Assembly (NCBI RefSeq): GCF_988243305.1
Contig: NZ_OZ547136.1
Length of the DNA: 64,000 nucleotides
Strand: one strand, 5' to 3'
This document shows, in pieces, positions 1-64,000 of the stretch (within the stretch, counting starts at the first letter, position 1; every line of letters begins with the position of its first letter). Under the pieces are notes generated by a model that saw nothing but the letters and a program-made list of their open reading frames with translations, had not been told where the DNA came from and ran no database searches. The translations under genes and the position numbers were made by a program.

Positions 1-1270
1 AGGAGCGCAGGTTAAAGCGCCAGTCGGCAAAGGTCATGCTGATGCCATCGGTGCGATCCACCGCCAGCGCCTCGCGGCTAAAATGCTGTTCGACGCGGTT
101 AATCGCCTCAACGGGTTGTGACAGTTTGCTGTTGATCTCACCGCTTGCCGGGAATGCCGCCATCCGGTCGCGCACCAGTTCGCCCAGCGTTTTTCCTTTC
201 AGGCACACCAGTTCGGCGACCAGCAGCCACGGGATCATGCCGCTGTCGCAGTAAGCGAAATCACGGAAGTAATGGTGGGCGCTCATTTCGCCACCGTAGA
301 TGGCGTCTTCCTTGCGCATACGTTCTTTAATAAAGGCGTGTCCGTTTTTCGACATCACCGGCGTGCCGCCAGCGGCAGTCACCACATCAACGGTATTCCA
401 GGAGAGACGTGGATCGTGGATGATCTTCGCGCCGGGATTTTTTTCGAGGAACGCTTCTGCCAGCAGGCCGACAATGTAGTAGCCTTCGATAAACTGCCCT
501 TTTTCGTTAAACAGGAAGCAGCGGTCAAAATCGCCATCAAAGGCAATGCCCATATCCGCGCCGTGTTTGATGACCGCATTGCGGGTGTCGTCGCGGCATT
601 CAGGCAGCAGCGGGTTAGGAATACCGTTGGGGAAATTGCCGTCCGGTGTGTTGTGTACTTTGATTAATTCCACCGGCGCGCCGAGGGCTTTAAAGCGGGC
701 TTCGATGGCGTCAACTACCGGACCCGCTGCGCCGTTCCCGGAGTTGATCACCAGCTTGAGCGGCGTGAGATTTTTGACATTGATATAACCGAACAGGTGA
801 TCAACGTAAGCGTCACGCAGGTTGATTTGCTGATAGCGACCGCGTTTGGTTTCATCGACGAGAGGAAAGTTGTTGGCTTCAGCCAGACGCTGGATGTCGC
901 GCAGTCCGGTATCACCGCTGATCGGGCGAGCCCCTTCGCGCACCAGCTTCATGCCGTTGTAATCCATCGGGTTATGGCTGGCGGTAACTTCAATGCCGCC
1001 ATCCACACCGAGATGGAACGTGGCGAAATAAATCTCTTCGGTGCCGGACATGCCAATATCCAGCACGTCGACGCCCGCATCCTGTAAACCTTTCGCCAGC
1101 GCCAGTTTTAAGGTTTCGCTGGTGAGGCGGACATCACCGCCTAACACAATGGTTTTCGGTTTGAGAAATTCGCCATAAGCGCGACCAATGCGCCAGGCAA
1201 TATCTTCATTCAGTTCTTCGCCTAATTTTCCACGAATATCATAGGCTTTAAAGCAGGTTAATTTTTTCAT
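1..1270 (-). CDS. cpsG: Phosphomannomutase (colanic acid GDP-mannose pathway); C-terminal part lies outside the window
   Basis: Minus-strand reading frame open to the window edge; start ATG at 1270 translates to [15 protein letters not shown]... with the phosphohexomutase motif TASHNP. Absent from the ORF track because there is no stop in the window. Confidence 0.9.
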
Positions 1271-1360
1271 GTCGTTACCCTTTTTCAGGCAATAGTTGGC
1301 CCTGACCGAAGCGGCCAATTTTGTTTTTGTCGTTATTTACACCGCGGTTTCGCATTCATT

Positions 1361-1549
<189 letters not shown>

Positions 1550-1550
1550 T

Positions 1551-2996
1551 TTACACCCGTCCGTAGCGATCCGCGAAGCGCACCACATCATCCTCTTCGA
1601 GATAAGAGCCGGAGCGCACTTCAATTAAATCGAGCGGAATTTTCCCCGGGTTTTCCAGGCAATGCGTCGCCCCCAGCGGAATATAAATGGACTCGTTTTC
1701 ACCAAGCAGTTTGATATCACCGTCGATAGTGACTTTTGCCGTTCCCGCGACCACCACCCAGTGTTCCGCGCGGTGATGGTGCATCTGTACCGACAAGCCC
1801 TCGCCCGGTTTCACGGTGATGCGTTTCACCTGGTAGCGGTCGCCCGCGTCGATAGAGTCATATTTGCCCCACGGACGATACACTTCGCGATGCACCCGAT
1901 GCTCATGGCGACCATCGGCTTTGATCTGCTCGACCACTTTTTTCACATCCTGCACCGCGTTACGGTCGGCAATCAGCACCGCATCTTTGGTCTGCACCAC
2001 TACCAGATCTTTCACCCCGACGGTGGTGACCAGGCCAGATTCGGCGTACACATAGCTGTTTTCAGTTTTGTGATTAATCACATCACCGTGGCAAACGTTG
2101 CCCTCGGCGGTGTGGGCGCTGATCTCCCATAATGAAGACCAGGAACCGACATCGCTCCAGCCCGCATCCATCGGCACCACAACGGCATCTGCCGTACGTT
2201 CCATGACCGCGTAATCCACCGACTCTTCCGGGCAGGCCAGAAACGCTTCTTCATCCACGCGAATAAAATCGAGATCCGGATCGACGGCGCTCATCGCTTG
2301 TTCACAGGCGTCGAGAATATCCGGGCGATATTTTTTCAGTTCTTCGAGATAGCGTCCGGCGCGGAACAGGAACATGCCGCTGTTCCAGTAATATTCGCCG
2401 CTTGCCACATAGGCCTGGGCGGTTTCCAGATTCGGTTTTTCGACAAACTGCGCCACTTCAAAGGCCACCGTATCCTGCTCACCCGCAGATACTTCACCGC
2501 GACGAATATAGCCATATCCGGTTTCAGGTAGATCCGGCACAATGCCGAAGGTCACCAGCTTGCCCGCTTCGGCATATGGCATGGCATTACGCACGGCGGT
2601 GCGAAAAGCGTCTTCATCGGCAATCACATGATCCGCCGCCAGCACCAGCATTAACGGGTCGCTCTCCGGGCTATGACGTTTTGCCGCCAGCGCCGCCAGC
2701 GCCGCCAGCGCAATGGCAGGTGCAGTGTTACGCCCTGCCGGTTCGAGAATAATGTTCTCGGTGAGTTTGTTCAGTTGGCGCAGCTGTTCCGCGACAATAA
2801 AGCGGTGCTGCTCATTGCAAATCACCACCGGGCTTTCGCACTCTACGCCTTTCAGGCGGCAGATGGTGGTTTGCAGCATGGTGAGATCGCCTTTCAGGCA
2901 TAAAAACTGCTTGGGGTAAAGTACGCGGGAAAGCGGCCATAAGCGGCTACCGGAGCCACCTGCCATCACAACTGGATAGAGTTTCGACTGCGCCAT
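1551..2996 (-). CDS. cpsB: Mannose-1-phosphate guanylyltransferase
   Basis: 481-aa [27 protein letters not shown]... with nucleotidyltransferase N-terminus and cupin-like C-terminus; position between cpsG and wcaI. Confidence 0.95.
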
Positions 2997-2998
2997 AA

Positions 2999-4222
2999 TT
3001 ATCCCCGAATATCATTTATAAATTGACGTAACACGTTCTCTTTATCGAGCGTGCGTTCGGCATATTCACGTGCCACCGTGTTGTGTTTGGGCAGCAGAAG
3101 CGCCTGACGGATCCCCGCCACCAGCGCCTCGACCGATTCCGGTTCTACGCAAACCGCAATTCCCGGAAAGGTTTCGCAAAGCTGCCCCAGTTCTGTGTGG
3201 GCTTCCGCGGTAATCACCGCGTTACCGCCTACCGCCAGAATATTGGTCAGTTTCGACGGCAATACGGCATCTGCCGCGCCGCGTTTTTGCACCACCAGAT
3301 GGCAATCGCCCATCTTCAGCAGTGCGGGTAAAGCGTCATACGATTGCAGCGGGAAAAATTGCATGTTGCGCAGTCCACGCTGCTGCGCCATTTTTTCCAG
3401 CCGCGCTTTGCCGCCGCCCTGCCCGACAATGGCAAAAATCAGCGGTTCATCGCGCAGGAGATCGGCAGCTTCAATAACGTTTTCCAGCCCCTGCTTTTCA
3501 CCAATATTGCCGGAGTAAAGAATGATTTTTTTGTTATCCGGCAGGCCAAGCTGGTTACGAAGAGCGTCAACATCGGCATCTGCAACATGCTGAAAACGGG
3601 CAATTTCCGACCAGTTGGGGAAGAAGATGACGTTTTCCGCCGCCACGCCTTTTTCGATGGCTTTATTCATCATCGAACGCGAAATCGTGGAGACGTTATC
3701 GACGTTATGCAGTCCGCTACGTTCGAACGCCGTTGCCAGCTGTGCCACTTTGCCGCCTTTGCCTTTTCCGGCAAGGCCCAGCCCCAGCATGGCGTCCACT
3801 TCGTAATCCTGAATATGCAGCACGGTACGCGCACCAGAGAGTTTCGCCAGCAGGCGCATTCCCGGCGTGCAAAACAGCGTTGGCACCACGCCAATAATGC
3901 GATCCGGCTTCCAGCGACGTTGCGCCATCAACGGGAAAAAACTGCTGACGGCAAAACTGCCGAGATGTAACAGGCGTTTCAGGGTGCTCGGCTGTTTTGG
4001 CACGTACAGCGGGCAGCGCCACACCGTAGCGGCCCCCTCTTCTCGTTTGTATCGCCAGGCGGAATAGTTCTCGCCCACCTGCCACTGCGGGTAGTAAGGT
4101 GGTGCGGTAATGACCCGCACCTCATGACCTTGTGCCGCCAGCCATTCCACCATCTCGCCGGTGTATTTGCCGATGCCGGTTAACTCCGGCGAGTAGTTAA
4201 TGCCGTAGACCAGTATTTTCAT
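2999..4222 (-). CDS. wcaI: Colanic acid biosynthesis glycosyltransferase
   Basis: 407-aa ORF in the colanic acid gene order; GT-B-type glycosyltransferase. Confidence 0.9.
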
Positions 4223-4701
4223 AATCCGGGTACTCCGGCACGCTTCTCAGCGAGAAAATAGGCGCGGCTGTTAGCGTGAACATCGTTACTGGCGAGCAGC
4301 GCGTCCGGCGTCAGCCAGCGGTAATCGTCATGCTGCTCATCCGGCAGTATCAGATCTTCTTCAGCGACTCTGAAGCGAAAACCGAGCACCACATAGTGAG
4401 TGGTGAAATCCGTGCCGGAGAAGTTATCGTCATAAAAGTGCTGCCAGACACCGTAAAACTGGCCTGCTGTTATCGGCAGACGCAGCCCCAGTTCCGCCAT
4501 CGTCAGCCGCTCGAATGCGGCTTCCAGCGTTTCGTCTTTCTGCACGCGCCCTCCCGGCACAAACCAGTAACCCTGCGCCGGGCGGTTGGTTCTTTTGCCA
4601 AGCAGAAACTCGCCGCGACTGTTCTCGACAATAAAGTCGAGAGAGACAAGCGGGGTGGAGCGCACTACCGTGGCAAAGTCTTCCTGACGTAAAAACATCA
4701 T
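4219..4701 (-). CDS. gmm: GDP-mannose mannosyl hydrolase (Nudix)
   Basis: 160-aa ORF; 4-bp overlap with wcaI; position between fcl and wcaI. Confidence 0.9.
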
Positions 4702-5666
4702 TACCCCCGAAAGCGGTCTTGATTCTCAAGGAACCACTGGTAAGTGCTGGCAAGCCCCGCTTCCAGTGAGATTTCGTGATACCAGCCAAGCTGATGCAGG
4801 CGCGTCACATCCAGCAGTTTGCGCGGCGTGCCATCCGGTTTGCTGGCATCAAAAACCACCCGGCCTTTGTAACCCACCACTTTGGCGATGGTTTGCGCCA
4901 GCTCGCGGATAGTGCAGTCAACGCCCGTGCCGACGTTAATGTGCGACAACATCGGCTGGGTGTTCTCCAGCCAGACTTCATGCGCCAGCTCCATGACATG
5001 AATGCTCGCCGCCGCCATATCATCGACGTGCAGAAATTCGCGCATCGGTGTACCGCTGCCCCATACCACCACGTCCGGCGCATTCTGTGCCGTCGCCTCG
5101 TGGAAGCGACGCAGCAATGCTGGGATCACATGCGAATTACTCGGGTGGAAGTTGTCGTGTGGCCCGTACAGGTTGGTCGGCATGACTGAGCGGTAATCGC
5201 GTCCGTACTGGCGGTTGTATGATTCGCACAGTTTGATCCCGGCGATTTTGGCAATAGCATAAGGCTCGTTAGTCGGCTCCAGCGTGCCCTGCAACAACTC
5301 GCTTTCTGCCATCGGCTGTTTTGCCAGTTTCGGGTAGATGCAGGACGATCCGAGAAACAGCAGTTTGTTCACGTCGTTCTGATGCGCGGCGTGAATGATG
5401 TTGCTCTCAATCATCATGTTCTGGTAGATGAAATCCGCCGGATAGGTGTTGTTGGCAACAATGCCGCCCACTTTCGCCGCCGCCAGATAGACCTGGTCAA
5501 TACGTTCGCTGGCAAAGAAATCATGCACGGCGCGGCTGTCCAGCAGGTTCAGCTCGTCGCGGGTGCGTAATACCAGTTCCACATCACCGCGCTGTTCGAG
5601 CTGCCGCCTGATGGCAGAACCGACCATCCCGCGATGGCCAGCGATAAAAATGCGTTGTTTACTCAT
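4701..5666 (-). CDS. fcl: GDP-L-fucose synthase
   Basis: 321-aa [24 protein letters not shown]... with NAD(P)-binding Rossmann N-terminus; follows gmd. Confidence 0.95.
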
Positions 5667-5668
5667 GC

Positions 5669-6790
5669 TTATGACTCCAGCGCGATCGCCACGTCGTAGC
5701 CGTGAGATTTCAGCAGAGAGTGTTTTTTCGCCGCTTCGAGGTCATTAGCCACCATTTCAGACACCATCTCTCTGAGGGTGATTTCCGGTTTCCAGCCCAG
5801 TTTTTCGTGCGCTTTGGTCGGGTCGCCGAGCAGCGTTTCAACTTCTGCCGGACGGAAGTAACGCGGGTCAACGGCGATAATCACATCACCCGGTTTAACG
5901 CCCGGCGCGTCATGCCCGGTGACGGAAACCACAATGCCCTTCTCTTCAACACCCGTGCCTTCAAAGCGCAGTTTGATGCCCAGCTGTGCTGCCGCCATTT
6001 CCACGAACTGACGTACGGAGTACTGAACGCCGGTAGCGATAACAAAATCTTCCGGCTGTTCCTGTTGCAGCATCATCCACTGCATTTTTACGTAGTCTTT
6101 GGCATGGCCCCAGTCACGCAGGGAATCCATATTGCCGAGGTACAGACACGACTCCAGCCCCTGGGCGATGTTGGCGATTGCGCGGGTGATTTTGCGGGTA
6201 ACGAAGGTTTCACCGCGGCGCGGGGATTCATGGTTGAAGAGAATACCGTTACAGGCGTACATGCCGTAGGATTCGCGGTAGTTAACGGTGATCCAGTAGG
6301 CGTACAGTTTGGCGACCGCATACGGAGATCGCGGGTAGAACGGCGTGGTCTCTTTCTGCGGAATTTCCTGCACCAGACCATACAGTTCAGAGGTGGAAGC
6401 CTGATAGAAACGAGTTTTCTTTTCCAGACCGAGGAAGCGGATCGCCTCCAGCAGGCGCAGCGTACCCATCGCGTCGACGTCAGCGGTATATTCTGGTGAC
6501 TCAAAAGAGACCGCAACGTGGCTCATTGCGCCCAGGTTGTACACTTCATCCGGCTGTACTTCACGCAAAATGCGCGTCAGGTTAGAGGTATCACTCAGGT
6601 CGCCATAATGCAGATGGAATTTCGGGTTGCAGGTGTGCGGATCCTGATAAATGTGATCCACGCGCTCGGTGTTGAATGACGATGCGCGACGCTTAATACC
6701 ATGCACCTCGTAACCTTTTTCCAGCAGAAACTCTGCCAGGTAAGAACCGTCTTGTCCGGTTACACCGGTGATGAGAGCGACTTTTGACAT
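5669..6790 (-). CDS. gmd: GDP-mannose 4,6-dehydratase
   Basis: 373-aa [34 protein letters not shown]... short-chain dehydratase signature. Confidence 0.95.
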
Positions 6791-6815
6791 GTCTTATTCC
6801 TCTGTATTTTTGAAT

Positions 6816-7364
6816 TTATTCAGTTTCAACGCGTTCGCGTATCACCACTGCGGGATTCCCCCGGCAAACCACATTTGCCGGAAGCGATTTAAAAACACTG
6901 CTTCGTGCACCCACGACGGTGCCGTCGCCGATTGTGACGCCTGGGGCAACAAAGACATCGGTTGCCAGCCAGCATTTCTCGCCAATCACAATAGGCGTGG
7001 CGTTAATGGTGAAATGTTGACTTGCATGGTCGTGGCTACCGGTGCATAAATAACTTTTTTGCGATATCACCGAATGTGCGCCAATGGTTATTTCACCGAG
7101 GGTATATAAATTGACGTCATCGCCGACCCACGCGTAATCACCTAAGGTTAATTTCCACGGATAGGTAATTTTTACTGACGGACGAATAACTACGTTTTTT
7201 CCTATTTTTGCTCCGAATAAACGTAATAAAAAAGCCCGCCAGCGATACAATACTTGTGGCGACCAGGCAAATATTGTTGCCTGTACTGCCCACCATAATT
7301 GCACTTTAATAGCGTTGCCGCCCCGGAACCCTTTCGGCACCGAGAAACCGCTTAAATCTTGCAT
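6816..7364 (-). CDS. wcaF: Colanic acid biosynthesis acetyltransferase (hexapeptide-repeat)
   Basis: 182-aa ORF with left-handed beta-helix hexapeptide repeats; cluster position. Confidence 0.9.
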   Translation of the reverse strand: MQDLSGFSVPKGFRGGNAIKVQLWWAVQATIFAWSPQVLYRWRAFLLRLFGAKIGKNVVIRPSVKITYPWKLTLGDYAWVGDDVNLYTLGEITIGAHSVISQKSYLCTGSHDHASQHFTINATPIVIGEKCWLATDVFVAPGVTIGDGTVVGARSSVFKSLPANVVCRGNPAVVIRERVETE

Positions 7365-7379
7365 TGGTTTTCCTTATAT

Positions 7380-8126
7380 TCAGACTTTGTTATATAAGGC
7401 TTTCGTCTTTGAGGTAGTACGTTGGCGTAAATGCCAGGATAATTCAGCCCAAAAGCCAGGCACATGTAATATTTGTCGTTGGACTTTTTTCGCGTCAGCA
7501 CACAATTCCATATTATTGGTGGTAGATACCCCACCCATGGAAAATTCAGACACCAGGCCATTGAGTTTTTTAAATGCATAACCGGCTTTATACATTTTGG
7601 CTGCCAGCGCGTAGTCGGAAGAAACTTTATATTCCAGGTCATAACGCCATTTTTTCAAGCCGGATACAGGGAAAAATATCGCCTGATGACTGGCGGGCAG
7701 GCTGTGATAAATATACCAGCCCGGTTTGGCGCTACGTTTAATTTTATGCCCGTCGCCAAAATCCAGCAGCGCATCGCCGGTGATCATCACGTTATCTTTT
7801 TGCATTTTTAACTTACGGACAAAATTTGCGGCATTCTGATGAAAAATATCGCCCGAATTGAGAAACAACGCGAACTTGCCTTGTGCCATCGCAATGCCTT
7901 TGTTCATGGCGTCGTAGATACCGTTATCTGGCTCGCTGACAAAGCGTAGGTTAAAGATACCATTGAGATTTTCCAGATACTCACGGGTGCCGTCGTTGGA
8001 ACCGCCATCGACAACAATCCATTCGAAGCTGATATCTTCCACCTGCGCCAGATGCGCCAGCGAGGCATGTGTTTTGACTATCCCTTCGAGGTTACGAAAC
8101 GCGACAGTGATTATGCTAAGCAACAT
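7380..8126 (-). CDS. wcaE: Colanic acid biosynthesis glycosyltransferase (GT2)
   Basis: 248-aa ORF; cluster position. Confidence 0.9.
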
Positions 8127-8136
8127 GTTCTTATTC

Positions 8137-9354
8137 TTACCTCGTAATATTTAACGCTTTTCGCAAAATAAACGGACAGACGATTAAAAATGCATATTCC
8201 GGGCTAAATATCGAACCGGTAAAAAACAGCGATACCGGAGTAAAAAGATATAATTGCACGCGAAAATTGCGGTTATCACCAAAAGCGTTGATCATCATTT
8301 TTATCACTTTCCCCATGTACCACAGCGATAAAAACACTGCGAACCAGGAAAAATAAATAATCAGCAGATACAAACCATTGTCTATGGTTTTTCCGACATC
8401 CGCACCGTTAAATATTCCGAATGATGCGACATATTCATAAAGTGAGCCAAATCTGACTACACCGTCAATATGGGTCAAAGAATAACCGACCATCACCAGC
8501 GGACCGACAATACGATAATACGATGACGATCCTTCCGTGCCTAAATCACCCAGACGGGTGGAAATATAAGGAAATGCAATTACCACACCAACCAGGAATA
8601 CAGCCAGAGAAATCAATGCTAACGGTAACTTTTTCTTAATCGCCTCTTTATTCAGATATTGAAATGCCCACTCCAGCAAATAAAACAGGATAAAGGTCAT
8701 AACCCCTGAAAACGATCCGGATAATATTATCCCTGCGAGAATCATAGCATCGGTTTTAGGGGTTTTGATACCAAACTGTTTGATGCTGAGCCAAATTGAG
8801 ATTAATGCCAGAGCGAAAAATGCCGGTTCGAAATAAAGTGCTGTCGTGCGCTTGCCGCCGAATTTGATGAAATTCAGCACATAGCTGTTGCTGTAAATCA
8901 GATATTTCGAAATCGATTCCATAATACTGCTGCCGCCGGTGAGGATAATTTGCGCCATCTCCACCGCCGCCAGCGCCACCACCAACCCGACCACCAGATA
9001 AAAGAAACGTAATATCTTGCGATGGTTGTGTGGCGAAATCGTTTTAAAGCGAATACTCCACACCATGCCAATAATGATCACAATATAGACAAACAGCATG
9101 GTTGAAGTGACGTATTTACTGGCATCCAACGACTGACCAAACAGGTAGTTAAACGCCGTGAGTCCCGCGCCAATCCCCAGGGCAATCATTAATTTTTTAA
9201 CGCTGATGCGCTCTAAAAACAGCAGCAGCAAGACAGGTAAAAAAGTGACGATGGTGATGGGGAAACTTTCGCCCAGCTGGGCGATTTTGACGTTAACCAG
9301 CAGGTAAATCAGCGGCAGCAGCAGGTAGCTACAGATTCTGATAGAAGTTGACAT
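8137..9354 (-). CDS. wcaD: Colanic acid polymerase (Wzy-like, polytopic membrane protein)
   Basis: Track ORF is 429 aa; trimmed to the internal Met giving [15 protein letters not shown]... (405 aa). Highly hydrophobic. Overlaps the wcaC 3' end. Confidence 0.85.
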
Positions 9355-10546
9355 ACTCCTCCAGCATCTGTTGTCCACTGTAGGCGGCGCGGCTGCATTG
9401 GCTGAACTCAGCCAGCGTGGTGCCAAATATCGCCTTCGCGATTTCCGGTTTGCTTAACTGCACCAGTTGCAGCACGTCTTCTTCGCTGACGGTTTTACCG
9501 CCGGATTTTTGCAGCACTTCACGTGCCGCGTCGCTATGGGTGGCAATCACCGGCACGCCAATCGATAGCGCCTCACACAAAATCAGCGGGTAGTTATCGA
9601 CGCGAGAACTGAATACCAGCGCATCCATCTGATTGAGCGCGCTCATCAACTTGCGCTTGTCAGTTTCAAAGCCGTGATTAACCACGTTGCCAGCGGTGAA
9701 CGGCGAGAACTTACCAAAGGTATGCAGTTCGATTTTGTCGCCCAGCGCCATCATCTCGCGTACCAGTTGCTGGTTAGTTTTGCCGTCGTAACGCAGATCA
9801 TGCGCCACCACCGCGATTTTCGGCTTGCCCTGAGTTTCGCGCACCGGAGGCAGGTCCGCCAGAATCGCTTCGGTTGCCATATCAATGCCATTATTGATAA
9901 TCCGGCAACGCCCTGGACCGTACAGACTATTGAAAGCATCAGCCACATGCTGGCTGGGGGAAATAAACTGACAGCCCAGCGCCAGCATCTCACGGAATAA
10001 CTGGCGTTTGCCCGCCACCAGCTGGTGTGCGCGATCAATCTTCACCGGCGGATAGTTATTTAAGGTCGGGCATTTCTGGCAGCCCTTTTTCCAGCCTTCA
10101 CAACCGTCGGTAAAGGCGCAGCGTCCGGTAACGCTCCAGTGATCGTGTAACGTCCAGACCAAAGTGACATTCGGTTTGTGGTTTTTCACCTTTTCGCAAA
10201 AGCGCACCACGCTCTTAAGATTCAACCAGTAGCTGTGCAGCACATGAAAATGCAGGACCACCGGACCCGGTGTGCGAGTAATGGTGCGATATAACTCATT
10301 GAAATTGCCGAACAGATCGCGATTAAACAGACGAAACAGGGCAATGTTCGCCATCGCGGTCATCCGCGGCGTATGTTTGATGACCTGCGGATAGTTCTGA
10401 TGGCTGACGCTCTCTTTGCCGCCTTTGCCGTAACCGTAGACAAAATGTGACGCCAGCCCCTGTTGCAGCGCACGCTGGTGGAGATCTAACGCCACACCTG
10501 CCGCCCCGCCTTCCGCCAGTCGCACATTAAATTGCAGAATATTCAT
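9329..10546 (-). CDS. wcaC: Colanic acid biosynthesis glycosyltransferase (GT4)
   Basis: 405-aa ORF; cluster position. Confidence 0.9.
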   Translation of the reverse strand: MNILQFNVRLAEGGAAGVALDLHQRALQQGLASHFVYGYGKGGKESVSHQNYPQVIKHTPRMTAMANIALFRLFNRDLFGNFNELYRTITRTPGPVVLHFHVLHSYWLNLKSVVRFCEKVKNHKPNVTLVWTLHDHWSVTGRCAFTDGCEGWKKGCQKCPTLNNYPPVKIDRAHQLVAGKRQLFREMLALGCQFISPSQHVADAFNSLYGPGRCRIINNGIDMATEAILADLPPVRETQGKPKIAVVAHDLRYDGKTNQQLVREMMALGDKIELHTFGKFSPFTAGNVVNHGFETDKRKLMSALNQMDALVFSSRVDNYPLILCEALSIGVPVIATHSDAAREVLQKSGGKTVSEEDVLQLVQLSKPEIAKAIFGTTLAEFSQCSRAAYSGQQMLEEYVNFYQNL

Positions 10547-11031
10547 TTAATTACCTTCACTCGCGCTTTTTCTCCCACCACCAGCGCGTTGTCCGGGACA
10601 GAGTCGAGCACCACGCTGCCCGCGCCCACGGTGACGTTGTTACCAAGCGTGATATCACCAAGAATAATGACGTTGGCACCGAGCTCGACGCCGTTGCCAA
10701 TGTGTGGACATGCCATGTTATCGGCACCACGATTGCCGATAGTGACGCCGTGGCGAATGGTGAAATCATCCCCCGCTACCACGTTTTTATTGATCACTAC
10801 GGCGTAACCGTGATGGATAGTGAAACGGCGACCAATGGTTGCGGCTGCCTGGATTTCATAACCGAAAAAGCATTCGGTGATAATGCGATACAGCACCAGC
10901 AGCGGGGCCGCCCAAATATTGTTGAGGACGTTCTTTTTGCGCCACACCGAACAAAAATGAGCGACGCGATAGGCAAGAACCATGCAGCACGGGCGTAAAC
11001 TCCAGCTGTTGGCGCGCAGATCTTCCAGCAT
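10543..11031 (-). CDS. wcaB: Colanic acid biosynthesis acetyltransferase (hexapeptide-repeat)
   Basis: 162-aa ORF; 4-bp overlap with wcaC. Confidence 0.9.
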   Translation of the reverse strand: MLEDLRANSWSLRPCCMVLAYRVAHFCSVWRKKNVLNNIWAAPLLVLYRIITECFFGYEIQAAATIGRRFTIHHGYAVVINKNVVAGDDFTIRHGVTIGNRGADNMACPHIGNGVELGANVIILGDITLGNNVTVGAGSVVLDSVPDNALVVGEKARVKVIK

Positions 11032-11033
11032 CT

Positions 11034-11873
11034 TTAGCGCCCCCGAATACCATCAGCCAGACGTTTGCCGTTACGCACCGACAGCAGCGTCAGCAAAGTG
11101 CGCCAGGTCATGCGTTTATTGCGGATCTGGTAGAGGGTAAACAGCTGATATTTTTTGCTGGCACGGTCGAATTTGTCTTTGTGCTTGCGGTAAAAGTGGA
11201 AGTACCCGGAGAATTTTTTCGGTGACGAGGTGATCTGCATTTCACCGTGATTGATATGCAGGATCTGCGTCGCCTCTTCCACTTTCCACGGTTCGCCATA
11301 CTCCACCACCATCCGCAGGAAGATGTCGTAATCCTGTGCCGCTTTCAGTTCGGTATCAAACAAACACTCTTTGAAACGCCATGCCCAGGTAAAGACCTGA
11401 TTGCCAATGATATTGCGTTTGTAGAACAGGCGGCGTGAATACGGCGATTTGGGATACAGCGGTAAGCTTGCCGGTTGGGAATAGACTTCGCCCTGGCAAA
11501 CGTAATCGTTAGCGTACAAAAAGGCGTGAGTGACCAGTTGCTGTTTATGGGCGAGGAAGACGCTCAGACGGTTGGGGGTCCATTCATCATCATCATCGAT
11601 CCCGGTGATGTATTCCCCTTGCGCCAGCATAATAGCCTGGTTACGTACCGCGCACGCCCCGCTGTTAATGTCGTTGTGAATGTAGGTAATACGCGGATCG
11701 TTGAGGGCGGTGACGTACTGTTGCAGTTGTTCCCAGGAGGTGGAGCAATCATCCACGACGATCATCTCCCAGTTGTTGTAGTCCTGGCGCAGGACCGATT
11801 TTATCGCCCGAATCGCCAGTTGTTGGCGGTTCCAGGTCGGCATATAGATTGAGATCAGCGGATTGTCTTTCAT
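11034..11873 (-). CDS. wcaA: Colanic acid biosynthesis glycosyltransferase (GT2)
   Basis: 279-aa ORF with GT2 motif IVVDDCS. Confidence 0.9.
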   Translation of the reverse strand: MKDNPLISIYMPTWNRQQLAIRAIKSVLRQDYNNWEMIVVDDCSTSWEQLQQYVTALNDPRITYIHNDINSGACAVRNQAIMLAQGEYITGIDDDDEWTPNRLSVFLAHKQQLVTHAFLYANDYVCQGEVYSQPASLPLYPKSPYSRRLFYKRNIIGNQVFTWAWRFKECLFDTELKAAQDYDIFLRMVVEYGEPWKVEEATQILHINHGEMQITSSPKKFSGYFHFYRKHKDKFDRASKKYQLFTLYQIRNKRMTWRTLLTLLSVRNGKRLADGIRGR

Positions 11874-11908
11874 AGGTTGTTCTCCCGGCTTATGAGCTGG
11901 TTTGCTTG

Positions 11909-11942
11909 CCGGATGCGGCGTGAGCGCCTTATCCGGCCTACG
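11909..11942. repeat. REP palindromic element between wzc and wcaA
   Basis: gccggatgcggcgtgagcgccttatccggcctac, the canonical REP pattern. Confidence 0.7.
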
Positions 11943-11965
11943 GGGCGGTGCGAATGCAGGCGTCG

Positions 11966-14128
11966 TTATTTCGCATCCGACTTATATTCGTATTCGTAAT
12001 AGCCATAATCCTGATACGCGCTGGCGCGACGGAAGATGGAGTTCAGAATCACCCCTTTCACCGGAATACCGTTTTGCTCAAAGCGGCTCAGACTGGTTTC
12101 CACTTCTTTCAATGTGTTGACCGCATAACGCGCCACCATTAACGTGGTTCCGACATGACGACCAACAATTGCCGCATCGGTCACTGCCAGAATCGGCGGC
12201 GTATCAATCAACACCAGGTCATAGTTTTTACTCGCCCAGTTCACCAGTTCGGCAAAGCGTTCGCTCATCAACAGTTCAGAAGGATTTGGCGGTACCTGAC
12301 CGCGCGGGATCAGGTCAAATTTGGCAATAGAGGTCGGTTTAGCAGCGGTAGTAATATCGCCCTGACCAATCAAAATTTCCGACAGGCCATTGACGTTATT
12401 GGTGCCCAACAGCTCGTGGGTGTAGCCTTTGCGCATATCGCAGTCGATCAACAACACCCGTTTATTGGTCTGACTGATCACCGCCGCCAGGTTAGCGCAG
12501 ACAAAGGTTTTACCGATTGACGGGCTAACCCCGGTCATCATCAACACATTGTTCTGCGCCTGCATCATCGCGAAGTGCAGACTGGTACGCAGACTGCGGA
12601 TGGCTTCAATCGCCAGATCGGTTGGATTCCCCACCGCCAGTAGCTGGCTCTGTTTATAGCGTTTAACCCCTTTGATGGTTTTGACGCTATCGCGCGCTTT
12701 CTGCCATTCCGACAGCGGGATGCTGGCATAGACGCTAATACCGTGTTCTTCCAGCACCTGTGGGCTTTCGATGCCGCGATTGAACAACGAGCGCAGCAGC
12801 ACACCCACGATAGAGAGCATCAGGCCGAGGATAATCGCGCCGAGGATAATCAGCCCTTTCTTCGGTTTTAGCACGCCAGGCTGGGTGATTGCCGGGTCAA
12901 CAATGCGCACATCGCCGACGGTGCTGGCCTCGGTGATTTTCAGCTCCTGCTCTTTATTCAGCAGTTGCATATAGACCTGTTGACCAGACTCGACATCGCG
13001 GGTCAGACGGACAATTTCCTGCTGGGTTTTCGGCATCGCCGTTACGCGACCGTTAAGTTTGGCTTTTTCGTCTTCCAGCGCCTGCCGTTTCTCCAGCAGC
13101 GTGCGGTACGCCGGGTGAACTTTGGTGTACAGCTTGGAGATTTCCGCTTCTTTAAAGGTCAGTTCGTTCAACTGCGCGTCGATGTTCACCATCGAATCGA
13201 GCACCGCTTTCGCTTCCAGCGGCAGATCAACAGAATCTTTATCCTGACGGAAGGCATTCAGTTTGTTTTCGGCAACATCGAGGCGGCTACGTACTTCCGG
13301 TAACTGTTGCGCGAGGAAAGCGAGGCTTTTCGACGCTTCCGCCGATTTGCGCTCAATATTTTGTTCCTGATAGTTACGGGCGATGCTGTTAAGAATGTCG
13401 CGGATCTGTTCGCGATCTTCACCGGTATAAGTCAGGCTCAAAACGCCAGCATCTTTGCCGTTCTCCGTTACCGTCAGGCTGTTTTGCAGTTGGTTGATCA
13501 TCCCCAGCGTGGAGTATTTGGTGACGGTAAACTCACTGCCCGGGCTGGCGTGAATGGCTTCAACCATCAGCGTGACGCCTTCTTTTTTCAGCATCTGGCC
13601 CGCTTGCCCACGGGCGCTAAAGCCGCCATCACTGCTCAGGGTGTAGTTTTTGTCATCAAGCACATTAAGCGTAAACACCTGATCCGCCATCTCTTTCGGG
13701 CGGTTAAAGGTGGTCACTTTCACCGTCTCGTTCTGACGTCCCATCAGGCGATCCCAGCCCGCACCGAAAATCGGGAACGTGTTTTTGCTCACCGCAATAT
13801 CGAGGTCGAGATCGTCCACCGTTTTACCAAGCACCAGACGCGAACGAATCAACTGGATCTCGGCGTCCGATGCTGGCGGTTTGTTGGCTAATGCCGAACC
13901 AATGTCCTGCACTAACGAATTGCCGCTGTTTTGCTCGATTTGTACCAGTGCGTCGGCACTATAAATCGGCGTGGCGAAGAAGGTGTAAACCACGGCACAG
14001 AGGGCGAATACGGCAGTGATGCCAATTACCCACCAGCGCGCCTCAATGACGGTGCCAACCAGGCGACCAATATCGATTTCATCACTGCCCGTTACCGGAG
14101 CGGCATGTTGTTTTACTTTTTCTGTCAT
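11966..14128 (-). CDS. wzc: Tyrosine autokinase / polysaccharide co-polymerase
   Basis: Track ORF is 732 aa; trimmed to MTEKVKQHAAPVTG... (720 aa). Walker A-like motif and C-terminal Tyr-rich tail YQDYGYYEYEYKSDAK. Confidence 0.92.
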   Translation of the reverse strand: MTEKVKQHAAPVTGSDEIDIGRLVGTVIEARWWVIGITAVFALCAVVYTFFATPIYSADALVQIEQNSGNSLVQDIGSALANKPPASDAEIQLIRSRLVLGKTVDDLDLDIAVSKNTFPIFGAGWDRLMGRQNETVKVTTFNRPKEMADQVFTLNVLDDKNYTLSSDGGFSARGQAGQMLKKEGVTLMVEAIHASPGSEFTVTKYSTLGMINQLQNSLTVTENGKDAGVLSLTYTGEDREQIRDILNSIARNYQEQNIERKSAEASKSLAFLAQQLPEVRSRLDVAENKLNAFRQDKDSVDLPLEAKAVLDSMVNIDAQLNELTFKEAEISKLYTKVHPAYRTLLEKRQALEDEKAKLNGRVTAMPKTQQEIVRLTRDVESGQQVYMQLLNKEQELKITEASTVGDVRIVDPAITQPGVLKPKKGLIILGAIILGLMLSIVGVLLRSLFNRGIESPQVLEEHGISVYASIPLSEWQKARDSVKTIKGVKRYKQSQLLAVGNPTDLAIEAIRSLRTSLHFAMMQAQNNVLMMTGVSPSIGKTFVCANLAAVISQTNKRVLLIDCDMRKGYTHELLGTNNVNGLSEILIGQGDITTAAKPTSIAKFDLIPRGQVPPNPSELLMSERFAELVNWASKNYDLVLIDTPPILAVTDAAIVGRHVGTTLMVARYAVNTLKEVETSLSRFEQNGIPVKGVILNSIFRRASAYQDYGYYEYEYKSDAK

Positions 14129-14130
14129 TC

Positions 14131-14574
14131 TTATACCTGCTCTGCGTTCAATGCCTGCGCCCACTGGCGGGCAGACCGTTCAAGTAATGTGTACACCGCT
14201 GCAAACGTTTCCCGGCTTTTGCGATACGGATCGGGGATTTCACATTCGTTATCCCAGTGACCAAACAGCATCACTTTGCCGCGCATCTCAGGTGCCATCT
14301 CGCATAAGCGTTCGATATGGCGCTTTTCCATGGTCAAAATCAGGTCGTAGTTGCGACACAGGCGACGGCTGATTTGCCGTGCACAGTGACCTTCCAGAGA
14401 CAGTTGATGTTCTGCGGCGACGCTGATAGCAGTAGGGTCAGCGCCCTTACCGACCAGCGCGCCGAGTCCAGCGGACTCCACTTTCAGCTCCGGGTGATAA
14501 CGTTGCAGTAAGCGTTCCGCCGTCGGGGAACGGCAAATATTGCCGACACAGACAACTAAGATGTTGTTAAACAT
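14131..14574 (-). CDS. wzb: Low-molecular-weight protein-tyrosine phosphatase
   Basis: 147-aa ORF with the CVGNICRSP phosphatase P-loop. Confidence 0.95.
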   Translation of the reverse strand: MFNNILVVCVGNICRSPTAERLLQRYHPELKVESAGLGALVGKGADPTAISVAAEHQLSLEGHCARQISRRLCRNYDLILTMEKRHIERLCEMAPEMRGKVMLFGHWDNECEIPDPYRKSRETFAAVYTLLERSARQWAQALNAEQV

Positions 14575-14579
14575 GACGA

Positions 14580-15719
14580 TTACCAGTTATGAATGTCGCT
14601 GGCTGTATCCGTCATGTAACGGACACCGCTAATAGTTGGCAGCAACTGATTGATCAGACGGTTCCAGCGGGAAACCGGGGCGGTGGTGACATACACCACG
14701 TCATAAGGTTGCAGGCGGAATTCTGTCGCCATCACCAGCGACGTGGCATCGGACATATCCAGCTGGTAGATATTGGCAATCTTGCCGTTACGCCCACCCT
14801 CGCCTTTCAGCGGACGAATGACAAAGATGCCGCTGGCGTTGGAGGTGGTCATGTCGATGCCTTCAGCATTGCCCAGGGCTTCAGTCAGGGTCATGCCGCT
14901 AAAGTCCATTTTCAGGGTGCTCTGTTTTTTAACTTCACCCATCACAAATACTTTCAGATCATCATTACGCGGCACGTAGAGAATATCGCCGGGGTAAAGC
15001 AGTCGGTTCTGATTGAGGTCGCCGTTTTGCATCAGCGCCTGCAAAGAAATGCGTTCTTCACGACCATTGTGTGTTAGCACCACGTTGCGCCAGTCAGCGG
15101 TGTCGGTCAGACCACCTGCGGCGTTGATGGCATCGAGAATGGTCAGTGGTACGTTGGTGATGGCCTGTTGACCGGATTTATTCACCTGACCTGAGATATA
15201 CGCTTTTTGCGAGCGGAAGGCGGCGATATTAACGTCCACCTGCGGGTCAGCGATGTACGTCGCTAAGCGCCCGGTAATATCACTGCGGATTTCAGCGAGC
15301 GTTTTCCCCACCACGTGAACTTTGCCGATATACGGGTAGAACATGGTGCCGTCAGGCTGTACCCAGTTGCCGGTGTCGCTGGAGCTGCGGTACTGACCGG
15401 CTGGCGTGGTAAGTTCCGGGTGATCCCAGACGGTGACATTAAGAACGTCCCCCGGCCCGACGCGATACTGGTAATTCGCGATCTCGCTTTCCAGCGTCAT
15501 ATTGGGGCGCGCTACGTTGGGTCGTGGGCGTAATTGATCAATCAGGCGCGGGGTCAACGGATAAACATTCACCATTTTGTCGAGATCGAAATCAGCGTCC
15601 TGCTGTTTGATGACGTCTTTGCCCATCGTCGACATATTGCTGCCCGGAAGTACTGTGCAACCGCTTATCAAGGTTACTGACACCAATAATGGCATCAATT
15701 TCATTTTGGATTTCATCAT
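14580..15719 (-). CDS. wza: Outer-membrane polysaccharide export lipoprotein
   Basis: 379-aa [24 protein letters not shown]... with signal peptide and lipobox; first gene of the cluster. Confidence 0.95.
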
Positions 15720-15897
15720 TGTTTATTTATCACTTTGGCAGAGTAATTATCCTGTGCACTATTAATAGCAATGTCGCCATGCACATTTACCTTGCAGTTA
15801 ATTGAATAAAAATTTAACTGGCATCAGTCCTAAAAAAATTGATTTCATCCGCAGGCTATTGACAGAATAATTCAGACTGGTCTTTCAGGCATCCAGA

Positions 15898-15909
15898 CAC
15901 GCTACCGCC
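15898..15909 (-). promoter_or_regulatory. ops element (RfaH recruitment site) within the JUMPstart leader upstream of wza
   Basis: Minus strand reads GGCGGTAGCGTG (plus strand cacgctaccgcc), matching the ops consensus GGCGGTAGnnTG, about 180 nt upstream of the wza start. Confidence 0.8.
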
Positions 15910-16377
15910 CCTGGCTTTTTAGCTACCAATACACTGATTTAGCTTAATTTTTAAAACCCTCTCAACATACAGTCGTTGATGAGAAAGGGTTATTGCGGAA
16001 ATTAACTTCCGAATATAAGGTGACATTATGGTAATTGAATATTGGCTCTCCAATAATGCAGGAGGAAGTGTTACAGCTAACGGAATAGCAGGCAAGGTAA
16101 CAATTCGGCAATTGGCTATTTTTAAGAATTATATTAAGTGTCATTCAACATGGTTTTTAGGAGTTTCTTTAGGTTGACAATATTTAATATAGTGTCTCCA
16201 CATGCGATATTTCTTAAATAATGTTTTATTATTACCACTTTTAATTCAGGGATAATGTGAGGTTATAAACCTCAAATAATATGAGATAAATAGTGCTGCA
16301 ACATTGCATTTTTGCCCCGATTTATCCATGATCGAATTGTGACATTTGTCATACAACGAATAGGTTTTGTACTTACT

Positions 16378-17961
16378 ATGGAATGGATTGCCGATCCGTC
16401 TATCTGGGCCGGGTTAATCACGCTGATTGTGATCGAACTGGTCCTCGGCATTGATAACCTGGTCTTTATTGCCATCCTCGCCGAAAAACTACCGCCGAAG
16501 CAGCGCGACCGCGCACGGGTTACCGGGCTGCTGCTGGCGATGTTAATGCGCCTGTTACTGCTGGCGTCAATCTCCTGGCTGGTCACCCTGACACAACCGC
16601 TATTCAGCTTTCGCTCGTTTACCTTTAGCGCCCGCGACTTAATCATGCTGTTTGGTGGTTTCTTCCTGCTGTTCAAAGCCACGATGGAGCTGAACGAACG
16701 GCTGGAAGGGAAAGACAGCAATAACCCCACGCAACGCAAAGGTGCGAAGTTCTGGGGGGTGGTGACACAAATTGTGGTACTGGACGCCATCTTCTCACTC
16801 GACTCGGTGATTACCGCCGTCGGGATGGTCGACCATTTACTGGTCATGATGGCCGCCGTCGTTATCGCTATTAGCCTGATGTTGATGGCCAGCAAGCCGT
16901 TAACGCAATTTGTTAACAGTCACCCGACGATCGTTATTCTCTGCTTAAGCTTCCTGTTGATGATTGGCTTTAGCCTGGTGGCAGAAGGTTTCGGCTTCGT
17001 CATTCCGAAAGGCTACCTGTACGCTGCTATTGGTTTCTCGGTGATGATCGAGGCGCTCAATCAGTTGGCTATCTTTAACCGGCGACGTTTTCTTTCCGCT
17101 AACCAGACACTGCGCCAGCGGACTACCGAAGCGGTAATGCGCCTGCTTAGCGGGCAAAAAGAAGATGCGGAACTGGACGCCGAAACCGCGTCCATGCTGG
17201 TGGATCATGGTAACCAGCAGATCTTTAATCCGCAGGAACGGCGGATGATTGAGCGGGTACTTAATCTTAACCAGCGTACTGTCAGCAGCATTATGACGTC
17301 GCGCCACGATATTGAGCATATCGATCTCAACGCGCCGGAAGAAGAAATCCGCCAGTTGCTGGAGCGAAATCAGCATACGCGGTTGGTGGTTACCGACGGT
17401 GATGACGCAGAAGATTTGCTCGGTGTTGTTCACGTTATCGACCTGCTACAACAGTCACTGCGCGGCGAACCGCTCAACCTGCGGGTGTTGATTCGCCAGC
17501 CGCTGGTGTTCCCGGAAACCTTGCCGTTGTTACCTGCTTTGGAGCAGTTCCGTAATGCCCGCACACACTTTGCTTTTGTGGTGGATGAGTTTGGCTCGGT
17601 GGAAGGGATTGTGACATTAAGTGACGTCACGGAAACTATTGCCGGTAACTTGCCGAACGAAGTGGAAGAGATCGACGCCCGCCATGATATTCAGAAAAAC
17701 GCCGACGGTTCCTGGACGGCGAATGGTCATATGCCACTGGAAGATCTGGTGCAATATGTGCCGCTACCGCTGGATGAGAAACGCGAATATCACACCATTG
17801 CCGGGCTGCTGATGGAATATTTGCAGCGTATTCCAAAACCTGGCGAAGAAGTTCAGGTGGGGGATTATTTGCTTAAAACGTTGCAGGTGGAAAGCCATCG
17901 CGTGCAGAAGGTGCAGATTATACCGCTGCGTAAGGATGGCGAGATGGAGTACGAGGTGTGA
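16378..17961 (+). CDS. yegH: Inner-membrane protein with TerC-like integral domain, CBS pair and CorC/HlyC C-terminal domain
   Basis: Track ORF is 549 aa; trimmed to [18 protein letters not shown]... (527 aa). Confidence 0.9.
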
Positions 17962-18064
17962 TGGTATCGCCATTTTACCCGATGCTGCGTAACGCCTTAT
18001 AACTTCAGCAATGAAGCGATGTCTGTGGTACATGGACATCACAGCGGGGGTGTGGGTCCGGGTT

Positions 18065-18095
18065 GCCAGGGTGGTGGAGATTGAGCCACCCTGGC
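18065..18095. other. Perfect 10-bp inverted repeat (hairpin) in the yegH-asmA intergenic region
   Basis: gccagggtgg / 11-nt loop / ccaccctggc; no flanking T-run. Confidence 0.4.
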
Positions 18096-18194
18096 ACGTT
18101 CACCGGCTTGAGCGTTCCATAGTAGCGAGGAACATCAAGTGAACGGAACAGCCTTCGATCTTACATATTCAGAATATAATGGTGCCGCCACGAA

Positions 18195-18236
18195 CGCCTG
18201 ATGCGACGCTTTACGCGTCTTATCAGGCCTACAGGA
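18195..18236. repeat. REP palindromic element
   Basis: gcctgatgcgacgctttacgcgtcttatcaggcctacagg. Confidence 0.75.
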
Positions 18237-18252
18237 CAGGTCACCTGGTAAA

Positions 18253-20106
18253 CTACATCTTCTCCAGCAACTTCTTCACATCTTTGCCATTGCGGGAATC
18301 TTTATTCCGCTCGGCCCAGTCATTCAGGCGACGTTTCGCTTCGTCCTGTAGATGTTTGCGCAGCAGCTGGTCCACTTGCAGGCTGTAATTGAGTTGCTGC
18401 CAGTTGCCATAAACCCGCAGCGGTACTGGCGTTTCTTTGAGGAAATCAATCAGTTTGCTTTCTCCGTTCCATCCACCCACGACCCGAATATCAAACTGGG
18501 TGTCGCAGGTTTGCTCCGCCAGATTCAACGTACCAGCCCCGGAAAGCGCCAGCACAGGCGATTGACCTTGCATGTCGTTTAACGTCACGACGCCATCCTT
18601 CAACGTCAAATAGGTGGTAAAGCGGTCAAGACGCGTCACGTTATCGAAGTTTTCAGCGGCCTTCACATCACCACCATTACGTTCTACCGCTTGCTGAATC
18701 ATCTGCTGGAAGTTCATCCCTTCCATGCGTGTGTCGGTCATTTCGACATGTGCCTGTCCTTGCCAGTTGTGGCGGAATGCGTCGGCATCTATGTCAGCAC
18801 CGGAGAAATCACCAGCCAGTGACATCTTTCCGGTCAACGAAATCGGATAGTTAAACGCCTTCAGAATGGTGCCTATCTCAACGTTTTCCAGCCGTGGCTG
18901 GAAGTTTATCCGCGGATTTATTGATGTCGCGTCCAGCGTGCCCGGCAGTGAAACCTGTCCACCGTTAAGCTTGCCCTGCAGTTGAGTAATTTCCAGCAAA
19001 CCCGACTTGTTGGTCATTTGCGTGGCAACATCTGTAAAATTCATTCCGCGCCAGCGCACGTTACTGGCCTGCAACAAAATATCAGCCGTAAAGCCTTGCA
19101 GTCCCTGATAGGCCGGTTCATCAATACGCGAAGAAATGACCGGGCGCGGCAACGTTGATTGGCTCTGCCCCTGCTGCGCGGCACCGTTTTCACCGTTCGC
19201 TGTTTCATTAAGCGGGATGAGGTTGTCAAGATTCAGTTGCGGGAATTGCAGTCTCAGCTGCCATTCCGGTTTCTCTGTCAACGTGACCTGTGCTTGCCCG
19301 CTCAGCGTACTGTCATTGGCGGTCAAACTAATTTGGTTAAATGAAAGGCGTTTATGTGACTCCTGCCACTGGGCCTGGAAACTCCCCTGCCCCTGAATAC
19401 CTTGTTTTGGTAAATCTGCACCCTGCAACTGCCAGTTAATTTGTTCAATAGCCGCCGTTAAATCATGCGGATAATCAGAAGCATCTACCGTACCGTTAAG
19501 GGATATCGTGAGATCGCGCTGATCGCGATTAACCCGCCCGGAGAACTCAAATGAGCCACGATGTTGGGGATCTTGTTCCATTTGCAGACGGATATTGCGG
19601 ATTGTCACCTGCTCGTCATCTTCATGCTGGAACACCAGCACGCTGTCCGCCACCTTAAGACTGGATATATCAAACGACCATCCGCGATCGTCTGACAGAT
19701 CCGGCAAGGTATTGTCGCGCGGTGCAACCGGAGCGTCTTCACTGCGCACCGCTTCCGTCTGCGGCGTCAGTTGGATCACTGCCCCTTTTAGCATCACCTG
19801 CTTAACGCTCAGTTGATGACTCAGTAGTGGTAAAAGCGCCACGTCCAGACGCATGTTGTCGGCGCGAACCAGTGGCTGGCTCGCGCCCTGGGCGGTGAGA
19901 GACATTCGCCCGGAGAGGATACTAAGCTGCGGCCAGACGTGCCAACGCAGTGGCCCGTCGAGCTGCAATTGATAACCGCTACGTGCAGCAACTTGCTTGA
20001 CCATATAGTCGCGGAAATCATTCGGATTCACCAGCAACACTAACGCAGATAACCCGGCCACCAGCACGACCAGGAGTATCATCAGCGTCGTCAGAAATCG
20101 TCTCAT
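18253..20106 (-). CDS. asmA: AsmA outer-membrane assembly / lipid transport protein
   Basis: 617-aa ORF with N-terminal membrane anchor MRRFLTTLMILLVVLVAGLSALVLLV. Confidence 0.92.
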   Translation of the reverse strand: MRRFLTTLMILLVVLVAGLSALVLLVNPNDFRDYMVKQVAARSGYQLQLDGPLRWHVWPQLSILSGRMSLTAQGASQPLVRADNMRLDVALLPLLSHQLSVKQVMLKGAVIQLTPQTEAVRSEDAPVAPRDNTLPDLSDDRGWSFDISSLKVADSVLVFQHEDDEQVTIRNIRLQMEQDPQHRGSFEFSGRVNRDQRDLTISLNGTVDASDYPHDLTAAIEQINWQLQGADLPKQGIQGQGSFQAQWQESHKRLSFNQISLTANDSTLSGQAQVTLTEKPEWQLRLQFPQLNLDNLIPLNETANGENGAAQQGQSQSTLPRPVISSRIDEPAYQGLQGFTADILLQASNVRWRGMNFTDVATQMTNKSGLLEITQLQGKLNGGQVSLPGTLDATSINPRINFQPRLENVEIGTILKAFNYPISLTGKMSLAGDFSGADIDADAFRHNWQGQAHVEMTDTRMEGMNFQQMIQQAVERNGGDVKAAENFDNVTRLDRFTTYLTLKDGVVTLNDMQGQSPVLALSGAGTLNLAEQTCDTQFDIRVVGGWNGESKLIDFLKETPVPLRVYGNWQQLNYSLQVDQLLRKHLQDEAKRRLNDWAERNKDSRNGKDVKKLLEKM

Positions 20107-20127
20107 GGTATCCTCAATGGGCCTGAA

Positions 20128-20709
20128 TTAGTCTTTATCGATTCGGCTGGCTACCGCGCCCTGCTGGTTGCGATATTTCGCATCTTCACGGCGGTTGTAA
20201 GGTCGCGCCGCCGGGCCGGAAAGCGGCTCAAAGCTCAGCGCACCAATTAACATGCCCGGACGCAGCGCCAGCGGCAGCTTACCGGAGTTGTAGAACTCCA
20301 GCACAATACAGCCAGACCAGCCCGGATCGATACGGTGCGCGGTGACGTGCACCATAAGCCCCAGACGCGCCAGTGAGGAACGACCGTCCAGCCATCCCAC
20401 CAGATCGGCTGGCAGCGTCACCGACTCCAGCGTCACCGCCAGCGCCAGCTCTCCTGGGTGAAGATAAAACGCCTCGCTTTCATCGAGTACGATCTCATCG
20501 CTCATCACGCGGTCAAGCGCGGCGCTCACTTCATCTTTGGGACCGCTCAGATCGATAAACGCTGCCGTGTGACCACGGAAGGTACGAAATTTATTGCCCA
20601 GGCGCACATCCACCGTCGCGCCATTAATACGCTCCACTGGCGGACGTGGGTTGATCGACAAACGGCCTTCATCAAGCCAGGCTTCAATATCTCGGTCACA
20701 CAGACGCAT
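20128..20709 (-). CDS. dcd: dCTP deaminase
   Basis: 193-aa [26 protein letters not shown]... Confidence 0.95.
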
Positions 20710-20800
20710 GGCATTTTCTCCTTTCGTGCATCACTCCCTTAACGCCAATTACGTCAAGGGCATACCAGGTTATCACTGAACGGTACACAATTTATCAAGC

Positions 20801-21442
20801 TTATTCAAAGAACTGACTTATTTTCGCTTTCAATATATCGATGGCGATGCGGTTTTTCCCGCCGCGCGGCACGATAATGTCCGCATATTGTTTAGAAGGC
20901 TCAATGAATTGCAGGAACATCGGACGCACGGTTTTTTGATATTGCGCCATCACTGAATCCATTGAACGCCCACGCTCGTTAACGTCACGCTTGATGCGGC
21001 GCATCAGGCAGATATCCAGCGGGGTATCAACGAAAATTGAGAAGTTAAGTTCATCACGCAAACGCGCATCCGTTAGCAGCAAAATGCCTTCGAGAATGAT
21101 GACTTTCTTCGGCTCAACCGTCACCGTTTCTTTCATACGCGTATGTTCAACATAGCTGTAAACCGGCAGGTCAATTGCCGAGCCGCGTTTCAACGCTTGT
21201 AAATGCTCAAGCAGCAGGCTGTGATCCATCGCGCTGGGATGGTCGTAGTTGGTCTTAACGCGTTCTTCCATCGACAGATGGCTTTGATCTTTGTAATAGC
21301 AGTCTTCGGGAATTACGCCGATGTGTTCATCACCGACTTGCTCACGTAATTCACGATAAAGGGTACTGGCAATAAGACTCTTGCCGGAAGCCGATGCGCC
21401 AGCGATACCGATAATGACGCACTGATGAGACTGATCAGTCAT
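20801..21442 (-). CDS. udk: Uridine/cytidine kinase
   Basis: Track ORF is 234 aa; trimmed to [22 protein letters not shown]... (213 aa) with Walker A GASASGKS. Confidence 0.92.
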
Positions 21443-21759
21443 ATATTTAGCGACCTGATTAACCTGGATGTTAGGAAGGGGGCGACGAAGCGCCAAACGC
21501 GGCAATTATAGGGATTTCATCCGCCTGATACCAGTCGAATAGCGTTGCCGCGCGCTCAGAGTTAATTGTTGACAAAGAATTCCCGGTGGCAAATTACGTT
21601 GATCAGTTTTATACAAGGTAAAAAATGTTATACGCCGTTGCGCAAATTATCCGCCTTTACGTCACTTTATGAGCAATTCGCATATAAAATGTAAAACTTT
21701 TGTACTAGCATAAACACAGAAACGAATACTGGCGACCTGGTCTTGCGGATAAAGCGGTA

Positions 21760-24700
21760 ATGAGCAAACAATCACAGCATGTATTAATTGCCCTGCCCCA
21801 CCCGCTGCTTCACCTGGTCAGTTTAGGTTTAGTCTCGTTTATCTTTACCCTTTTCTCGCTTGAGCTTTCGCAGTTTGGCACCCAACTCGCCCCACTGTGG
21901 TTCCCGACGTCCATCATGATGGTGGCGTTTTATCGCCATGCCGGGCGTATGTGGCCGGGGATTGCGCTGAGCTGCTCACTGGGAAATATCGCCGCATCCA
22001 TCCTGCTTTTTTCCACCAGCTCGCTGAACATGACCTGGACGACCATCAATATTGTTGAAGCCGTGGTCGGGGCAGTGCTACTGCGTAAATTGCTGCCGTG
22101 GTATAACCCATTGCAAAATCTGGCTGACTGGCTGCGTCTGGCACTCGGCAGCGCCATTGTTCCGCCTCTGTTGGGGGGTGTTCTGGTTATCCTGCTGACG
22201 CCCGGAGACGATCCTCTCAGGGCATTTTTGATATGGGTACTGTCAGAATCCATCGGCGCACTGGCACTGGTGCCACTGGGATTGTTATTTAAACCACACT
22301 ATCTGCTGCGCCATCGCAACCCAAGGTTGCTTTTTGAGTCGCTGCTCACGTTAGCCATCACACTGACGTTAAGCTGGCTTTCGATGCTGTATCTGCCGTG
22401 GCCTTTTACTTTCATTATTGTGCTGTTGATGTGGAGCGCCGTGCGCCTGCCACGAATGGAAGCCTTTTTGATCTTCCTTACCACGGTGATGATGGTGTCA
22501 CTGATGATGGCCGCGGATCCCTCCCTGCTTGCTACGCCGCGTACATACCTGATGAGCCATATGCCGTGGCTACCGTTTTTGCTGATCCTGCTGCCCGCCA
22601 ACATCATGACCATGGTGATGTATGCCTTTCGTGCGGAACGCAAACACATTTCCGAAAGCGAAACCCGCTTTCGGAACGCGATGGAATATTCCGCTATCGG
22701 TATGGCGTTAGTGGGCACCGAGGGACAATGGCTGCAATCCAACAAAGCACTCTGCCAGTTTCTCGGTTACAGTCAGGAAGAGCTGCGCGGACTCACCTTT
22801 CAGCAACTGACCTGGCCGGAGGATCTCAATAAAGATCTGCAACAGGTTGAAAAGCTGATCAGCGGTGAAATAAACACCTATTCAATGGAAAAACGCTACT
22901 ACAACCGCAATGGCGATGTTGTCTGGGCGTTGCTTGCCGTCTCACTGGTGCGCCACACGGATGGCACGCCGCTCTATTTTATCGCTCAGATTGAAGACAT
23001 TAACGAGCTAAAACGCACCGAACAGGTGAATCAGCAACTGATGGAGCGCATCACGCTGGCTAACGAAGCGGGCGGGATTGGCATCTGGGAGTGGGAGCTT
23101 AAGCCGAATATTTTTAGCTGGGATAAGCGGATGTTCGAGCTGTATGAAATTCCTCCGCATATCAAACCGAACTGGCAGGTGTGGTACGAGTGCGTGCTGC
23201 CGGAAGATCGCCAGCATGCCGAAAAAGTGATTCGTGATTCGTTGCAATCACGCTCTCCCTTTAAACTGGAATTTCGCATTACCGTGAAAGACGGCATTCG
23301 CCATATCCGCGCCCTCGCTAACCGGGTACTGAATAAAGAAGGCGAAGTCGAACGCCTGCTCGGCATTAATATGGATATGACCGAGGTAAAACAGCTTAAC
23401 GAGGCATTGTTTCAGGAAAAAGAGCGCCTGCACATTACGCTGGATTCCATCGGCGAAGCCGTGGTCTGTATTGATATGGCAATGAAAATTACCTTTATGA
23501 ATCCGGTGGCGGAGAAGATGAGCGGCTGGACGCAGGAAGAAGCGTTAGGTGTTCCACTCCTGACGGTGTTGCATATTACTTTTGGCGACAACGGACCATT
23601 AATGGAGAACATTTACAGTGCCGACACCTCACGTTCCGCGATTGAACAAGATGTGGTGTTGCACTGCCGAAGCGGCGGCAGCTACGACGTGCATTACAGT
23701 ATTACGCCGTTAAGTACTCTGGACGGCAGCAATATTGGTTCGGTTCTGGTGATTCAGGACGTCACCGAATCGCGCAAAATGCTGCGCCAGCTGAGCTACA
23801 GCGCCTCCCATGATGCACTGACGCATCTCGCCAATCGCGCCAGTTTTGAGAAGCAACTACGCATCCTGCTGCAAACGGTAAACAGTACACATCAGCGACA
23901 TGCACTGGTGTTTATCGATCTTGATCGCTTTAAAGCGGTGAATGACAGCGCCGGGCACGCCGCTGGCGACGCTTTACTGCGCGAACTGGCGTCATTGATG
24001 CTGAGTATGCTGCGCTCCAGCGACGTGCTGGCGCGACTCGGTGGCGATGAATTTGGTCTGCTGCTGCCAGATTGTAATGTCGAAAGTGCGCGTTTTATCG
24101 CTACACGCATTATCAGCGCCGTGAATGACTATCACTTTATCTGGGAAGGACGTGTACATCGGGTAGGTGCCAGTGCCGGGATTACCTTGATTGATGACAA
24201 CAATCATCAGGCGGCTGAAGTGATGTCGCAGGCTGATATCGCCTGTTATGCCTCCAAAAATGGTGGCCGGGGCCGGGTGACGATTTACGAACCGCAGCAA
24301 GCTGCCGCACATAGCGAACGGGCGGCGATGTCGCTTGATGAACAGTGGCGGATGATTAAAGAGAATCAGTTGATGATGATCGCCCACGGTGTCGCTTCGC
24401 CGCGGATCCCGCAAGCGCGTAATTTGTGGCTGATTTCACTTAAGCTCTGGAGTTGCGAAGGCGAGATTATTGATGAACAAACATTTCGTCGTAGCTTCAG
24501 CGATCCGGCACTTAGCCATGCTCTTGACCGACGGGTATTCCACGATTTTTTCCAGCAGGCCGCCAAAGCGGTTGCCAGTAAAGGTATAAGCATCGCCCTC
24601 CCGCTTTCCGTTGCCGGTTTGAGTAGCGCCACGCTGGTGAATGAACTAATTGAGCAGCTGGAAAATAGCCCTCTACCACCACGGTTATTACATCTGATTA

Positions 24701-25077
24701 TTCCGGCAGACGCGATTTTAGATCACGCAGAAAGCGTGCAAAAACTGCGGCTGGCGGGATGTCGGATCGTATTCAGTCAGGTGGGCCGCGATCTGCAAAT
24801 CTTCAACTCGCTGAAAGCGAATATGGCAGATTACCTGCTACTTGATGGTGAGTTATGCGCCAACGTGCAGGGAAATTTGATGGATGAGATGCTGATTACG
24901 ATCATTCAGGGGCACGCTCAGCGGCTCGGGATGAAGACCATCGCCGGGCCAGTAGTTTTACCCCTGGTGATGGATACGCTTTCTGGCATCGGCGTCGATC
25001 TGATTTATGGCGATGTGATTGCCGATGCCCAACCGCTGGATTTGCTGGTGAATAGCAGTTATTTCGCGATTAACTGA
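21760..25077 (+). CDS. dgcE: Diguanylate cyclase: multi-TM sensor, PAS domains, GGDEF domain, degenerate EAL-like C-terminus
   Basis: 1105-aa ORF; polytopic N-terminus; GGDEF motif in RLGGDEFGLLL; no canonical EAL signature seen in the C-terminal domain. Confidence 0.9.
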   Translation: MSKQSQHVLIALPHPLLHLVSLGLVSFIFTLFSLELSQFGTQLAPLWFPTSIMMVAFYRHAGRMWPGIALSCSLGNIAASILLFSTSSLNMTWTTINIVEAVVGAVLLRKLLPWYNPLQNLADWLRLALGSAIVPPLLGGVLVILLTPGDDPLRAFLIWVLSESIGALALVPLGLLFKPHYLLRHRNPRLLFESLLTLAITLTLSWLSMLYLPWPFTFIIVLLMWSAVRLPRMEAFLIFLTTVMMVSLMMAADPSLLATPRTYLMSHMPWLPFLLILLPANIMTMVMYAFRAERKHISESETRFRNAMEYSAIGMALVGTEGQWLQSNKALCQFLGYSQEELRGLTFQQLTWPEDLNKDLQQVEKLISGEINTYSMEKRYYNRNGDVVWALLAVSLVRHTDGTPLYFIAQIEDINELKRTEQVNQQLMERITLANEAGGIGIWEWELKPNIFSWDKRMFELYEIPPHIKPNWQVWYECVLPEDRQHAEKVIRDSLQSRSPFKLEFRITVKDGIRHIRALANRVLNKEGEVERLLGINMDMTEVKQLNEALFQEKERLHITLDSIGEAVVCIDMAMKITFMNPVAEKMSGWTQEEALGVPLLTVLHITFGDNGPLMENIYSADTSRSAIEQDVVLHCRSGGSYDVHYSITPLSTLDGSNIGSVLVIQDVTESRKMLRQLSYSASHDALTHLANRASFEKQLRILLQTVNSTHQRHALVFIDLDRFKAVNDSAGHAAGDALLRELASLMLSMLRSSDVLARLGGDEFGLLLPDCNVESARFIATRIISAVNDYHFIWEGRVHRVGASAGITLIDDNNHQAAEVMSQADIACYASKNGGRGRVTIYEPQQAAAHSERAAMSLDEQWRMIKENQLMMIAHGVASPRIPQARNLWLISLKLWSCEGEIIDEQTFRRSFSDPALSHALDRRVFHDFFQQAAKAVASKGISIALPLSVAGLSSATLVNELIEQLENSPLPPRLLHLIIPADAILDHAESVQKLRLAGCRIVFSQVGRDLQIFNSLKANMADYLLLDGELCANVQGNLMDEMLITIIQGHAQRLGMKTIAGPVVLPLVMDTLSGIGVDLIYGDVIADAQPLDLLVNSSYFAIN

Positions 25078-25091
25078 GGCGTGCTTCCCCA

Positions 25092-25125
25092 TCGCCTGAT
25101 GCGGCGTATCAGGCCTACAATTCGT
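25092..25125. terminator. REP-like palindrome between convergent dgcE and alkA, probable bidirectional terminator
   Basis: cgcctgatgcggcgtatcaggcc hairpin immediately after the dgcE stop; overlaps the alkA 3' end. Confidence 0.5.
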
Positions 25126-25972
25126 CCGTTCCGTCTGGTTGCCAGCCTTCCGTATACCAGATATGCAACAGCGCATAAGAACGCCAGGGCTTCCAGCGTT
25201 CGGCATAACGGCGGATTTGTGCCGGTGTCATTCCCGGAAATCGCTGTTTAATCAGATAATCATCCGGCAGGAAAACATCTTTCGCCTGCCAGCCACGTAA
25301 GGCGAAATAATTCGCCGTCCAGCGCCCGATACCCGGAAAAGTTTGCAGCGTTTTCATCGCTTGCTCTACGTCGCCCGGAAATGTCATTGGTAAGGTGCCC
25401 TCCAGCGCCGCATTTGCCAGATGAATCAGTGCCTCTGCCCGTTTCAACGGCATACCTAACGCTTTTAATGCCTGCGGGTCGGCTGCAGCCAGCCGCTGAG
25501 GCGTGGGGAAGCAGACATAATCCGGAAAATCATCCAGCCGTTCGCCATAAAGCTGTGCCACTCTGGCGGTCAATTTTGCCGCCATCGCCACGCTCACCAG
25601 TTGGCCTAAAATCGCCCGCACGCCCTGCTCAAAAGCATCAACACTGCCGGGTAAACGCAATCCGGGCCGCGCCGCGCCTAACTTGCCCAACGCACCGTTA
25701 ACAATCTGCGGGTTACATTGCAGATCAAACAGGCGGCTCATTTTCGCCAGACACTCTGCGGCAACAGGTTCTAAACCTGCACTTAAATTTATGTGCAGAG
25801 TATGGCGGGCTATATCCGGAATAGCAGTCACCACGCCGCGATATTCGCCCACCGCCAGACTACGGGCATAATAATCGTCAGCGACCGTTTCCACACCGTT
25901 CACCGCACGGGCGGCGAGAAATCCCAACATCCACGACCAGTCATACGGCGGCTGCCAGTTCAGGGTATACAT
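25115..25972 (-). CDS. alkA: 3-methyladenine DNA glycosylase II
   Basis: 285-aa ORF MYTLNWQPPYDWSWMLGFLAARAV...; HhH-GPD fold signature. Confidence 0.95.
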   Translation of the reverse strand: MYTLNWQPPYDWSWMLGFLAARAVNGVETVADDYYARSLAVGEYRGVVTAIPDIARHTLHINLSAGLEPVAAECLAKMSRLFDLQCNPQIVNGALGKLGAARPGLRLPGSVDAFEQGVRAILGQLVSVAMAAKLTARVAQLYGERLDDFPDYVCFPTPQRLAAADPQALKALGMPLKRAEALIHLANAALEGTLPMTFPGDVEQAMKTLQTFPGIGRWTANYFALRGWQAKDVFLPDDYLIKQRFPGMTPAQIRRYAERWKPWRSYALLHIWYTEGWQPDGTDEL

Positions 25973-26020
25973 CGCATCTCCTTGTTAATCCGCTTTCAGC
26001 ATAAACGTTATTCAGACGTT

Positions 26021-26033
26021 ACGCTTTGCTTTC
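26021..26033 (-). promoter_or_regulatory. Candidate Ada box in the alkA promoter region
   Basis: Minus strand reads GAAAGCAAAGCGT about 50 nt upstream of the alkA start, resembling the AAAGCGCA-type Ada recognition element. Confidence 0.35.
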
Positions 26034-26105
26034 ATATTCCGGTTGTCGCGACGGCAACATTTCGCTAAAGTCACGCCCCTTCTTCACCGGCATGGGGATT
26101 ATTTC

Positions 26106-27458
26106 GTGTTTATTGGTTTTGATTACGGTACAGCAAACTGTTCAGTGGCGGTCATGCGCGACGGTAAACCGCATTTGCTAAAAATGGAAAACGACAGCAC
26201 GCTGCTGCCTTCAATGCTTTGCGCGCCAACGCGTGAAGCGGTAAGCGAATGGCTGTACCGCCATCATGATGTTCCGGCAGACGACGATGAAACGCAGGCG
26301 CTGCTGCGTCGGGCGATTCGTTATAACCGCGAAGAAGATATCGATGTTACGGCGAAAAGCGTGCAGTTCGGTCTTTCCTCACTGGCACAGTACATTGATG
26401 ATCCAGAAGAAGTGTGGTTTGTGAAATCACCAAAATCGTTCCTCGGTGCCAGCGGCTTAAAACCGCAGCAGGTAGCGCTGTTTGAGGATCTGGTCTGCGC
26501 AATGATGTTGCACATTCGCCAGCAGGCGCAGGCACAGCTGCCAGAAGCGATTACTCAGGCGGTGATTGGTCGCCCTATCAACTTCCAGGGGCTGGGCGGC
26601 GATGAAGCAAACACCCAGGCGCAGGGGATTCTGGAACGCGCGGCGAAGCGTGCCGGGTTTAAGGATGTGGTATTCCAGTACGAGCCGGTCGCGGCTGGGC
26701 TGGATTACGAAGCCACCTTGCAGGAAGAAAAACGGGTGCTGGTGGTGGATATCGGCGGTGGTACGACTGACTGTTCATTGCTGCTGATGGGGCCGCAGTG
26801 GCGTTCGCGTCTCGATCGTGAAGCCAGCCTGCTGGGTCACAGTGGTTGCCGTATTGGCGGTAACGATCTGGATATCGCACTGGCGTTTAAAAACCTGATG
26901 CCGTTACTGGGCATGGGTGGCGAAACCGAAAAAGGCATCGCCCTGCCGATTCTGCCGTGGTGGAATGCGGTTGCCATCAACGACGTACCTGCGCAAAGTG
27001 ATTTCTACAGTAGTGCCAACGGTCGTCTGCTTAACGATCTGGTACGCGATGCCCGCGAACCGGAAAAAGTGGCCCTGTTACAGAAAGTCTGGCGTCAGCG
27101 TTTAAGCTATCGCCTGGTACGTAGCGCAGAAGAGAGCAAAATTGCGCTTTCAAGCGTAGCGGAAACCCGCGCCTCACTGCCGTTTATCAGCGATGAACTG
27201 GCTACGCTGATTAGCCAGCAAGGGCTGGAAAGCGCCCTCAACCAGCCACTGATGCGGATTCTGGAACAGGTGCAACTGGCGCTGGATAACGCCCAGGAAA
27301 AACCGGATGTCATCTACCTGACCGGCGGTAGCGCCCGTTCGCCGCTGATTAAAAAAGCGCTGGCAGAACAGTTGCCGGGCATTCCGATTGCAGGCGGCGA
27401 TGACTTTGGCTCCGTCACCGCCGGGCTGGCACGCTGGGCGGAGGTGGTGTTTCGTTAA
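26106..27458 (+). CDS. yegD: Hsp70-family (actin-like ATPase) chaperone homologue
   Basis: Track ORF is 471 aa; the conserved N-terminus FIGFDYGTANCSVAV begins at a GTG at 26106 (about 450 aa). Confidence 0.85.
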   Translation: MFIGFDYGTANCSVAVMRDGKPHLLKMENDSTLLPSMLCAPTREAVSEWLYRHHDVPADDDETQALLRRAIRYNREEDIDVTAKSVQFGLSSLAQYIDDPEEVWFVKSPKSFLGASGLKPQQVALFEDLVCAMMLHIRQQAQAQLPEAITQAVIGRPINFQGLGGDEANTQAQGILERAAKRAGFKDVVFQYEPVAAGLDYEATLQEEKRVLVVDIGGGTTDCSLLLMGPQWRSRLDREASLLGHSGCRIGGNDLDIALAFKNLMPLLGMGGETEKGIALPILPWWNAVAINDVPAQSDFYSSANGRLLNDLVRDAREPEKVALLQKVWRQRLSYRLVRSAEESKIALSSVAETRASLPFISDELATLISQQGLESALNQPLMRILEQVQLALDNAQEKPDVIYLTGGSARSPLIKKALAEQLPGIPIAGGDDFGSVTAGLARWAEVVFR

Positions 27459-27470
27459 TTGAAAACTGGC

Positions 27471-29417
27471 TCAGCAACGGCTTAAATCAGCCTGCGCCTG
27501 AGCCAGTTTTTCTGCCGCCTGACGTAACGGTTCCATCAACGGCATGGTCCGTGCTGGAGCATGAAGGCGGAATCGCTGCAACTCTGTCGCACCGACAGTC
27601 AGCGCCGATTCCAGCCGATGTCGTTTGGCGGCCATTTTTGCCATTACCGCTTGTCTGTCTGCAGGCGTTACCGCTTCGTTCGGCCTGAAAACAAAACGGC
27701 GTTCGCAACTCGCTTTCCAGTCGATAACCGCCTGGGTCAGATGATCACCAAAACCTTTTACTTGCTTAACGCTCCGTCGGGTAACGTCTGCCGCCGTTTC
27801 AATACCAAAGGACCGTAACGCCGCTTTACGCGCAGGGCCAACGCCGGGAATAGAGGCAACATCAATAAAAAATCCCTCCAGAAACTTCTGCTTCTGCCGT
27901 TCCCTTGCGGTGTCCTGAAGTGCTGCCAGATCGCGCTTTTCTTCTTCCGGTAACCCAAGAATTTCGTCCTTCATTTTTTCGAGCATCGTCCGTTTGGCGA
28001 TAAAACCTTCCAGCCCGCCCAACCGTTGGATCTGGCTGACTAAATGGTCATAGTCCATTTTCGCGCGATTAAACGCCTCACGGCGTTGCTGGATTTCTGC
28101 TTTGTACGCTTTGCTTGTCAGGCTGCCAATAATCCAGATAGCCGCCAGCACAGGAACCAAAATAATATAACGCGGTTCTGCCTGAAGGCCGCAAAGCAAC
28201 AGCGATAACGCTGACAGTGCGATCTCAATCAGAATGATGTATTCGCGCCGTAACAGGCCTAAAGGAAGCGGCCTGCCAGTCAGTTGGAAATGATCGGGTA
28301 ATGGCAGTTGCAATGCTGGCGGTGCTACTGACGCCATCACCATCGCCCAGACTTTCGCCAGCACAAAATCACCGCTGGTGGTAATGACCTCTTCGCCGAG
28401 ATCAATAAAATAGATAACGCCTTGATTATCCAGCGCACACCACGGGCAGTCAGTCAAATGACCGGGGTAAACATGCATTGCCGAAACGGTACATTTCTTT
28501 AACTGTTGGCGTAGTAAATCAAGTGCCGCAACCCACGCTTTTGCCGTCGGACGCCCGGTTGCCACGCCACTTTCCGTGAATGCCTGCTGAAACATGGTTT
28601 CAACATCGCCCGGTAACATCGACAGCGGAATAGATCGTGGCGGCGGTTTTAAACCACGTCGCTGATTATCTGACGCGTAGGCATAACGGAAATGGGCAAT
28701 ATCCGTCTCCAGTGCATTACCCGCATCAGAGACAAGCGGTACACCGGAATAAGGATGCCGCCCACCAAACAAGACGTGAAAAATCAGCAACGCAAGGCCA
28801 AAATTATCGTGATTCGCGGTGCGTTCAAAGCCGACAAATGATGGCAAGGTTTGCAGCTCTGGCGGCGTAAAATGCGACACGCCGACTTCGCATAAATGCA
28901 GCGTGCCATTGGCGTTAATCTGAAAGGAGTCGCTATCAATCAACACCACTTTGCTGTCACGGCCTACCATAAAGCTGTTCTGGTTTACGTCACCCACGAC
29001 ATGCCCGTGCTCGTGAACCGTAGCAAAAGATGAAGCAATATTGCGCGCAACATAGAGTAGAAAATCCCACGCACAATGAGGGTAACGTTGGCGACGATGT
29101 GCCGGGCTATAGATCATATGAATCGGTTCTTTACCAGAAACTTTTGGCATCATAAAACCGATAACCTTTCCGCCTCGTCCACCGTGAAGCGTTGCCTGCG
29201 GCCAGGCGACATAATTCAACAATTGCGCGTCAGCTGTCGCAGCCATAAAGGCAAGTTTGTCCTGTTTTAAGGCGGGTGGCGGCGTGTGATAAATCTTGGC
29301 GACACTATCGACAAACTCCTCGATATCATAAACCGCGCCTTCGCCACCTTTTCCCAGTTCACGCCCGAGAGTGGTCAATTCACCTGTCGATGTAAATACT
29401 TTTATATTTGTCTTCAT
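27471..29417 (-). CDS. yegI: Hanks-type Ser/Thr protein kinase with two TM helices and a C-terminal helix-hairpin-helix-like motif
   Basis: 648 aa: Gly-rich loop LGKGGEGAVYD, VAKIY lysine motif, catalytic-loop-like HVVGDVNQN, IDSDSF; hydrophobic segments near residues 380-430; GVGPARKAALRSFG near the C-terminus. Confidence 0.88.
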   Translation of the reverse strand: MKTNIKVFTSTGELTTLGRELGKGGEGAVYDIEEFVDSVAKIYHTPPPALKQDKLAFMAATADAQLLNYVAWPQATLHGGRGGKVIGFMMPKVSGKEPIHMIYSPAHRRQRYPHCAWDFLLYVARNIASSFATVHEHGHVVGDVNQNSFMVGRDSKVVLIDSDSFQINANGTLHLCEVGVSHFTPPELQTLPSFVGFERTANHDNFGLALLIFHVLFGGRHPYSGVPLVSDAGNALETDIAHFRYAYASDNQRRGLKPPPRSIPLSMLPGDVETMFQQAFTESGVATGRPTAKAWVAALDLLRQQLKKCTVSAMHVYPGHLTDCPWCALDNQGVIYFIDLGEEVITTSGDFVLAKVWAMVMASVAPPALQLPLPDHFQLTGRPLPLGLLRREYIILIEIALSALSLLLCGLQAEPRYIILVPVLAAIWIIGSLTSKAYKAEIQQRREAFNRAKMDYDHLVSQIQRLGGLEGFIAKRTMLEKMKDEILGLPEEEKRDLAALQDTARERQKQKFLEGFFIDVASIPGVGPARKAALRSFGIETAADVTRRSVKQVKGFGDHLTQAVIDWKASCERRFVFRPNEAVTPADRQAVMAKMAAKRHRLESALTVGATELQRFRLHAPARTMPLMEPLRQAAEKLAQAQADLSRC

Positions 29418-29617
29418 AATGTTTTAAGGGCAGTCATATTATATTTTAATGAATAATAACACTGCCCATTATAATTATTTCCATATTGGAAGAGTCCCAC
29501 TCAAGAATAAAAATGATAATGCAATTTCATCAGGATACAATTCAATTCCAACCTGATAATGATTCACTTCCACAGATTTTTTGCTAACTTTTACTACACA
29601 GGGATTCTGGAAAAAAG

Positions 29618-30079
29618 ATGAAAAAGATATTACTTATGTTGAGTCTGCTATTTTTTACTACCGCGGGCTTTAGTGAAGTTTCGGATACGTTAGTGACGGG
29701 AGGTTATGATAAACAAGCGATGTCTGACGCCATTCAACATGCGCGGAAAGAAACCGATCAATTCATCGAAATTATGAATAAAAAAGATGCCGATACTTTC
29801 GCGGTCAAAGCCCCGATAACCGATCACGGAAGAACAGAGCATTTCTGGCTTACGGATGTCACTTATTCTAACGGCATGTTTATTGGCGTAATAAGCAATG
29901 ACCCTGGTATTGTTACAAACGTAGAATATGGTCAGGAGTGGAAAATCAAGAAAGAAGATATTTCAGACTGGATGTATACGCGCGGGGATAAAATTTACGG
30001 CGGTTATACCATTGATCCTTTATTAGTCACCTATCCAAAAGAAGAAGCCGACGAGCTAAGAGCAAAATTAGTTCGCTAA
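29618..30079 (+). CDS. yegJ: Secreted/periplasmic protein of unknown function
   Basis: 153-aa ORF with N-terminal signal peptide MKKILLMLSLLFFTTAGFS; AT-rich codon usage relative to neighbours. Confidence 0.8.
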   Translation: MKKILLMLSLLFFTTAGFSEVSDTLVTGGYDKQAMSDAIQHARKETDQFIEIMNKKDADTFAVKAPITDHGRTEHFWLTDVTYSNGMFIGVISNDPGIVTNVEYGQEWKIKKEDISDWMYTRGDKIYGGYTIDPLLVTYPKEEADELRAKLVR

Positions 30080-30106
30080 CCAGCCATTATATTGATTGCT
30101 TAAACT

Positions 30107-30134
30107 GGCGGTTGAACTGTTGTCTTCAACCGCC
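30107..30134. terminator. Hairpin between convergent yegJ and yegK
   Basis: ggcggttgaa / 8-nt loop / ttcaaccgcc, a perfect 10-bp stem between the two stop codons. Confidence 0.5.
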
Positions 30135-30143
30135 ATGCGATGT

Positions 30144-30905
30144 TCATTCTGTCCACAGCGCCAGTGCCAACGTTTTATCATCATCCGTACGCTCGTTTAC
30201 CGCCGGGCTGGACAAAAACTGCTTTAACAATTCAGGTAATAAATCGAGTTGTTCCTGCGTTGCTGACGCCAGTCCATTGAAAAACGGGGTAAAAAAAGGC
30301 ACATGCGGAGAATTATTCAACATATTTAACGCCAGCCTCTGAATACCATCCGTAAATGCTGCAACTTTATGCGCACGCTCAGTACTGGTGTAAGTTTCCA
30401 GTCTGGAAACAGCATCGTCATCGGTAATGAAGTGCGTCATGTTGGCATATTCACCCACCATCGGCGTGAGAGGCAATTGCAGACCGTGACCCAAATCTAC
30501 CACCATGCCGCCATCGCCAATCTGCATAATCAAGGTGCCGTCAGGCGATGAAATCAGTCCCAGAAATGTACAGGCAAAATCGCGAACCGCTAATTCTTTG
30601 GCCTCTGCCTCGGCAAAAAGTCGCTGACGAATGGTCAGCACAATATCCGTGGCGAGGACATCATTAAGCCCCAATTCCCCACCCTGCACTTTTTGCGACA
30701 TATAAGCCATCGCTTCATTGACGGCGAGCATCGCGCCTTCGCCACCCTGCGAGACGCTGCCTGCGCCATCAGCGACAAATACCGACAATAATGGCTGCTG
30801 GTCATTTAACCAGGCAACCTGCATCTGGCAGGCATCCTGGCAAGGCAAGTCCGCGCTGATGTGCGACGTTCCAACGGTTGATGCATAGACCAGACGCCAG
30901 CTCAC
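30144..30905 (-). CDS. yegK: PP2C-family Ser/Thr protein phosphatase
   Basis: 253 aa with PP2C-like metal-binding motifs VADGAGS and FTDGIQ; start overlaps the yegL stop. Confidence 0.88.
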
Positions 30906-31561
30906 ACTGACGTCCAGCCTTTTGGCGCTTCCAGCACAACTTCCGTTCCCGGCGTGGAGCGGGAAACCGAACGCAGCGAACTGGATAACCAGCTAAACAG
31001 TTCACGGAATTGTAATCCCTGCAGTGGCAAAGGCTGACGAACGCTGATTTGTGCCAAAGTCTTCATATCCGCCCCCTGAACACCGATGGAAAAGAAGGCA
31101 AACTTCTTATCTTCTTCCCCCTGAAACACTTTGTTGGCGGCAGCCTGCCACTCATCGGTTGGAGCGCCATCGGTGATCAGGAAAATCCACGGGCGATAAT
31201 AGGAAATACCATTGGCGCGATACTCACGTTTGCGCTCCTCAACCATATCCAGGGCTTTGGTAATGGCGGCCCCCATTGGTGTATCGCCCTGGGCAAACAG
31301 GATGGGCGGGAAAAAATTAGCGGCGCTGGTAAAGGGTTGTTCCACATGCACCGGGCCGAACGTCACAATACCGAGTTCCACTCTTTTTAAGGCCAGCGGA
31401 TCGGCAAGCAGTTCATCGCGAAAGGTAACCAATCCGGCGTTAAGTTCATTAATAGGTCTACCACTCATCGAACCAGAAACATCCAACAGCAAAATGCAGG
31501 GGCAACGTGGTTCCGGGTTACTGGCAAAATCGCTGGTGGCAAACGTGATTTGTTCGCTCAT
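30902..31561 (-). CDS. yegL: von Willebrand factor type A (vWA) domain protein
   Basis: 219 aa with MIDAS motif DVSGSMSG (DxSxS) and downstream ITDGAPTD. Confidence 0.88.
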
Positions 31562-31742
31562 AAGAAATCCTTTCTTAGAGAATTATTGAGGTCCGGTATC
31601 ATACCGATTGCAATAATGAAATAAGAGCAAACGAAGAAACTTTCAGAATTAGGCCCGGCGGCGCAGAAAATTTTGCTATTCGCCTCGCAAGAACGGAGAG
31701 CCGTCGATTGACACTAAGGGCGGAGTGACATAATTTCAGGAG

Positions 31743-31878
31743 TGAGGGTTAGGGAGAGGTTTCTCCCTCCCCCTGGTGTTCTTAGTAAGCCTGGAAGCTA
31801 ATCACTAAGAGTATCTCCAGTATGATGACGTGCTTCATCATAACCCTTTCCTTATTAAAAGCCCTCTTCTCCGGGAGA
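31743..31878 (+). ncRNA. sibA: Sib antisense sRNA (antitoxin), copy 1
   Basis: Sigma70-like promoter ttgaca (31708-31713) and taattt (31731-31736); transcript fully covers the ibs ORF on the opposite strand; terminator hairpin gccctcttctccgggagagggttt. Ends approximate. Confidence 0.55.
31772..31831 (-). CDS. ibsA: Ibs type I toxin peptide, copy 1 (19 aa, variant)
   Basis: Minus-strand ORF MMKHVIILEILLVISFQAY with SD-like ggaaagg upstream; E and Q replace hydrophobic/Pro positions seen in the other two copies. Confidence 0.55.
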
Positions 31879-32077
31879 GGGTTTCCCGTTTCAGCGTCCC
31901 GCTGAAATCGTCGGCTTACCTCCTTTCGCCCTGAATGCAGTCTATCGCTAACGCGTGAACAAAATAGTTTCCTCTGTGATTATTGCGTAACGACTCGCAA
32001 AGAATATTTGCTGGCAGGATCGCAGACTGAAAAGCCTGCAGATTGACAATCTTATCGTGAAGGCATAATTTCAGGAG

Positions 32078-32215
32078 TGAGGGTAGAGCGGGGTTTCCCC
32101 CGCCCTGGTAGTCTTAGTAAGCCGGGAAGCTTATGACTAAGAGCACCACGATGATGATCCACTTCATCATGACCCTTTCCTTATTTAAGGCCCCTTCCTC
32201 GGGAGGGGCTTTCCC
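32078..32215 (+). ncRNA. Sib antisense sRNA (antitoxin), copy 2
   Basis: Promoter ttgaca (32043-32048) and taattt (32066-32071); terminator hairpin ccccttcctcgggaggggcttt. Ends approximate. Confidence 0.55.
32114..32170 (-). CDS. Ibs type I toxin peptide, copy 2 (18 aa)
   Basis: Minus-strand ORF MMKWIIIVVLLVISFPAY. Confidence 0.6.
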   Translation of the reverse strand: MMKWIIIVVLLVISFPAY

Positions 32216-32404
32216 GTTTCAGCGTCCCGCTGAAATCGTCGGCTTACCTCCTTTCGCCCTGAATGCAGTCTATCGCTAACGCGTGAACAAAATAGTTTCC
32301 TCTGTGATTATTGCGTAACGACTCGCAAAGAATATTTGCTGGCAGGATCGCAGACTGCAAAGCCTGCAGATTGACAATCTTATCGTGAAGGCATAATTTC
32401 AGGA

Positions 32405-32545
32405 GTGAGGGTAGAGCGGGGTTTCCCCCGCCCTGGTAGTCTTAGTATGCTGGGTAGCTAATCACTAAGAGCACCACGATGATGAGTAGCTTCATCATGA
32501 CCCTTTCCTTATTTATGGCCCCTTCCTCGGGAGGGGCTTTCCCGT
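32405..32545 (+). ncRNA. sibB: Sib antisense sRNA (antitoxin), copy 3
   Basis: Promoter ttgaca (32371-32376) and taattt (32394-32399); terminator hairpin ccccttcctcgggaggggcttt. Ends approximate. Confidence 0.55.
32442..32498 (-). CDS. ibsB: Ibs type I toxin peptide, copy 3 (18 aa)
   Basis: Minus-strand ORF MMKLLIIVVLLVISYPAY. Confidence 0.6.
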   Translation of the reverse strand: MMKLLIIVVLLVISYPAY

Positions 32546-32705
32546 TTCAGCGTCCCGCTGAAATCATCGGCTTACCTCCTTTCGCCATGCACGTAGTCTA
32601 TCGCTAACGCGTAGATAAAATAGTTTCATGTATTATTACTGGATGCGTGCTCGCAAATGTGCCCGCCATTCAGACGATTCCCGATAGTGTTTCATAATTC
32701 CTCCA

Positions 32706-32723
32706 TTTTTCTCCCTTATTGGC
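32706..32723 (+). promoter_or_regulatory. BaeR box upstream of mdtA
   Basis: tttttctcccttattggc matches the BaeR consensus TTTTTCTCCATDATTGGC at all but about two positions; about 55 nt upstream of the mdtA start. Confidence 0.7.
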
Positions 32724-32776
32724 TGGCTACACTAGTATCATTCCGCGAAACGTTTCAGGAAGAGAAACTCTTAACG

Positions 32777-34024
32777 ATGAAAGGCAGTTATAAATCCCGT
32801 TGGGTAATCGTAATCGTGGTGGTTATCGCCGCCATCGCCGCATTCTGGTTCTGGCAAGGCCGCAATGACTCCCGGAGTGCAGCCCCAGGGGCGACGAAAC
32901 AAGCGCAGCAATCGCCAGCGGGTGGTCGCCGTGGTATGCGTTCCGGCCCATTAGCCCCGGTTCAGGCGGCGACCGCCGTAGAACAGGCAGTTCCGCGTTA
33001 CCTCACCGGGCTTGGCACCATTACCGCCGCTAATACTGTTACGGTGCGCAGCCGCGTGGACGGTCAACTGATGGCGTTACATTTCCAGGAAGGCCAGCAG
33101 GTCAAAGCAGGCGATTTACTGGCAGAAATTGACCCAAGCCAGTTCAAAGTTGCATTAGCACAAGCCCAGGGCCAACTGGCAAAAGATAAAGCCACGCTTG
33201 CCAACGCCCGCCGTGACCTGGCGCGTTATCAGCAACTGGCAAAAACCAATCTCGTATCTCGTCAGGAACTGGATGCCCAACAAGCGCTGGTCAGTGAAAC
33301 CGAAGGCACCATTAAGGCTGATGAAGCAAGCGTCGCCAGCGCGCAGCTGCAACTCGACTGGAGCCGCATCACCGCACCAGTCGATGGTCGCGTTGGTCTC
33401 AAGCAGGTTGATGTTGGTAACCAAATCTCCAGTGGTGATACCACCGGGATTGTGGTGATCACCCAGACGCATCCTATCGATTTGCTCTTTACCCTGCCGG
33501 AAAGCGATATCGCTACCGTAGTACAGGCGCAAAAAGCCGGAAAACCGCTGGTTGTTGAAGCCTGGGATCGCACCAACTCGAAGAAATTAAGTGAAGGCAC
33601 GCTGTTAAGTCTCGATAACCAAATCGATGCCACTACCGGTACGATTAAAGTGAAAGCACGCTTTAATAATCAGGATGATGCGCTGTTTCCCAATCAGTTT
33701 GTTAACGCGCGTATGTTAGTCGACACCGAACAAAACGCCGTGGTGATCCCCACCGCCGCTCTGCAAATGGGCAACGAAGGCCATTTTGTCTGGGTGCTGA
33801 ATAGCGAAAACAAGGTCAGCAAACATCTGGTGACGCCGGGCATTCAGGACAGTCAGAAAGTGGTGATCCGCGCAGGTATTTCTGCGGGCGACCGCGTAGT
33901 GACGGATGGCATTGATCGCCTGACCGAAGGGGCGAAAGTGGAAGTGGTGGAAGCCCAGAGCGCCACCACTTCGGAAGAGAAAGCCACCAGCCGCGAATAC
34001 GCGAAAAAAGGAGCACGCTCCTGA
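32777..34024 (+). CDS. mdtA: Multidrug efflux RND membrane fusion (periplasmic adaptor) protein
   Basis: Track ORF is 455 aa; trimmed to [16 protein letters not shown]... (415 aa). Confidence 0.92.
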
Positions 34025-37000
34025 TGCAGGTGTTACCCCCGAGCAGCACAGGCGGCCCGTCGCGCCTGTTTATTATGCGTCCTGTCGCCACCACGCTGCT
34101 GATGGTGGCGATCTTACTCGCCGGGATTATCGGTTATCGAGCACTGCCCGTTTCGGCGCTACCGGAAGTGGACTATCCGACCATTCAGGTAGTCACGCTC
34201 TACCCAGGTGCGAGCCCGGATGTCATGACCTCTGCCGTTACCGCGCCGCTTGAACGCCAGTTTGGGCAGATGTCTGGCCTGAAACAGATGTCGTCGCAAA
34301 GTTCCGGCGGTGCGTCAGTTATCACCTTACAGTTCCAGCTAACATTACCGCTCGATGTCGCCGAGCAGGAAGTGCAGGCCGCGATTAACGCTGCGACCAA
34401 CTTGTTGCCGAGCGATCTGCCTAACCCGCCGGTTTACAGCAAAGTGAACCCGGCAGATCCACCAATCATGACGCTCGCCGTCACCTCAACCGCCATGCCA
34501 ATGACGCAAGTGGAAGATATGGTGGAAACCCGCGTCGCGCAGAAAATCTCGCAGATTTCCGGCGTCGGCCTGGTGACACTTTCCGGCGGTCAGCGTCCGG
34601 CTGTTCGCGTCAAACTTAACGCTCAGGCGATTGCCGCCCTCGGCCTGACCAGCGAAACCGTGCGCACCGCCATTACCGGCGCTAACGTCAACTCGGCAAA
34701 AGGTAGCCTCGACGGCCCTTCTCGTGCGGTTACGCTTTCCGCGAACGACCAGATGCAATCCGCCGAAGAGTATCGCCAGCTAATCATCGCCTACCAGAAC
34801 GGCGCACCGATTCGTCTGGGCGATGTCGCAACCGTAGAGCAAGGTGCAGAAAACAGCTGGCTTGGCGCATGGGCTAACAAAGAACAGGCCATTGTGATGA
34901 ATGTTCAGCGCCAGCCCGGTGCTAACATTATCTCCACCGCCGACAGCATCCGGCAGATGCTGCCACAACTCACCGAGAGTTTGCCGAAATCGGTAAAAGT
35001 GACGGTACTTTCTGACCGTACCACCAATATTCGCGCATCCGTCGATGATACTCAGTTTGAATTGATGATGGCTATCGCGCTGGTAGTCATGATTATCTAC
35101 CTGTTTTTGCGTAATATTCCGGCGACTATCATTCCCGGCGTCGCAGTGCCGCTGTCGTTAATCGGCACCTTCGCGGTCATGGTGTTTCTCGATTTTTCAA
35201 TCAATAACCTGACGCTGATGGCGTTAACTATCGCCACCGGATTTGTGGTCGATGACGCCATCGTGGTGATCGAAAACATTTCCCGCTATATCGAAAAAGG
35301 CGAAAAACCGTTGGCGGCGGCGCTCAAAGGCGCGGGTGAAATCGGCTTTACCATTATCTCGCTGACCTTCTCACTGATTGCAGTGTTGATCCCACTGCTA
35401 TTTATGGGCGATATCGTCGGGCGACTGTTCCGCGAATTTGCTATTACTCTGGCAGTCGCGATTTTGATCTCAGCCGTGGTGTCGCTGACTCTGACGCCGA
35501 TGATGTGCGCGCGGATGCTCAGCCAGGAGTCGCTGCGTAAACAGAATCGCTTCTCCCGAGCCTCGGAGAAAATGTTCGACAGGATAATCGCCGCCTATGG
35601 TCGTGGACTGGCGAAAGTGCTGAATCATCCGTGGCTGACCTTAAGCGTGGCACTCAGCACGCTGCTGCTTAGTGTTCTCTTGTGGGTATTCATTCCGAAA
35701 GGTTTCTTCCCGGTACAGGACAACGGCATTATTCAGGGCACTTTGCAGGCACCGCAATCCAGCTCCTTTGCCAATATGGCCCAGCGGCAACGCCAGGTCG
35801 CGGATGTGATTTTGCAGGATCCGGCAGTGCAAAGCCTGACCTCATTTGTTGGCGTTGATGGCACTAACCCGTCGCTGAACAGTGCGCGTTTGCAGATCAA
35901 CCTCAAACCACTGGATGAACGAGATGACCGGGTGCAAAAAGTCATCGCCCGTCTGCAAACGGCGGTGGATAAAGTGCCGGGCGTCGATCTCTTCCTGCAA
36001 CCAACGCAGGACCTGACCATCGATACTCAGGTCAGCCGCACCCAGTACCAGTTTACCTTGCAGGCCACGTCACTGGATGCGCTCAGTACCTGGGTGCCAC
36101 AGTTGATGGAAAAACTCCAGCAGCTGCCACAGCTTTCTGATGTCTCCAGCGACTGGCAGGACAAAGGGCTGGTGGCGTATGTCAATGTCGACAGGGACAG
36201 CGCCAGCCGTCTGGGGATCAGCATGGCGGATGTCGATAACGCCCTGTACAACGCGTTTGGTCAGCGACTGATTTCCACTATTTATACTCAGGCTAACCAG
36301 TATCGCGTGGTGCTGGAACACAACACCGAAAATACCCCAGGCCTCGCGGCGCTGGATACCATTCGCCTGACCAGCAGCGACGGTGGCGTGGTGCCGTTAA
36401 GCTCAATTGCCAAAATTGAGCAGCGTTTTGCGCCGCTTTCCATCAACCATCTGGATCAGTTCCCGGTAACGACTATCTCCTTTAACGTGCCGGATAACTA
36501 TTCGCTGGGCGATGCGGTGCAGGCGATTATGGACACAGAGAAGACGCTGAATCTGCCGGTGGATATCACCACGCAGTTCCAGGGCAGCACCCTCGCCTTC
36601 CAGTCGGCATTGGGCAGCACTGTCTGGCTGATTGTCGCGGCGGTGGTGGCGATGTATATCGTGCTCGGCATTCTGTACGAGAGCTTTATTCACCCGATCA
36701 CCATTCTCTCGACGCTACCCACCGCAGGGGTCGGCGCACTGCTGGCGTTAATGATTGCCGGTAGCGAGCTGGATGTGATTGCGATTATCGGCATTATTTT
36801 GCTGATCGGTATCGTGAAGAAGAACGCCATCATGATGATCGACTTCGCGCTGGCTGCTGAGCGCGAGCAAGGCATGTCGCCGCGCGAGGCAATCTACCAG
36901 GCTTGTCTGTTGCGTTTTCGTCCGATCCTGATGACCACTCTGGCGGCTCTGCTTGGCGCACTGCCGCTGATGTTGAGTACCGGGGTCGGCGCGGAACTGC

Positions 37001-37146
37001 GTCGTCCGTTAGGTATCGGCATGGTCGGCGGTCTGATTGTCAGCCAGGTGCTGACGCTGTTTACCACGCCTGTGATTTATTTGCTGTTCGACCGCCTGGC
37101 ATTGTGGACCAAAAGCCGCTTTGCTCGTCATGAAGAGGAGGCGTAA
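34024..37146 (+). CDS. mdtB: Multidrug efflux RND transporter permease subunit
   Basis: 1040-aa ORF, AcrB-type 12-TM RND pump; start overlaps the mdtA stop. Confidence 0.95.
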
Positions 37147-40100
37147 GTGAAGTTTTTTGCCCTCTTCATTTACCGCCCGGTGGCGACGATTTTACTGTCG
37201 GTCGCCATTACCCTGTGCGGCATACTGGGCTTCCGTATGCTGCCGGTCGCCCCACTGCCGCAGGTCGATTTTCCGGTGATTATGGTCAGCGCCTCGCTGC
37301 CCGGTGCGTCACCAGAAACAATGGCGTCTTCCGTTGCCACGCCGCTGGAACGTTCGCTTGGGCGCATTGCCGGGGTCAGTGAAATGACCTCCAGCAGTTC
37401 GCTCGGCAGCACGCGCATTATTTTGCAGTTTGATTTTGACCGCGATATCAACGGCGCAGCGCGCGATGTGCAAGCGGCGATCAACGCCGCGCAAAGTTTG
37501 CTGCCCAGCGGGATGCCCAGCCGTCCGACCTATCGCAAAGCGAACCCGTCGGATGCGCCAATTATGATCCTGACGCTAACATCCGATACTTATTCGCAAG
37601 GTGAACTGTACGATTTTGCCTCGACGCAGCTGGCTCCGACGATTTCGCAAATCGACGGTGTCGGTGATGTCGATGTTGGCGGCAGCTCGCTACCTGCGGT
37701 GCGCGTCGGGCTGAACCCGCAGGCGCTGTTTAATCAGGGCGTGTCGCTGGACGATGTGCGCACCGCCATCAGCAATGCCAACGTGCGTAAACCGCAGGGG
37801 GCGCTGGAAGATGATACTCACCGCTGGCAGATCCAGACTAACGATGAACTGAAAACCGCCGCTGAATATCAGCCGTTGATTATTCATTACAACAACGGCG
37901 GCGCGGTTCGTCTGGGCGATGTGGCGACGGTGACCGACTCTGTACAAGATGTACGTAACGCCGGGATGACCAACGCCAAACCGGCTATTTTGCTGATGAT
38001 CCGCAAGCTGCCGGAAGCCAATATAATCCAGACGGTTGACAGCATCCGGGCAAAATTACCGGAGTTGCAGGAGACCATTCCGGCGGCGATTGATCTGCAA
38101 ATTGCCCAGGATCGCTCCCCCACCATTCGCGCCTCGCTGGAAGAAGTCGAGCAAACGCTGATTATCTCGGTGGCGCTGGTGATTCTGGTGGTGTTTTTAT
38201 TCCTGCGCTCGGGTCGCGCCACTATTATTCCCGCCGTTGCGGTGCCGGTTTCGCTGATTGGTACGTTTGCGGCGATGTACCTGTGCGGATTCAGTCTCAA
38301 TAACCTGTCGTTAATGGCGCTCACTATTGCTACTGGTTTCGTGGTGGATGACGCCATCGTGGTGCTGGAAAACATTGCCCGTCACCTGGAAGCGGGGATA
38401 AAACCACTACAGGCCGCACTGCAAGGTACTCGCGAAGTCGGTTTTACGGTGCTGTCGATGAGTCTTTCACTGGTGGCGGTGTTTCTGCCGCTGCTGTTGA
38501 TGGGCGGATTGCCGGGCCGACTGTTACGCGAGTTTGCCGTGACGCTTTCTGTCGCCATTGGTATTTCGTTGCTGGTTTCCCTGACGCTAACGCCGATGAT
38601 GTGTGGCTGGATGCTGAAAGCCAGCAAGCCGCGCGAGCAAAAGCGACTGCGTGGTTTTGGTCGCATGTTGGTAGCCCTGCAACAAGGCTATGGCAAGTCG
38701 CTGAAATGGGTGCTCAATCATACCCGTCTGGTGGGCGTGGTGCTGCTTGGCACCATTGCGCTGAATATCTGGTTATATATCTCGATCCCGAAAACCTTCT
38801 TCCCGGAGCAGGATACCGGCGTCCTGATGGGTGGGATACAGGCGGATCAGAGTATTTCGTTTCAGGCAATGCGCGGTAAGTTGCAGGATTTTATGAAAAT
38901 TATCCGTGACGATCCGGCGGTGGATAATGTTACCGGCTTTACCGGCGGTTCGCGGGTGAACAGCGGGATGATGTTTATCACGCTGAAGCCACGCGGCGAA
39001 CGCAGCGAAACGGCGCAGCAAATTATCGACCGTCTGCGCGTGAAGCTGGCGAAAGAACCGGGGGCGAATCTGTTCCTGATGGCGGTACAGGATATTCGCG
39101 TTGGCGGACGTCAGTCGAACGCCAGCTACCAGTACACGTTGTTATCCGACGACCTGGCGGCACTGCGCGAATGGGAGCCGAAAATCCGCAAAAAACTGGC
39201 GACATTGCCGGAACTGGCGGACGTGAACTCCGACCAGCAGGATAACGGCGCGGAGATGAATCTGGTTTACGACCGCGACACCATGGCACGGCTGGGAATC
39301 GACGTGCAAGCCGCCAACAGTCTGTTAAATAACGCCTTCGGTCAGCGGCAAATCTCGACCATTTACCAGCCGATGAACCAGTATAAAGTGGTGATGGAAG
39401 TGGATCCGCGCTATACCCAGGACATCAGCGCGCTGGAAAAAATGTTCGTTATCAATAACGAAGGAAAAGCGATCCCGCTGTCGTATTTCGCTAAATGGCA
39501 ACCGGCGAATGCTCCGCTGTCGGTGAATCATCAGGGATTATCGGCAGCCTCGACCATCTCGTTCAACCTGCCGACCGGGAAATCGCTCTCGGACGCCAGT
39601 GCAGCGATCGATCGCGCAATGACCCAGCTTGGTGTGCCTTCGACGGTGCGCGGTAGTTTTGCCGGCACGGCGCAGGTGTTCCAGGAGACGATGAACTCGC
39701 AGGTGATCCTGATTATCGCCGCCATCGCCACGGTGTATATCGTGCTGGGTATCCTTTACGAGAGTTACGTACATCCGCTGACGATTCTCTCCACCCTGCC
39801 CTCGGCGGGCGTTGGAGCGCTGCTGGCGCTGGAGCTGTTCAATGCCCCGTTCAGCCTAATCGCCCTGATAGGGATCATGCTATTAATCGGCATCGTGAAG
39901 AAAAACGCCATTATGATGGTCGATTTTGCGCTTGAAGCCCAACGGCACGGTAACCTGACGCCGCAGGAAGCTATTTTCCAGGCCTGTCTGCTGCGTTTTC
40001 GCCCGATTATGATGACTACCCTGGCGGCGCTGTTTGGTGCGCTGCCGCTGGTATTGTCAGGCGGTGACGGCTCGGAGTTGCGGCAACCATTGGGGATCAC

Positions 40101-40224
40101 CATTGTCGGCGGTCTGGTCATGAGCCAGCTTCTGACGCTGTATACCACGCCGGTGGTGTATCTCTTTTTCGACCGTCTGCGGCTGCGTTTTTCGCGTAAA
40201 CCTAAACAAACGGTAACCGAGTAA
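37147..40224 (+). CDS. mdtC: Multidrug efflux RND transporter permease subunit
   Basis: 1025-aa ORF, paralogous to mdtB; immediately follows it. Confidence 0.95.
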
Positions 40225-41640
40225 ATGACAGATCTTCCCGACAGCACCCGCTGGCAATTGTGGATTGTGGCTTTCGGCTTCTTTATGCAGTCGCTGGACA
40301 CCACCATCGTTAACACCGCGCTTCCCTCAATGGCGCAAAGTCTCGGGGAAAGTCCGTTGCATATGCACATGGTCATTGTCTCTTATGTACTGACCGTGGC
40401 GGTGATGCTGCCCGCCAGCGGCTGGCTGGCGGACAAAGTCGGCGTGCGCAATATTTTCTTTACCGCCATCGTGCTGTTTACTCTCGGTTCACTGTTTTGC
40501 GCGCTTTCCGGCACGCTGAACGAACTGTTGCTGGCACGCGCGTTACAGGGCGTTGGCGGTGCGATGATGGTGCCGGTCGGCAGGTTGACGGTGATGAAAA
40601 TCGTACCGCGCGAGCAATATATGGCGGCGATGACCTTTGTCACGTTACCCGGTCAGGTCGGGCCGCTGCTCGGTCCGGCGCTCGGCGGCCTGCTGGTGGA
40701 GTACGCCTCCTGGCACTGGATCTTTTTGATCAACATTCCGGTGGGGATTATCGGTGCGATCGCCACACTGATGTTAATGCCGAACTACACCATGCAGACG
40801 CGGCGCTTTGATCTCTTCGGCTTTTTATTGCTGGCGGTTGGCATGGCGGTATTAACCCTGGCGCTGGACGGCAGTAAAGGTACAGGTTTATCGCCGCTGG
40901 CGATTGCTGGCCTGGTCGCAGTTGGCGTGGTAGCACTGGTGCTTTATCTGCTGCACGCCAGAAATAACAACCGCGCTCTTTTCAGTCTGAAACTGTTCCG
41001 TACTCGTACCTTTTCGCTGGGCCTGGCGGGGAGTTTTGCCGGACGTATCGGTAGCGGCATGTTGCCCTTTATGACGCCGGTTTTCCTGCAAATTGGCCTT
41101 GGCTTCTCACCGTTTCATGCCGGACTGATGATGATCCCGATGGTGCTCGGCAGCATGGGGATGAAGCGAATTGTGGTACAGGTGGTGAATCGCTTTGGTT
41201 ATCGTCGGGTACTGGTGGCGACCACGCTGGGTCTGTCGCTGGTCACCCTGTTGTTTATGACTACCGCCCTGCTGGGCTGGTACTACGTTTTGCCGTTCGT
41301 CCTGTTTTTACAAGGGATGGTCAACTCGACGCGTTTCTCCTCCATGAACACCCTGACGCTGAAAGATCTCCCGGACAATCTGGCGAGCAGCGGAAACAGC
41401 CTGCTGTCGATGATTATGCAATTGTCGATGAGTATCGGCGTCACCATCGCCGGGCTGTTGCTGGGACTTTTTGGTTCGCAGCATGTCAGCGTCGACAGCG
41501 GCACCACACAAACCGTCTTTATGTACACCTGGCTTAGCATGGCGTTTATCATTGCCCTTCCGGCGTTCATCTTTGCCAGAGTGCCGAACGATACGCATCA
41601 AAATGTAGCTATTTCGCGGCGAAAAAGGAGCGCGCAATGA
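40225..41640 (+). CDS. mdtD: MFS transporter
   Basis: 471-aa polytopic ORF. Confidence 0.92.
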
Positions 41641-43040
41641 AGTTCTGGCGACCCGGTATTACCGGCAAACTGTTTCTGGCGATTTTCGCCACCTGCATTG
41701 TCTTGCTGATCAGTATGCACTGGGCGGTGCGTATCAGTTTTGAGCGTGGCTTTATTGATTACATCAAACACGGCAATGAACAGCGATTACAGCTGTTAAG
41801 TGATGCGCTTGGCGAGCAGTATGCGCAGCATGGCAACTGGCGCTTCCTGCGCAACAACGATCGCTTTGTCTTTCAGATCCTGCGTTCATTTGAACACGAT
41901 AATTCGGAAGATAAACCCGGCCCGGGTATGCCTCCGCACGGCTGGCGTACTCAGTTCTGGGTGATCGATCAAAACAACAAAGTGCTGGTTGGTCCGCGAG
42001 CGCCGATTCCACCTGACGGTACACGGCGACCCATTCTGGTCAACGGTGCGGAAGTGGGTGCGGTGATTGCCTCCCCTGTTGAGCGACTGACCCGCAATAC
42101 TGATATCAATTTCGATAAACAACAGCGGCAAACCAGCTGGCTGATTGTCGCCCTGGCTACGTTACTCGCGGCACTCGCCACCTTTCTGCTGGCGCGTGGT
42201 CTGTTGGCCCCGGTCAAACGGCTGGTGGACGGCACGCACAAACTGGCGGCGGGCGATTTCACTACCCGCGTGACACCCACCAGTGAAGATGAACTGGGCA
42301 AACTGGCGCAAGACTTCAACCAGCTTGCCAGCACGCTGGAGAAAAACCAGCAAATGCGGCGCGATTTTATGGCCGATATTTCTCACGAACTGCGTACGCC
42401 ATTAGCGGTGCTGCGCGGTGAACTGGAAGCCATTCAGGATGGCGTGCGTAAATTCACGCCGGAGACGGTGGCGTCTTTACAGGCGGAGGTCGGTACACTG
42501 ACCAAACTGGTTGACGATCTCCATCAGTTGTCGATGTCTGATGAAGGCGCTCTCGCCTATCAAAAAGCACCGGTAGATTTGATCCCACTGCTGGAAGTGG
42601 CGGGCGGCGCATTTCGCGAACGATTCGCCAGCCGTGGCCTGAAACTGCAATTTTCCCTGCCAGACAGTATTACCGTATTTGGCGATCGCGACCGTTTAAT
42701 GCAGTTATTCAATAACTTACTGGAAAACAGCCTGCGCTACACTGACAGCGGCGGTAGCCTGAAAATCTCTGCCGAGCAGCACGACAAAACGGTGCGACTG
42801 ACCTTTGCCGACAGCGCGCCGGGCGTCAGTGACGATCAGCTACAAAAATTGTTTGAACGTTTTTATCGCACCGAAGGTTCCCGCAACCGAGCCAGCGGCG
42901 GTTCCGGGCTGGGGCTGGCGATTTGCCTGAACATTGTTGAAGCACATAATGGTCGCATTATTGCTGCCCATTCGCCTTTTGGCGGGGTAAGCATTACAGT
43001 AGAGTTACCGCTGGAACGGGATTTACAGAGAGAAGTATGA
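41637..43040 (+). CDS. baeS: Envelope-stress sensor histidine kinase
   Basis: 467 aa; HAMP domain, H-box SHELRTPL and ATPase G-box GGSGLGLAI; 4-bp overlap with mdtD. Confidence 0.95.
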
Positions 43041-43759
43041 CCGAGTTACCAATCGACGAAAACACACCGCGTATTTTGATCGTGGAAGATGAACCGAAGC
43101 TGGGGCAGTTACTCATTGATTATCTGCGTGCTGCGAGCTATGCGCCAACGTTGATTAGCCACGGCGATCAGGTACTGCCATATGTACGCCAGACACCACC
43201 GGATCTGATTCTGTTGGATCTTATGCTTCCTGGCACCGATGGCCTGACGCTGTGCCGGGAGATTCGTCGTTTTTCTGACATTCCGATCGTGATGGTGACA
43301 GCAAAAATCGAAGAGATCGACCGCCTGCTGGGGCTGGAAATTGGCGCAGATGACTACATCTGCAAACCGTACAGCCCACGGGAAGTGGTAGCGCGCGTCA
43401 AAACCATTTTGCGCCGTTGCAAACCGCAACGCGAACTTCAGCAACAGGATGCCGAAAGCCCGTTGATTATCGACGAAGGTCGTTTTCAGGCTTCATGGCG
43501 CGGTAAAATGCTTGACCTGACGCCTGCGGAATTTCGTCTGTTGAAAACGCTCTCTCATGAACCAGGAAAAGTGTTCTCCCGCGAGCAATTGCTCAATCAT
43601 CTTTATGACGACTACCGCGTAGTAACCGACCGCACCATCGACAGCCACATTAAAAACCTGCGTCGCAAGCTGGAATCTCTCGACGCCGAACAGTCCTTTA
43701 TCCGTGCCGTTTACGGCGTCGGTTACCGCTGGGAAGCCGACGCCTGCCGCATCGTTTAA
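43037..43759 (+). CDS. baeR: OmpR-family response regulator
   Basis: 240 aa; receiver domain with IVEDEP...DLMLPG and winged-helix C-terminus; 4-bp overlap with baeS. Confidence 0.95.
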
Positions 43760-43938
43760 CATTTTTTCCTGCCGGAGAAGGCATTCACGCCGCATCCGGC
43801 AACATTATCCCACGCATGGTCAGCAAACTGACATTATCTCTCCGCCCTGGCAACCGCCTGAAAATCGCTCATACTTTAATCGGTAAACAGTTCTTTTAGA
43901 TGCTGTTTTCGATACGCAATTTCAATCAAGGAGTCATT

Positions 43939-44271
43939 ATGGCTGGTTGGTTTGAACTCAGTAAGAGCAGTGATAATCAGTTCCGGTTTGTGCTAAAAGC
44001 GGGCAATGGTGAGACTATCCTCACCAGCGAGCTATATACCTCAAAAGCCTCTGCGGAAAAGGGTATCGCGTCGGTGCGTAGCAACAGCCCGCAAGAAGAA
44101 CGCTATGAGAAAAAAACGGCAAGCAACGGCAAATTCTATTTCAATCTGAAAGCCGCCAATCATCAAATTATCGGCTCCAGCCAGATGTACGCCACCGCGC
44201 AATCTCGTGAAACCGGAATTGCCTCCGTTAAAGCCAATGGCACAAGCCAGACGGTGAAAGACAATACGTAA
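43939..44271 (+). CDS. yegP: UPF0339/DUF1508 family protein
   Basis: Track ORF is 123 aa; trimmed to MAGWFELSKSSDNQFRF... (110 aa) with SD aaggag 6 nt upstream. The protein is an internal duplication (two SxxxAxxxIASVxxN halves). Confidence 0.85.
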   Translation: MAGWFELSKSSDNQFRFVLKAGNGETILTSELYTSKASAEKGIASVRSNSPQEERYEKKTASNGKFYFNLKAANHQIIGSSQMYATAQSRETGIASVKANGTSQTVKDNT

Positions 44272-44418
44272 TTACGATGCCGGGCGTGGGTTGTTGGCGT
44301 CCGGCGCTTTACCAGCTCCCCCCTACAGCGCTACAATGCCCGCCCTTAAAGTGGGGGCACTCCCCTGGCCGCTTCATCAGGTGAAGCGGATCTGACCTGT
44401 CATCAGAACGAGAGAATT

Positions 44419-45780
44419 ATGTTTAAACCGGAACTCCTTTCCCCGGCGGGAACGCTGAAAAATATGCGTTACGCTTTCGCTTATGGCGCAGATGCTGTTT
44501 ATGCGGGCCAGCCGCGTTACTCCCTGCGTGTGCGCAACAACGAATTTAACCACGAAAATCTTCAGCTCGGCATCAATGAAGCCCACGCGCTGGGGAAAAA
44601 GTTTTATGTCGTGGTCAACATTGCACCGCACAACGCCAAGCTGAAAACCTTTATCCGTGACCTGAAACCGGTGGTGGAAATGGGGCCGGATGCGCTGATT
44701 ATGTCCGATCCGGGGCTGATTATGCTGGTGCGCGAGCACTTCCCTGAAATGCCGATCCATCTCTCAGTACAGGCTAACGCCGTGAACTGGGCGACGGTGA
44801 AATTCTGGCAGCAAATGGGTCTGACCCGCGTGATCCTCTCTCGCGAACTGTCACTGGAAGAGATTGAAGAGATCCGCAATCAGGTGCCAGATATGGAGAT
44901 CGAAATCTTCGTTCACGGCGCGCTGTGCATGGCCTACTCCGGTCGCTGCCTGCTCTCTGGCTATATCAACAAGCGCGACCCGAACCAGGGCACCTGCACC
45001 AACGCCTGCCGCTGGGAGTACAACGTCCAGGAAGGGAAAGAAGATGACGTTGGCAACATCGTGCACAAGTACGAGCCGATTCCGGTGCAAAATGTTGAGC
45101 CGACGCTGGGTATCGGCGCACCAACTGACAAAGTGTTTATGATCGAAGAAGCCCAGCGTCCGGGCGAGTATATGACCGCGTTTGAAGATGAGCACGGCAC
45201 TTACATCATGAACTCGAAAGATCTGCGCGCTATCGCCCACGTTGAACGCCTGACCAAAATGGGCGTGCATTCGCTGAAAATCGAAGGCCGTACTAAATCT
45301 TTCTACTATTGCGCACGCACCGCACAGGTTTACCGTAAAGCTATCGATGACGCCGCTGCGGGCAAACCGTTCGATACCAGCCTGCTGGAAACTCTGGAAG
45401 GTCTGGCGCATCGTGGCTATACCGAAGGTTTCCTGCGTCGTCATACTCACGACGATTATCAGAACTACGAATACGGTTATTCAGTTTCTGACCGCCAGCA
45501 GTTTGTTGGTGAGTTTACCGGTGAGCGCAAGGGCGACCTCGCGGCGGTAGCGGTGAAAAATAAATTCTCCGTTGGCGACAGCCTTGAGCTGATGACGCCG
45601 CAAGGGAACATTAACTTTACCCTTGAGCAGATGGAAAACGCCAAAGGCGAAGCAATGCCGGTCGCACCGGGCGATGGTTATACTGTGTGGATCCCGGTCC
45701 CGCAGGATCTTGAGCTAAATTACGCGCTGCTGATGCGTAATTTCTCCGGGGAAACCACGCGTAACCCACACGGTAAGTGA
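44419..45780 (+). CDS. yegQ: U32-family peptidase-like protein (tRNA hydroxylation, TrhP)
   Basis: 453-aa ORF MFKPELLSPAGTLKNMRYAFAYGADAVYAGQPRYSLR... with conserved Cys cluster. Confidence 0.9.
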   Translation: MFKPELLSPAGTLKNMRYAFAYGADAVYAGQPRYSLRVRNNEFNHENLQLGINEAHALGKKFYVVVNIAPHNAKLKTFIRDLKPVVEMGPDALIMSDPGLIMLVREHFPEMPIHLSVQANAVNWATVKFWQQMGLTRVILSRELSLEEIEEIRNQVPDMEIEIFVHGALCMAYSGRCLLSGYINKRDPNQGTCTNACRWEYNVQEGKEDDVGNIVHKYEPIPVQNVEPTLGIGAPTDKVFMIEEAQRPGEYMTAFEDEHGTYIMNSKDLRAIAHVERLTKMGVHSLKIEGRTKSFYYCARTAQVYRKAIDDAAAGKPFDTSLLETLEGLAHRGYTEGFLRRHTHDDYQNYEYGYSVSDRQQFVGEFTGERKGDLAAVAVKNKFSVGDSLELMTPQGNINFTLEQMENAKGEAMPVAPGDGYTVWIPVPQDLELNYALLMRNFSGETTRNPHGK

Positions 45781-45812
45781 TTAATTTCGATTATTTTTCC
45801 CGGATGGAAAAT

Positions 45813-45834
45813 TCTTAGAAACCGATCACATACA
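45813..45834 (+). promoter_or_regulatory. Candidate CRP site (class II position) for cyaR
   Basis: tcttagaaaccgatcacataca with a perfect TCACA right half, centred about 41.5 nt upstream of the inferred CyaR 5' end. Confidence 0.45.
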
Positions 45835-45864
45835 GCTGCATTTATTAAGGTTATCATCCGTTTC

Positions 45865-45951
45865 GCTGAAAAACATAACCCATAAAATGCTAGCTGTACC
45901 AGGAACCACCTCCTTAGCCTGTGTAATCTCCCTTACACGGGCTTATTTTTT
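45865..45951 (+). ncRNA. cyaR: CyaR (RyeE) Hfq-dependent sRNA
   Basis: gctgaaaaacataacccataaaatgctagctgtaccaggaaccacctccttagcctgtgtaatctcccttacacgggcttatttttt matches my recollection of CyaR, including the terminal hairpin and U-tract. Confidence 0.85.
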
Positions 45952-46109
45952 ATGCATAGGCCCTATCCCTGGTCACCGTCTTCCATTGACCACATCGATA
46001 GAATCTCCCTTCATAGCACGATGCCTTTCACGTAACGGCATCGTGCTCGCACTAGTTCCGGCTAAGCACAACCAGAACGCGCATGTTTGACGCTTACCAA
46101 AAAATATTC

Positions 46110-46427
46110 TCACTCTCCACATTTGAATGTCAGACGAGCGACGCCATGTAATCCTGCACCTTCTGTCTTCAGGTCAACTATCTGCATTTTTTTGCCCTGA
46201 GTAACACAGAAATGAGCTGCATCATTTTTTACTATATTTTCTGCACCAGATATTCTGCCCCTGGCTAAAGAAGCTTCGGCTTCGGTGTAGTATTGGTTAT
46301 CGAGTTTACGCTGAATATTACTTTTATATGCAAGACCAAATTTACCGATACTTGTCTCATCATTATGTACAGCACACCCAGACATAAGAAAAACACTAAT
46401 TAATGATATAGCAGCTATCTTTTTCAT
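46110..46427 (-). CDS. yegR: Small lipoprotein of unknown function
   Basis: Track ORF is 125 aa; trimmed to MKKIAAISLISVFLMSGCAVHND... (105 aa) with signal peptide and lipobox LMSGC. Confidence 0.85.
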   Translation of the reverse strand: MKKIAAISLISVFLMSGCAVHNDETSIGKFGLAYKSNIQRKLDNQYYTEAEASLARGRISGAENIVKNDAAHFCVTQGKKMQIVDLKTEGAGLHGVARLTFKCGE

Positions 46428-46841
46428 CTTACCTTCCCCCATTAAATACCAACGACACGCTCTGGTGTTAAAATATAATAATGGCATGATTATTATAATT
46501 GAATAGGATTATAATAAATGTTCTGTACAACATTTCCTACATAAGTAGGAATTACAAACATGAAGCCCTGCCCAGGTATCCCCATGAGGGCTTTAATATA
46601 TTTAGAATAAGATAGTGAAGATGCCACTGTTTAGTTGAATATTAGGTATATGCTCTTTTTTGAAATTTACCGGTGGCTACCGTTAACATTCACTGTCCCC
46701 ATTGCAAGCTCCTGGTGGTAACCACTGAATCCTCCATACTTGAACTGACTTTTTATCCTCCGACTTTCATCCTGTTCTGACTCCACCTTTTCTTTTCTGC
46801 TCTACACTATCTACAGACCAATCATAAAGGCACATACGATC

Positions 46842-47741
46842 ATGGCAGAATTTCCCGCCAGCTTACTGATTCTTAATGGCAAAAGTACTGACAATTTACC
46901 ATTGCGCGAAGCAATTATGCTGTTGCGTGAGGAAGGAATGACGATCCATGTGCGGGTCACCTGGGAGAAAGGCGATGCCGCACGATATGTAGAGGAGGCC
47001 CGGAAGTTGGGCGTCGCAACGGTGATTGCCGGTGGTGGCGATGGCACCATTAATGAAGTTTCTACGGCGTTGATTCAGTGTGAGGGGGATGACATACCCG
47101 CGCTGGGAATTTTGCCATTAGGAACCGCCAATGATTTTGCCACCAGTGTAGGGATTCCTGAGGCACTGGATAAGGCGCTGAAACTGGCAATTGCCGGTAA
47201 CGCCATTGCGATAGATATGGCGCAGGTCAACAAACAAACCTGTTTTATTAATATGGCGACAGGCGGGTTTGGGACGCGTATTACCACAGAAACGCCGGAA
47301 AAATTAAAAGCCGCGCTGGGTGGCGTCTCTTACATCATTCATGGCTTAATGCGCATGGACACTCTGCAACCGGACCGTTGTGAGATCCGCGGTGAAAACT
47401 TTCACTGGCAAGGTGACGCCCTGGTCATTGGTATTGGTAACGGGCGTCAGGCCGGTGGCGGTCAACAATTGTGCCCGAACGCGTTAATTAACGATGGCTT
47501 GCTGCAACTGCGCATTTTTACCGGCGATGAAATTCTTCCGGCTCTCGTATCAACCTTAAAATCTGACGAAGATAACCCGAATATTATCGAAGGCGCTTCG
47601 TCGTGGTTTGATATACAAGCCCCACACGAAATCACTTTTAATCTTGATGGCGAACCGTTGAGCGGACAAAACTTTCATATTGAAATACTTCCGGCGGCGT
47701 TGCGTTGTCGATTACCACCGGATTGTCCATTATTGCGTTAA
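46842..47741 (+). CDS. yegS: Lipid kinase, diacylglycerol-kinase catalytic domain family
   Basis: 299-aa [35 protein letters not shown]... with GGDGT motif. Confidence 0.92.
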
Positions 47742-47768
47742 TCAAACTATTCTCTCTTGAACCAGGGA

Positions 47769-47815
47769 GAAACAGTTATGCCGGATGCGGTATAAACACC
47801 TTATCCGGCCTACTG
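47769..47815. repeat. REP palindromic element between yegS and gatR
   Basis: atgccggatgcggtataaacaccttatccggcctactg. Confidence 0.7.
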
Positions 47816-47822
47816 AACAATA

Positions 47823-48602
47823 CTACACCGTAATTAATTTCACCCGTGTCTTCTGCAATGCCAGTTTATCCACCTCTGACACGGCATCATCGGTAATAAT
47901 AATGTCGATTTTTTCGATTGGCAGTACCTGATTAAAACCGCGACGATTAAATTTCGATGAATCGAGAACGGCAATCACTTTATTTGCGGCTGTGACCATC
48001 GCCCCGCTAATCGAATAACCTTCATTAAAGGTCGTAATACCATTAACCGCATCAATACCATCAGCACCGACAAACATTAAATCGGCATTAATATCCTGCA
48101 ATGAACGCTCGGCAATGGAACCATGCATCGAGCGTGTTTTATGGCGGACGGTCCCACCACAGACGACCAGAGTAATGTCTTTATTTTCGGAAAGGGCAAA
48201 CGCCGCCGGGAGACTGTTGGTAATCACCGTGATATTTTTGGCGGTCATTAAACCTTCGGCGATAAGCATTGTGGTACTTCCGCTGTCGAGAATAACGGTC
48301 ATCCCTTCGTGGATCATTTTGACTGCCGCCTGCGCTATTCTGTTTTTTGGCGCACTGGCGAGCTGAAATCGCTCTTTAAACCCAACTTCCTGGGTCTCGG
48401 TTTCACTATTACCGGACATTATTTTCGCCGCACCGCCATGAAAGCGCGTAACTACGCCTTTTTGTTCGAGAAAGCGCAAATCGGCACGGATTGTCGCTTC
48501 CGAGGCAGCAAATACTCCCGCCAGATCCTGAACAAGCACGGTTCCCTGTTCATTCACTAATTGGATGATCTTATTCCTTCGCTCGAATGAATTCATCGTC
48601 AT
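47823..48602 (-). CDS. gatR: DeoR-family transcriptional repressor of the galactitol operon (intact)
   Basis: 259-aa uninterrupted ORF; N-terminal HTH and C-terminal DeoR sugar-binding domain; immediately downstream of gatD. Confidence 0.88.
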   Translation of the reverse strand: MTMNSFERRNKIIQLVNEQGTVLVQDLAGVFAASEATIRADLRFLEQKGVVTRFHGGAAKIMSGNSETETQEVGFKERFQLASAPKNRIAQAAVKMIHEGMTVILDSGSTTMLIAEGLMTAKNITVITNSLPAAFALSENKDITLVVCGGTVRHKTRSMHGSIAERSLQDINADLMFVGADGIDAVNGITTFNEGYSISGAMVTAANKVIAVLDSSKFNRRGFNQVLPIEKIDIIITDDAVSEVDKLALQKTRVKLITV

Positions 48603-48701
48603 TTACCCATATTCAATTGTGGCTAGTGTAAACGAAGGGGGACCATTGGTGAATGATCTGTTTTGCACAATACCGGGCCAGCATCACGCTGGCCCGCGGT
48701 T

Positions 48702-49742
48702 TCAGGGAATGAGCAACACTTTGCCCGGCATAGCATTACGAGCGATGTCACGCACCGCCTGGGCGAAGCTTTCAAAGCTTCCACGGTGAGCGATTAATGG
48801 CTCCAGGCTTAACTTACGTTCTGTCAGCAACCGGCTCGCCGTTTCCCACTCCTGCCCCGGCCAAGGGCTGGAGTAGTTCATCCAGCTGCCGATAACCGTC
48901 AGCTCTTTACGCAATATTTTGCCAAACGTTGCCGATGTTAAATGCAGATCCTGATGCAACGTGCCCACCAGCGCCAGCTGGGCATGAGGCCCGGCAATCT
49001 CTACCGCCAGTTCGACGGTTTGCGGGACGCCAGCCGTCTCGAGGATAAGCTGATTAAAGCGCAGTTCGCGTAAAACGCTCTGCATTTGCGGCGCGCTCAT
49101 TTCGCTACTGTTAAATGTTTGCATCGCACCGAAAGATTTTGCCAGTGCCAGTTTTTCTGAGCTAATGTCGATAGCCGTCACACTCTTTGCTCCCAGCGCG
49201 ACAGCGCACTGAATTGCCAGCAGGCCAATGGTTCCGGCACCAATAATAATAACGTTTTTATTCTCACAACCTTGCGCTAAATGAAAAGCATGCAGGCCAA
49301 CGGTAATCGGTTCAATAAAAGCCCCATCCTCAATAGGCATATCCGTGGGTAGAGCAAAGACATTTTTTCGCTTAACGACAATATATTCAGCAAATCCACC
49401 ATCACGCCGCGAGCCAATAAAATCATATTTTGCGCACTGGGAATAAAACCCTTTCAAACACTCTGGACAAGTAAAACAGGGTAATAACGGCACACAGGCA
49501 ACCGCATCGCCAGGGTGTAAATCATCAACACCGGATCCCACCGCATCAATATAGCCGCTAAATTCATGGCCTAACGTTATTGGATAATAATGTGCACCAT
49601 TTTTAAATATCCTGGGTAAATCGGAACCACATAAGCCCGAGCTGGTAATTTTTACCCGTACCTCATCCTGATGTTTAATTTCAGGAATGACGCTTTCTGC
49701 AACGCGCACGATACCATCAGTATCATTCACCACTGATTTCAT
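48702..49742 (-). CDS. gatD: Galactitol-1-phosphate 5-dehydrogenase (Zn-dependent)
   Basis: 346-aa ORF with Zn-ADH motifs GHEFSG and CGSD-type Cys ligands. Confidence 0.95.
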   Translation of the reverse strand: MKSVVNDTDGIVRVAESVIPEIKHQDEVRVKITSSGLCGSDLPRIFKNGAHYYPITLGHEFSGYIDAVGSGVDDLHPGDAVACVPLLPCFTCPECLKGFYSQCAKYDFIGSRRDGGFAEYIVVKRKNVFALPTDMPIEDGAFIEPITVGLHAFHLAQGCENKNVIIIGAGTIGLLAIQCAVALGAKSVTAIDISSEKLALAKSFGAMQTFNSSEMSAPQMQSVLRELRFNQLILETAGVPQTVELAVEIAGPHAQLALVGTLHQDLHLTSATFGKILRKELTVIGSWMNYSSPWPGQEWETASRLLTERKLSLEPLIAHRGSFESFAQAVRDIARNAMPGKVLLIP

Positions 49743-49789
49743 AAAAACTCCTGATTGTTAAGGGGGATTACCTCCCCCTCAGGTAAAAA

Positions 49790-51145
49790 TTATTCTGCGA
49801 GAACGGCTTTCTCTTGTTTAATAAAACCACGCGCTCTACGCCAGGTCATGAAAATACCGGTCAGATAAATTGCGCCGATAATAATGAAACCGGGAATATT
49901 TTGCGGGGAGAAAACCTGAATCAGTAACCAGGTAATGGGAGAACCGCCCTGATCCATTGAAGCCACCATACCCCCGGCTTTTAACGCCCCAGCATTAGCC
50001 GCCAGTTGGGTGTGCAAACCAATAGTTTGCGTCGCGATCCACAGGGTGATGCTCATAATGATGACACCCGAGATTAAGGTGCGGAACAGATTTCCACGAT
50101 GCACGGCAACTGCCATCGCCACAAAGAAGCCGATAGTTGCAAGATCGCCAAACGGCAGCACCTGATTACCCGGCACACAAACAGCAATTAAAATGGTGAG
50201 CGGGATAAAAATCAGGCTTGCCGATACCACCGCCGTATGCCCCAGCAGCAACGCCGGATCAAGGCCAATCAGGAACTCCTGACCGCCGAACTTCGCCTGT
50301 AAACGACTACGGGCCTGCTTAGCGATGGGCGTTAAACCATCCATGATGGGTTTAATCACCCGTGGCATCAGCAGCATCACCGCCGCCGTTTTTACCGCCA
50401 GCTGCAATACACCTTTGACATCGTAACCCGCGAGGATGCCGATAATCAGCCCCATCACAAAACCCACGGTGACAGGCTCGCCAAACGGACCAAATTTGCG
50501 CTGAATATCGTCGGCGCTAAATTTAATACGGTTAACGCCTGGGATTTTCTCGATGATAGCATCCACCAGCACCGCAATTGGCCCCAGATACGCCGACGTA
50601 CCGTGCGGAATAGCAATGCCTTCCAGCTCAAAGAAATTTCGGGTATCGCGGGCAAACCAGTCGCCGAGCTTATAAACAAACGCCGCGTGAATTACCACAC
50701 CCGCCATCCCTATCATCCATGAACCGGTTGCCAGATGCAGCAACGCGCCGGTGAAGGTCATATGCCAGATATTCCAGATATCAACATTTACCACCCGCGT
50801 CATACGGGTCAGTAGCATCGCCACGTTAACCAGAATCGCAATCGGAATCGCCACCAGCGCAATTTGCGACGCCCAGGTCATTGGTGAAGAGCCCGGCCAA
50901 CCGACATCGACCACATGCAGATTCAGGTCGAAATTTTCCGCCATCGCTTTCGCCGCCGGGCCAATGGAATCCAGCATTAAGCCAATCACAAGGCCAATGC
51001 CAACAAAGCCAATCCCGATATGCAGACCTGCTTTAAAGCAATCGCCTGCCTTCATGCCTAATATTTTAGAAAAAATAATGATGACAATCGGTAGCATCAC
51101 CGTAGGGCCGAGGTCGAGAATATAACGCATGACTTCTGAAAACAT
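49790..51145 (-). CDS. gatC: PTS galactitol-specific EIIC permease
   Basis: 451-aa polytopic membrane ORF. Confidence 0.95.
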   Translation of the reverse strand: MFSEVMRYILDLGPTVMLPIVIIIFSKILGMKAGDCFKAGLHIGIGFVGIGLVIGLMLDSIGPAAKAMAENFDLNLHVVDVGWPGSSPMTWASQIALVAIPIAILVNVAMLLTRMTRVVNVDIWNIWHMTFTGALLHLATGSWMIGMAGVVIHAAFVYKLGDWFARDTRNFFELEGIAIPHGTSAYLGPIAVLVDAIIEKIPGVNRIKFSADDIQRKFGPFGEPVTVGFVMGLIIGILAGYDVKGVLQLAVKTAAVMLLMPRVIKPIMDGLTPIAKQARSRLQAKFGGQEFLIGLDPALLLGHTAVVSASLIFIPLTILIAVCVPGNQVLPFGDLATIGFFVAMAVAVHRGNLFRTLISGVIIMSITLWIATQTIGLHTQLAANAGALKAGGMVASMDQGGSPITWLLIQVFSPQNIPGFIIIGAIYLTGIFMTWRRARGFIKQEKAVLAE

Positions 51146-51148
51146 AGG

Positions 51149-51433
51149 TCACCCCTGTAAGATAGTCAGAATTTTATTTTGTAATGCTTCGATACCGACA
51201 CCAGAAACAAAAGGCATGCCGTGAACTAACGGAATATCGCCAAAACTACGGTCAACTTTGGCGGTAGTACATATCAAATGCACGCCATCCATATAGGTTT
51301 CTATTTCATTAACCCGACACTGGATTAATTCAACAGGAATATTATGACTCTGACACAACTCTTTAATTTCTTCCGCCGCCATCGTAGAGGTCGCAACCGC
51401 GCCTCCGCAAGCGACAATAATCTTGCGTTTCAT
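51149..51433 (-). CDS. gatB: PTS galactitol-specific EIIB
   Basis: 94-aa [25 protein letters not shown]... with active-site Cys. Confidence 0.95.
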
Positions 51434-51463
51434 AAATAGTCCTTTTTATTGTTACAGAGGGAT

Positions 51464-51916
51464 TTATTCGTCTGAATCTAAAACATACTTTGTGAAGTAT
51501 TCCTTTAACTGGGTTTCAGGAAGAGTGATTAGTGTCTCGACGATATCGGGCTGTTGTAACTTGCCAAATAAACAGCGTAAAAGTTTCAATTGCTGCTGCG
51601 GATTTTCCACAATCAACGCAATAACCAACGATACCGCCACGTCATTATCATCATCCGCTTGCTGAAAATGAACTTTATTTGTTGGCCTTAACAGATAAAT
51701 GGCTGACGACTTAGCATGAATCGCCTCACAATGCGGTATTGCGATGGCGTGCTGCTCAAGCATTATCCCGGTAGGGAATTCTGCTTCTCTGGCAATTAAT
51801 GCCTGTGGCCAGGTATCATGAACCACACCTTTCGCGAGCATCTCATTACCGATATGGGTTAAAACTTCGCTACGATCGGCAAAAGAAATTCCGCTACGAA
51901 CAAACAGGTTAGTCAT
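51464..51916 (-). CDS. gatA: PTS galactitol-specific EIIA
   Basis: 150-aa ORF. Confidence 0.95.
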   Translation of the reverse strand: MTNLFVRSGISFADRSEVLTHIGNEMLAKGVVHDTWPQALIAREAEFPTGIMLEQHAIAIPHCEAIHAKSSAIYLLRPTNKVHFQQADDDNDVAVSLVIALIVENPQQQLKLLRCLFGKLQQPDIVETLITLPETQLKEYFTKYVLDSDE

Positions 51917-51925
51917 ATACCATCC

Positions 51926-54125
<2,200 letters not shown>

Positions 54126-54301
54126 TTAAATGTCGAGATAACGATCACAAAAACGACAATATGAAAATTGTTCGAGGAGTGAAAGGCAAAAAAAACGGCC
54201 TCCCGATAGGGAAGCCGTAGCAAAGTGCGCGTGTTTTTATGCCGGATGCGACGTAAACGCCTTTTCCGTCATACGTGGTAGTGCTGTTCGTATAAGGCGT
54301 A

Positions 54302-55354
54302 TCAGGCGATAGTAATTTTGCTATCGAGATAAACGTCCTGCACGGCGTTAATCAGTTTCACGCCGTCAGCCATCGATTTCTTGAACGCCTTACGTCCAAG
54401 AATCAGCCCCATTCCGCCAGCGCGTTTGTTGATGACCGCAGTACGCACTGCATCGCTGAGGTCAGTTTCACCGCCTGCAGCACCGCCGGAGTTTATCAAC
54501 CCTGCCCGGCCCATATAGCAGTTAGCTAACTGATAACGCACCAGATCAATCGGGTTTTCGCTGGTCAATTTGCTATAAACACGATCGTCGGTATAACCGT
54601 AATTAATCGCTTTATAGCCGCCGTTATTTTCCGCCATTTTTTGTTTGACGATATCCGCACCTATAGTCGCCGCCAGATGGTTTGCCTGACCGGTCAGGTC
54701 GGCGGAAACATGGTAATCAACGCCATCTTTCTTAAAGGCGGAGTTACGCAAATAGGCCCACAGCACTGTCACCATGCCCAGCTCGTGCGCACGTTCAAAA
54801 GCCGCAGAAATTTCTTCAATCTGGCGTCGTGACTCTTCCGAGCCAAAATAGATAGTCGCCCCAACCGCCACCGCGCCCATGTTGAACGCCTGCTCCACGC
54901 TGGCATACAGCGTTTGATCGTAGGTATTCGGGTAACTTAGCGTCTCGTTGTGATTAAGTTTGACGAGGAATGGAATGCGATGCGCGTAACGCCGCGATAC
55001 CGACGCCAGCACGCCGTAAGTTGACGCCACGCAGTTACAGCCCGCTTCGATCGCCAGTTCAACAATGTTTTTCGGGTCAAAGTAGAGCGGGTTAGCGGCA
55101 AATGAAGCTCCGGCAGAGTGCTCAACGCCCTGGTCAACCGGCAGAATAGAAAGATATCCTGTGCCAGCCAGACGCCCAGTGTTGTACAACGTCTGCATAT
55201 TACGTAACACCGCTGGCGGGCGATTATTGTCAATCATCACGCGGTCTACGTAGTCATGTCCGGGGAGATAAAGCTGGTCAGAAGGAATAGTCATACAACG
55301 GTGCTGTAAAAGGTTGTCGGCGTCTTTGCCAAGCAACTGCGCAATATCTGTCAT
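54302..55354 (-). CDS. fbaB: Fructose-bisphosphate aldolase class I
   Basis: Track ORF is 374 aa; trimmed to [24 protein letters not shown]... (350 aa). Confidence 0.92.
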
Positions 55355-55610
55355 TACTATGCTCCCGTAAATTCCGATTGGATATCGGCTATGGATTGTC
55401 CTGGCCCGCCTTTTGCGGGCAATCATAATCCTGGTCGTTACAGGCGAGTTTTTCCATCTTTTGGATGTTTTTTCAGCGTTTTCTGTTGGCTCGATTCATC
55501 AGAAAAAATGTTACCGCGGTCAAGTTTTCACCGCAAAGGTATTTAAAAGGTATTATTAAATGGTATTGTCATCGCGTACCTTACATTACCTGTCATGAAG
55601 GAATTAAAAG

Positions 55611-56888
55611 ATGAAAACAACAGCAAAGCTGTCGTTCATGATGTTTGTTGAATGGTTTATCTGGGGCGCGTGGTTTGTGCCATTGTGGTTGTGGTTAAGT
55701 AAAAGCGGTTTTAGTGCCGGAGAAATTGGCTGGTCGTATGCCTGTACCGCCATTTCGGCGATCCTGTCGCCAATTCTGGTTGGCTCCATCACTGACCGCT
55801 TTTTCTCGGCGCAGAAAGTGCTGGCGGTATTGATGTTCGCTGGCGCGGTACTGATGTATTTCGCTGCGCAACAGACCACTTTTGCCGGGTTCTTCCCGTT
55901 ACTGCTGGCCTACTCGCTAACCTATATGCCGACCATTGCGCTGACTAACAGTATCGCTTTTGCCAACGTGCCGGATGTGGAGCGTGATTTCCCACGCATT
56001 CGTGTGATGGGCACTATCGGCTGGATTGCCTCCGGTCTGGCATGTGGATTTTTGCCGCAAATGCTGGGTTATGCCGATATCTCTCCGACTAACATCCCGC
56101 TGCTGATTACCGCCGGAAGTTCTGCTCTGCTCGGTGTGTTTGCGTTTTTCCTGCCCGACACGCCGCCAAAAAGCACCGGCAAAATGGACATTAAAGTCAT
56201 GCTCGGCCTGGATGCGCTGATCCTGCTGCGCGATAAAAACTTCCTCGTCTTTTTCTTCTGTTCATTTCTGTTTGCGATGCCACTGGCGTTCTATTACATC
56301 TTTGCCAACGGTTATCTGACCGAAGTTGGCATGAAAAACGCCACCGGCTGGATGACGCTCGGCCAGTTCTCTGAAATCTTCTTTATGCTGGCATTGCCGT
56401 TTTTTACCAAACGCTTTGGTATCAAAAAGGTATTATTGCTTGGTCTGGTCACCGCTGCGATCCGCTATGGCTTCTTTATTTACGGTAGTGCGGATGAATA
56501 TTTCACCTACGCGTTACTGTTCCTCGGTATTTTGCTTCACGGCGTAAGTTACGATTTTTACTACGTTACCGCTTACATCTATGTCGATAAAAAAGCCCCC
56601 GTGCATATGCGTACCGCCGCGCAGGGGCTGATCACGCTCTGCTGCCAGGGCTTCGGCAGTTTGCTCGGCTATCGTCTTGGCGGTGTGATGATGGAAAAGA
56701 TGTTCGCTTATCAGGAACCGGTAAACGGGCTGACCTTCAACTGGGCCGGGATGTGGACTTTTGGCGCGGTGATGATTGCCATTATCGCCGTGCTGTTCAT
56801 GATTTTTTTCCGCGAATCCGACAACGAAATTACGGCTATCAAGGTCGATGATCGCGATATTGCGTTGACACAAGGGGAAGTTAAATGA
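55611..56888 (+). CDS. yegT: MFS nucleoside transporter family protein
   Basis: 425-aa polytopic ORF. Confidence 0.9.
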   Translation: MKTTAKLSFMMFVEWFIWGAWFVPLWLWLSKSGFSAGEIGWSYACTAISAILSPILVGSITDRFFSAQKVLAVLMFAGAVLMYFAAQQTTFAGFFPLLLAYSLTYMPTIALTNSIAFANVPDVERDFPRIRVMGTIGWIASGLACGFLPQMLGYADISPTNIPLLITAGSSALLGVFAFFLPDTPPKSTGKMDIKVMLGLDALILLRDKNFLVFFFCSFLFAMPLAFYYIFANGYLTEVGMKNATGWMTLGQFSEIFFMLALPFFTKRFGIKKVLLLGLVTAAIRYGFFIYGSADEYFTYALLFLGILLHGVSYDFYYVTAYIYVDKKAPVHMRTAAQGLITLCCQGFGSLLGYRLGGVMMEKMFAYQEPVNGLTFNWAGMWTFGAVMIAIIAVLFMIFFRESDNEITAIKVDDRDIALTQGEVK

Positions 56889-57889
56889 AAACAGAACGTA
56901 TTCTCGGTGCTCTTTACGGGCAGGCGTTAGGGGATGCGATGGGGATGCCCTCCGAGCTTTGGCCACGCAGCCGCGTTAAAGCACACTTTGGCTGGATTGA
57001 CCGTTTTCTGCCTGGACCAAAGGAGAATAACGCGGCCTGTTATTTTAACCGCGCCGAATTCACCGACGATACCTCGATGGCGCTGTGTCTGGCGGATGCG
57101 TTGCTGGAACGTGAAGGCAAGATCGATCCGGATCTGATTGGGCGTAATATTCTCGACTGGGCGCTACGTTTCGACGCCTTCAACAAAAACGTGCTAGGTC
57201 CGACCTCGAAGATTGCGCTTAACGCCATTCGCGACGGTAAACCCGTTGCTGAACTGGAAAACAACGGCGTGACCAACGGCGCAGCGATGCGCGTCTCGCC
57301 ATTAGGTTGTTTGCTTCCGGCGCGCGATGTTGATTCCTTTATTGATGATGTGGCGCTGGCGTCCAGCCCGACCCATAAATCCGATCTGGCGGTTGCAGGT
57401 GCGGTAGTCATCGCGTGGGCAATTTCTCGTGCCATTGACGGAGAAAGCTGGTCAGCGATTGTTGATTCTCTACCCTCGATTGCGCGACATGCACAGCAAA
57501 AACGCATCACCACCTTCAACGCCTCACTGGCGGCGCGGCTGGAGATTGCGCTGAAAATTGTGCGCAATGCCGACGGCACCGAATCCGCCAGCGAACAGCT
57601 TTACCAGGTCGTTGGCGCAGGTACCAGCACTATTGAGTCCGTTCCGTGCGCCATTGCGCTGGTTGAACTGGCTCAAACCGACCCGAACCGTTGCGCCGTC
57701 CTGTGCGCTAACCTTGGCGGCGACACAGACACCATCGGTGCTATGGCAACAGCAATTTGCGGCGCGTTGCATGGCGTTAAAGCAATCGATCCTGCGTTAA
57801 AGACGGAACTGGATGCGGTAAATCAGCTTGATTTCAACCGCTATGCCACAGCGCTGGCGAAATATCGTCAACAACGGGAGGCGGTATGA
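56885..57889 (+). CDS. yegU: ADP-ribosylglycohydrolase family protein
   Basis: 334-aa ORF; 4-bp overlap with yegT. Confidence 0.88.
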   Translation: MKTERILGALYGQALGDAMGMPSELWPRSRVKAHFGWIDRFLPGPKENNAACYFNRAEFTDDTSMALCLADALLEREGKIDPDLIGRNILDWALRFDAFNKNVLGPTSKIALNAIRDGKPVAELENNGVTNGAAMRVSPLGCLLPARDVDSFIDDVALASSPTHKSDLAVAGAVVIAWAISRAIDGESWSAIVDSLPSIARHAQQKRITTFNASLAARLEIALKIVRNADGTESASEQLYQVVGAGTSTIESVPCAIALVELAQTDPNRCAVLCANLGGDTDTIGAMATAICGALHGVKAIDPALKTELDAVNQLDFNRYATALAKYRQQREAV

Positions 57890-58851
57890 GCGGCGCTCGA
57901 TTACACACGCTGCTGCCTGAATTAACCACGCGTCAGTCGGTGATGGTCGTCGGCGCGGCGGTCATTGACGTGATCGCCGACGCTTATGCCCTCCCCTGGC
58001 GTGGGTGCGATATCGAACTGAAACAGCAGAGCGTTAACGTTGGCGGCTGCGCACTGAATATTGCCGTGGCGTTAAAGCGCCTCGGCATCGAAGCGGGTAA
58101 TGCCCTGCCGCTCGGTCAGGGCGTGTGGGCGGAGATTATTCGCAACCGGATGGCGAAAGAGGGGTTAATCAGCCTGATCGATAACGCTGAAGGCGATAAC
58201 GGCTGGTGTCTGGCGCTGGTTGAGCCGGATGGCGAACGCACTTTTATGTCATTCAGTGGTGTGGAAAATCAGTGGAATCGCGAATGGCTGGCGCGATTAA
58301 CCGTTGCGCCTGGCAGCCTGCTCTATTTTTCCGGTTATCAACTGGCCTCGCCCTGCGGCGAATTGTTAGTGGAATGGCTGGAAGAGCTGCAAGACGTGAC
58401 GCCGTTTATCGATTTTGGCCCACGTATTGGTGATATCCCGGATGCATTACTTGCGCGGATCATGGCCTGTCGACCTGTCGTATCACTCAATCGTCAAGAG
58501 GCTGAGATTGCCGCCGAACGTTTTGCTTTATCCGCAGAGATAACAACGCTTGGCAAGCAATGGCAGGAAAAATTTGCCGCGTCGTTGATCGTTCGTCTCG
58601 ATAAAGAAGGTGCCTGGTATTTCAGCGACAACACGTCAGGCTGCGCTCCCGCATTTCCAACGCAAGTTGTAGACACCATTGGCGCAGGTGATAGCCACGC
58701 AGGTGGCGTACTTGCCGGGCTGGCCTCCGGTCTGCCACTGGCGGATGCCGTATTACTGGGCAATGCAGTGGCATCGTGGGTTGTCGGACATCGGGGCGGT
58801 GATTGCGCGCCGACGCGCGAGGAACTACTCCTCACACACAAAAACGTATAG
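57886..58851 (+). CDS. yegV: PfkB-family carbohydrate/nucleoside kinase
   Basis: 321-aa ORF with C-terminal DTIGAGD motif; 4-bp overlap with yegU. Confidence 0.88.
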   Translation: MSGARLHTLLPELTTRQSVMVVGAAVIDVIADAYALPWRGCDIELKQQSVNVGGCALNIAVALKRLGIEAGNALPLGQGVWAEIIRNRMAKEGLISLIDNAEGDNGWCLALVEPDGERTFMSFSGVENQWNREWLARLTVAPGSLLYFSGYQLASPCGELLVEWLEELQDVTPFIDFGPRIGDIPDALLARIMACRPVVSLNRQEAEIAAERFALSAEITTLGKQWQEKFAASLIVRLDKEGAWYFSDNTSGCAPAFPTQVVDTIGAGDSHAGGVLAGLASGLPLADAVLLGNAVASWVVGHRGGDCAPTREELLLTHKNV

Positions 58852-59571
58852 ATCGCTACGACAGTGGCTGATGCTGTACTCAATAGGCCGTTGCTGTTGG
58901 TCAAGTGCCACTTGCTTGATCACCAGCACCGGTATTTTGCTATCTAACTGAATATGTGACTGAAACTCAGCATCCGGCATTCGGGCGCTAACACGGGAAC
59001 GGGTACGCTTTGGAAAAATATGCTGACTGCGAAAGTAGTCATAGAGAGAAATACCGATGGCATCAACATCATGAATTAAATGCGCCGGAACCCACGATTC
59101 CTCAATGGATACCGCGTCTTCATCGACATAGCGAATACGCTTAAGCAAAAAGACATCACTGCCCGCTTCGACCGCCAGTTGCTGCGCCACCTCTTCAGGG
59201 CATTTAACCACTCGCTTGTTAACCCACAGCGTATCGGGCTTTTTCCCGCGCAACACCACCTGTTGAGAAAAACCTCGCGCTTCTTTCAACGAGTATTCAA
59301 AGATGTTGTTGATCTGCGTGCCGTAACCACGCGAACGTGTCACCACGCCCTCTTCTTCCAGCGCCTGCATCGCCTTGCGCACCGTAATACGCGAAACGCC
59401 GGTTAACTGACTTAAATCACGCTCGCCGGGTAAAATATTGCCATGTTCCAGCACCCCGCTGCGCACGGCATTTTTTACCGTTTCGGCAAACTTAATATAA
59501 AGCGGCGTGTTGTCCGCCGCTAAAATACGTTCATTCAGTTGAGCAATAAGCTGGGTATGCGCTTGTTCCAT
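58825..59571 (-). CDS. yegW: GntR/HutC-family transcriptional regulator
   Basis: 248-aa ORF with N-terminal winged HTH and UTRA-like C-terminus; 3' end overlaps the convergent yegV by 27 bp. Confidence 0.88.
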   Translation of the reverse strand: MEQAHTQLIAQLNERILAADNTPLYIKFAETVKNAVRSGVLEHGNILPGERDLSQLTGVSRITVRKAMQALEEEGVVTRSRGYGTQINNIFEYSLKEARGFSQQVVLRGKKPDTLWVNKRVVKCPEEVAQQLAVEAGSDVFLLKRIRYVDEDAVSIEESWVPAHLIHDVDAIGISLYDYFRSQHIFPKRTRSRVSARMPDAEFQSHIQLDSKIPVLVIKQVALDQQQRPIEYSISHCRSDLYVFVCEE

Positions 59572-59622
59572 TTGTCTTTTTCCAGGCGATGAGTCTGGAG
59601 GAAGTATATCACTGCTGGTTAT

Positions 59623-60450
59623 TTAAGGCGTTTCTTTAATGTCATCAACGAAAGCCTGCAATTCCTCCACCTTGCCATTAAACACATTAAAATCCACCGG
59701 ACCATTAATGCCATCTACCTGTCCACGGTCGGAATGCTGCCAGAAGTGCCAGGCCATTCCGTCATTGTCCGGACGACGTTGATAATAGTGCGCCACCCAC
59801 CACGGATACTCATTGAAATACCCCGCCAGATTCGTGTGATAAAACACGGCTCCGGAGTAAATAATCGGCTTTTTTCCCGTGCTTTTTTCGACCATTTTTA
59901 GCCACTGACTTACCCGCTTGCGTAATTCTTTTGCCGATAATTTTCCTCGCTCTTCTACGTCCAGCACGGCAGGGAAATCGCCGTGGGCAAAATCCACCGT
60001 TTGCAGAAATAATCTGGCCTGAACTGAAGCGGATACCGACGGGGAAAAATAATGATACGCCCCGCGCAGCAGGCCATTTTCGCGGCTTAGTTGCCAGTTA
60101 CGCGAAAAATAGGGGTCCACCAGCTTTTCGCCTTCCGTCGCCTTAATAAAGGCAAATTGTAAGCGAATACCGTTATCGCGCATTTTTGCCACCCGCTGCC
60201 AGTCGATCCGTTCCTGCCAGCGCGAAACATCTATTCCGTGAATGGTGTAACTGGCAGGAATGCGAATAGCGAAAGATTTAACCGGGCGATAACCGTAGAA
60301 GTGGATGTAGTCTTTAATCTGAATTGCTGTCGAATAGAAAAAATTCACCGTCTGACGCGGATGAATCGCAACGATGGAAATTAGCCCAAGAGAGCATAAT
60401 AAAGCGGTGAATTTTTTTCGACTGGTGATTCTAAGCTGCATTGGTTTCAT
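59623..60450 (-). CDS. yegX: Glycoside hydrolase family 25 (lysozyme-like) protein
   Basis: 275-aa ORF with N-terminal signal/anchor and GH25-like core. Confidence 0.85.
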   Translation of the reverse strand: MKPMQLRITSRKKFTALLCSLGLISIVAIHPRQTVNFFYSTAIQIKDYIHFYGYRPVKSFAIRIPASYTIHGIDVSRWQERIDWQRVAKMRDNGIRLQFAFIKATEGEKLVDPYFSRNWQLSRENGLLRGAYHYFSPSVSASVQARLFLQTVDFAHGDFPAVLDVEERGKLSAKELRKRVSQWLKMVEKSTGKKPIIYSGAVFYHTNLAGYFNEYPWWVAHYYQRRPDNDGMAWHFWQHSDRGQVDGINGPVDFNVFNGKVEELQAFVDDIKETP

Positions 60451-60505
60451 CCCTGAATGTCAGCGCCAAAGACTGACAATAACCAAAGCAGCTATAGTAA
60501 GGTGC

Positions 60506-61306
60506 TCACCACCACGCGTGGAAGTGGTGAACCGGACCAATACCGTGACCAACTTCCAGCGTGTCGGCCTGGGCTAACGCCGATGAAAGCCAGCTTTTTG
60601 CCTCCTGTACGGTGTCAGCCCAGTTTGTATGGCGCGGGCGTAGTGCAGCCAACGCCGCAGAGAGTGTACAACCAGTGCCGTGGGTGTTTTTGGTCATAAT
60701 GCGCGGTGCGGTAAACCGTTGTTCACCCTCGCGGGTAAACAGCCAGTCCGGGCTTTGCTCATCATCCAGATGACCACCTTTCATTAGCACTGCGCCACAG
60801 CCCATCGCCAACAGCGATCGCCCTTGTTCCAGCATTTCCTGTTCGGTGCGCGCGTGTGGCGCGTCGAGCAAGGCGGCAGCTTCGGGCAAGTTTGGCGTTA
60901 TTAATGAAACCTGTGGCAATAATCGACTGCGCAGCGTAGCAACCGCCGAAGGTGAAAGCAGCGGGTCGCCGCTTTTTGCCAGCATAACGGTGTCGAGTAC
61001 CACGTTTTGGATCTGATAACGTTGCAACCTTTCTGCCACCGCTTCAACAATATCGGTTTCCGCCAACATACCGATTTTAGTGGTGTCGATTCGCACATCG
61101 CTGAACACCGAATCGAGCTGGGCGGCGACAAAATCAGGCTCAATGCGATACACCGACTGTACGCCACGGGTATTTTGCGCCACCAGTGCAGTAATCACTG
61201 AGCAACCATAAGCGCCAAGTGCCGAGAAGGTTTTAAGATCGGCCTGAATCCCCGCACCACCACTCGGATCAGTACCGGCAATCGTCAGAGCGTTAATTCG
61301 TTTCAT
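60506..61306 (-). CDS. thiD: Hydroxymethylpyrimidine / phosphomethylpyrimidine kinase
   Basis: 266-aa [30 protein letters not shown]...; 4-bp overlap with thiM. Confidence 0.95.
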
Positions 61307-62091
61307 GCCTGCACCTCCTGCGTCAATTGCCAGAGCGCATCAAGGAAATGTGGAACAAAACTGCCTGGCCCCTCGCTTCTGGCGGCTGCGCGTTCTCCGG
61401 CTTGTTTCATCCAGTGACAGGCAGATGCGACATTTTCCAGCATATCGCCTGGTAACGCACAACAGGCAGCGACAACCGCCGATAATGCACAGCCAGTTCC
61501 TACCACTTTGGTCATTAACGGATCGCCACCGTGAATACCAATGATACGATGTCCATCGGTAACATAATCCATCTCGCCAGTGACCACGACGATTGCGCCA
61601 GTTTCCCGTGCCAGTGTTTGTGCAGCGGGTATCGCGTTAGCTGCGGCGTCAGTGGTATCCACTCCCCGTCCACCATTAGCAACGCCAGCTAATGCCATGA
61701 TTTCCGAAGCATTACCACGTATGGCGGTTGGCTTATGAGACAGAAGTTCCAGACAAAAACGGCGGCGATAATCGAGTGCACCCACCGCTACTGGATCAAG
61801 CATCCAGGGTGTTTGAGAGCGTTTTGCCTGTTCAACGGCGGCACGCATCGCCTGTGCGCGTGGCTGCGTCAGTGTGCCAACGTTAATCAGCAACGCACTG
61901 GCGATAGCCGCAAACTGACTGGCCTCTTCGGTTTCGATGACCATTGCTGGCGATGCACCGAGCGCCAGTAAGGTATTGGCAGTAAAGGTTTGCACCACAT
62001 CGTTGGTCATGCAGTGCACAAGAGGGGAATGTTGGTGAAAAAGGTGTAACGCGTGCGCAGATTGCGCGGAACTCAGCAGGTCGACTTGCAT
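61303..62091 (-). CDS. thiM: Hydroxyethylthiazole kinase
   Basis: 262-aa ORF. Confidence 0.95.
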
Positions 62092-62094
62092 AGT

Positions 62095-62225
62095 TTGCTC
62101 CTGCCATAACGTGAAGAAGCAATGACCTGGTGGTCCGTGACTTCCCTACGCTGGCATTATCCAGATCAGGTGATACGGGTATTTCTCAGCCTTCACGCAG
62201 AAGGGCACCCCGAGTCGTTTGATTG
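62095..62225 (-). promoter_or_regulatory. TPP (thi-box) riboswitch in the thiM leader
   Basis: Minus strand reads ...ACGACUCGGGGUGCCCUUCUGCGUGAAGGCUGAGAAAUACCCGUAUCACCUGAUCUGGAUAAUGCCAGCGUAGGGAAGUCACGGACCACCAGGUCAUUGC..., containing the conserved CUGAGA and ACCUGAUCUGGAUAAUGCCAGCG thi-box elements. Confidence 0.9.
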
Positions 62226-62313
62226 CGATGATAAATCGCAGAGGAGGATGGTAATGTCCAGCGCACGCGTTGTAAACGAGGAAAAACGGCAGTTTTACAA
62301 TAGCGTTAATAAA

Positions 62314-62586
62314 TTATTTGATATAAGAATCCAGCACCTTCAGAACGACATCCAGATCTTCTTCACGTTTTAGCTCATCCCCCTGGTGAACGATGTGTTC
62401 CGTCAGATGACCTTTAATCACTTCCCGCATCAGACCGTTTACCGCGCCACGGATAGCAGCAATCTGTTGTAAAACTGCAGCGCATTCGTGCGGCTCGTCG
62501 AGCATTTTCTTGAGCGCCACGACCTGGCCCTGAATCTTACTGGCACGCGCTTTCAGTTTCTGTTTATCACGGATGGTATGAGACAT
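62314..62586 (-). CDS. rcnR: Ni/Co-responsive transcriptional repressor (CsoR/RcnR family)
   Basis: 90-aa [32 protein letters not shown]... Confidence 0.95.
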
Positions 62587-62634
62587 GGCAACACCTGGTT
62601 AATAAGAATATGAAAAATCATAGCACTATTAATC

Positions 62635-62669
62635 TACTGGGGGGTAGTATCAGGTACTGGGGGGGAGTA
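62635..62669. promoter_or_regulatory. Two RcnR operator sites (TACT-G6-N-AGTA) in the rcnR-rcnA divergent promoter
   Basis: tactggggggtagta (62635-62649) and tactgggggggagta (62655-62669). Confidence 0.8.
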
Positions 62670-62706
62670 GAATCAGATTGCCGAATTAATACTAAGAATT
62701 ATTATC

Positions 62707-63531
62707 ATGACCGAATTTACAACTCTTCTTCAGCAAGGAAACGCCTGGTTCTTCATCCCCAGCGCCATCTTACTTGGTGCGCTTCATGGCCTGGAACCAG
62801 GGCACTCAAAAACGATGATGGCGGCGTTTATCATCGCCATCAAAGGCACCATTAAACAGGCGGTGATGCTCGGACTGGCAGCAACCATTTCGCATACCGC
62901 AGTGGTCTGGTTGATTGCCTTTGGCGGGATGGTGATCAGCAAGCGCTTTACTGCTCAATCAGCAGAACCGTGGCTCCAGTTGATTTCCGCAGTGATCATT
63001 ATTGGCACCGCGTTCTGGATGTTCTGGCGTACCTGGCGCGGCGAACGAAACTGGCTGGAGAATATGCACGAGCATGATCATGAGCATCATCACCACGATC
63101 ACGAAGATCACCACGACCATGGACATCATCACCATCACGAACATGGCGAGTATCAGGATGCCCATGCACGAGCCCATGCCAATGACATTAAACGACGCTT
63201 TGATGGTAGAGAGGTCACCAACTGGCAAATTTTGTTATTTGGCTTAACCGGTGGCCTTATCCCCTGCCCGGCAGCAATTACCGTGCTGTTGATTTGCATT
63301 CAGTTGAAAGCCCTGACACTGGGCGCAACACTGGTCGTCAGTTTCAGCATTGGCCTGGCGTTAACGCTGGTCACCGTAGGCGTTGGCGCAGCAATCAGCG
63401 TTCAGCAGGTCGCAAAACGCTGGAGCGGATTTAACACTCTCGCTAAACGCGCCCCCTATTTTTCCAGTCTGTTGATTGGCTTAGTTGGTGTGTATATGGG
63501 CGTACATGGCTTCATGGGCATAATGCGATAA
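62707..63531 (+). CDS. rcnA: Nickel/cobalt efflux permease with His-rich cytoplasmic loop
   Basis: 274-aa ORF; central HEHDHEHHHHDHEDHHDHGHHHHHEHGE loop between TM segments. Confidence 0.95.
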   Translation: MTEFTTLLQQGNAWFFIPSAILLGALHGLEPGHSKTMMAAFIIAIKGTIKQAVMLGLAATISHTAVVWLIAFGGMVISKRFTAQSAEPWLQLISAVIIIGTAFWMFWRTWRGERNWLENMHEHDHEHHHHDHEDHHDHGHHHHHEHGEYQDAHARAHANDIKRRFDGREVTNWQILLFGLTGGLIPCPAAITVLLICIQLKALTLGATLVVSFSIGLALTLVTVGVGAAISVQQVAKRWSGFNTLAKRAPYFSSLLIGLVGVYMGVHGFMGIMR

Positions 63532-63612
63532 CTCAATCCTTTAGGCTTGCATGTTATCTTCAGCCCAGGATGATTCTTAAATCAGCTATTTCCGCTGACT
63601 CTCTGCTCGCTA

Positions 63613-63633
63613 AGGATGCTTTTAGGGCATCCT
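63613..63633 (+). terminator. Hairpin downstream of rcnA
   Basis: aggatgc / ttttaggg / gcatcct followed by a T-rich tract. Confidence 0.4.
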
Positions 63634-63749
63634 TTCATTTACACTTTTTACGAAATCATGGGATCACTAACAAAATATCGCTTGTCAGTTATATTGTATG
63701 GCAGGAAAGATATGCGACTGATATTACAGATCCCCAAAGTGGAGAGTTT

Positions 63750-63965
63750 ATGACCATTAAAAATAAGATGTTGCTGGGTGTGCTTTTGCTGGTTACCAGT
63801 GCCGCCTGGGCCGCACCAGCCACCGCGGGTTCGACCAATACCTCGGGAATTTCTAAGTATGAGTTAAGCAGTTTCATTGCTGACTTTAAGCATTTCAAAC
63901 CAGGCGATACCGTCCCAGAGATGTACCGCATAAGGAGATCCCCTCATAATTTCCCCAAAGCGTAA
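63750..63965 (+). CDS. rcnB: Periplasmic Ni/Co homeostasis protein RcnB, apparently C-terminally truncated and fused to IS10-derived sequence
   Basis: Track ORF is 131 aa; trimmed to MTIKNKMLLGVLLLVTSAAWA... with SD ggagag. Only 71 codons before the stop, and the last ~10 codons (IRRSPHNFPKA) come from the IS10-like end starting at 63935. Confidence 0.6.
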   Translation: MTIKNKMLLGVLLLVTSAAWAAPATAGSTNTSGISKYELSSFIADFKHFKPGDTVPEMYRIRRSPHNFPKA

Positions 63966-64000
63966 CCATGTGTGAATAAATTTTGAGCTAGTAGGGTTGC
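63935..64000 (-). mobile_element. IS10 (Tn10-family) inside-end sequence with the last 18 codons of the transposase; element continues beyond the window
   Basis: Minus strand of 63944-64000 encodes ...ATLLAQNLFTHGYALGKL-stop, followed by ggggatctc, matching my recollection of the IS10 transposase C-terminus and inside end. The expected terminal CTGA is not present at the junction. Confidence 0.5.

Follow-up and report, generated by a model that had tools for sequence, protein, structure and literature searches.

The 64-kb stretch of DNA analysed here (the window) carries near its start the genes wcaI, cpsB and cpsG (Table 1), and their order, wcaI-cpsB-cpsG, is that of Escherichia coli K-12 and of all the loci that we fetched. 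The product of cpsB, whose extent, strand and length of 481 residues agree with the open reading frame given in a preliminary description of this DNA, attains 1107.4 bits against the cut-off of 859 for the NCBIfam equivalog NF012004 (mannose-1-phosphate guanyltransferase), with residues 1-481 aligning to positions 1-478 of the profile. It displays the two-part architecture of CpsB, namely an N-terminal NTP_transferase domain and a C-terminal mannose-6-phosphate isomerase/cupin domain (PF00483, PF12804, PF22640, PF01050 and PF07883), and a cpsB annotation is present under all E. coli matches of the locus. Nothing sets the cpsB of the window apart from the ordinary run of the CpsB/ManC equivalog family.

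Table 1. Features of the window considered in this study
Feature	Position	Strand	Basis or remarks
cpsG (phosphomannomutase), 5' part, truncated by the start of the window; lies downstream of cpsB	1..1270	-	Translated start; PGM_PMM domains on the source contig
cpsB-cpsG spacer	1271..1550
88-bp tandem repeat in the spacer	1361..1549		2.1 copies, 99% identity
cpsB (manC of the colanic-acid cluster), mannose-1-phosphate guanylyltransferase, 481 aa including a 3-residue insertion	1551..2996	-	ORF and NF012004
Perfect 9-bp tandem array, 3.2 copies	2683..2711	-	Plus strand GCCGCCAGC; coding strand GCGCTGGCG = Ala-Leu-Ala; codons 96-104 and first 2 bases of Ala105
Repeat unit, third ALA in coding direction	2683..2691	-
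Repeat unit, second ALA	2692..2700	-
Repeat unit, first ALA	2701..2709	-
wcaI (colanic acid fucosyltransferase), immediately upstream of cpsB	2999..4222	-	ORF; identical neighbour in all fetched E. coli loci
328-bp tandem repeat	31729..32627		2.7 copies, 91% identity
Imperfect tandem repeats	63070..63144		Periods of 9, 12 and 18 bp

Within cpsB the unit gccgccagc stands three times in perfect tandem over 27 bases, and the next two bases (gc) carry the match on to position 2711, an array that Tandem Repeats Finder reports with period 9, 3.2 copies and 100% matches. On the coding strand the unit reads GCG CTG GCG. This is the sole perfect tandem repeat in the window with at least three copies and a unit of 4-15 nt, and with independent bases chance alone would yield about 1e-6 arrays of this kind in 64 kb. 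The preliminary description had reported this perfect triple repeat inside the minus-strand cpsB, as both the sequence and Tandem Repeats Finder confirm; the 12-residue peptide of four LAA that it gave as the translation is absent, the 27 bases amounting to nine residues and the protein having three LAA. The three units are identical, and any of them may be the extra one.

Other repeats of the window include one in the spacer next to cpsB, with an 88-bp unit which looks like a palindromic unit of the REP/BIME type. The length of this spacer is exactly 104 + 88n bases, with 104 in K-12, 192 in most of the fetched loci, 280 in the window and strain MS1679, and 368 in 2020N21-246; this copy-number polymorphism is larger and more variable than the 9-bp one. 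The 328-bp repeat resembles the Sib/Ibs (QUAD) type I toxin-antitoxin repeats, which lie near mdtA in K-12. The imperfect repeats towards the end of the window show 74-90% matches, and their 18-bp consensus, CATCACCACGATCACGAA, would encode a His-rich peptide on the plus strand.

The exact 481-residue protein of the window is recorded at NCBI as HHS8764768.1 (TPA, Escherichia coli), encoded on DBJUBT010000028.1 of GCA_052135155.1 (75,818 bp), and is also encoded on Logan contigs, one of them from ERR15423954. The NCBI locus has 0 mismatches to the window over 4,996 overlapping bases, while the Logan locus is contained in the window without any difference. That the third unit might be an artefact of assembly or sequencing could be argued from the record of this exact protein on only three contigs; however, since two separately made assemblies carry the exact allele, identical to the window across cpsB, an artefact is unlikely. 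The identical 27-nt array is moreover present in 12 complete genomes from many laboratories, and arrays of 29 nt are far shorter than any sequencing read and give an assembler no cause to miscount, so that we grant this explanation hardly any weight. The window is E. coli DNA. With respect to the background of the strain, the 8 kb of housekeeping genes at positions 40000-48000 (mdtD-baeSR-yegQ) show 98.0-98.7% identity to the best-listed complete E. coli genomes, and one record falls in the band of at least 99% identity, outside the best matches listed; judged by this comparison, the source lineage seems to be poorly represented among complete genomes.

The cpsB gene of K-12 MG1655 (b2049) comprises 1437 nt encoding 478 residues and has two units; the 478 residues given for the reference protein in the preliminary description were correct, and the NF012004 profile likewise has 478 positions. 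To survey copy number across the species we used a 67-nt probe comprising three units and 40 nt of flank, which matched 4,358 complete E. coli genomes. Three units were found in 12 of these, the remaining matches listed for this probe beginning at the second unit. All 12 have a cpsB of 1446 nt (481 aa) with exactly three units, and no four-unit allele occurs among these full-coverage matches of the three-unit probe, every one being exactly 1446 nt long. A 57-nt one-unit probe matched 4,127 complete E. coli genomes, two of which have a single unit in an intact open reading frame of 1428 nt (475 aa). Two units are present in more than 99.6% of the probe-matched genomes, across all haplotypes, and copy-number variants account for about 0.3% (14 genomes among the 4,127-4,358 matched). 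Known and synthetic alleles, run locally with the DUST filter on, served to validate both probe designs; a four-unit probe was not used, as DUST masking lost some alleles in a local trial. About 300 cpsB-bearing genomes escaped the short probes (4,663-4,692 matches to the gene versus 4,358 and 4,127 to the probes), and all these counts are lower bounds. With a 201-nt megablast query nearly all E. coli matches were 9 bases shorter than the query; its ranking suggested six three-unit alleles, which is too few, as those lying on the opposite strand of their record were aligned from query base 9 and ranked below two-unit matches although identical.

Other variants of cpsB and its surroundings were also noted. 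In L004 (NZ_CM142775.1) the product has 479 residues, a third length class, owing to a 3-nt duplication near nucleotide 223 of the coding sequence (CTGAAC to CTGATGAAC), which inserts a Met some 20 codons upstream of the LAA repeat and is another small in-frame indel of the slippage type. One of the one-unit genomes, strain 673 (NZ_CP141196.1, L016; 475 aa), has an adjacent cpsG annotated as an incomplete pseudogene, and its colanic-acid pathway may already be defective. Three CpsB-like proteins from other E. coli or enterobacterial assemblies (P0016, P0017 and P0018, of 682, 638 and 529 residues) contain large internal duplications, and the end of P0017 resembles the O-antigen ManC, which suggests recombination between cpsB/manC paralogues or chimeras of assembly.

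The direction of change can be read from the outgroups. All 25 outgroup CpsB/ManC proteins of the Enterobacterales show the two-unit form or a point variant of it; these were drawn from, among others, Salmonella, Citrobacter, Enterobacter, Cronobacter, Siccibacter, Yokenella, Kosakonia, Franconibacter, Atlantibacter, Buttiauxella, Erwinia and Xenorhabdus, and include the O-antigen ManC paralogue of E. coli. Several orthologues of 480 or 481 residues (Salmonella, Siccibacter, Buttiauxella and others) were considered as further bearers of a third unit and rejected, their extra residues belonging to one or other terminus or to a loop around residue 170. The preliminary description had been open to the objection that reference CpsB sequences might carry three units themselves; they do not, with three units in 12 of 4,358 E. 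coli genomes and in 0 of 25 outgroup proteins. Because of the uniform outgroups and the pattern of sister alleles described below, these comparisons show two units to be the ancestral state and three a derived gain. The converse polarity, in which three units are ancestral and the common two-unit allele is a deletion, has nothing for it beyond the formal symmetry of an indel, and is effectively refuted by the two units of every outgroup protein and by their prevalence in the E. coli genomes across all haplotypes.

Four haplotypes, 23-50 substitutions apart, account for the three-unit alleles. One is that of the window, L001 and L006 are two more, and the fourth (L002) is common to ten genomes whose cpsB nucleotide sequence is identical (WP_000079306.1). 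The preliminary description had proposed that one extra in-frame unit was gained, and this is borne out by the nearest two-unit alleles, which lie 0 substitutions from the ten-genome group (L020 and the other matches listed at 99.4%, or 1437/1446), 2 from L006 (L021) and 5 from the window (L003, strain MS1679). All five substitutions between the window and L003 are synonymous and fall at positions 1104-1419 of the coding sequence, more than 780 bases from the repeat, and the two proteins are identical after removal of one LAA. The two one-unit alleles are on different backgrounds, 32 substitutions apart, and together with the four three-unit haplotypes they span the same range of 23-50 substitutions. 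Alleles with one, two and three units are 1428, 1437 and 1446 nt long, differing in length by whole units. On these sequence comparisons one unit was gained independently at least three, probably four, times and lost twice; the independent origin of L001 is less certain, as it has no close two-unit sister (about 26 substitutions).

Alternatively, the three-unit allele could have a single origin and owe its distribution over the E. coli lineages to homologous recombination instead of repeated slippage. The 115-137 nt around the repeat are indeed identical in the window, L001 and L006, and cpsB adjoins the O-antigen region, which is prone to recombination. However, haplotype-specific SNPs of the L002 lineage, at 7 nt on the upstream side of the array and 23 nt on its downstream side, restrict any imported tract to at most 55 nt there, and the corresponding limit in the other pairs is 115-137 nt, all far below the usual recombination tracts. 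Since haplotype-specific SNPs thus confine the shared tract to at most 55-137 nt, the movement of one three-unit segment between lineages is improbable, and we give it little credence. Each three-unit allele also otherwise agrees with its own two-unit sister, and the one-unit alleles on two backgrounds indicate that the tract changes both ways.

We favour repeated slippage. On this reading the cpsB of an E. coli strain with a pre-existing two-unit 9-bp direct repeat gained one copy, going from two to three, most likely by slipped-strand mispairing during replication; the gain is in frame and extends the protein from 478 to 481 residues by Leu-Ala-Ala (equivalently Ala-Leu-Ala), which would fall in the helix after the invariant motif NTAPA of the nucleotidyltransferase domain. 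Perfect direct repeats, whole-unit changes, unchanged flanks and recurrence are together the signature of slipped-strand mispairing, and it is because the tract is a perfect short direct repeat with exact one-unit changes, unchanged flanks and recurrence in both directions that we infer this mechanism as the most likely one. Taken as a whole, a slippage-type gain that is derived, rare, recurrent, probably near-neutral and without switching is the best explanation, to which we assign a probability of about 0.9. The array is an ordinary, low-rate, in-frame short-tandem-repeat polymorphism.

As for the protein, the repeat directly follows the residues N90-T91-A92-P93-A94, which are invariant in an alignment of 26 sequences. 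When the protein is aligned with its homologues of solved structure, 2X5S of Thermotoga maritima and 2QH5 of Helicobacter pylori, the LAA segment is exactly where gaps appear, so that the family is not uniform in the length of this part of the fold. An AlphaFold2 model from the 26-sequence alignment places residues 94-108 in one helix; the model is poor overall (mean pLDDT 56.7) and was used solely for the secondary structure of the N-terminal domain, with 10-residue blocks averaging 60 (residues 91-100) and 83 (residues 101-110). It lends moderate support to the prediction that a third unit makes this helix longer by about one turn. A single 481-residue CpsB allele is common to ten isolates from nine countries, whose WcaI and CpsG proteins are identical too, so the allele is stably inherited and apparently tolerated. 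The insertion is probably tolerated functionally, the change in copy number is probably neutral or nearly so, and the 481-residue form is predicted, indirectly from its intact reading frame, length-variable segment and persisting lineage, to synthesize GDP-mannose.

A more consequential possibility is that the tract is under selection as a tuning or contingency repeat, with the supply of GDP-mannose and the production of colanic acid depending on its copy number. One, two or three LAA would then alter the length of the helix by NTAPA and hence the activity of CpsB, GDP-mannose and the output of colanic acid, a chain of effects that we consider very doubtful. The recurrent gains and losses, the presence of one 481-residue lineage in nine countries and the position of the repeat straight after an invariant motif are compatible with such tuning, and if it were true the recurrent gains and the spread over nine countries would reflect selection, for instance phage or host pressure on mucoidy. 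Against this, the tract has only one to three units, with variants in about 0.3% of genomes, and a unit divisible by three permits no on/off switching of frame; the identical CpsB, WcaI and CpsG proteins of the ten-genome lineage fit clonal hitch-hiking, and a literature search found no link of cpsB length to a phenotype. Consequently we regard selection for copy number as very unlikely, and near-neutral slippage remains the preferred reading.

Repeat copy number explains why the annotated length of CpsB in some E. coli genomes is 481 or 475 residues instead of 478, and such differences in length are real alleles, not errors of annotation. The 481-residue allele, being common to ten complete genomes, could serve as a minor lineage marker. 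Otherwise the locus is a small, clean case of in-frame slippage that has recurred at a repeat of a housekeeping polysaccharide gene, and its biological weight is very small.

Among known systems the closest is the CpsB/ManC of K-12 itself (b2049, NP_416553.1), which is the same gene with the same wcaI-cpsB-cpsG synteny and full-length domain architecture, and differs from the window protein by five amino-acid substitutions and the insertion, having two ALA/LAA units (478 aa) whereas the window has three (481 aa). The 481-residue CpsB proteins WP_000079306.1, WP_101360998.1 and WP_236323814.1 of RefSeq have an identical three-unit array at the same position as the window, but their nucleotide backgrounds are different, with 23-42 substitutions relative to the window allele. 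Phase-variable contingency loci, such as those of Neisseria and Haemophilus, likewise have a repeat tract in a gene related to surface polysaccharides. In contrast to these, the cpsB tract is short, its frame never shifts and it has no on/off states: the 475-, 478- and 481-residue forms are all intact open reading frames, and instead of a long, highly variable tract there are one to three units, with exactly three in all ten isolates of the lineage. With a unit length divisible by three and a range of one to three copies, the tract is no frame-shifting phase-variation switch, an interpretation that we reject, and cpsB is not a member of this class. The loci used in MLVA typing are also much more mutable than the cpsB tract, with its copy number of 1-3 and variants at about 0.3%. 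A literature search found no description of this polymorphism. The tract shares with coding VNTR/SSR polymorphisms in general the perfect head-to-tail units, the gain and loss of whole units between unchanged flanks and the homoplasy across lineages, all of which we observed here; since RefSeq already has several accessions for the 481-residue CpsB, we see in the polymorphism a minor new instance of a well-known kind.

Follow-up and report, generated by a model that had tools for sequence, protein, structure and literature searches.

Described JUMPstart/ops systems

The JUMPstart/ops of the wza leader has already been described, and RfaH loading at this site has already been published. Publications on the JUMPstart of the cps/wza leader go back to the mid-1990s, and RfaH ChIP-seq at this site to 2022; the discovery value of the present element is small. 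The papers cited for the known wza (cps/wca) JUMPstart-ops are reportedly Hobbs & Reeves 1994 and Stout 1996. The wza JUMPstart-ops of E. coli K-12 and CFT073 is the same locus as the one analysed here.

The ops is a consensus pause, and RNA polymerase halts at U11 (PMC5995543). The non-template ops strand forms a small hairpin, which is read by RfaH (PMC5995543). Zuber et al. showed that G4, G5, A7 and G8 are indispensable, that C3 and T6 are important, and that T11/G12 drive the pause (PMC5995543). RfaH opens, binds RNA polymerase, shuts out NusG and inhibits Rho-dependent termination, and its refolded C-terminal domain brings 30S subunits to leaders that have no Shine-Dalgarno sequence (PMC5995543). 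Lambda nut/put, EAR RNA and the LoaP targets resemble ops in that a cis signal in the leader makes the polymerase terminator-resistant over a long operon. These signals act as RNA, whereas in the case of ops a NusG paralog recognises the non-template DNA in its single-stranded form.

Hustmyer et al. (2022) found RfaH ChIP-seq signal at the wza ops in CFT073 Δhns ΔstpA, and this signal was gone in ΔrfaH (PMC9765446). The CFT073 table gives GGCGGTAGCGTG at −190 from the wza start, and a sigma-70 peak lay upstream of wza in the Δhns ΔstpA strain (PMC9765446). The operon was silent in wild-type CFT073 grown in rich medium and gave no RNA polymerase signal (PMC9765446). RfaH was proposed to counter-silence H-NS filaments during elongation, and wza–wcaM was considered a "cryptic" target of RfaH that still needs a signal for initiation (PMC9765446). 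Other literature, PMC3101779 among it, calls colanic acid RfaH/JUMPstart-dependent, and RfaH has been stated to be required for the genes after wzc.

The O-antigen rfb JUMPstart, downstream of galF, belongs to the same 39-nt family, has an identical ops and also heads a long polysaccharide operon. In the nearest genome it scored 61.1 bits (L003:10361-10399), 23 kb downstream. Its 5′ arm is CTGGT with the loop AGCTGTTAA, whereas the wza JUMPstart has TTGGT and AGCTAAAAA; it lies 74 nt before rfbB, compared with 178 nt before wza. The rfb operon is constitutively transcribed (the wzx transcription unit is active in the wild type), whereas wza is Rcs-dependent (PMC9765446).

The group 1 cps leader of E. 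coli K30 and Klebsiella has its JUMPstart/ops upstream of wza-wzb-wzc, like the window (the whole 64-kb stretch of DNA analysed here). The group 1 JUMPstart is located between galF and wzi, whereas in the window the element precedes wza. According to Rahn & Whitfield 2003, which PMC3101779 cites, K30 is said to carry a stem-loop attenuator after wzc, and RfaH is reportedly needed to read past it.

The JUMPstart/ops element upstream of wza

The window is part of the Escherichia coli chromosome. Its wza–yegH region (801 bp) was matched over at least 80% of its length in 4818 of 5426 complete E. coli genomes, with a best identity of 99.9%. The following features define the locus:

14580–15719, minus strand: wza, which opens the operon; its product shares 100% identity with annotated Wza
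15898–15909, minus strand: ops, GGCGGTAGCGTG; 12/12 positions identical to the wild-type ops of RfaH biochemistry; non-template, wza-sense strand
15898–15936, minus strand: JUMPstart, CAGTGTATTGGTAGCTAAAAAGCCAGGGGCGGTAGCGTG, 39 nt; Rfam RF01707
15911–15929, minus strand: JUMPstart stem-loop, TTGGT (15929–15925) and GCCAG (15915–15911) with a 9-nt loop, after the Rfam structure line
16378–17961, divergent from wza: yegH, from the transferred annotation and the ORF list

The exact search of the whole 64-kb window found a single exact copy of GGCGGTAGCGTG, on the minus strand at 15898–15909, where approximately 0.01 occurrences were expected by chance. A complete JUMPstart, running from 15936 to 15898 on the same strand, has this 12-mer at its 3′ end. 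The covariance model RF01707 matched the JUMPstart with 57.3 bits (gathering score 35), with an E-value of 5.1e-12 in the 2-kb search and 1.6e-10 in the search of the whole window. The alignment was full-length (model positions 1–38 of 38), and the whole-window gathering scan gave the match at 15898–15936 as the only RF01707 match across 64 kb. The stem UUGGU/GCCAG comprises five pairs (U.G, U-A, G-C, G-C and U.G), two of them G.U, and adjoins the ops core on its 5′ side.

Targets of RfaH carry the 12-nt ops GGCGGTAGnnTG on the non-template strand, and here it is present exactly, on the minus strand. Read against the mutational analysis in PMC5995543, the recruitment positions G4, G5, T6, A7 and G8 and the pause positions T11 and G12 are all wild type. 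The JUMPstart is sense-oriented on the wza strand and lies in the 5′ leader of a polysaccharide operon. Because the wza ATG is at 15719 (15909 − 15719 = 190), the distance to the ATG is 178 nt from the last ops base and 190 nt from the first. The ops sequence and the −190 geometry of the window are thus identical to those of the RfaH-bound site in CFT073. Within the 20 nt before the wza ATG (…CCAAAGTGATAAATAAACAATG), no Shine-Dalgarno-like run (GGAG, GAGG or AGGA) was found. A long operon whose first gene has no canonical Shine-Dalgarno sequence is a further property of RfaH targets present at this locus.

This analysis directly observed that the element is present and intact, as well as its strand, its position and its conservation. 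We are highly confident that it is the JUMPstart/ops of the colanic acid operon (wza–wcaM) of E. coli and that it works as an RfaH loading site. The initial annotation had placed an ops/JUMPstart on the minus strand within 15890–15960, about 180 nt upstream of wza in AT-rich surroundings. This span encloses the element at 15898–15936, the exact 12-mer and the RF01707 match lie on the wza sense strand, and the 178 nt measured from the last ops base agree with the proposed distance. The intergenic GC content was 28–40%, compared with 50–59% in the flanking genes, as had been described. A comparison with the JUMPstarts of other polysaccharide operons, which the annotation had proposed as a check, also came out in its favour, with the match to RF01707 and the same context at 79 other loci among the matches listed.

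The ops consensus GGCGGTAGNNTG had two matches in the window, compared with 0.07 expected from shuffles. The second match, GGCGGTAGCCTG, is located at 42750–42761 on the plus strand, inside baeS (ORF 41637–43040), on the sense strand and in frame (Gly-Gly-Ser-Leu). In the published ChIP, intragenic ops-like sites of this kind showed no RfaH loading, and baeS is absent from the CFT073 list.

Species-representative genomes were scanned for the exact 18-mer GCCAGGGGCGGTAGCGTG, which gave at least 120 loci. The invariance of these 18 nt across species is by construction, because the loci were chosen by the exact match. A JUMPstart-like 5′ half was present in 98 of the 120 matches listed. The other 22 were non-JUMPstart matches; about ten of them lie at an intragenic site conserved among several Enterobacterales, and the remainder are chance matches in unrelated phyla. 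At the intragenic site, GCCAGGGGCGGTAGCGTG is preceded by CCTTATGGGCATCGGTnACG (L012, L026, L029, L031, L070–L072, L077, L078 and L107), and this perfect ops apparently lies within a large conserved Enterobacterales gene of about 785–888 aa or more.

The first ORFs after 79 JUMPstarts among the matches listed were compared, and all common Pfam classes were polysaccharide functions. They included 22 Wza-type exporters, 16 RfbB-like dehydratases, 7 initiating sugar transferases, 5 ABC-2 permeases, 4 WaaQ-like heptosyltransferases, 4 flippases and 3 Wzi proteins. The distance from ops to wza was 170–187 nt in 26 loci among the matches listed, and their Wza proteins had 87–100% identity. These 26 loci belong to seven genera, namely Escherichia, Salmonella, Citrobacter, Enterobacter, Cedecea, Atlantibacter and Superficieibacter. 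The JUMPstart is also present in the colanic-type wza leader of E. coli E69, the K30 prototype (L066 5410–6168), whose Wza N-terminus shares 99% identity with colanic Wza. The colanic acid locus is commonly said to be missing from group 1 strains.

Between the start of the JUMPstart and the wza ATG, no differences were seen among four E. coli strains (the window, K-12 and two divergent strains), and SNPs clustered just upstream, at approximately 15940–16000. Compared with K-12, the window had 10 differences in 563 aligned nucleotides, all of them upstream of the JUMPstart, including those in the T-run after the leader hairpin (15953–15955). An 81-mer containing the JUMPstart occurred in 4817 complete genomes, and the neighbouring upstream 81-mer in 3684.

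Promoter candidates and conserved leader blocks

Twenty-four wza leaders were aligned, and the mean pairwise identity was calculated per segment. The alignment showed conserved islands within a variable background:

15720–15759, minus strand: post-ops block 2, CAGGATAATTACTCTGCCAAAGTGATAAATAAACA, directly before the ATG; identity 0.88
15800–15849, minus strand: post-ops block 1, TTTTTTTAGGACTGATGCCAGTTAAATT…TTAACTGCAAGG; identity 0.72
15916–15936, minus strand: the 21 nt of the JUMPstart outside the search pattern; identity 0.76, compared with 0.33 in the adjacent upstream leader
15937–16061, minus strand: variable leader, with a hairpin at approximately 15950–15998 followed by TTTTAAAAATT; identity 0.33
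16025–16052, minus strand: sigma-70-like match TGGAGA-16-CATAAT from the consensus scan; implied start near 16018
16062–16100, minus strand: promoter-like block; identity 0.75, compared with 0.33–0.42 in its flanks
16067–16095, minus strand: hexamers tentatively assigned within this block, −35-like TTGCCT (16095–16090), a 17-nt spacer and an extended −10 TGT-AACACT (16075–16067)
16121–16140, minus strand: box B, CTTAATATAATTCTTAAAAA, RcsAB-box-like, with the half-site TAAGAAT on the opposite strand; identity 0.84
16150–16180, minus strand: box A, TTGTCAAC..TAAAGAAACTCCTAAAAA, a second RcsAB-box-like sequence (…TCCTA); identity 0.76

On account of its conservation, we favour the block at 16062–16100 as the candidate cps/wza promoter, which would put the start near 16060. 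The extended −10 is TGC-AACAAT in most other genera. The match at 16052–16025 was the sole wza-strand match in the scan, but it is not conserved outside Escherichia and was rejected as the preferred promoter. Both candidates are located upstream of the element (15936). A place for ops within the transcript is indirectly supported by the sigma-70 peak upstream of wza and the RfaH loading at the site in CFT073 (PMC9765446). Where exactly transcription starts, and how large the RfaH effect is in this strain, we infer. Upstream of the candidate promoter lie the two RcsAB-box-like candidates (16121–16140 and 16150–16180); box B was compared with TaAGaatatTCctA, which is reportedly the RcsAB box consensus of Wehland & Bernhard 2000.

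The hairpin and T-run at approximately 15950–15998 are terminator-like and were considered as an attenuator upstream of ops, but they are lineage-specific. The TTTTAAAAATT of the window is replaced by GTGTGAAAAATT in K-12 and most E. coli and by unrelated sequence in other genera. Since the T-run is absent from K-12 and other E. coli and the hairpin is absent from other genera, a conserved attenuator was rejected. An Rfam "mir-320" match on the same hairpin (18.7 bits, compared with 55.5) was regarded as noise. The cross-genus alignment of the leader showed no conserved ORF. Two minus-strand ORFs in the leader (15919–16095 and 15962–16144) were rejected as coding, because their starts precede both promoter candidates and the segment is the least conserved. 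A 49-aa "hypothetical protein" is annotated at 16028–16177 on the plus strand in many RefSeq E. coli genomes, antisense to the promoter and RcsAB-box region. This CDS is probably spurious, because its conservation pattern resembles that of DNA sites rather than of coding sequence.

The two conserved blocks between ops and wza are the only unexplained feature here, and their function is unassigned. Their identities of 0.72 and 0.88 hold across seven genera; among 125 loci, both were found in wza leaders only, and each contains a conserved AGGA. Run on the leader from the JUMPstart down to the ATG, RNAalifold gave −9.5 kcal/mol with no compensatory pairs, so that no leader RNA structure is supported. 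Judging from the alignment, we suggest with low confidence that the blocks may make up a cis-regulatory element, new to the colanic acid operon, that acts alongside RfaH. If so, they would be the site of a post-transcriptional regulator or a ribosome-recruitment platform for wza, which has no Shine-Dalgarno sequence.

Operon extent, RfaH loading and alternative explanations

The gene order was obtained by annotation transfer from the nearest genome and from the ORF list. Along the coordinates, the minus strand carries wcaJ′ (cut), cpsG, cpsB, wcaI, gmm, fcl, gmd, wcaF, wcaE, wcaD, wcaC, wcaB, wcaA, wzc, wzb and wza. The operon features are as follows:

1–15719, minus strand: part of the colanic acid operon within the window, wza-wzb-wzc-wcaABCDEF-gmd-fcl-gmm-wcaI-cpsB-cpsG-wcaJ′
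11908–11937, minus strand: REP-type palindrome GCCGGATAAGGCGCTCACGCCGCATCCGGC without a U-tract, in the 92-nt wzc–wcaA gap (11874–11965)

The whole operon comprises 20 genes (wza to wcaM) in about 22.5 kb. Its first 15.7 kb are in the window, whose edge lies inside wcaJ; judged by the nearest genome, it runs about 6.8 kb past the left edge of the window to wcaM. The initial annotation had proposed RfaH-dependent read-through across an operon of ~14 kb. The read-through agrees with literature reports for the same site (PMC9765446) and is conditional on Rcs and H-NS, whereas the length had to be corrected to ~22.5 kb. Our check thus validates the earlier motif call and its strand logic, corrects the operon length and maps the conserved and variable segments of the leader.

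The terminator scan predicted 22 intrinsic terminators within the operon, compared with 19.3 expected, which is no excess. Because of this, we infer rather than see the obstacle that RfaH overcomes, be it Rho, H-NS or the REP hairpin. In the early part of the operon, the wzc–wcaA gap is the sole intergenic gap of appreciable size. Its REP palindrome has the position of the K30 stem-loop attenuator, and attenuation by the REP is putative. An algC RNA motif lies within cpsG, inside the operon (Rfam, 77.3 bits), and the REP-derived naRNA4 lies at the cpsB–cpsG junction (Rfam, 72.7 bits); their listed coordinates are 1275–1324 on the minus strand and 1411–1481 on the plus strand, respectively.

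The occupancy of the wza ops by RfaH and the molecular mechanism are taken from the literature. In the proposed mechanism, the promoter approximately 120–160 nt upstream would be silenced by H-NS by default and switched on by RcsA/RcsB. Once the promoter has fired, RNA polymerase would enter the leader and pause at ops (U11). The exposed non-template GGCGGTAGCGTG would then form a small hairpin and be recognised by RfaH, which would open, clamp the polymerase in the place of NusG and be retained to the end of the operon. Over about 22 kb, the bound RfaH would suppress pausing, Rho-dependent polarity and roadblocks formed by H-NS. Genes that have no Shine-Dalgarno sequence, such as wza, may receive ribosomes with the help of the refolded KOW domain of RfaH.

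The RfaH dependence is conditional, because the wild-type operon is silent without induction. Since the promoter is silenced by H-NS and activated by Rcs, RfaH comes into play only once the operon is induced. The picture of H-NS counter-silencing agrees with the AT-rich promoter and leader and with the lower GC content of wcaF–wcaD (42–48%, 6600–9000).

That a motif this short could arise by chance in AT-rich intergenic DNA is suggested by the length of the 12-mer and by nothing more. Approximately 0.01 exact copies were expected, the consensus was found twice against an expectation of 0.07, the full 39-nt model had an E-value of 5e-12, and the orthologous site is present in thousands of genomes; the chance of a fortuitous motif is negligible. 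We consider it very unlikely that the element is a functionally idle relic and that colanic acid expression is set at initiation alone, by RcsAB, H-NS and DsrA. The silence of the operon under standard conditions, the dominance of RcsAB and H-NS control and the number of operon-internal intrinsic terminators, not above chance, are consistent with such a relic. The element and its spacing to wza are nevertheless kept in seven genera, in contrast to the adjacent leader with its identity of only 0.33, and RfaH is physically recruited at the site once the promoter is derepressed (PMC9765446).

The 5′ half of the JUMPstart may act as an RNA hairpin affecting stability, processing or ribosome access, with or without the ops/RfaH step. 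Rfam files JUMPstart as a cis-regulatory RNA, and the 5′ 21 nt are conserved (0.76) although the 12-nt ops suffices for RfaH. The 5-bp stem also fits the covariance model. In 93 of the 98 JUMPstarts from other genomes among the matches listed, the 5′ arm retained its potential to pair with GCCAG, with C or U opposite G. Two-sided covariation was absent, and none could be visible, because the search pattern held the 3′ arm constant. No leader structure was supported by RNAalifold, and the signal recognised in vitro is ops in non-template DNA (PMC5995543). We regard such an RNA role as rather unlikely. Loading of RfaH at the wza JUMPstart/ops is the reading that we prefer.

Beyond the wza leader, the window differs from the nearest genome, 2014C-3075, on the far side of yegH. 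That genome has a RelE/ParE toxin and HTH antitoxin pair between yegH and asmA (L002 18036–18654). The pair is absent from 17962–18252 of the window, where asmA is located at 18253–20106, with an offset of 454 bp. Further RNAs scored above the Rfam gathering scores and are standard for E. coli, namely three tandem Sib antitoxin RNAs (opposite ibs toxins), the CyaR sRNA and a TPP riboswitch:

31708–32513, plus strand: Sib RNAs, Rfam
45863–45948, plus strand: CyaR, Rfam
62126–62222, minus strand: TPP riboswitch, Rfam

Follow-up and report, generated by a model that had tools for sequence, protein, structure and literature searches.

In the 64-kb window analysed here (a stretch of 64,000 nucleotides of contig NZ_OZ547136.1, assembly GCF_988243305.1), two convergent genes enclose an intergenic spacer that contains a strong hairpin. 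The flanking genes are yegH and asmA in annotated E. coli records that are 99.5–100% identical to the window. The hairpin starts 104 nt 3' of the yegH stop, and its arms, GCCAGGGTGG (18065–18074) and CCACCCTGGC (18086–18095), enclose an 11-nt loop at 18075–18085. A sequence-only reading of this DNA had reported a perfect 10-bp stem with an 11-nt loop about 100 nt after the yegH stop, which the sequence bears out; with the T18064–A18096 pair included, the repeat finder gives 11 perfect pairs (18064–18074 with 18086–18096). The segment 18060–18100 folds at −24.4 kcal/mol (RNAfold). Four perfect hairpins with a stem of 11 bp or more and a loop of 3–20 nt are present in the window, against 0.41 expected from first-order Markov simulations, and the exact 31-mer of the hairpin is found once in the window and never in shuffles.

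The lack of a U-tract, pointed out in the same reading, holds for both strands, on neither of which a T-run follows the stem. A consensus scan of 17800–18400 returned no terminator-like site, and an intrinsic (Rho-independent) terminator was rejected on these two grounds. The sole promoter-like match of the consensus scan in that interval lies inside the yegH coding sequence, and none was found near the hairpin. The Rfam search of the spacer gave only a sub-threshold match to the REP-derived naRNA4 family and nothing at the hairpin. Since this match covers 18157–18229 only, the hairpin is not itself a REP or part of a BIME, and the earlier statement that the two are separate is correct. REP units are dispersed, GC-rich intergenic hairpins without a U-tract, which can stabilise upstream mRNA and serve as targets of particular IS3-family elements. 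The TRIP1-like unit described below differs from REP units and BIMEs in sequence, is much larger and is composite; the REP of the spacer lies outside it.

Table 1. Features of the yegH–asmA spacer in the window.
Feature	Position	Strand	Details and basis
yegH-like ORF	ends at 17961
Locus-specific spacer after the yegH stop	17962–18040	+	two small hairpins: CTTCAGCAATGAAG; GATGTCTGTGG..CATGGACATC
ORF of 43 codons	18011–18142	+	ATG-initiated
5' lead-in of TRIP1-like element, ACAGCGGGGGTGTGGGTCCGG	18041–18061	+	alignment with long alleles L002 and L004
3' module (P5, P6 and short flanks)	18053–18157	+	covariance model, 101.9 bits, E = 1.9e-26, model positions 1–105 of 105
P5 hairpin	18064–18096	+	11-bp stem, 11-nt loop TGGAGATTGAG; sequence and fold energy
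Stem-loop P6	18097–18145	+	CGTTCAC (18097–18103) with GTGAACG (18139–18145), variable interior
REP (palindromic unit), GCCTGATGCGACGC..GCGTCTTATCAGGC	~18193–18229	.	naRNA4 (REP-derived) model, 33 bits, below gathering score
asmA-like ORF	18253–20106	−

The first part of the spacer (17962–18040) is common to the long alleles of the locus and not clearly shared with the paralogues; it faintly resembles the 5' extension seen in Enterobacter copies and, judged by its letters, may represent such an extension in diverged form. The conserved lead-in that follows recurs in paralogues and in other genera. The covariance model of the 3' module has exactly one match in the 64-kb window. A single-sequence fold of the window P6 prefers another inner pairing, GCTTGA/TCAAGT plus GTTCC/GGAAC. 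The small ORF in Table 1 runs across the hairpin and across a deletion junction; its frame ends after 18 codons in the long allele (...CGG CTG TAA), and the ATG within GGAATAAGATGAGGG is CTG or TCG in paralogues. It was rejected as a gene because it crosses the junction and is not kept in the long allele.

The spacer exists in at least five alleles among complete E. coli genomes. The O157:H7-type allele encodes an intact RelE/ParE toxin with a helix-turn-helix antitoxin and has no hairpin, repeat or REP, while the ABU 83972-type allele carries an element of ~390 bp followed by a 5'-truncated toxin gene and the antitoxin. The long allele consists of the element and then the REP; the window allele is the long allele minus 160 bp, and the K-12 allele is the long allele minus another 178 bp, lost between TACCCGAT repeats. 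The spacer (window 17962–18252 compared with loci L004 and L005) is thus a site at which a toxin–antitoxin pair and the repeat with REP are swapped, and in ABU 83972 the repeat is fused to the 5'-truncated toxin gene, with ...AATGGTGCCGCC joined to GCTCGCGATG.... The hairpin has no similarity to the O157-type RelE/ParE toxin gene, and its origin as a remnant of that gene was discarded.

The hairpin as stem-loop P5 of a dispersed repeat

In nearly every E. coli genome the long yegH allele also has matches elsewhere (median three, maximum 10 sites per genome), and at 73–86% identity it matches places in Klebsiella and Citrobacter. Its E. coli paralogues lie at tauA–mmuM, proX–MFS (proX–ygaY), lysO–aqpZ, yohP–dusC and alx–sstT. 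A pattern scan of one genome per species recovered at least about 65 copies, up to six or more per genome; the genera among the matches listed are Escherichia, Citrobacter, Enterobacter, Klebsiella, Kluyvera, Leclercia, Lelliottia and Pseudocitrobacter, with an E. albertii copy also among them. Roughly 1–10 copies of the repeat are present per genome in Enterobacteriaceae. Pattern matches in Lachnospiraceae and other non-enteric bacteria were set aside as chance, with no Rfam family at gathering score. All fetched copies with retrieved annotation are intergenic. No phage match to the long allele was found, and carriage on plasmids was rejected, as those PLSDB matches that were examined proved to be pieces of chromosome deposited under a plasmid label.

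The intact unit measures ~270 nt in the aligned copies and is ordered, from 5' to 3', as a lead-in (ACAGCG..GGTCCGG), a core closed by the stem P1, a linker, P5, an ACG and P6. P1 is a long stem (CTGTAAATCGCC / GGCGATTTACCG) that closes a branched core of two adjacent hairpins, the loops of which read CA(T/G)GGA(T/C)G and CA(G/T/A)GGA(T/C)G in 49 of 49 aligned copies. The loop of P5 in intact units reads GGCG(A/G), and P6 has the form CGTTCAC...GTGAACG. The hairpin between yegH and asmA is P5 of this unit.

The P1-closed core is the part absent from the window copy, in which the lead-in is joined to P5 and P6. Alignment with the long alleles L002 and L004 places the missing 160 bp, CTGTAAATCGCC...GGGAGCC(C/T)GG, directly 5' of the hairpin, between 18061 and 18062 of the window and between GGGTCCGG and GTTGCCAGGG of the alleles. 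The deletion is bounded by CCGG direct repeats, and its junction is ambiguous within CCGG. In addition, the conserved C of the P5 loop motif is changed to A (GGCG to GGAG) in the window, as it is in the K-12 yegH copy. Conservation across strains, which the sequence-only reading had raised, is found, the 3' module with REP and asmA end being present at the yegH–asmA locus in 4152 of 5426 (77%) complete E. coli genomes; this is the level that any recent intergenic sequence would show.

Three copies of TRIP1 were described in K-12 by Rudd (1999, Res Microbiol 150:653), and a survey of 6725 genomes distinguished five types (Li et al. 2024, Genes 15:236, PMC10888264): TRIP1a at aqpZ–ybjE/lysO (K-12 915016–915281, 266 bp), TRIP1b at putP–ycdN (partial, with a 125-bp internal deletion), TRIP1c at yohI/dusC–yohG (273 bp), TRIP1d at alx–sstT (264 bp) and TRIP1e at copA–ybaP (265 bp). 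According to that survey, TRIP1 repeats are GC-rich, 146–273 bp long and predicted to form a stable 'double-Y' RNA fold; their function is unknown, and chromosomal inversions have occurred between copies (PMC10888264). The paralogues at aqpZ–lysO, dusC–mdtQ (yohP–dusC), alx–sstT and putP–efeU are these published TRIP1 repeats, and K-12 TRIP1a (locus L136, 3017–3282) contains a match to the 3'-module model. TRIP1a, TRIP1c and TRIP1d score 42–44 bits with this model, compared with 101.9 bits for the window copy. The long yegH allele is 85.7% identical to the lysO–aqpZ copy over 185 nt (E = 1e-46), and in the multiple alignment it is ~70% identical overall to K-12 TRIP1a and collinear with it across the unit.

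By significant sequence similarity the yegH–asmA element belongs with TRIP1. Its BLAST length coverage of 68% (185 of ~270 nt) lies below the >80% applied by Li et al. (2024), and the window copy is truncated further. The family as a whole has the TRIP1 traits (intergenic position, GC-richness, branched fold), and the window copy keeps two 3' hairpins only. Both groups have the homologous P5 hairpin with a GGCGATTG loop followed by P6, in the same stem order, both are intergenic, GC-rich and often beside transporter genes, and both include an internal-deletion form, namely TRIP1b and the window copy. The letters of the P5 and P6 stems, in contrast, are wholly unlike those of TRIP1a (GCCAGGGTGG versus GCAGGGGGCGGC), and pairing is kept through compensatory changes. 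Neither yegH nor asmA is mentioned by Li et al. (2024, PMC10888264), and the locus is outside the five published ones; literature searches with sequence strings and for RSA, Box C and IRU repeats gave no match either. From sequence, we class the yegH–asmA copy as a diverged, truncated relative of TRIP1 and not as one of the five catalogued types, and the yegH–asmA, tauA–mmuM and proX copies as a second E. coli subfamily, absent from the TRIP1 survey. The nearest relatives of the yegH subtype among the matches listed are copies of Enterobacter, Leclercia and Lelliottia.

Loss of the core is not confined to the window. In TRIP1b (K-12 putP–efeU, locus L140, 855–1000) the core is lost and P5 and P6 are kept. 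The core has been lost three times independently, in the window allele, the K-12 yegH allele and TRIP1b, with P5 and P6 retained each time. Either of two causes would account for this repeated loss: slippage between short direct repeats across the large P1-closed structure, or selection to keep the 3' module.

The surroundings of other copies are varied. Citrobacter, Kluyvera and Pseudocitrobacter contain diverged units in head-to-head (divergent) pairs around an AT-rich spacer of ~90 nt, e.g., in Citrobacter freundii (L011, 3630–4275) and at loci L054, L055, L068, L069, L106, L107, L114, L116, L118, L121, L127 and L128. Consensus scans of K-12 TRIP1a and of one such AT-rich spacer from Citrobacter detected neither promoter nor terminator; a TTGCTG-N16/17-TAAAAT promoter candidate spotted by eye in the Citrobacter spacer failed the consensus scan. 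Units are often flanked by CCCTCTCCC..GGGAGAGGG repeats, which we take to be Box C-like (e.g., L093 5760–5830 and L006 2760–2900, Enterobacter), and the same repeats replace TRIP1d at K-12 alx–sstT (L137). The repeat-bearing spacers are mosaics of several repeat families.

Covariation of the stems and resemblances of the core

The fold of the unit is supported by compensatory changes. RNAalifold predicted 51 pairs for the whole unit in 49 copies, 31 of them with compensatory changes. For P5, a MAFFT alignment of 37 copies has six of 11 pairs changed on both sides and 94% of cells paired. The covariance model of the 3' module gave 76 matches in the collected loci, representing 74 distinct copies, among which eight of the 11 P5 pairs are changed on both sides (95.8% of cells paired); the model-based alignment is fitted to the model and favours structure, and the MAFFT count agrees with it in direction. 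P6 has three of seven pairs changed on both sides and 99% paired, its stem CGTTCAC/GTGAACG corresponding to CGCTCC/GGAGCG in the TRIP1a type. P5 and P6 together are paired in 97% of cells, a value that falls to 33–49% when partner columns are slid, and no shuffle reached the observed covariation score or percentage paired. Such covariation of P5 speaks for a folded single strand, most simply RNA.

The stem and the loop of P5 behave differently. There are 43 distinct P5 sequences, with stems such as GCCAGGGTGG/CCACCCTGGC, GTCAGGGAGG/CCTCCCTGAC, TGTAAAGGGCG/CGCCCTTTACA and GCAGGGGGAGGA/TCCTCCCCCTGC, and 69 of 76 copies have GGCG in the loop. With the letters of the loop constrained and those of the stem not, our best guess is that P5 may serve in intact units as a protein-recognition hairpin. 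Pairing of the loop elsewhere in the unit was considered and rejected: GGCGAUU is complementary to AAUCGCC in the 5' strand of P1, but the loop positions do not vary, and where the loop reads GGCGAC, the change of U to C has no compensating partner. On the yegH-sense strand, G–U cells in predicted pairs outnumber A–C cells by 46 to 12 in the RNAalifold pair table, a count that ignores relatedness and in which one lineage supplies 15 of the 46 G–U cells. This excess favours an RNA transcribed in the yegH sense, although a count blind to relatedness settles neither the strand nor the choice between RNA and single-stranded DNA.

The core of the long allele resembles the TwoAYGGAY RNA (RF01731), to which it aligns end to end with 31.5 bits in L004 (E = 0.004 in a 441-nt search) and 30.6 bits in L008. 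These scores are below the gathering threshold of 43 bits, no other Rfam family reaches its own threshold, and the window itself, with its core deleted, has no TwoAYGGAY match in the Rfam search. Both structures have a long P1 around two adjacent hairpins with loops that carry or resemble AYGGAY; many of the enterobacterial loops have G where the motif has Y, loop 2 is usually CAGGGAYG, and in the long allele the counterpart of the window hairpin follows 18 nt beyond the 3' end of the model match. Psychromonas ingrahamii contributed at least five sites to the original alignment of TwoAYGGAY (Weinberg et al. 2010, PMC2864571), an RNA of unknown function. Each of the P. ingrahamii copies is followed by further 3' hairpins, a layout similar to that of the enterobacterial unit, but the enterobacterial sequence profile did not match the Psychromonas copies (nhmmer). 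The link to TwoAYGGAY is a resemblance in architecture and loop motif, not a demonstrated membership.

The same core loops recall the targets of CsrA, for which SELEX gave the consensus RUACARGGAUGU with ACA, GGA and GU conserved in the ligands (PMC7652899). In intact units the loops ACAUGGAUGU and UACAGGGAUGU (alignment columns 72–79 and 100–107; L004 1205–1212 and 1233–1240), missing from the window, contain the ACA, GGA and GU elements. They would fit the consensus as a motif resemblance only, and the stems of the units are longer than those of most SELEX ligands. P5 has no conserved GGA, the GGA in the window loop being a private mutation. In the supplementary tables of an integrated-transcriptomics study of E. 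coli CsrA, ybjE and dusC are marked 'No' in four yes/no columns, the intergenic repeats being outside its assessment, and no CsrA link is drawn in the TRIP1 and TwoAYGGAY literature examined. A doubtful idea is that TRIP1-type units and TwoAYGGAY RNAs are dispersed structured RNAs whose twin ACA-N-GGA-UGU loops might bind a CsrA dimer, acting as genome-scattered CsrA decoys or as CsrA-controlled modules of 3' or 5' UTRs. In that case P5, constant in its GGCG loop and covarying freely in its stem, could offer a second recognition site through which the unit is processed, stabilised or spread, and the core-less relics could be cases in which the 3' module survives, and perhaps acts, alone.

Possible roles of the hairpin between yegH and asmA

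Transcript data for the locus come from the supplementary files of a K-12 3'-end study. Their sole yegH entry is a minus-strand Rho termination region at 2139476 (NC_000913.3; Rho score 7.7, p = 1e-18), called from published DirectRNA-seq with and without bicyclomycin; it corresponds to about window position 17952, antisense to the last yegH codons. These files list no plus-strand 3' end at the hairpin, where the sequence-only reading had proposed 3' end mapping as a check; the roles it put forward (RNA processing, protein binding or RNA stability) would be putative. Transcription from asmA seems to cross the entire spacer, passing antisense to both the hairpin and the REP, and to be stopped by Rho only afterwards.

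In view of the lost core, the C-to-A change in the loop and the lack of a recorded plus-strand 3' end, we regard the window copy as most probably a relic, its hairpin being P5 of a TRIP1-family repeat between yegH and asmA from which the core was removed by the 160-bp deletion. This deletion, between the CCGG direct repeats, excised exactly the P1-closed core. The remaining hairpin would have no specific function of its own. A stem-loop of −24 kcal/mol might at most act passively, by blocking 3'–5' exonucleases on the yegH 3' UTR or by forming an obstacle between the convergent genes, where no terminator lies. The hairpin pointed out by the sequence-only reading thus exists, with conserved pairing, yet not as an independent element: it is one module of a dispersed repeat, in a copy that has lost its core. 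Nevertheless, P5 and P6 without the core have been kept in three independent derivatives, so the 3' module alone may be useful and the term 'relic' may be too dismissive.

The hairpin could instead be a stand-alone cis element of the yegH mRNA, either halting 3'–5' exonucleases and so stabilising the message or marking the site where RNase processing sets the mature 3' end. Its stable stem lies in the sense orientation close behind the yegH stop, some structure must set the 3' end in a spacer without an intrinsic terminator, and P5 with P6 persists both in the three deletion derivatives and in most complete E. coli genomes. However, P5 recurs in dozens of intergenic settings that have nothing in common with this one, and in differing orientations, among them antisense to both neighbours at lysO–aqpZ and tauA–mmuM, so that its conservation belongs to the repeat and not to yegH. 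Moreover, strains of the O157 type have the toxin–antitoxin pair in place of the hairpin, and the K-12 files hold no plus-strand yegH end. We therefore consider a dedicated yegH element unlikely.

A role at the DNA level, in which a cruciform or single-stranded DNA fold would be a recombination site, an IS target or the end of a non-autonomous mobile element, seems improbable to a similar degree. The number and location of copies vary between strains and genera, TRIP1 copies mediate chromosomal inversions (PMC10888264), and head-to-head pairs are found in three genera. Two copies in Enterobacter sp. MGH 24 also carry an IS3-family insertion at the same position of the P5 loop. On the other hand, no terminal inverted repeats or target duplications were seen for the unit, no associated transposase was found, phages gave no match, and the plasmid matches examined are mislabelled chromosomal DNA. 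The alx–sstT alleles differ by replacement of a whole segment and not by a clean insertion; with segment swaps and the Box C-like repeats of K-12 no empty site is definable there, and clean insertion with target duplication was rejected. The excess of G–U over A–C also fits RNA better.

The insertions in Enterobacter sp. MGH 24 (NZ_KI535657.1) are an observation in their own right. The IS, at L093 5935–7335 (minus strand) and in L091, has two overlapping ORFs and ends TGCACTGAACCCCTAAACCTGGACACC..., and it sits in the P5 loop as GGCGAT–IS–GATTGAG with a 3-bp GAT duplication. By analogy with IS1397 and ISKpn1 on REP units, this suggests loop-specific targeting.

Together with P6 and the REP, the hairpin might also belong to a buffer for termination or collision between the convergent genes, operating on the minus strand within the asmA 3' UTR or both ways. 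The K-12 Rho region peaks just past the spacer, inside the end of yegH, and the fold of the reverse strand (−107.7 kcal/mol, z = −3.5) is comparable in strength to that of the forward strand. Yet the Rho signal peaks beyond the hairpin, which means that the hairpin does not stop the minus-strand transcript, the G–U pairs favour the plus strand across the family, and strains with the toxin–antitoxin allele manage without the hairpin; such a buffer is therefore decidedly unlikely. A chance palindrome, or a hairpin that is merely part of the ATG-initiated 43-codon ORF spanning it, is scarcely credible, since compensatory changes across genera rule out chance, far fewer such hairpins are expected per window than are found, and the ORF crosses the deletion junction and shrinks in the long allele.

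The hairpin itself is ordinary: a known repeat family, of which a decayed copy lies here, accounts for it. What its analysis adds concerns that family. TRIP1 is not restricted to E. coli but extends across the Enterobacteriaceae, with strong compensatory covariation in every stem, and this covariation is the first comparative evidence for selection on the TRIP1 fold. A second E. coli subfamily, comprising the copies at yegH–asmA, tauA–mmuM and proX–ygaY and missed by the TRIP1 survey, is newly recognised. Finally, the TwoAYGGAY-like core with its CsrA-consensus-like loops offers one testable idea for two entries hitherto listed as 'function unknown'.

Follow-up and report, generated by a model that had tools for sequence, protein, structure and literature searches.

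A degenerate EAL-like domain, very probably kept as an autoinhibitory module, at the C terminus of the diguanylate cyclase DgcE

Introduction

In EAL phosphodiesterases, the glutamate of the EAL motif, a conserved asparagine and a pair of aspartates (DD) act as metal ligands, the arginine of the motif contacts phosphate, and the lysine of a KxD motif is catalytic. The E-x-T-E motif serves as both a metal ligand and a loop anchor, the EGVE motif supplies a glutamate that acts as general base or at the metal site, and the glutamine of a QG pair is also conserved. Some EAL folds, such as RflP (YdiV), BluF (YcgF) and CsrD of E. coli, lack both the binding and the cleavage of c-di-GMP and work by contacting other proteins. 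These three proteins are listed as degenerate (PMC5635695).

The closest described system is DgcE (YegE) of E. coli K-12, which acts at the top level to trigger formation of the curli and cellulose matrix. Its C-terminal domain, EALdeg, was described by Pfiffer, Sarenko, Possling and Hengge in 2019 as an EAL domain in which every key residue is missing, and both its catalytic inactivity and its loss of c-di-GMP binding were argued from those residues (PMC6510439). EALdeg forms dimers and is inhibitory to the output of DgcE. It also works against DgcE oligomers, which accumulate in a variant deleted for the EAL domain; this variant is more stable as well (PMC6510439). The action of RdcA and RdcB is independent of EALdeg, and the proteolysis of DgcE begins at the N-terminus (PMC6510439).

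Here we describe the dgcE gene found within a window of 64,000 nucleotides, the whole stretch of DNA analysed (contig NZ_OZ547136.1 of assembly GCF_988243305.1). The reading of its C-terminal domain as a degenerate EAL domain is correct and has already been published. Our additions to the literature are small: the degenerate state is shared with the DgcE-type relatives sampled from nine other Enterobacterales genera, proteins of the same architecture outside the Enterobacterales retain an intact EAL, and the clade has replacement motifs of its own together with a conserved C-terminal tail.

Identity of the locus

The gene is a single reading frame in the open reading frame listing of the window.

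21760-25077, plus strand: dgcE (yegE) coding sequence, 1105 amino acids plus stop

This frame is 99.9% identical to annotated dgcE, a gene found in 5400 of 5426 complete E. coli genomes, with the full-length reading frame kept in the same proportion (5400/5426). The protein scores 2068 bits on the NCBIfam equivalog NF007298, the DgcE/YegE orthologue group, whose cut-off is 1135, and residues 1-1105 are covered. The gene is flanked by udk, dcd and asmA on one side and by alkA and yegD on the other, and the order asmA-dcd-udk, dgcE, alkA-yegD agrees with K-12 synteny. The score above cut-off, the full length and the conserved synteny together place the protein in the DgcE group. It is the same gene as K-12 dgcE (b2067), with like neighbours, 97.0% nucleotide identity and 13 differences in 1105 amino acids. 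A scan of the dgcE-alkA junction for a terminator and a promoter found neither. Antisense open reading frames within dgcE, such as one of 140 amino acids on the minus strand at 23992-24414, are taken as chance frames in a conserved coding gene.

Domain organization and the cyclase

The protein harbors a membrane domain, three PAS domains, a GGDEF domain and the EAL-like domain, an architecture (MASE1-PAS3-GGDEF-EALdeg) that it has in common with K-12 DgcE.

21814-22641, plus strand: MASE1 membrane domain, residues 19-294 (Pfam PF05231, E 1e-35)
22654-23784, plus strand: three PAS domains, residues 299-675 (Pfam PAS, PAS_3, PAS_4 and PAS_9; TIGR00229 in three stretches)
23803-24273, plus strand: GGDEF diguanylate cyclase domain, residues 682-838 (Pfam PF00990, E 1.1e-45, profile positions 1-160 of 161)
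24013-24024, plus strand: RxxD inhibitory I-site, RSSD, residues 752-755, five residues upstream of GGDEF
24040-24054, plus strand: GGDEF active-site motif, intact, residues 761-765
24301-25074, plus strand: degenerate EAL domain (EALdeg), residues 848-1105 (Pfam PF00563, custom profile, AlphaFold and Foldseek)

The original prediction had described an active cyclase with an intact GGDEF motif, and this description holds. The string RLGGDEFGLLL is encoded at 24034-24066, the GG(D/E)EF motif is intact, the domain is full length and the RxxD I-site is in place, as it also is in the list given for Shigella dgcE (PMC11327459). The genetics of K-12 agree, as the output of DgcE in vivo needs the GGDEF motif (PMC6510439).

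The EAL fold

The region said originally to hold the EAL-like domain, 24300-25077, covers residues 848-1105 and the stop codon, and both sequence profiles and a predicted structure support the assignment. The Pfam EAL profile (PF00563) scores 72.8 bits over residues 898-1088, above its gathering score of 31.3, whereas intact relatives score about 210 bits. Of the 236 profile positions this match takes in only 39-234, and thus leaves out the N-terminal part of the profile, with the EAL motif. A custom profile built from 19 canonical EAL domains gives 106.7 bits over residues 862-1099. An AlphaFold (AF2) model of EALdeg is confident (pLDDT 87.1, pTM 0.85), with alternating strands and helices, and the top 50 Foldseek matches to it are all EAL domains, with E values of 4e-13 and weaker. 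The model superposes on solved EAL domains over about 250 residues with TM scores of 0.75-0.81, its partners being RocR (3SY8), TBD1265 (2R6O and 3N3T), LapD (3PJT) and FimX. A sequence search of the PDB returned no structure of DgcE. As modelled, this region (residues 848-1105) is a genuine EAL-fold domain that retains the (beta/alpha)-barrel.

Signature positions of EALdeg

The positions compared were chosen as follows. The role of the DDFGTG loop, which binds metal, was taken from PMC5301497; the other positions came from motifs visibly conserved in the 19 canonical EAL domains and from studies of RocR and TBD1265. The 19-EAL profile, a 16-sequence MAFFT alignment and pairwise HMMER alignments to RbdA and FimX all agree on the loss of residues. 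A three-sequence MAFFT alignment of DgcE with PdeH and PdeL had too many gaps near the EAL motif for the register to be settled and was replaced by the 16-sequence and profile alignments. Except for the first, which rests on the profile and the FimX pairwise alignment, the following assignments come from the alignments generally.

24430-24444, plus strand: LISLK, residues 891-895, at the E-x-L-x-R position (Glu to Leu, Arg to Lys)
24601-24603, plus strand: P948 at the position of the metal-binding Asn
24697-24708, plus strand: IIPA, residues 980-983, at the E-x-T-E position (ExxE to I980/A983)
24775-24780, plus strand: S1006-Q1007 at the DD of the DDFGTG loop (local sequence S1006-Q1007-V-G-R-D)
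24838-24840, plus strand: L1027 at the catalytic Lys (KxD) position
24946-24957, plus strand: GPVV, residues 1063-1066, at the E-G-V-E position
25006-25008, plus strand: Y1083 at the position of the conserved Gln (QG)

None of the 11 catalytic, metal-binding or substrate-binding positions checked is retained. The register of the EAL motif is the sole uncertainty in the alignment and varies by up to two residues among methods: the glutamate position falls on L891 in the profile or on I892/S893 in MAFFT, and the arginine position on K895 or L896, respectively. As no glutamate lies between R887 and E900, the catalytic residue is restored in no register. The strings E-A-L-x-R, E.L.R, DDFG and EGVE occur nowhere in the whole DgcE protein. 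The C-terminal domain has just two E.L triplets, EQL965 and EML1043, and neither lies at the motif position. The substrate contacts of the FimX and LapD type (Q of YQP, ExLxR, Asn, loop D and EGVE) are likewise absent, with H876, L891, K895, P948, S1006 and G1063 in their places.

The metal ligands, the general-base glutamate, the catalytic lysine and the substrate-contacting arginine, glutamine and asparagine are thus all replaced, while the ability to self-associate is retained. The original claim that the domain has no recognisable E-A-L-x-R and is degenerate is therefore borne out by profile alignment to the EAL family, in which LISLK stands at the motif position and the catalytic glutamate and metal-binding residues are replaced. 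The contrary case, of catalytic residues conserved in a diverged motif context, was looked for by alignment and not found. On these residues, EALdeg would almost certainly no longer bind c-di-GMP. Each substitution at a catalytic position is identical in K-12 DgcE, and the nine amino acid differences between the two strains within EALdeg (L874I, E885Q, E929D, S946A, D962E, L964I, E984D, L1005F and E1085D) are conservative, none being at a signature position.

Conservation and selection

The same substitutions are found in MASE1-PAS-GGDEF-EAL proteins of nine other Enterobacterales genera: Erwinia, Mixta, Duffyella, Hafnia, Ewingella, Shimwellia, Yersinia, Sodalis and Edwardsiella. Among the DgcE-type proteins compared, the asparagine position is occupied by proline and rarely by alanine or leucine, and the GP of GPVV is invariant in the nine full-length ones. 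The alignment of relatives also reveals a conserved extreme C terminus.

25033-25074, plus strand: conserved extreme C-terminal tail, PLDLLVNSSYFAIN

In relatives with as little as 32% identity (Erwinia, Mixta, Duffyella, Hafnia, Ewingella and Shimwellia), the last residues before the stop are likewise (Y/F)F(A/G)I(N/K/H).

In contrast, a protein of Microbulbifer aggregans (WP_226662686, P0091) with the same domain order, a similar length and about 30% identity in the EAL domain keeps every signature motif (ELLVR, N, EITE, DDFG, K, EFVE and QG), and scores 215 bits against the Pfam EAL profile where DgcE scores 72.8. The degeneration is old: it is shared across the DgcE-like proteins of the Enterobacterales, while Microbulbifer, with the same architecture, keeps an intact EAL. 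A word-indexed protein search brought up fragments and close orthologues for the most part, with no intact-EAL relative among them, and it took an exhaustive HMMER search to find the boundary of the degenerate clade.

EALdeg is under purifying selection, with a dN/dS of about 0.1. Against Salmonella the ratio is 0.10 for residues 898-1105 and 0.095 for the GGDEF part, values that are only approximate because dS is saturated (1.5-2.0). Against K-12 it is 0.129 for EALdeg and 0.026 or less elsewhere in DgcE, and EALdeg holds nine of the 13 amino acid differences between the two proteins, from which it follows that constraint is weaker on EALdeg than on the rest of the protein.

Function and alternative explanations

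EALdeg is very probably a non-catalytic EAL-fold domain, with its binding of c-di-GMP almost certainly lost, that has been kept as an autoinhibitory module. The regulatory role originally suggested for it accords with K-12, where deletion of EALdeg raises CsgD, curli and cellulose output (PMC6510439). In the published model, dimerisation of EALdeg would sterically oppose productive oligomerisation of the PAS3-GGDEF part; the GGDEF domains would thereby be held monomeric and inactive, and DgcE would be left more open to proteolysis. Binding of RdcA and RdcB to the MASE1 domain would override the brake. The steric, anti-oligomerisation mechanism itself is inferred.

It is possible, if rather doubtful, that EALdeg is mainly a docking surface for PdeR, DgcM, other phosphodiesterases of the c-di-GMP 'supermodule' or a protease adaptor, and not a self-acting steric brake, with a partner site made up of the GP that replaces EG, the FGR(N/D) loop and the C-terminal YFAIN tail. 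DgcE is indeed a two-hybrid interaction hub that touches PdeR, DgcM and several phosphodiesterases (PMC5635695), the clade-specific motifs and a tail conserved to its last residue suggest selection beyond the fold, and the protein without its EAL domain is more stable (PMC6510439). However, a partner specific to EALdeg has not been reported, RdcA and RdcB do not need EALdeg for their action, and the N-terminus is where proteolysis sets in (PMC6510439). Docking is compatible with an autoinhibitory brake and does not exclude it. Domain-level interaction data for the EAL domain of DgcE were looked for in the two-hybrid study and not found (PMC5635695). A related proposal, which we consider improbable, is that the DgcE-type EALdeg forms a distinct, Enterobacterales-wide subfamily with a new conserved site whose ligand or partner would set DgcE activity or turnover. 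The elements of such a site are GP for the EG of EGVE, Pro for Asn, FGR(N/D) for DDFGTG and the ...YF(A/G)I(N/K/H) tail.

That EALdeg is a receptor of the FimX/LapD type for c-di-GMP, pGpG or another nucleotide, exerting product feedback on the adjacent cyclase, is very unlikely. The receptor domains of FimX and LapD are among the best sequence and fold matches, and the arginine of EALxR is replaced conservatively by Lys895 in the profile register, but the active proteins RbdA, RocR and TBD1265 match equally well, and FimX ranks high largely because its EAL domain and that of DgcE are both degenerate. Moreover, the EAL Glu, Asn, DD loop, EGVE and Gln have become L, P, S/Q, G/P/V and Y, which are non-polar or structurally different, the Q of YQP has become H876, the binding residues are stated to be lost (PMC6510439), and the intact RxxD I-site already supplies product feedback. 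That the domain still has some phosphodiesterase activity by way of a diverged active site, so that DgcE would be bifunctional, is hardly credible. The predicted fold is intact, and beyond the Enterobacterales both domains are intact in proteins of this architecture, but all four acidic metal ligands are absent in every register, as are the asparagine, the lysine and the general-base glutamate. Deletion of the domain and loss of a phosphodiesterase would look alike phenotypically, but the authors of the deletion exclude the latter on residue grounds (PMC6510439). Finally, non-synonymous change in EALdeg among E. coli lineages is 5-10 times that of the other DgcE domains, as might be expected of a functionless remnant in decay. 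This reading, to which we give almost no credence, is refuted by selection (dN/dS about 0.1, with the frame kept in 5400 of 5426 genomes), by conservation across the Enterobacterales families sampled, by the confident predicted fold and by the phenotype of the domain deletion (PMC6510439).

With its EAL domain as a non-catalytic brake, DgcE is to be annotated as a cyclase and not as a bifunctional diguanylate cyclase/phosphodiesterase. Such a brake also bears on models of local c-di-GMP signalling.

Comparison with known systems

The EALdeg of DgcE resembles FimX and LapD (PDB 3HV8, 4FOK and 3PJT) in that an EAL fold without phosphodiesterase activity lies C-terminal to a GGDEF domain and is regulatory. 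However, FimX and LapD keep their substrate-binding residues, bind c-di-GMP and have a degenerate GGDEF, whereas in DgcE the binding residues are lost and the GGDEF is active; FimX has E-V-L-L-R where DgcE has L-I-S-L-K. RflP, BluF and CsrD differ in another respect, as they act in trans, on FlhDC, BluR and RNase E substrates, whereas EALdeg would act in cis, on its own cyclase.

Identity and domain organization of DgcE

The open reading frame at 21760-25077 is the E. coli dgcE (yegE) gene. It is 99.9% identical by megablast to sequence annotated as 'dgcE: diguanylate cyclase', and megablast finds the gene at a coverage of at least 80% in 5400 of 5426 complete E. coli genomes. The encoded protein, which RefSeq names simply 'diguanylate cyclase', is matched over its full length by the NCBIfam equivalog NF007298 (2068 bits; cut-off, 1135). 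Upstream lie asmA, dcd and udk (minus strand) and downstream alkA and yegD, neighbors that are identical in kind to those of K-12 dgcE (b2067), with which the gene shares 97.0% nucleotide identity. A 234-residue udk frame from a TTG start (20801-21505, minus strand) was dismissed as an artefact of the longest-ORF rule; K-12 udk is annotated at 642 nt and 213 aa.

Features of dgcE and its product
21760-25077, plus strand: dgcE (yegE) ORF, 1105 codons (ORF listing)
aa 19-294, plus strand: MASE1 (Pfam)
within DgcE, plus strand: three PAS domains (Pfam)
aa 682-838, plus strand: GGDEF, full profile, E 1e-45 (Pfam)
24034-24066, plus strand: RLGGDEFGLLL (DgcE translation)
aa 752-755, plus strand: RxxD I-site (RSSD), five residues upstream of GGDEF (DgcE sequence)
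aa 898-1088, plus strand: EAL, 72.8 bits, matched only over profile positions 39-234 of 236 (Pfam)

The spacer between dgcE and alkA (25078-25114) is 37 bp long, against 108 bp in K-12, and contains one palindromic REP-like unit (GCCTGATGCGGCGTATCAGGC) where K-12 appears to hold two. This repeat polymorphism alters the C-terminus of AlkA: the frame at 25115-25972 (minus strand) encodes 285 aa ending in QPDGTDEL, against 282 aa ending in QPDEA in K-12.

A degenerate domain with an EAL fold

The original prediction placed an EAL-like domain without a recognizable signature at 24300-25077, corresponding to residues 848-1105 and the stop codon, and described the GGDEF motif as intact, as indeed it is. 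A string search of this C-terminal domain (EALdeg) returned no EAL, E.L.R, DDFG or EGVE. Nineteen canonical EAL domains, from E. coli PdeR, PdeL and PdeH and 16 intact relatives, served to build an HMM. Its alignment spans residues 862-1099, scores 106.7 bits and is interrupted once, by a four-residue gap following the ExxE position; the motifs themselves are free of gaps.

Signature positions in DgcE (canonical-EAL HMM alignment)
Q of YQP: H876
E-x-L-x-R: L891-I-S-L-K895
Asn: P948 (24601-24603)
E-x-T-E: I980-I-P-A983
D-D-F-G-T-G: S1006-Q-V-G-R-D
K-x-D: L1027-L-D
E-G-V-E: G1063-P-V-V1066
Q-G: Y1083-G

From the Asn position onward the same residues are found by pairwise HMMER (RbdA, FimX) and by MAFFT (orthologues, E. 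coli PDEs), and the methods disagree only on the register of the EAL motif, by 1-2 residues. There is no Glu between R887 and E900, and hence no register restores the catalytic Glu. The profile alignment thus does not reveal catalytic residues conserved in a diverged context, the outcome that the original prediction had named as its refutation, and the reported absence of the signature stands.

The domain is still an EAL domain, with the EAL fold in its modeled structure. The AlphaFold2 model (16-sequence alignment) has a pLDDT of 87.1 and a pTM of 0.85, with strands alternating with helices, including strands at 871-880 and 889-897 in the stretch outside the Pfam match. The best 50 Foldseek matches in the PDB are all EAL domains, aligned over about 230-260 columns with TM scores of 0.75-0.81, and they encompass active enzymes (RocR 3SY8, TBD1265 2R6O/3N3T, RbdA 5XGB, MorA and MucR) as well as the degenerate receptors FimX and LapD.

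Evolution of the degenerate state

To collect relatives, HMMER was run exhaustively against 1.84 billion cluster representatives, and a column read-out followed. The nearest full-length relatives (26-43% identity, 975-1118 aa) all have the MASE1-PAS-GGDEF-EAL architecture, and all show degeneration at the positions affected in DgcE. The genera represented are Erwinia, Mixta, Duffyella, Hafnia/Obesumbacterium, Ewingella, Shimwellia, Yersinia, Sodalis and Edwardsiella. RxxD-GGDEF is intact in these relatives except in the Duffyella protein P0070, where the I-site Arg is His. Below about 30% identity the matches change to canonical EALs with every motif. Proteins of MASE1-PAS-GGDEF-EAL architecture are among them, for example P0091 of Microbulbifer aggregans (EAL domain, 215 bits on Pfam). 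Taken together, the degenerate Enterobacterales relatives and the intact EALs of like architecture elsewhere make it most likely that the protein at first combined two enzymes, that its EAL domain lost activity at an early point in the Enterobacterales lineage, and that the domain has been retained since.

Among nine full-length relatives examined, the 'GP' replacing EG of EGVE (G1063-P1064, 24946-24951) is invariant, and the metal-binding Asn position (P948) is Pro, sometimes Ala, in seven. That these replacements are themselves conserved points to a new local structure under selection and not to drift. The extreme C-terminus, PLDLLVNSSYFAIN (aa 1092-1105, 25033-25074), is conserved through the last residue; the ending (Y/F)F(A/G)I(N/K/H)-stop is kept in DgcE-type proteins at identities as low as 32%, in Erwinia, Mixta, Duffyella, Hafnia, Ewingella and Shimwellia, and is absent from canonical EAL relatives.

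Against a syntenic Salmonella enterica orthologue, with dS saturated, dN/dS is 0.10 for residues 898-1105 and a similar 0.095 for the adjoining GGDEF part. Against K-12 (L006:3267-6584), dN/dS is 0.129 for EALdeg and 0.012-0.026 for MASE1, PAS and GGDEF; of the 13 amino-acid differences, nine lie in EALdeg (24301-25074), which makes up 23% of the length, and each of the nine is a conservative change outside the signature positions. Judged by these substitution patterns, the domain is not decaying, and its constraint is real, if looser than on the remainder of DgcE.

Truncated DgcE fragments (P0001 and P0002) also exist in public databases. One of them, 296 aa long and listed for Shigella sonnei as a 'putative sensor protein', is the EALdeg region alone; another, a 427-aa product, fuses a transposase-associated domain (PF13737) to EALdeg. 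Both fit the disruption of dgcE by IS elements and nonsense mutations reported in Shigella (PMC11327459).

Function of EALdeg

Pfiffer et al. (2019, PMC6510439) described EALdeg as devoid of all key residues. They found that its deletion increases matrix production, CsgD and csgB::lacZ expression, that SDS-resistant oligomers accumulate and the protein level rises in the deletion variant, and that the isolated domain dimerizes in a two-hybrid assay. Activation by RdcA/RdcB does not depend on it. In their model EALdeg disturbs productive PAS3-GGDEF oligomerization, which would inhibit DgcE output. The inhibitory phenotype and dimerization are demonstrated in that work, and the steric mechanism is their proposed interpretation. 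We adopt this model as, very probably, the best explanation. A partner-docking surface, compatible with the model, is a possible but rather doubtful role. A nucleotide receptor like FimX, itself among the structural matches, is very unlikely. Residual phosphodiesterase activity, in a domain altered at each motif listed, is barely credible, and a functionless remnant, set beside the constraint on the domain, is equally so. The residue losses, the fold and the published phenotypes together support the original reading of a degenerate, probably regulatory domain on an active cyclase.

That DgcE carries a degenerate EAL domain is already known and agrees with its textbook description. What this analysis adds is minor: the degenerate state is conserved order-wide, proteins of the same architecture outside the Enterobacterales have an intact EAL, and DgcE-type proteins possess replacement motifs specific to their clade as well as a conserved C-terminal tail.

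Follow-up and report, generated by a model that had tools for sequence, protein, structure and literature searches.

Three adjacent genes of Escherichia coli encode a vWA protein, a PP2C-type phosphatase and a eukaryote-like Ser/Thr kinase, with a further gene lying among them, and the locus raises the question of which of these genes form one system and what that system is for. We addressed this question in a window of 64,000 nucleotides (contig NZ_OZ547136.1 of RefSeq assembly GCF_988243305.1), to which all positions refer. The initial annotation had placed four open reading frames here, and their coordinates and strands proved correct to the base. The triad begins with yegL (30902–31561, minus strand; 219 amino acids, vWA protein), continues with pphC (also called yegK; 30144–30905, minus strand; 253 amino acids, PP2C-type phosphatase) and has as its third gene yegI (27471–29417, minus strand; 648 amino acids, membrane-anchored Ser/Thr kinase). 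RefSeq annotates the same four genes in the closest E. coli genomes, and all four are real, conserved genes rather than chance open reading frames; the yegL–pphC–yegI trio has already been named in E. coli and its arrangement is not new. The end of yegL overlaps the GTG start of pphC by 4 bp (GTGA, 30902–30905, minus strand): yegL ends in TCA GTG TGA and pphC begins at the GTG of GTGAGC, and the identical overlap is annotated in RefSeq genomes. The two genes had been called translationally coupled; the overlap is present, and coupling may follow from it. The Sib/Ibs array reported next door starts 147 bases past yegL and comprises three Sib RNAs (Rfam, 142–146 bits) with Ibs open reading frames on the opposite strand.

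The interrupting gene yegJ

yegJ (29618–30079, plus strand; 153 amino acids) had been listed as the fourth member of the cluster. It lies between pphC and yegI, convergent with the former and divergent from the latter, and encodes, as annotated, a putatively secreted protein (Pfam DUF2314, 3e-25) with a hydrophobic, signal-peptide-like N-terminus (MKKILLMLSLLFFTTAGFS). Were yegJ a functional member of a four-gene system, for example as a secreted sensor or effector under control of the kinase, its embedding in the operon and the 200-bp AT-rich divergent region that it shares with yegI would fit. [quoted passage not shown] Alignment with a yegJ-less allele speaks against such membership, delimiting an AT-rich cassette between pphC and yegI (29418–30143) with a GC content of 33–43%, versus 50–57% in the triad. 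The final 3 codons of pphC and the initial ~17 of yegI come from this cassette; its edges thus lie inside the genes on either side, the pattern expected of an insertion. The yegJ segment is present in only 1898–1924 of 5426 E. coli genomes (~35%) and is absent from the ~90 other triad loci examined, including those of other Escherichia species. Furthermore, the common and phylogenetically widespread form is the B-type allele, with an ATGA overlap between pphC and yegI. yegJ is thus an unrelated insertion that split the operon later, in the lineage of this strain; we regard a four-gene system as extremely unlikely, and membership of yegJ as a feature of the family is already largely refuted.

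Architecture and conserved residues of the three proteins

The assignment of YegL as a vWA protein with a DxSxS MIDAS motif was borne out by matches to Pfam VWA (1.6e-9) and VWA_2 (5.8e-7). The motif, D27-V-S29-G-S31 (31469–31483, minus strand), is completed by T94 and D131, and each of these five residues is at least 98% conserved across 82 homologues from many phyla, to which YegL is 58–98% identical. The same level of conservation (each at least 98%) was found for F185, W191, L192, S193, S195, S200, S202, P213, G215 and W216 in a Ser-rich, nearly invariant C-terminal tail (residues 185–219; 30905–31009, minus strand) that is a candidate substrate of the kinase. YegL is the slowest-evolving member of the triad (median identity 67% versus 41% for PphC). 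By sequence comparison it is a distant homologue of TerY, with 29–37% identity (E down to 4e-17) to TerY proteins from IncHI2 and Klebsiella ter plasmids. PphC matches Pfam PP2C_2 (1.7e-52), and its D46/G47, D131/G132, D186/G187 and D242/D243 motifs are kept in at least 96% of 85 homologues.

YegI is predicted to adopt a protein-kinase fold, and its family is large, with 9669 cluster representatives at E of at most 1e-3; among the top 150 representatives listed, most homologues are full-length at ~640–655 amino acids. The kinase domain (residues 1–305; 28503–29417, minus strand) is an atypical ePK: Foldseek aligned the AF2 model (pLDDT 93.5) to BRAF and PknB with TM scores of 0.70–0.73, and the family profile matched solved kinases at 2e-6. 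The description of YegI as Hanks-type therefore stands by fold and family, with the reservation that Pfam Pkinase fails to match the highly atypical E. coli protein, although it matches 67 of 99 homologues. G24, K41, D143, N145, D161, D163, S164, E187, D204 and R289 are invariant in the 99 homologues. The motifs of YegI are VGD-x-N-Q and DSDS, and its alpha-C helix holds no conserved acidic residue. Residues 306–331 (28425–28502, minus strand) form a predicted zinc knuckle, modelled as a beta-hairpin followed by a helix; C309, H315, C324, W326 and C327 are invariant in 99/99 homologues, and C309, H315 and the cysteines of C324-P-W-C327 are the predicted zinc ligands.

The two transmembrane helices that had been annotated correspond to hydrophobic segments at residues ~392–410 and 416–432 (hydropathy peaks at 393 and 417; model helices 391–411 and 417–467). 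They form a hairpin (residues ~392–433; 28119–28244, minus strand) with a loop of ~5 residues, in agreement with a PhoA–LacZ topology study in which YegI crossed the inner membrane twice and had its N- and C-termini on the cytoplasmic side; YegI has no external sensor domain. Between coiled-coil helices of the C-terminal region (model pLDDT 96.8) lies an (HhH)2 module (residues 517–573; 27699–27869, minus strand; Pfam HHH_5, 7.6e-4), the sole domain-level structural match of which is the Rad51 N-terminal (HhH)2 domain (probability 0.94; see also 1pzn). This module may bind nucleic acid. In overall layout, the ePK-fold kinase of YegI is followed by the invariant CHCC knuckle, the membrane hairpin and, on a coiled-coil stalk, the (HhH)2 module.

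The in vitro enzymology of YegI and PphC is already in print, a point on which the initial annotation was silent. YegI is a catalytically active Ser/Thr kinase with a preference for Mn and autophosphorylates serines in and around the DSDS loop; its activity is abolished by K39D and D141N, and DSD>DFG also inactivates it. PphC, discovered in a search that started from PrpC, is an active Mn-dependent PP2C that removes the autophosphorylation phosphates of YegI; its D46N mutant is dead and is itself phosphorylated by YegI. Phosphorylation of YegL by YegI seems plausible to us.

Conservation, spread and genomic surroundings

Genes that remain intact but unused in E. coli, decaying slowly and with the yegJ split as a step towards loss, would match several observations. 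Expression is reported to be barely detectable in the laboratory, with almost no transcripts under standard conditions and a faint signal described only for stationary phase; PphC of K-12 has lower activity than its B counterpart; 35% of genomes have an interrupted operon; and at least one strain carries an IS4 insertion. We consider a silenced relic of this kind very unlikely. The locus is found at a coverage of at least 80% in 5396 of 5426 complete E. coli genomes (>99%), with open reading frames intact in the loci read, and both alleles retain complete pphC and yegI frames across the cassette boundaries. The catalytic residues do not vary. Comparison of deep E. coli lineages gives dN/dS of 0.03–0.16 at dS 0.12–0.19, which indicates purifying selection on each of the three genes. 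Moreover, toxic conflict systems are commonly tightly repressed.

This near-universal presence, the synteny in other Escherichia species and the purifying selection would suit a housekeeping Ser/Thr pair, in which YegI and PphC tune physiology (for example, in stationary phase or at the envelope) through cellular proteins, with YegL as an accessory scaffold and no role in conflict. The stationary-phase expression agrees with this, and many E. coli Ser/Thr phosphoproteins have no assigned kinase. The wider distribution points elsewhere. Identity is 90–98% within Escherichia, ~62% to Klebsiella and still ~60% to betaproteobacteria; YegL homologues with 54–73% identity occur on 39 non-E. coli plasmids; the triad is carried on plasmids of Rhizobium, Pseudomonas and Deinococcus and is also present in archaea; Tn7-like elements adjoin it at two loci (L006 and L051); and one divergent Escherichia genome cleanly lacks it (yegD | ibs | mdtA). 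Such patchiness suggests horizontal transfer. The three genes are co-conserved. Of 75 loci drawn from beta-, gamma-, alpha- and delta-proteobacteria, Planctomycetes, Acidobacteria, Actinobacteria, Paenibacillus, Chlorobi, Synergistetes and Methanomicrobiales, 73 keep the collinear order vWA>PP2C>kinase, and no further gene common to these loci was found. The triad is a self-contained unit that is conserved across phyla and is also borne on plasmids.

The neighbours of the triad also bear on its role. Recognised defence genes were among the nearest genes at 13 of 25 sampled non-Escherichia loci, a raw count before any comparison with a genomic background; these included Gabija immediately upstream, Avs2, type I R-M, Mrr, GmrSD, AbiE, AbiH, BrxR, JetB, PDC-S01 and SoFic. 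The other 12 sampled loci had no recognised defence neighbour, and four loci (L010, L031, L038 and L045) lie in purely housekeeping surroundings. In E. coli, the neighbours dgcE, alkA, mdtA and mdtB gave no PADLOC match. Half of the sampled loci thus lie amid defence genes, and YegI carries a predicted nucleic-acid-binding module in place of an extracytoplasmic sensor; taken with the patchy distribution, this makes a purely housekeeping pair rather unlikely.

Other surroundings recall chemical or DNA-damage stress of the Ter type, in which metal or xenobiotic stress would be perceived at the vWA metal site and passed on by the kinase and phosphatase to DNA repair or processing. The homology of YegL to TerY proteins favours this, and TerY-P is described in the literature as a putative metal-sensing switch. 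On a Deinococcus plasmid the triad adjoins Ter-linked HpcH, StiP and PRTase genes; at locus L011 it adjoins DUF4236, and on a Pseudomonas megaplasmid UmuDC, HU and YejK. In E. coli, alkA is two genes away, and YegL and YegI are DNA-damage-up proteins, the overproduction of either raising endogenous DNA damage. That read-out is, however, non-specific: many transporters give it too, the neighbouring MdtA and MdtB among them. The closeness of alkA may be a coincidence, given that the triad looks inserted between yegD and mdtA. The surroundings of most triad loci, that of E. coli included, are free of ter genes, and no terZABCDE was found in the chromosome region in the window. We therefore judge a Ter-type stress module improbable.

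A proposed TerY-P-type switch and its relatives

The likeness to predicted conflict or signalling triads that had been proposed from the genes holds, as does the remark that their physiological role is unsettled. The two observations that could have overturned the initial reading, catalytic residues lost on alignment and a lack of co-conservation of the three genes, were looked for and not seen. On balance, and with moderate confidence, we favour the view that the triad is a TerY-P-type phosphorylation-switch module that was horizontally acquired by Escherichia, phage or mobile-element conflict or DNA stress being likelier settings for it than routine physiology. TerY kinship, mobility, co-conservation, architecture, defence neighbours and the published biochemistry speak for this; a near-universal core locus under purifying selection, unlike typical strain-variable defence islands, speaks against it. 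No phenotype has been reported for the E. coli triad genes, and no effector domain is evident in the triad. To the published picture our analysis adds the cross-phylum gene order, the exclusion of yegJ, the conservation of YegL, the architecture of YegI, the kinship with TerY and the defence neighbours.

Under the switch reading, the triad would have become fixed in Escherichia between yegD and the Sib/Ibs–mdtA region. The (HhH)2 stalk of YegI, at the inner face of the membrane, would bind nucleic acid, perhaps incoming or damaged DNA, and binding might favour dimerisation and autophosphorylation of YegI. The kinase could then phosphorylate YegL, most likely in the C-terminal tail, and/or further targets. 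YegL, in this view a metal-binding adaptor, would engage a conserved cellular partner through its MIDAS metal site, and PphC would hold the system off and reset it.

The yegLKI trio falls within a widespread, mobile 'TerY-P-like' family that is often found beside anti-phage genes. The TerY-P anti-phage system of Gao et al. (2020), as described in secondary sources, is a stand-alone cassette of adjacent TerY-like vWA, PP2C and Ser/Thr kinase genes, and a TerY-P variant protects against T7-like phages. As predicted for YegI, its kinase ends in a nucleic-acid-binding domain; in those sources this is an OB fold, whereas YegI has a CHCC knuckle, two transmembrane helices and an (HhH)2 stalk. Anti-phage activity was demonstrated there, whereas yegLKI is likened to that system from its genes. 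PADLOC models related to TerY-P miss the E. coli proteins (YegL versus TerY, E = 0.013; PphC, no match). The TerY-P triads of ter clusters and of Type II/III-A CoCoNuT (McrBC-like) systems have the same domain trio (Anantharaman et al. 2012, as relayed in Bell et al. 2024) and, like yegLKI, are linked there to restriction and DNA-processing genes. One YegL-type triad lies beside Ter-linked genes, whereas most have no ter genes. CoCoNuT kinases end in a zinc ribbon and sit in larger operons, in contrast to the stand-alone YegLKI with no constant neighbour.

In PknB/PstP of M. tuberculosis and PrkC/PrpC of B. subtilis, an ePK-fold kinase is likewise paired with a PP2C that dephosphorylates it, and PknB is among the best structural matches to YegI (TM ~0.7). 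These pairs, however, lack a vWA partner, and their kinases have one transmembrane helix with extracellular PASTA sensors and canonical HRD...N and DFG motifs, in place of the membrane hairpin, VGD-x-N-Q and DSDS of YegI. Ser/Thr kinases also act alone in phage defence. Staphylococcal Stk2 is a single-gene system of this kind, with no dedicated phosphatase, vWA partner or membrane/(HhH)2 region. The PD-T4-6 model of PADLOC represents another single protein lacking these features, which YegI matches marginally across the greater part of its kinase domain (E = 1.2e-4, residues 19–240); its match to MkoA is weak too.

Layout of the locus and the yegJ segment

Four open reading frames lie within 27471–31561, exactly where the initial annotation had placed them, and RefSeq gives the same genes in the nearest genomes. 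On the minus strand, yegL (30902–31561, 219 aa) is followed by pphC, also known as yegK (30144–30905, 253 aa, GTG start), and by yegI (27471–29417, 648 aa); yegJ (29618–30079, plus strand, 153 aa) lies between pphC and yegI. The yegL–pphC junction reads ...TCA GTG TGA GCT GG on the minus strand, so GTGA is common to the yegL stop and the pphC start, and the proposed 4-bp overlap of these genes can be read directly from the sequence. The locus is flanked by dgcE, alkA and yegD on one side and by mdtABC on the other. This 5-kb region was matched in 5,417 of 5,426 complete E. coli genomes (best match 98.4%), with at least 80% of it covered in 5,396. When the four proteins were compared with PADLOC and NCBIfam models, only weak matches and no family assignment were obtained, and single-sequence queries of PDB sequences gave no significant match. 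Promoter and terminator scans of 27300–31900 returned sites no more numerous than in shuffled sequence, and we therefore make no regulatory claim.

E. coli alleles without yegJ have a 4-base overlap at each triad junction, whereas in the window the pphC–yegI junction is interrupted by yegJ. Rajagopalan and Dworkin had reported yegJ to be present in K strains and absent from B and many pathogenic strains, and pphC and yegI to overlap by ATGA where yegJ is missing. The 726-bp segment between pphC and yegI was present in 1,898–1,924 of the 5,426 genomes. Relative to a yegJ-less allele, the window differs from three codons before the pphC stop to about 17 codons into yegI, and the pphC and yegI reading frames are intact in both alleles. 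The segment has a GC content of 33–43%, against 50–57% in the triad, and tblastn with YegJ found no counterpart at any locus outside E. coli, including those of other Escherichia species in which the triad occupies the same site. On its limited presence, its insertion boundaries, its low GC and its absence from other loci, we rejected yegJ as a member of the system; on these comparisons it is an insertion. Of the four-gene cluster originally proposed, the triad is co-conserved and yegJ is not.

YegJ itself matches DUF2314 in Pfam (3e-25). A 2026 study classed it as a cytoplasmic RNase E-binding protein that binds the N-terminal half of RNase E, and found that its overexpression causes a leaky envelope and strong induction of yegD. 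The N terminus of YegJ (29618–29680, plus strand) resembles a Sec-type signal peptide, MKKILLMLSLLFFTTAGFS, followed by E. If this segment acts as a signal, the N-terminal two-hybrid fusion used in that study would have masked it, and the envelope stress and leakiness upon overexpression could reflect export of YegJ.

The kinase, the phosphatase and the vWA protein

An AlphaFold2 model of YegI from 99 homologues (pLDDT 93.5) gave 1,887 Foldseek matches in the PDB at E ≤ 0.001; the best 50 of these were protein kinases, with TM scores of 0.70–0.73 against BRAF and PknB. The N-terminal 300 residues of the model superpose on BRAF, PknB and Aurora kinases at a TM score of about 0.7, and this predicted bilobal fold agrees with the description of YegI as a eukaryote-like kinase. 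YegI of the window did not match Pfam Pkinase (PF00069) even at E ≤ 10, and its sole Pfam match was HHH_5 (residues 517–553, 7.6e-4); PF00069 was matched by 67 of the 99 full-length homologues at E ≤ 0.001 (best 7.8e-13). The family profile, unlike the single sequence, reached the PDB and matched solved kinases (TTK, RSK, PknE and BRAF) at 2e-6 to 1e-3. The kinase assignment holds on the fold model, the family profile and the Pkinase matches of the homologues.

Across the 99 sequences, G24, K41, D143, N145, D161, D163, S164, E187, D204 and R289 are invariant. Catalytic residues have not been lost: K41, D143, D161 and E187 correspond to the beta-3 lysine, the catalytic aspartate, the metal-binding aspartate and the APE glutamate, and mutagenesis by Rajagopalan and Dworkin showed that K39 and D141, the equivalents of K41 and D143, are essential. 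Of the Hanks-type features, the fold, a Gly-rich loop (G22-x-G24-G25-x-G27-x-V29) and the Lys/Asp/Asp/Glu set are present, but the canonical HRD...N, DFG and alpha-C glutamate are not: the catalytic loop is V-G-D143-V-N-Q-N-S and lacks HRD, DFG is replaced by D-S-D-S, the D+5 position is Ser in the Escherichia group and Asn in 60 of 99 relatives, and no acidic residue of alpha-C is invariant across residues 48–66. Despite these noncanonical motifs YegI is active in vitro; Rajagopalan and Dworkin described a Mn-preferring kinase in which changing the DSD loop to DFG is not tolerated.

Directly after the kinase domain, C309, H315, C324, W326 and C327 are invariant in the 99 sequences and are placed by the model on a beta-hairpin and helix, a region that we read as a predicted zinc knuckle. 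Beyond a linker of low conservation come two hydrophobic helices, matching the two transmembrane helices initially assigned from the sequence. Because these helices are joined by only about five residues in the model and by hydropathy, YegI has no external sensor domain, and its published topology implies the same. In the model of the cytoplasmic C-terminal 210 residues (pLDDT 96.8), an (HhH)2 module lies between long paired helices. Fold searches with this region gave a single domain-level match, the N-terminal (HhH)2 domain of Rad51, and otherwise generic coiled coils, all at E > 0.1. In a Sphingomonas relative, a topoisomerase-type C4 zinc finger takes the place of the (HhH)2 module, and the literature describes OB-fold and zinc-ribbon C termini for the kinases of TerY-phosphorylation (TerY-P) triads. 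Taken together, these C termini make nucleic-acid binding seem a constant theme, and YegI, by its HHH_5 match and model, appears to share the TerY-P feature of a kinase fused to a C-terminal nucleic-acid-binding domain.

The PP2C assignment of yegK is borne out by a match of PphC to PP2C_2 (PF13672; 1.7e-52 over residues 11–220) and by the metal-binding motifs D46-G, D131-G, D186-G and D242-D243, each conserved in at least 96% of 85 homologues. Rajagopalan and Dworkin counted six of eight canonical PP2C residues and characterized a Mn-dependent PP2C-like phosphatase that dephosphorylates YegI and is inactivated by D46N; the kinase–phosphatase relationship has thus been demonstrated experimentally in published work. 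The K-12 and B alleles of PphC differ by about 8%, and also in activity, in the same study. YegL is, as first proposed, a vWA protein with a DxSxS MIDAS motif: it matches VWA in Pfam (1.6e-9), and its metal site is complete (D27-x-S29-x-S31, T94 and D131, each in at least 98% of 82 homologues).

Conservation within the trio is uneven. Identity to the protein of the window across triad loci is 58–98% for YegL (median 67%), 32–93% for PphC (median 41%) and 34–95% for YegI. One third of YegL consists of columns conserved at 95% or more, which include the MIDAS residues and a C-terminal tail (...P.GW) with four invariant serines. This pattern would fit contact with a conserved cellular target or with several partners. 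Between deep E. coli lineages, dN/dS is 0.16 for PphC, 0.09 for YegI and 0.03 for YegL. Among three E. coli alleles (window, K-12 and strain AF14), dN/dS indicated faster protein evolution of PphC and YegI than of their neighbours and no sign of positive selection over whole genes; dN of PphC was 0.02–0.03, against 0.001–0.008 for flanking genes. PphC is the fastest-diverging member within Escherichia, and in E. coli E69 (L040 2980–3741, compared with 30144–30905 of the window) it is 82% identical, against 98% for YegL, 93% for YegI and 97% for YegD.

Distribution, relation to TerY-P systems and function

Full-length relatives of YegI (about 646 aa) are 90–98% identical in Escherichia, and identity falls to about 62% in Klebsiella and 60% in betaproteobacteria. 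Exhaustive searching yielded 9,669 cluster representatives at E ≤ 1e-3 from bacteria and archaea, of which the best 150 are mostly full-length (about 640–655 aa) and range down to about 35% identity. When one genome per species was scanned, relatives occurred in at least 575 species, and we kept 80 loci from proteobacteria, Planctomycetes, Acidobacteria, Actinobacteria, Paenibacillus, Chlorobi, Synergistetes and archaea of the Methanomicrobiales. Gene order was assessed with HMMs derived from the E. coli proteins plus six relatives in the 75 loci with enough upstream sequence; vWA, PP2C and kinase genes followed one another on one strand in 73, so the three genes are co-conserved across genomes. 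Clustering the flanking open reading frames of the 80 loci for a fourth conserved gene returned only lineage-specific neighbours. YegL homologues (54–73% identity) are carried on 39 plasmids of Rhizobium, Sinorhizobium, Pseudomonas, Deinococcus, Cupriavidus, Sphingomonas and others, and a search for the triad in phage genomes turned up no full-length relative. The triad is present without yegJ, again between yegD and mdtA, in cryptic Escherichia clades. In a divergent genome assigned to E. coli (ET5, NZ_CP101014.1), which matches the region at only 83.6% nucleotide identity, the order is yegD, one Ibs gene and mdtA, without yegI, yegJ, pphC and yegL; its dgcE and mdtB are annotated as pseudogenes. 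Co-conservation without constant neighbours, carriage on plasmids and this triad-less arrangement show that the trio behaves as a compact, horizontally mobile unit, and the present analysis establishes both its membership of a mobile three-gene family and its domain architecture.

The initial annotation had likened the locus to predicted conflict or signalling triads, and the closest parallel is TerY-P. Papers that cite the original work describe TerY-P as a TerY-like vWA protein, a PP2C phosphatase and a Ser/Thr kinase, associate it with tellurite resistance and with restriction and DNA-processing systems, propose a metal-sensing phosphorylation switch, and credit one variant with an OB-fold kinase with guarding against T7-like phages. 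YegLKI likewise has adjacent, co-directional genes for these three domains, and tblastn matched YegL to TerY/vWA proteins of IncHI2 and Klebsiella ter plasmids at 29–37% identity (E of 1e-11 to 4e-17, over 57–75% of YegL). Counting against the relation, the E. coli proteins are unrecognised by PADLOC v2 models: YegL reached the TerY model only at E = 0.013, PphC had no match at E ≤ 10 and YegI matched only PD-T4-6 (1.2e-4) and MkoA (5.5e-4). Given the resemblance of YegL to TerY and this non-recognition, we class the locus as TerY-P-like, a triad of a distinct subtype, and place it outside the experimentally validated system. On a Deinococcus plasmid (L095 12155–16191), a YegL-type triad adjoins genes for an HpcH/HpaI aldolase, a StiP cysteine protease and a phosphoribosyltransferase, a set that also borders terW and terY on the ter plasmids of IncHI2 type (L092).

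We read ten loci from Pfam or RefSeq annotation, with neighbours within 8 kb. Classical defence genes were found at five: McrA-like, SLFN-like helicase, BrxR and JetB genes at L005; AbiH, a KAP NTPase and a Tn7-like element at L006; GmrSD, type I R-M and SymE at L007; type I R-M and Mrr at L009; and AbiE and SbcCD-like genes at L096. A recognised defence neighbour was absent from the other five. For 15 further loci we ran PADLOC on up to six of the nearest open reading frames of at least 150 aa, and eight had strong matches beside the triad: Avs2; an OLD/AriA-like ATPase with PDC-S26; a type I restriction enzyme; a cytosine methyltransferase with RtcR; GajA and GajB, which stop 57 bases short of the vWA gene; a methyltransferase with mad2; PDC-S01 with SoFic; and SoFic with PDC-S04. 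The resulting 13 of 25 sampled loci looks high but is a raw count without a matched genomic background, so the association with defence genes is suggestive only. Four flanking genes in E. coli gave no PADLOC match.

Further neighbours were noted in parts of the family. Some of the betaproteobacterial triads most similar to that of E. coli have a conserved 69-aa basic protein (MKFGMRKPS...APRGWGWLTNPKRAAYNRVYSRTTFS) encoded immediately before the vWA gene and in the same direction, and in some of these loci a secreted SNase-type nuclease also lies upstream (L005 5719–6474, L009 6075–6284, L011 5700–6501, L017 4165–4410 and L070). On Sinorhizobium meliloti plasmid pB (L094 4857–7956), the co-directional His-Xaa-Ser genes hxsB, hxsC and hxsA stop 30 bases short of the vWA gene, the next gene after the kinase encodes an SH3 domain, and a thermonuclease gene is near the triad.

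The initial description of the locus and its interpretation are correct, but the locus is a named, annotated and partly characterized E. coli operon of a described kind. The evidence best supports a switch formed by the kinase and phosphatase together with a conserved vWA partner, and conflict or DNA stress is its most likely use; beyond this we infer DNA sensing, phosphorylation of YegL and the biological output of the triad. Overproduction of YegL or YegI is published to increase endogenous DNA damage. Against this reading stand chiefly the place of the triad in the E. coli core genome, its near-silence in the laboratory and an absent phenotype; Rajagopalan and Dworkin found no condition in which the genes were expressed. 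Our literature search returned no paper connecting yegI, yegK or yegL with phage defence. A more specific proposal, which we regard as possible but rather unlikely, is that YegLKI represents a distinct, very widespread stand-alone class of immune or DNA-surveillance system, in which a membrane-tethered kinase would detect DNA at the inner membrane face through its coiled-coil/(HhH)2 stalk and the near-invariant YegL would be a phospho-controlled effector acting on a universally conserved host target. Were that so, the E. coli core genome would hold an additional, unrecognised defence system missed by PADLOC and other current defence finders; if there is no defence role, the locus stays an ordinary, already annotated signalling operon.

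Apart from YegI and PphC, no eukaryote-like kinase/PP2C pair is described in E. coli, and neither a substrate nor a phenotype has been reported for the two. The comparison moves attention to YegL, the best conserved of the trio, whose invariant serine tail and MIDAS site are the obvious first targets for mutagenesis and phosphorylation assays. The allele of choice would be the contiguous B-type operon, not the K-12-type operon split by yegJ, and the conditions suggested first are phage infection, incoming DNA and DNA damage.

The adjoining Sib/Ibs array and other features

At least one E. coli strain (EC6868, NZ_CP095083.1) has an IS4-family element within the yegI–yegL region. The neighbouring yegD (26043–27458, plus strand), a gene for a protein with the Hsp70/actin fold, runs opposite to yegI, and its end is 12 bases from the yegI stop. 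It has a weak, short PADLOC match to PDC-M61B (6e-6), and its longest open reading frame begins at a TTG that precedes the annotated start by 63 bases. The remaining Rfam matches in the window (1275–1481, 15898–15936, 45863–45948 and 62126–62222) are usual in this region of E. coli chromosomes and comprise an algC-type element, naRNA4, a JUMPstart element preceding the colanic-acid genes, CyaR and a TPP riboswitch.

The cluster does sit beside a Sib/Ibs array, as had been noticed: upstream of yegL, Rfam identified three full-length Sib RNAs on the plus strand (31708–31856, 32043–32185 and 32371–32513), each with an Ibs open reading frame of 18–19 codons on the opposite strand (31782–31841, 32114–32170 and 32442–32498). 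The type I toxin–antitoxin array spans 31562–32776, its three copies repeating about every 330 bp; there are two copies in K-12, and four Ibs genes are annotated in M7424, the nearest genome. IbsA of the window (31782–31841, minus strand), MMKHVIILEILLVISFQAY, has Glu at position 9, which is Val in K-12 and strain M7424, and a charged residue midway along this hydrophobic toxin might inactivate it.

What the first reader, a model, noticed from the sequence alone, without database searches (positions are those of the whole stretch)
31690..32560. Three tandem Sib/Ibs type I toxin-antitoxin units between yegL and mdtA
Three ~330-bp repeat units each carry a consensus-like sigma70 promoter (ttgaca-N17-taattt at 31708, 32043, 32371) driving a plus-strand sRNA that ends in a GC hairpin plus U-run. 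Each sRNA is fully antisense to a minus-strand 18-19-codon ORF encoding an MMK-hydrophobic peptide (MMKHVIILEILLVISFQAY, MMKWIIIVVLLVISFPAY, MMKLLIIVVLLVISYPAY). This is the Sib antisense RNA / Ibs membrane-toxin architecture. As I recall, the K-12 reference has two units (sibA/ibsA, sibB/ibsB) at this locus, so a third unit would be a copy-number expansion; the middle copy (W at position 4) may be a recombinant or novel variant.
Basis: partly seen in the sequence, partly recalled or inferred. Interest (0 to 1): 0.6.

Follow-up and report, generated by a model that had tools for sequence, protein, structure and literature searches.

The report
Three ordinary Sib/Ibs toxin-antitoxin units
The yegL–mdtA gap holds three tandem copies of the well-known Sib antisense RNA / Ibs membrane-toxin module, an arrangement that about four in ten complete E. 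coli genomes share and that is already annotated, so it is real but ordinary.

Summary
Three Rfam SIB_RNA matches (142–146 bits; gathering score 56) lie at the stated places. The flanking genes are yegL and mdtA.

The Sib/Ibs type I toxin-antitoxin reading is supported. The "copy-number expansion" reading is not.
- K-12 does have two units here.
- In an even-step sample of 60 of 5,422 complete E. coli records, about 26 have three units, about 25 two, 6 four and 1–2 one.
- O157:H7, 042 and W have three units.

The "W" peptide is not novel.
- It is RefSeq WP_012767741.1.
- Its DNA core is at least 95% identical in 2,059 of 5,426 genomes.
- It also sits next to mdtA in Escherichia whittamii.

K-12's sibB/ibsB looks like the recombinant instead. 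It matches unit 2 up to window position 32135 and unit 3 from 32158 onward. That fits a 328-bp deletion by unequal crossing-over.

Units 2 and 3 differ at only 10 Sib positions. All 10 lie in the published target-recognition elements.

The one uncommon feature is an IbsA V9E allele, found in 15 of 4,490 records. Strain KE55 carries the same three peptides.

Verdict: already known, low interest.

The parts
31562..32776 (.). yegL–mdtA intergenic region that holds the whole array. The yegL start codon is at 31561 on the minus strand and the mdtA ATG is at 32777 on the plus strand.
   Evidence: Coordinates transferred from the annotated O157:H7 TR01 locus L002. K-12 context and the best-matching strain.
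31708..31736 (+). Sib unit 1 promoter: -35 TTGACA (31708–31713), a 17-nt spacer, then -10 TAATTT (31731–31736).
   Evidence: Sequence. Conserved in all three units. Not called by the consensus scan. The K-12 sibA 5' end maps 8 nt downstream of the -10 box.
31744..31887 (+). Sib unit 1 RNA, the SibA orthologue (144 nt). It is 98% identical to K-12 SibA. The terminator hairpin is at about 31859–31884.
   Evidence: Ends transferred from the K-12 sibA annotation. Rfam hit. Fold z = -4.1. Identity.
31782..31841 (-). ibs unit 1 ORF, the ibsA V9E allele: MMKHVIILEILLVISFQAY plus stop. The SD sequence AAGGAAAGGG is at 31853→31844.
   Evidence: Identical to WP_072146903.1 of strain KE55.
32043..32071 (+). 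Sib unit 2 promoter: TTGACA at 32043–32048 and TAATTT at 32066–32071.
32079..32214 (+). Sib unit 2 RNA (about 136 nt). It is 96% identical to K-12 SibB. The terminator hairpin is at about 32187–32212.
   Evidence: Ends transferred from the K-12 sibB annotation. Rfam hit. Fold z = -4.4. Identity.
32114..32170 (-). ibs unit 2 ORF: MMKWIIIVVLLVISFPAY plus stop. This equals WP_012767741.1.
   Evidence: Population frequency.
32371..32399 (+). Sib unit 3 promoter: TTGACA at 32371–32376 and TAATTT at 32394–32399.
32407..32542 (+). Sib unit 3 RNA (about 136 nt). It is 96% identical to K-12 SibB. The terminator hairpin is at about 32517–32538.
32442..32498 (-). ibs unit 3 ORF: MMKLLIIVVLLVISYPAY plus stop. 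This equals WP_001386901.1.
31888..32042 (.). Repeated spacer between units 1 and 2. A second copy lies at 32215–32370 and a partial third at 32543 to about 32657. On the minus strand it carries the ibs 5' UTR and presumably the ibs promoter. On the plus strand it carries a second small hairpin, CAGCG-TCC-CGCTG.
   Evidence: Repeat families D1 and D2. A block conserved with K-12 ibsA–E upstream regions. No ibs promoter was located by consensus.

Best explanation
The region is a tandem array of three Sib/Ibs type I toxin-antitoxin modules. It is the same polymorphic array that K-12 carries as sibA/ibsA plus sibB/ibsB.

How it works (from published work, not tested here):
- Each unit makes a roughly 136–144-nt Sib RNA on the plus strand from its own promoter.
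- The opposite strand makes a short ibs mRNA encoding an 18–19-residue hydrophobic peptide.
- Sib pairs with its own ibs mRNA. Pairing starts through TRD1 (the P5 loop, against the ORF) and through TRD2 with the P6 loop (against the translation-initiation region).
- This blocks translation and leads to RNase III-dependent decay.
- If Ibs is made, it inserts in the inner membrane and lowers membrane potential and ATP.

How the array evolves (inferred here): it changes length by unequal homologous recombination between the 328-bp units. The three-unit form is an old, common allele. K-12's two-unit form is most simply a deletion derivative.
For: Shown here:
- Three full-length RF00113 hits at 142–146 bits against a gathering score of 56.
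- All three RNAs fold into the family shape: a P1 closing stem, three internal hairpins, a single-stranded UCCUUAUU segment and a terminator. Fold z-scores are -3.3 to -4.4.
- The ORFs lie wholly inside the antisense RNAs and have SD sequences.
- The peptides are identical to RefSeq proteins named 'type I toxin-antitoxin system Ibs family toxin'.
- They are 1–2 residues from K-12 IbsA or IbsB.
- The locus is syntenic with K-12.
- Arrays of 1, 2, 3 and 4 units exist at the same place.
- All 10 Sib2/Sib3 differences fall in TRD1 (5), the P6 loop (4) and TRD2 (1).
- K-12 sibB is unit-2-like at 4 of 5 informative sites up to 32135. It is unit-3-like at 26 of 27 sites from 32158 on.
- Unit-2-type and unit-3-type peptides occur next to mdtA in E. 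whittamii and in Escherichia sp. E1V33.

From the literature:
- Cognate repression through TRD1 and TRD2 (PMC2943612).
- Translation block and RNase III involvement (PMC4147584).
- Membrane depolarisation by IbsC (PMC8309996).
- ATP-synthase inhibition by Salmonella IbsA (bioRxiv 10.1101/2025.05.26.656083).
Against: - Nothing here shows expression or toxicity in this strain.
- The generic promoter and terminator scans do not call the Sib signals.
- No ibs promoter was located.
- IbsA carries Glu at position 9, inside the hydrophobic core, so unit 1 may encode a weakened toxin.
- The direction of the K-12 event (deletion rather than duplication followed by divergence) rests on parsimony and three outgroup loci, not on a phylogeny.
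- The copy-number frequencies come from a sample of 60 records.
- An attempt at a full count through junction probes under-counted.
Confidence: 0.95

Rival explanations
1. The third unit is a recent, strain-specific duplication, that is, a copy-number expansion relative to a two-unit ancestral state like K-12. The W-bearing middle copy would then be a new or recombinant variant.
For: K-12 MG1655 has only sibA/ibsA and sibB/ibsB here. Units 2 and 3 are 93% identical as RNAs, and 96% identical over 300 bp.
Against: - About 43% of sampled complete E. coli genomes have three units, and 6 of 60 have four.
- The W-type unit is at least 95% identical in 2,059 of 5,426 genomes.
- It is present in E. 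whittamii.
- Window 31593–32261 is 100% identical to strain KE55.
- K-12 sibB is the mosaic of units 2 and 3, with a single switch point.
Confidence: 0.03
2. One or more units are decaying remnants. In particular, unit 1 (IbsA V9E) may encode a non-toxic peptide, so that only SibA or nothing is functional there.
For: - A V9E change puts a charged residue in the middle of the transmembrane helix.
- Published mutagenesis says IbsC needs its central hydrophobic residues and at least 10 hydrophobic residues for toxicity (PMC8309996).
- The allele is rare: 15 of 4,490 records.
- Even wild-type ibsA is reported to be tolerated without SibA in K-12 (PMC2943612).
- Other strains carry a truncated ibsA (L006).
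Against: - The promoter -35 box, SD, start codon, ORF length, Leu11 and terminator are all intact.
- SibA differs from K-12 at only two positions.
- Units 2 and 3 show no defects.
- No experiment addresses V9E.
Confidence: 0.35
3. The repeats are merely structural intergenic repeats (the historical 'QUAD' repeats). On this view the RNAs and mini-ORFs have no toxin-antitoxin role in vivo.
For: No physiological phenotype has been established for chromosomal E. coli ibs/sib at native expression levels. Copy number varies freely from 1 to 4, which suggests that losing a unit costs little.
Against: - The family has been characterised experimentally in K-12 (PMC2943612, PMC4147584, PMC8309996).
- Salmonella ibsA has a reported virulence phenotype.
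- Sib2 and Sib3 differ only in the specificity elements, while the ORFs stay intact. That is not what neutral repeats would show.
Confidence: 0.02

Closest known systems
sibA/ibsA – sibB/ibsB locus of E. coli K-12 MG1655 (b4436/b4667, b4437/b4668)
   Same: - Same position between yegL and mdtA, and same orientation.
- Unit 1 is 98% identical to SibA.
- Units 2 and 3 are each 96% identical to SibB.
- The peptides differ by 1–2 residues from IbsA or IbsB.
   Different: - K-12 has two units and the window has three.
- K-12 sibB combines the unit-2 TRD1 with the unit-3 P6 loop and TRD2.
- The window's IbsA has V9E.
- The window's units 2 and 3 have CATAAT where K-12 sibB has CATACT.
Three-unit yegL–mdtA arrays annotated in other E. 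coli (O157:H7 TR01, 042, W, KE55, O169:H41 Res13-Lact-PER13-34)
   Same: Same three-unit architecture and spacing. KE55 encodes the identical three peptides. O169:H41 has the same W and Y peptides.
   Different: Only point differences: 1.5–2% over the 1.2-kb region. Most of these strains have wild-type IbsA, and unit 3 of O157:H7 TR01 (L002) encodes MMKILII….
sibD/ibsD – sibE/ibsE tandem pair and single sibC/ibsC of K-12
   Same: Same RNA family and the same peptide family, MM(K/R)…(F/Y)xAY. These loci also show tandem duplication within one intergenic region.
   Different: Different loci. Sib identity to the window units is only 60–78%. The peptides are 19 aa with an LVIIL core.
Other tandemly repeated type I TA loci of E. 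coli (Ldr/Rdl long direct repeats; ZorO/OrzO–ZorP/OrzP)
   Same: Small hydrophobic toxin, antisense RNA, tandem duplication in one intergenic region, and strain-to-strain copy variation (PMC2887945).
   Different: Unrelated sequences. In those systems the antitoxin overlaps the 5' UTR rather than the whole ORF.

Membership tests
Sib antitoxin RNA (Rfam RF00113 SIB_RNA) | Matches the family covariance model above its gathering score | tested here: met
   Three full-length hits of 141.6–145.9 bits against a gathering score of 56.
Sib antitoxin RNA (Rfam RF00113 SIB_RNA) | RNA of about 140 nt with a P1 closing stem, internal hairpins, a single-stranded J1/7 segment and an intrinsic terminator | tested here: met
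   Minimum-free-energy folds of all three units show this shape, with z = -3.3 to -4.4. This is prediction only.
Sib antitoxin RNA (Rfam RF00113 SIB_RNA) | Encoded fully antisense to an ibs ORF and its ribosome-binding site | tested here: met
   Sib 31744–31887, 32079–32214 and 32407–32542 contain ibs 31782–31841, 32114–32170 and 32442–32498 together with their SD sequences.
Sib antitoxin RNA (Rfam RF00113 SIB_RNA) | Transcribed from its own promoter as an abundant RNA | tested here: inconclusive
   The -35 TTGACA is perfect and the -10 is TAATTT at 17 nt, conserved in all units. The generic scan does not call it. There are no expression data.
Sib antitoxin RNA (Rfam RF00113 SIB_RNA) | Represses its cognate ibs through TRD1 and TRD2 | not testable with these tools
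   Only the mapping could be done. Sib2 and Sib3 differ exclusively at TRD1, the P6 loop and TRD2 (using the coordinates of PMC2943612).
Ibs type I toxin | Hydrophobic peptide of 18–19 residues that starts MM(K/R) and ends (F/Y/W)-x-(A/T)-Y | tested here: met
   Translations compared with K-12 IbsA–E.
Ibs type I toxin | Identical or near-identical to proteins curated as Ibs | tested here: met
   Identical to WP_072146903.1, WP_012767741.1 and WP_001386901.1, all named Ibs family toxin by PGAP.
Ibs type I toxin | Match to a protein-family HMM (Pfam or NCBIfam Ibs model) | not testable with these tools
   The peptides are shorter than the 20–30-aa minimum of the tools (error).
Ibs type I toxin | Toxic (membrane depolarisation or growth arrest) when overproduced | not testable with these tools
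   Known for K-12 IbsC and Salmonella IbsA from papers. Untested for these alleles. V9E in unit 1 is a reason for doubt.
Claimed novelty: copy-number expansion or novel middle variant | Three units, or the W variant, absent or rare in other genomes | tested here: not met
   About 26 of 60 systematically sampled records have three units. The W-type core is at least 95% identical in 2,059 of 5,426 genomes. It is also present in E. whittamii.

The most novel reading that the evidence does not exclude
The yegL–mdtA array may behave as a recombination-safe cassette array. Sib and ibs are read from the same DNA, so any unequal crossover between units gives a hybrid that is automatically self-cognate. 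Such a hybrid carries a new combination of specificity patches (TRD1 from one parent, P6 loop and TRD2 from the other). K-12's textbook sibB/ibsB would be one such hybrid. Selection would keep neighbouring units different only at those patches. Separately, the rare IbsA V9E allele could be a naturally disarmed toxin whose SibA is retained.
Probability: 0.5. Interest if true: 0.25.

Novelty: already known. Interest (0 to 1): 0.1.

Why it matters
It matters little. The Sib/Ibs family, its tandem organisation and its strain-to-strain variation in copy number are published. Fozo et al. 2010 (PMC2887945) list 3 to 7 Ibs genes per Escherichia/Shigella genome. The three genes here are routinely annotated by PGAP.

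Two small points may be useful:
- K-12's sibB/ibsB, the version used in experiments, looks like a deletion hybrid of two units that about 40% of E. coli keep separate.
- Adjacent units differ only in the experimentally defined recognition elements. That makes this locus a convenient natural test of Sib/ibs cross-talk.

Tried and rejected
For the same reason no Pfam, NCBIfam or PADLOC scan was possible.
- Fozo et al. 2008 (PMC2597788, PubMed 18710431) and Fozo 2012 (doi 10.4161/rna.22568) are not held. I could not check whether they already describe the three-unit form or the hybrid nature of sibB.
- The generic promoter/terminator scan did not call the Sib signals or any ibs promoter. I could not place the ibs promoter by eye in the alignment with K-12 ibsA–E upstream regions, so I left it as inferred.
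- I tried counting internal junctions with an 80-nt probe to get the full copy-number distribution. It under-counts. For example, strain 1070/13 gave only one junction place, whereas its derivative '1070/13 pAA-' has a three-unit span. I did not use it as a distribution.
- A 101-nt probe could not separate V9E from wild type, because one mismatch is still 99%. I repeated the search with 80 nt.
- The genome-contig scan with the Sib 5' motif returned only three Escherichia loci plus two chance hits in Chloroflexi MAGs. It therefore gave outgroups but no taxonomic census, and it did not identify the source genome.
- The idea that the window was artificially mutated (best identity only about 98.2% over 24 kb) was rejected. 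The differences look like natural polymorphism, and 31593–32261 is identical to KE55.

Full report
**Observation**

Window 31562–32776 is the intergenic region between yegL (minus strand, start codon at 31561) and mdtA (plus strand, ATG at 32777). I transferred these coordinates from annotated homologous loci.

- The region contains three direct repeat units spaced 328–335 bp apart.
- A scan against Rfam gives three full-length SIB_RNA (RF00113) matches on the plus strand: 31708–31856, 32043–32185 and 32371–32513. They score 141.6–145.9 bits against a gathering score of 56, with E about 1e-30.
- No other Sib copy is present in the 64-kb window.
Each follows AAGGAAAGGG:
  - 31841→31782: MMKHVIILEILLVISFQAY
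  - 32170→32114: MMKWIIIVVLLVISFPAY
  - 32498→32442: MMKLLIIVVLLVISYPAY

The RF00113 model begins at the -35 box and ends before the terminator. The real RNA ends are therefore better taken from the K-12 annotation of sibA and sibB. That gives Sib1 31744–31887, Sib2 32079–32214 and Sib3 32407–32542.

All three fold into the family architecture. Each has a closing stem, three internal hairpins, a single-stranded UCCUUAUU segment and a 9–11-bp GC-rich terminator hairpin. The z-scores are -3.3 to -4.4 against shuffles.

- The -35 box is a perfect TTGACA, but the -10 at 17 nt is TAATTT, which matches the consensus at 3 of 6 positions (T1, A2, T6).
- The terminator tail is UUUCCCGU.

A generic consensus scan calls neither signal. 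The K-12 sibA 5' end lies 8 nt after TAATTT, which fits that hexamer being the -10.

**What it is**

The three units are Sib/Ibs type I toxin-antitoxin modules.

- Unit 1 is the SibA/IbsA orthologue. The RNA is 98% identical to K-12 SibA.
- Units 2 and 3 are both SibB-like, each 96% identical to K-12 SibB.
- The three peptides are identical to RefSeq proteins that PGAP names 'type I toxin-antitoxin system Ibs family toxin': WP_072146903.1, WP_012767741.1 and WP_001386901.1.

The mechanism comes from the literature, not from this analysis:
- Sib RNAs repress only their cognate ibs mRNA. They act through TRD1 (SibC +46 to +68, the P5 loop, pairing within the ORF) and TRD2 (+99 to +115, pairing with the translation-initiation region). 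TRD2 is helped by the P6 loop (PMC2943612).
- Pairing blocks translation, and the duplex appears to be an RNase III substrate (PMC4147584).
- IbsC depolarises the membrane within minutes and needs its central hydrophobic residues (PMC8309996).
- A 2025 preprint reports that Salmonella IbsA binds the a and b subunits of Fo and lowers ATP. It requires residue 3 and Leu11.
- All three window peptides have Lys3 and Leu11.

**Copy number**

K-12 MG1655 does have only sibA/ibsA and sibB/ibsB here. But the 1,221-bp query found the locus in 5,419 of 5,426 complete E. coli genomes. The best hits, including O157:H7, all have three annotated ibs genes.

I took an even-step sample of 60 records down the whole ranking. 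Record span and annotation gave these counts:

| Units at the locus | Records of 60 | Examples |
|---|---|---|
| Three | about 26 | O157:H7, 042, W |
| Two | about 25 | K-12-like and B2-type, such as UPEC 536 |
| Four | 6 | |
| One | 1–2 | |

I fetched examples of each state and confirmed the unit numbers with Rfam.

Three units is therefore one of the two commonest states, not an expansion. Published tables already show Ibs counts of 3 to 7 per Escherichia/Shigella genome (PMC2887945).

An attempt to get a full distribution by counting internal junctions under-counted diverged junctions. I did not use it.

**The 'W' middle copy**

- An 80-nt probe over ibs2 is exact in 839 genomes and 95–99% identical in another 1,220, out of 5,426. 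Non-W units score 93.8% or less.
- The same peptide sits next to mdtA in Escherichia whittamii.
- Escherichia sp. E1V33 has two units, including the exact unit-3 peptide. E. albertii has one unit.

Both unit types therefore seem to predate the diversification of E. coli.

**Which unit is the recombinant**

I used sites where unit 2 and unit 3 differ consistently in both the window and O157:H7.

- The K-12 sibB unit is unit-2-like at 4 of 5 sites up to window 32135. The fifth site is private to K-12.
- It is unit-3-like at 26 of 27 sites from 32158 onward.
- There is a single switch, inside a 22-nt stretch that is identical in both units.

This is the product expected from one unequal crossover between units 2 and 3 that deletes 328 bp. 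The alternative is duplication of a K-12-like unit followed by nine patch substitutions. That is less parsimonious given the outgroup data, but it has not been excluded by a phylogeny.

Strain 2002-3211 carries three identical K-12-type units after a truncated ibsA. The array therefore also re-expands.

**Specificity patches**

Sib2 and Sib3 differ at 10 of about 136 positions. After alignment to SibC, all ten fall in TRD1 (5), the P6 loop (4) or TRD2 (1), and none falls elsewhere.

This matches the statement of Han et al. that the recognition domains sit in the variable regions. It suggests that the rest of the unit is homogenised while the recognition patches are kept distinct.

Toxin mRNA and antitoxin are read from the same DNA, so any hybrid unit is self-cognate by construction. 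That is an inference.

**What is unusual here**

- IbsA carries V9E (GAG at 31817–31815). The exact 80-nt allele occurs in 15 of 4,490 records that have an ibsA-type unit.
- Strain KE55 has the same trio of peptides. It is 100% identical to the window from 31593 to 32261.
- A glutamate in the hydrophobic core may weaken the toxin. This is untested.
- The window also has CATAAT at the -10 region of units 2 and 3, where K-12 sibB and O157:H7 have CATACT (in KE55 only unit 3 differs).
- Over 24 kb the window is at best 98.2% identical to any complete E. coli genome. The differences look like natural polymorphism. I did not identify the source strain.

**Verdict**

The novelty claim is wrong: this is a known, annotated, common allele of a polymorphic array. 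The hybrid origin of K-12 sibB/ibsB and the confinement of inter-unit differences to the recognition elements are tidy but minor. I could not check them against Fozo et al. 2008 or Fozo 2012, which are not held.

Noticed in passing
window 31815–31817 (minus-strand codon 9 of ibsA) and 31764: IbsA has Glu instead of Val at position 9, inside the hydrophobic helix. SibA also has a C→T change in the loop of its first internal hairpin (the second helix overall, after the closing P1 stem). The exact 80-nt allele is in only 15 of 4,490 E. coli records. Strain KE55 carries both changes. It may be an attenuated toxin.
   Followed up: partly
window 32068 and 32396: Units 2 and 3 have CATAATTT at the Sib -10 region, where K-12 sibB and O157:H7 have CATACTTT (in KE55 only unit 3 differs). 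This is a promoter polymorphism that moves the hexamer toward consensus.
   Followed up: no
window 32120–32135, 32158–32161, 32188 versus 32448–32463, 32486–32489, 32516: All ten differences between Sib2 and Sib3 fall in the published recognition elements TRD1, P6 loop and TRD2. The other roughly 126 positions are identical.
   Followed up: yes
L001 (K-12) 1647–1782 compared with window units 2 and 3: K-12 sibB/ibsB is a clean mosaic. It is unit-2-like up to window 32135 and unit-3-like from 32158, as expected from an unequal-crossover deletion.
   Followed up: yes
L006 (E. coli 2002-3211) 832–1865: This is a four-unit array with a truncated ibsA (MMKHVIILVILLVISF*) followed by three identical K-12-type ibsB units. 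It is evidence of re-expansion by recombination.
   Followed up: partly
window 31862–31881 (minus strand): The complement of the Sib1 terminator forms a hairpin followed by CUUUUAAUAAGGAAAGGG in the ibs1 5' UTR, immediately before the SD. The scan flags it as terminator-like on the minus strand. Whether it attenuates or structures the ibs mRNA is unknown.
   Followed up: no
window 32706–32723: TTTTTCTCCCTTATTGGC lies 54 nt upstream of the mdtA ATG. It is the only match in the window, with zero expected by chance. It fits the BaeR-box consensus as I recall it from Nishino et al. 2005. Sib3 is co-directional with mdtA and ends about 165 nt upstream of this box.
   Followed up: partly
window 31708–31856 and the other two Rfam hits: The RF00113 model starts at the -35 promoter box and stops before the terminator. 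Rfam hit coordinates are therefore shifted about 36 nt upstream of the RNA as annotated in K-12.
   Followed up: yes
window 45863–45948 (+), 62126–62222 (-), 15898–15936 (-), 1275–1324 (-), 1411–1481 (+): Other Rfam hits: CyaR/RyeE, TPP riboswitch, JUMPstart, algC RNA and naRNA4. CyaR, the TPP riboswitch and JUMPstart lie where I recall them in the E. coli wca–thiM region; the positions were not checked against an annotated record, since PGAP lists no RNA features.
   Followed up: no
window 20000–44000: The best identity to any of 5,426 complete E. coli genomes is only 98.2% over 24 kb. yegL and pphC are especially divergent. The source is probably a lineage poorly represented among complete E. 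coli genomes, or a Shigella. It was not identified.
   Followed up: partly
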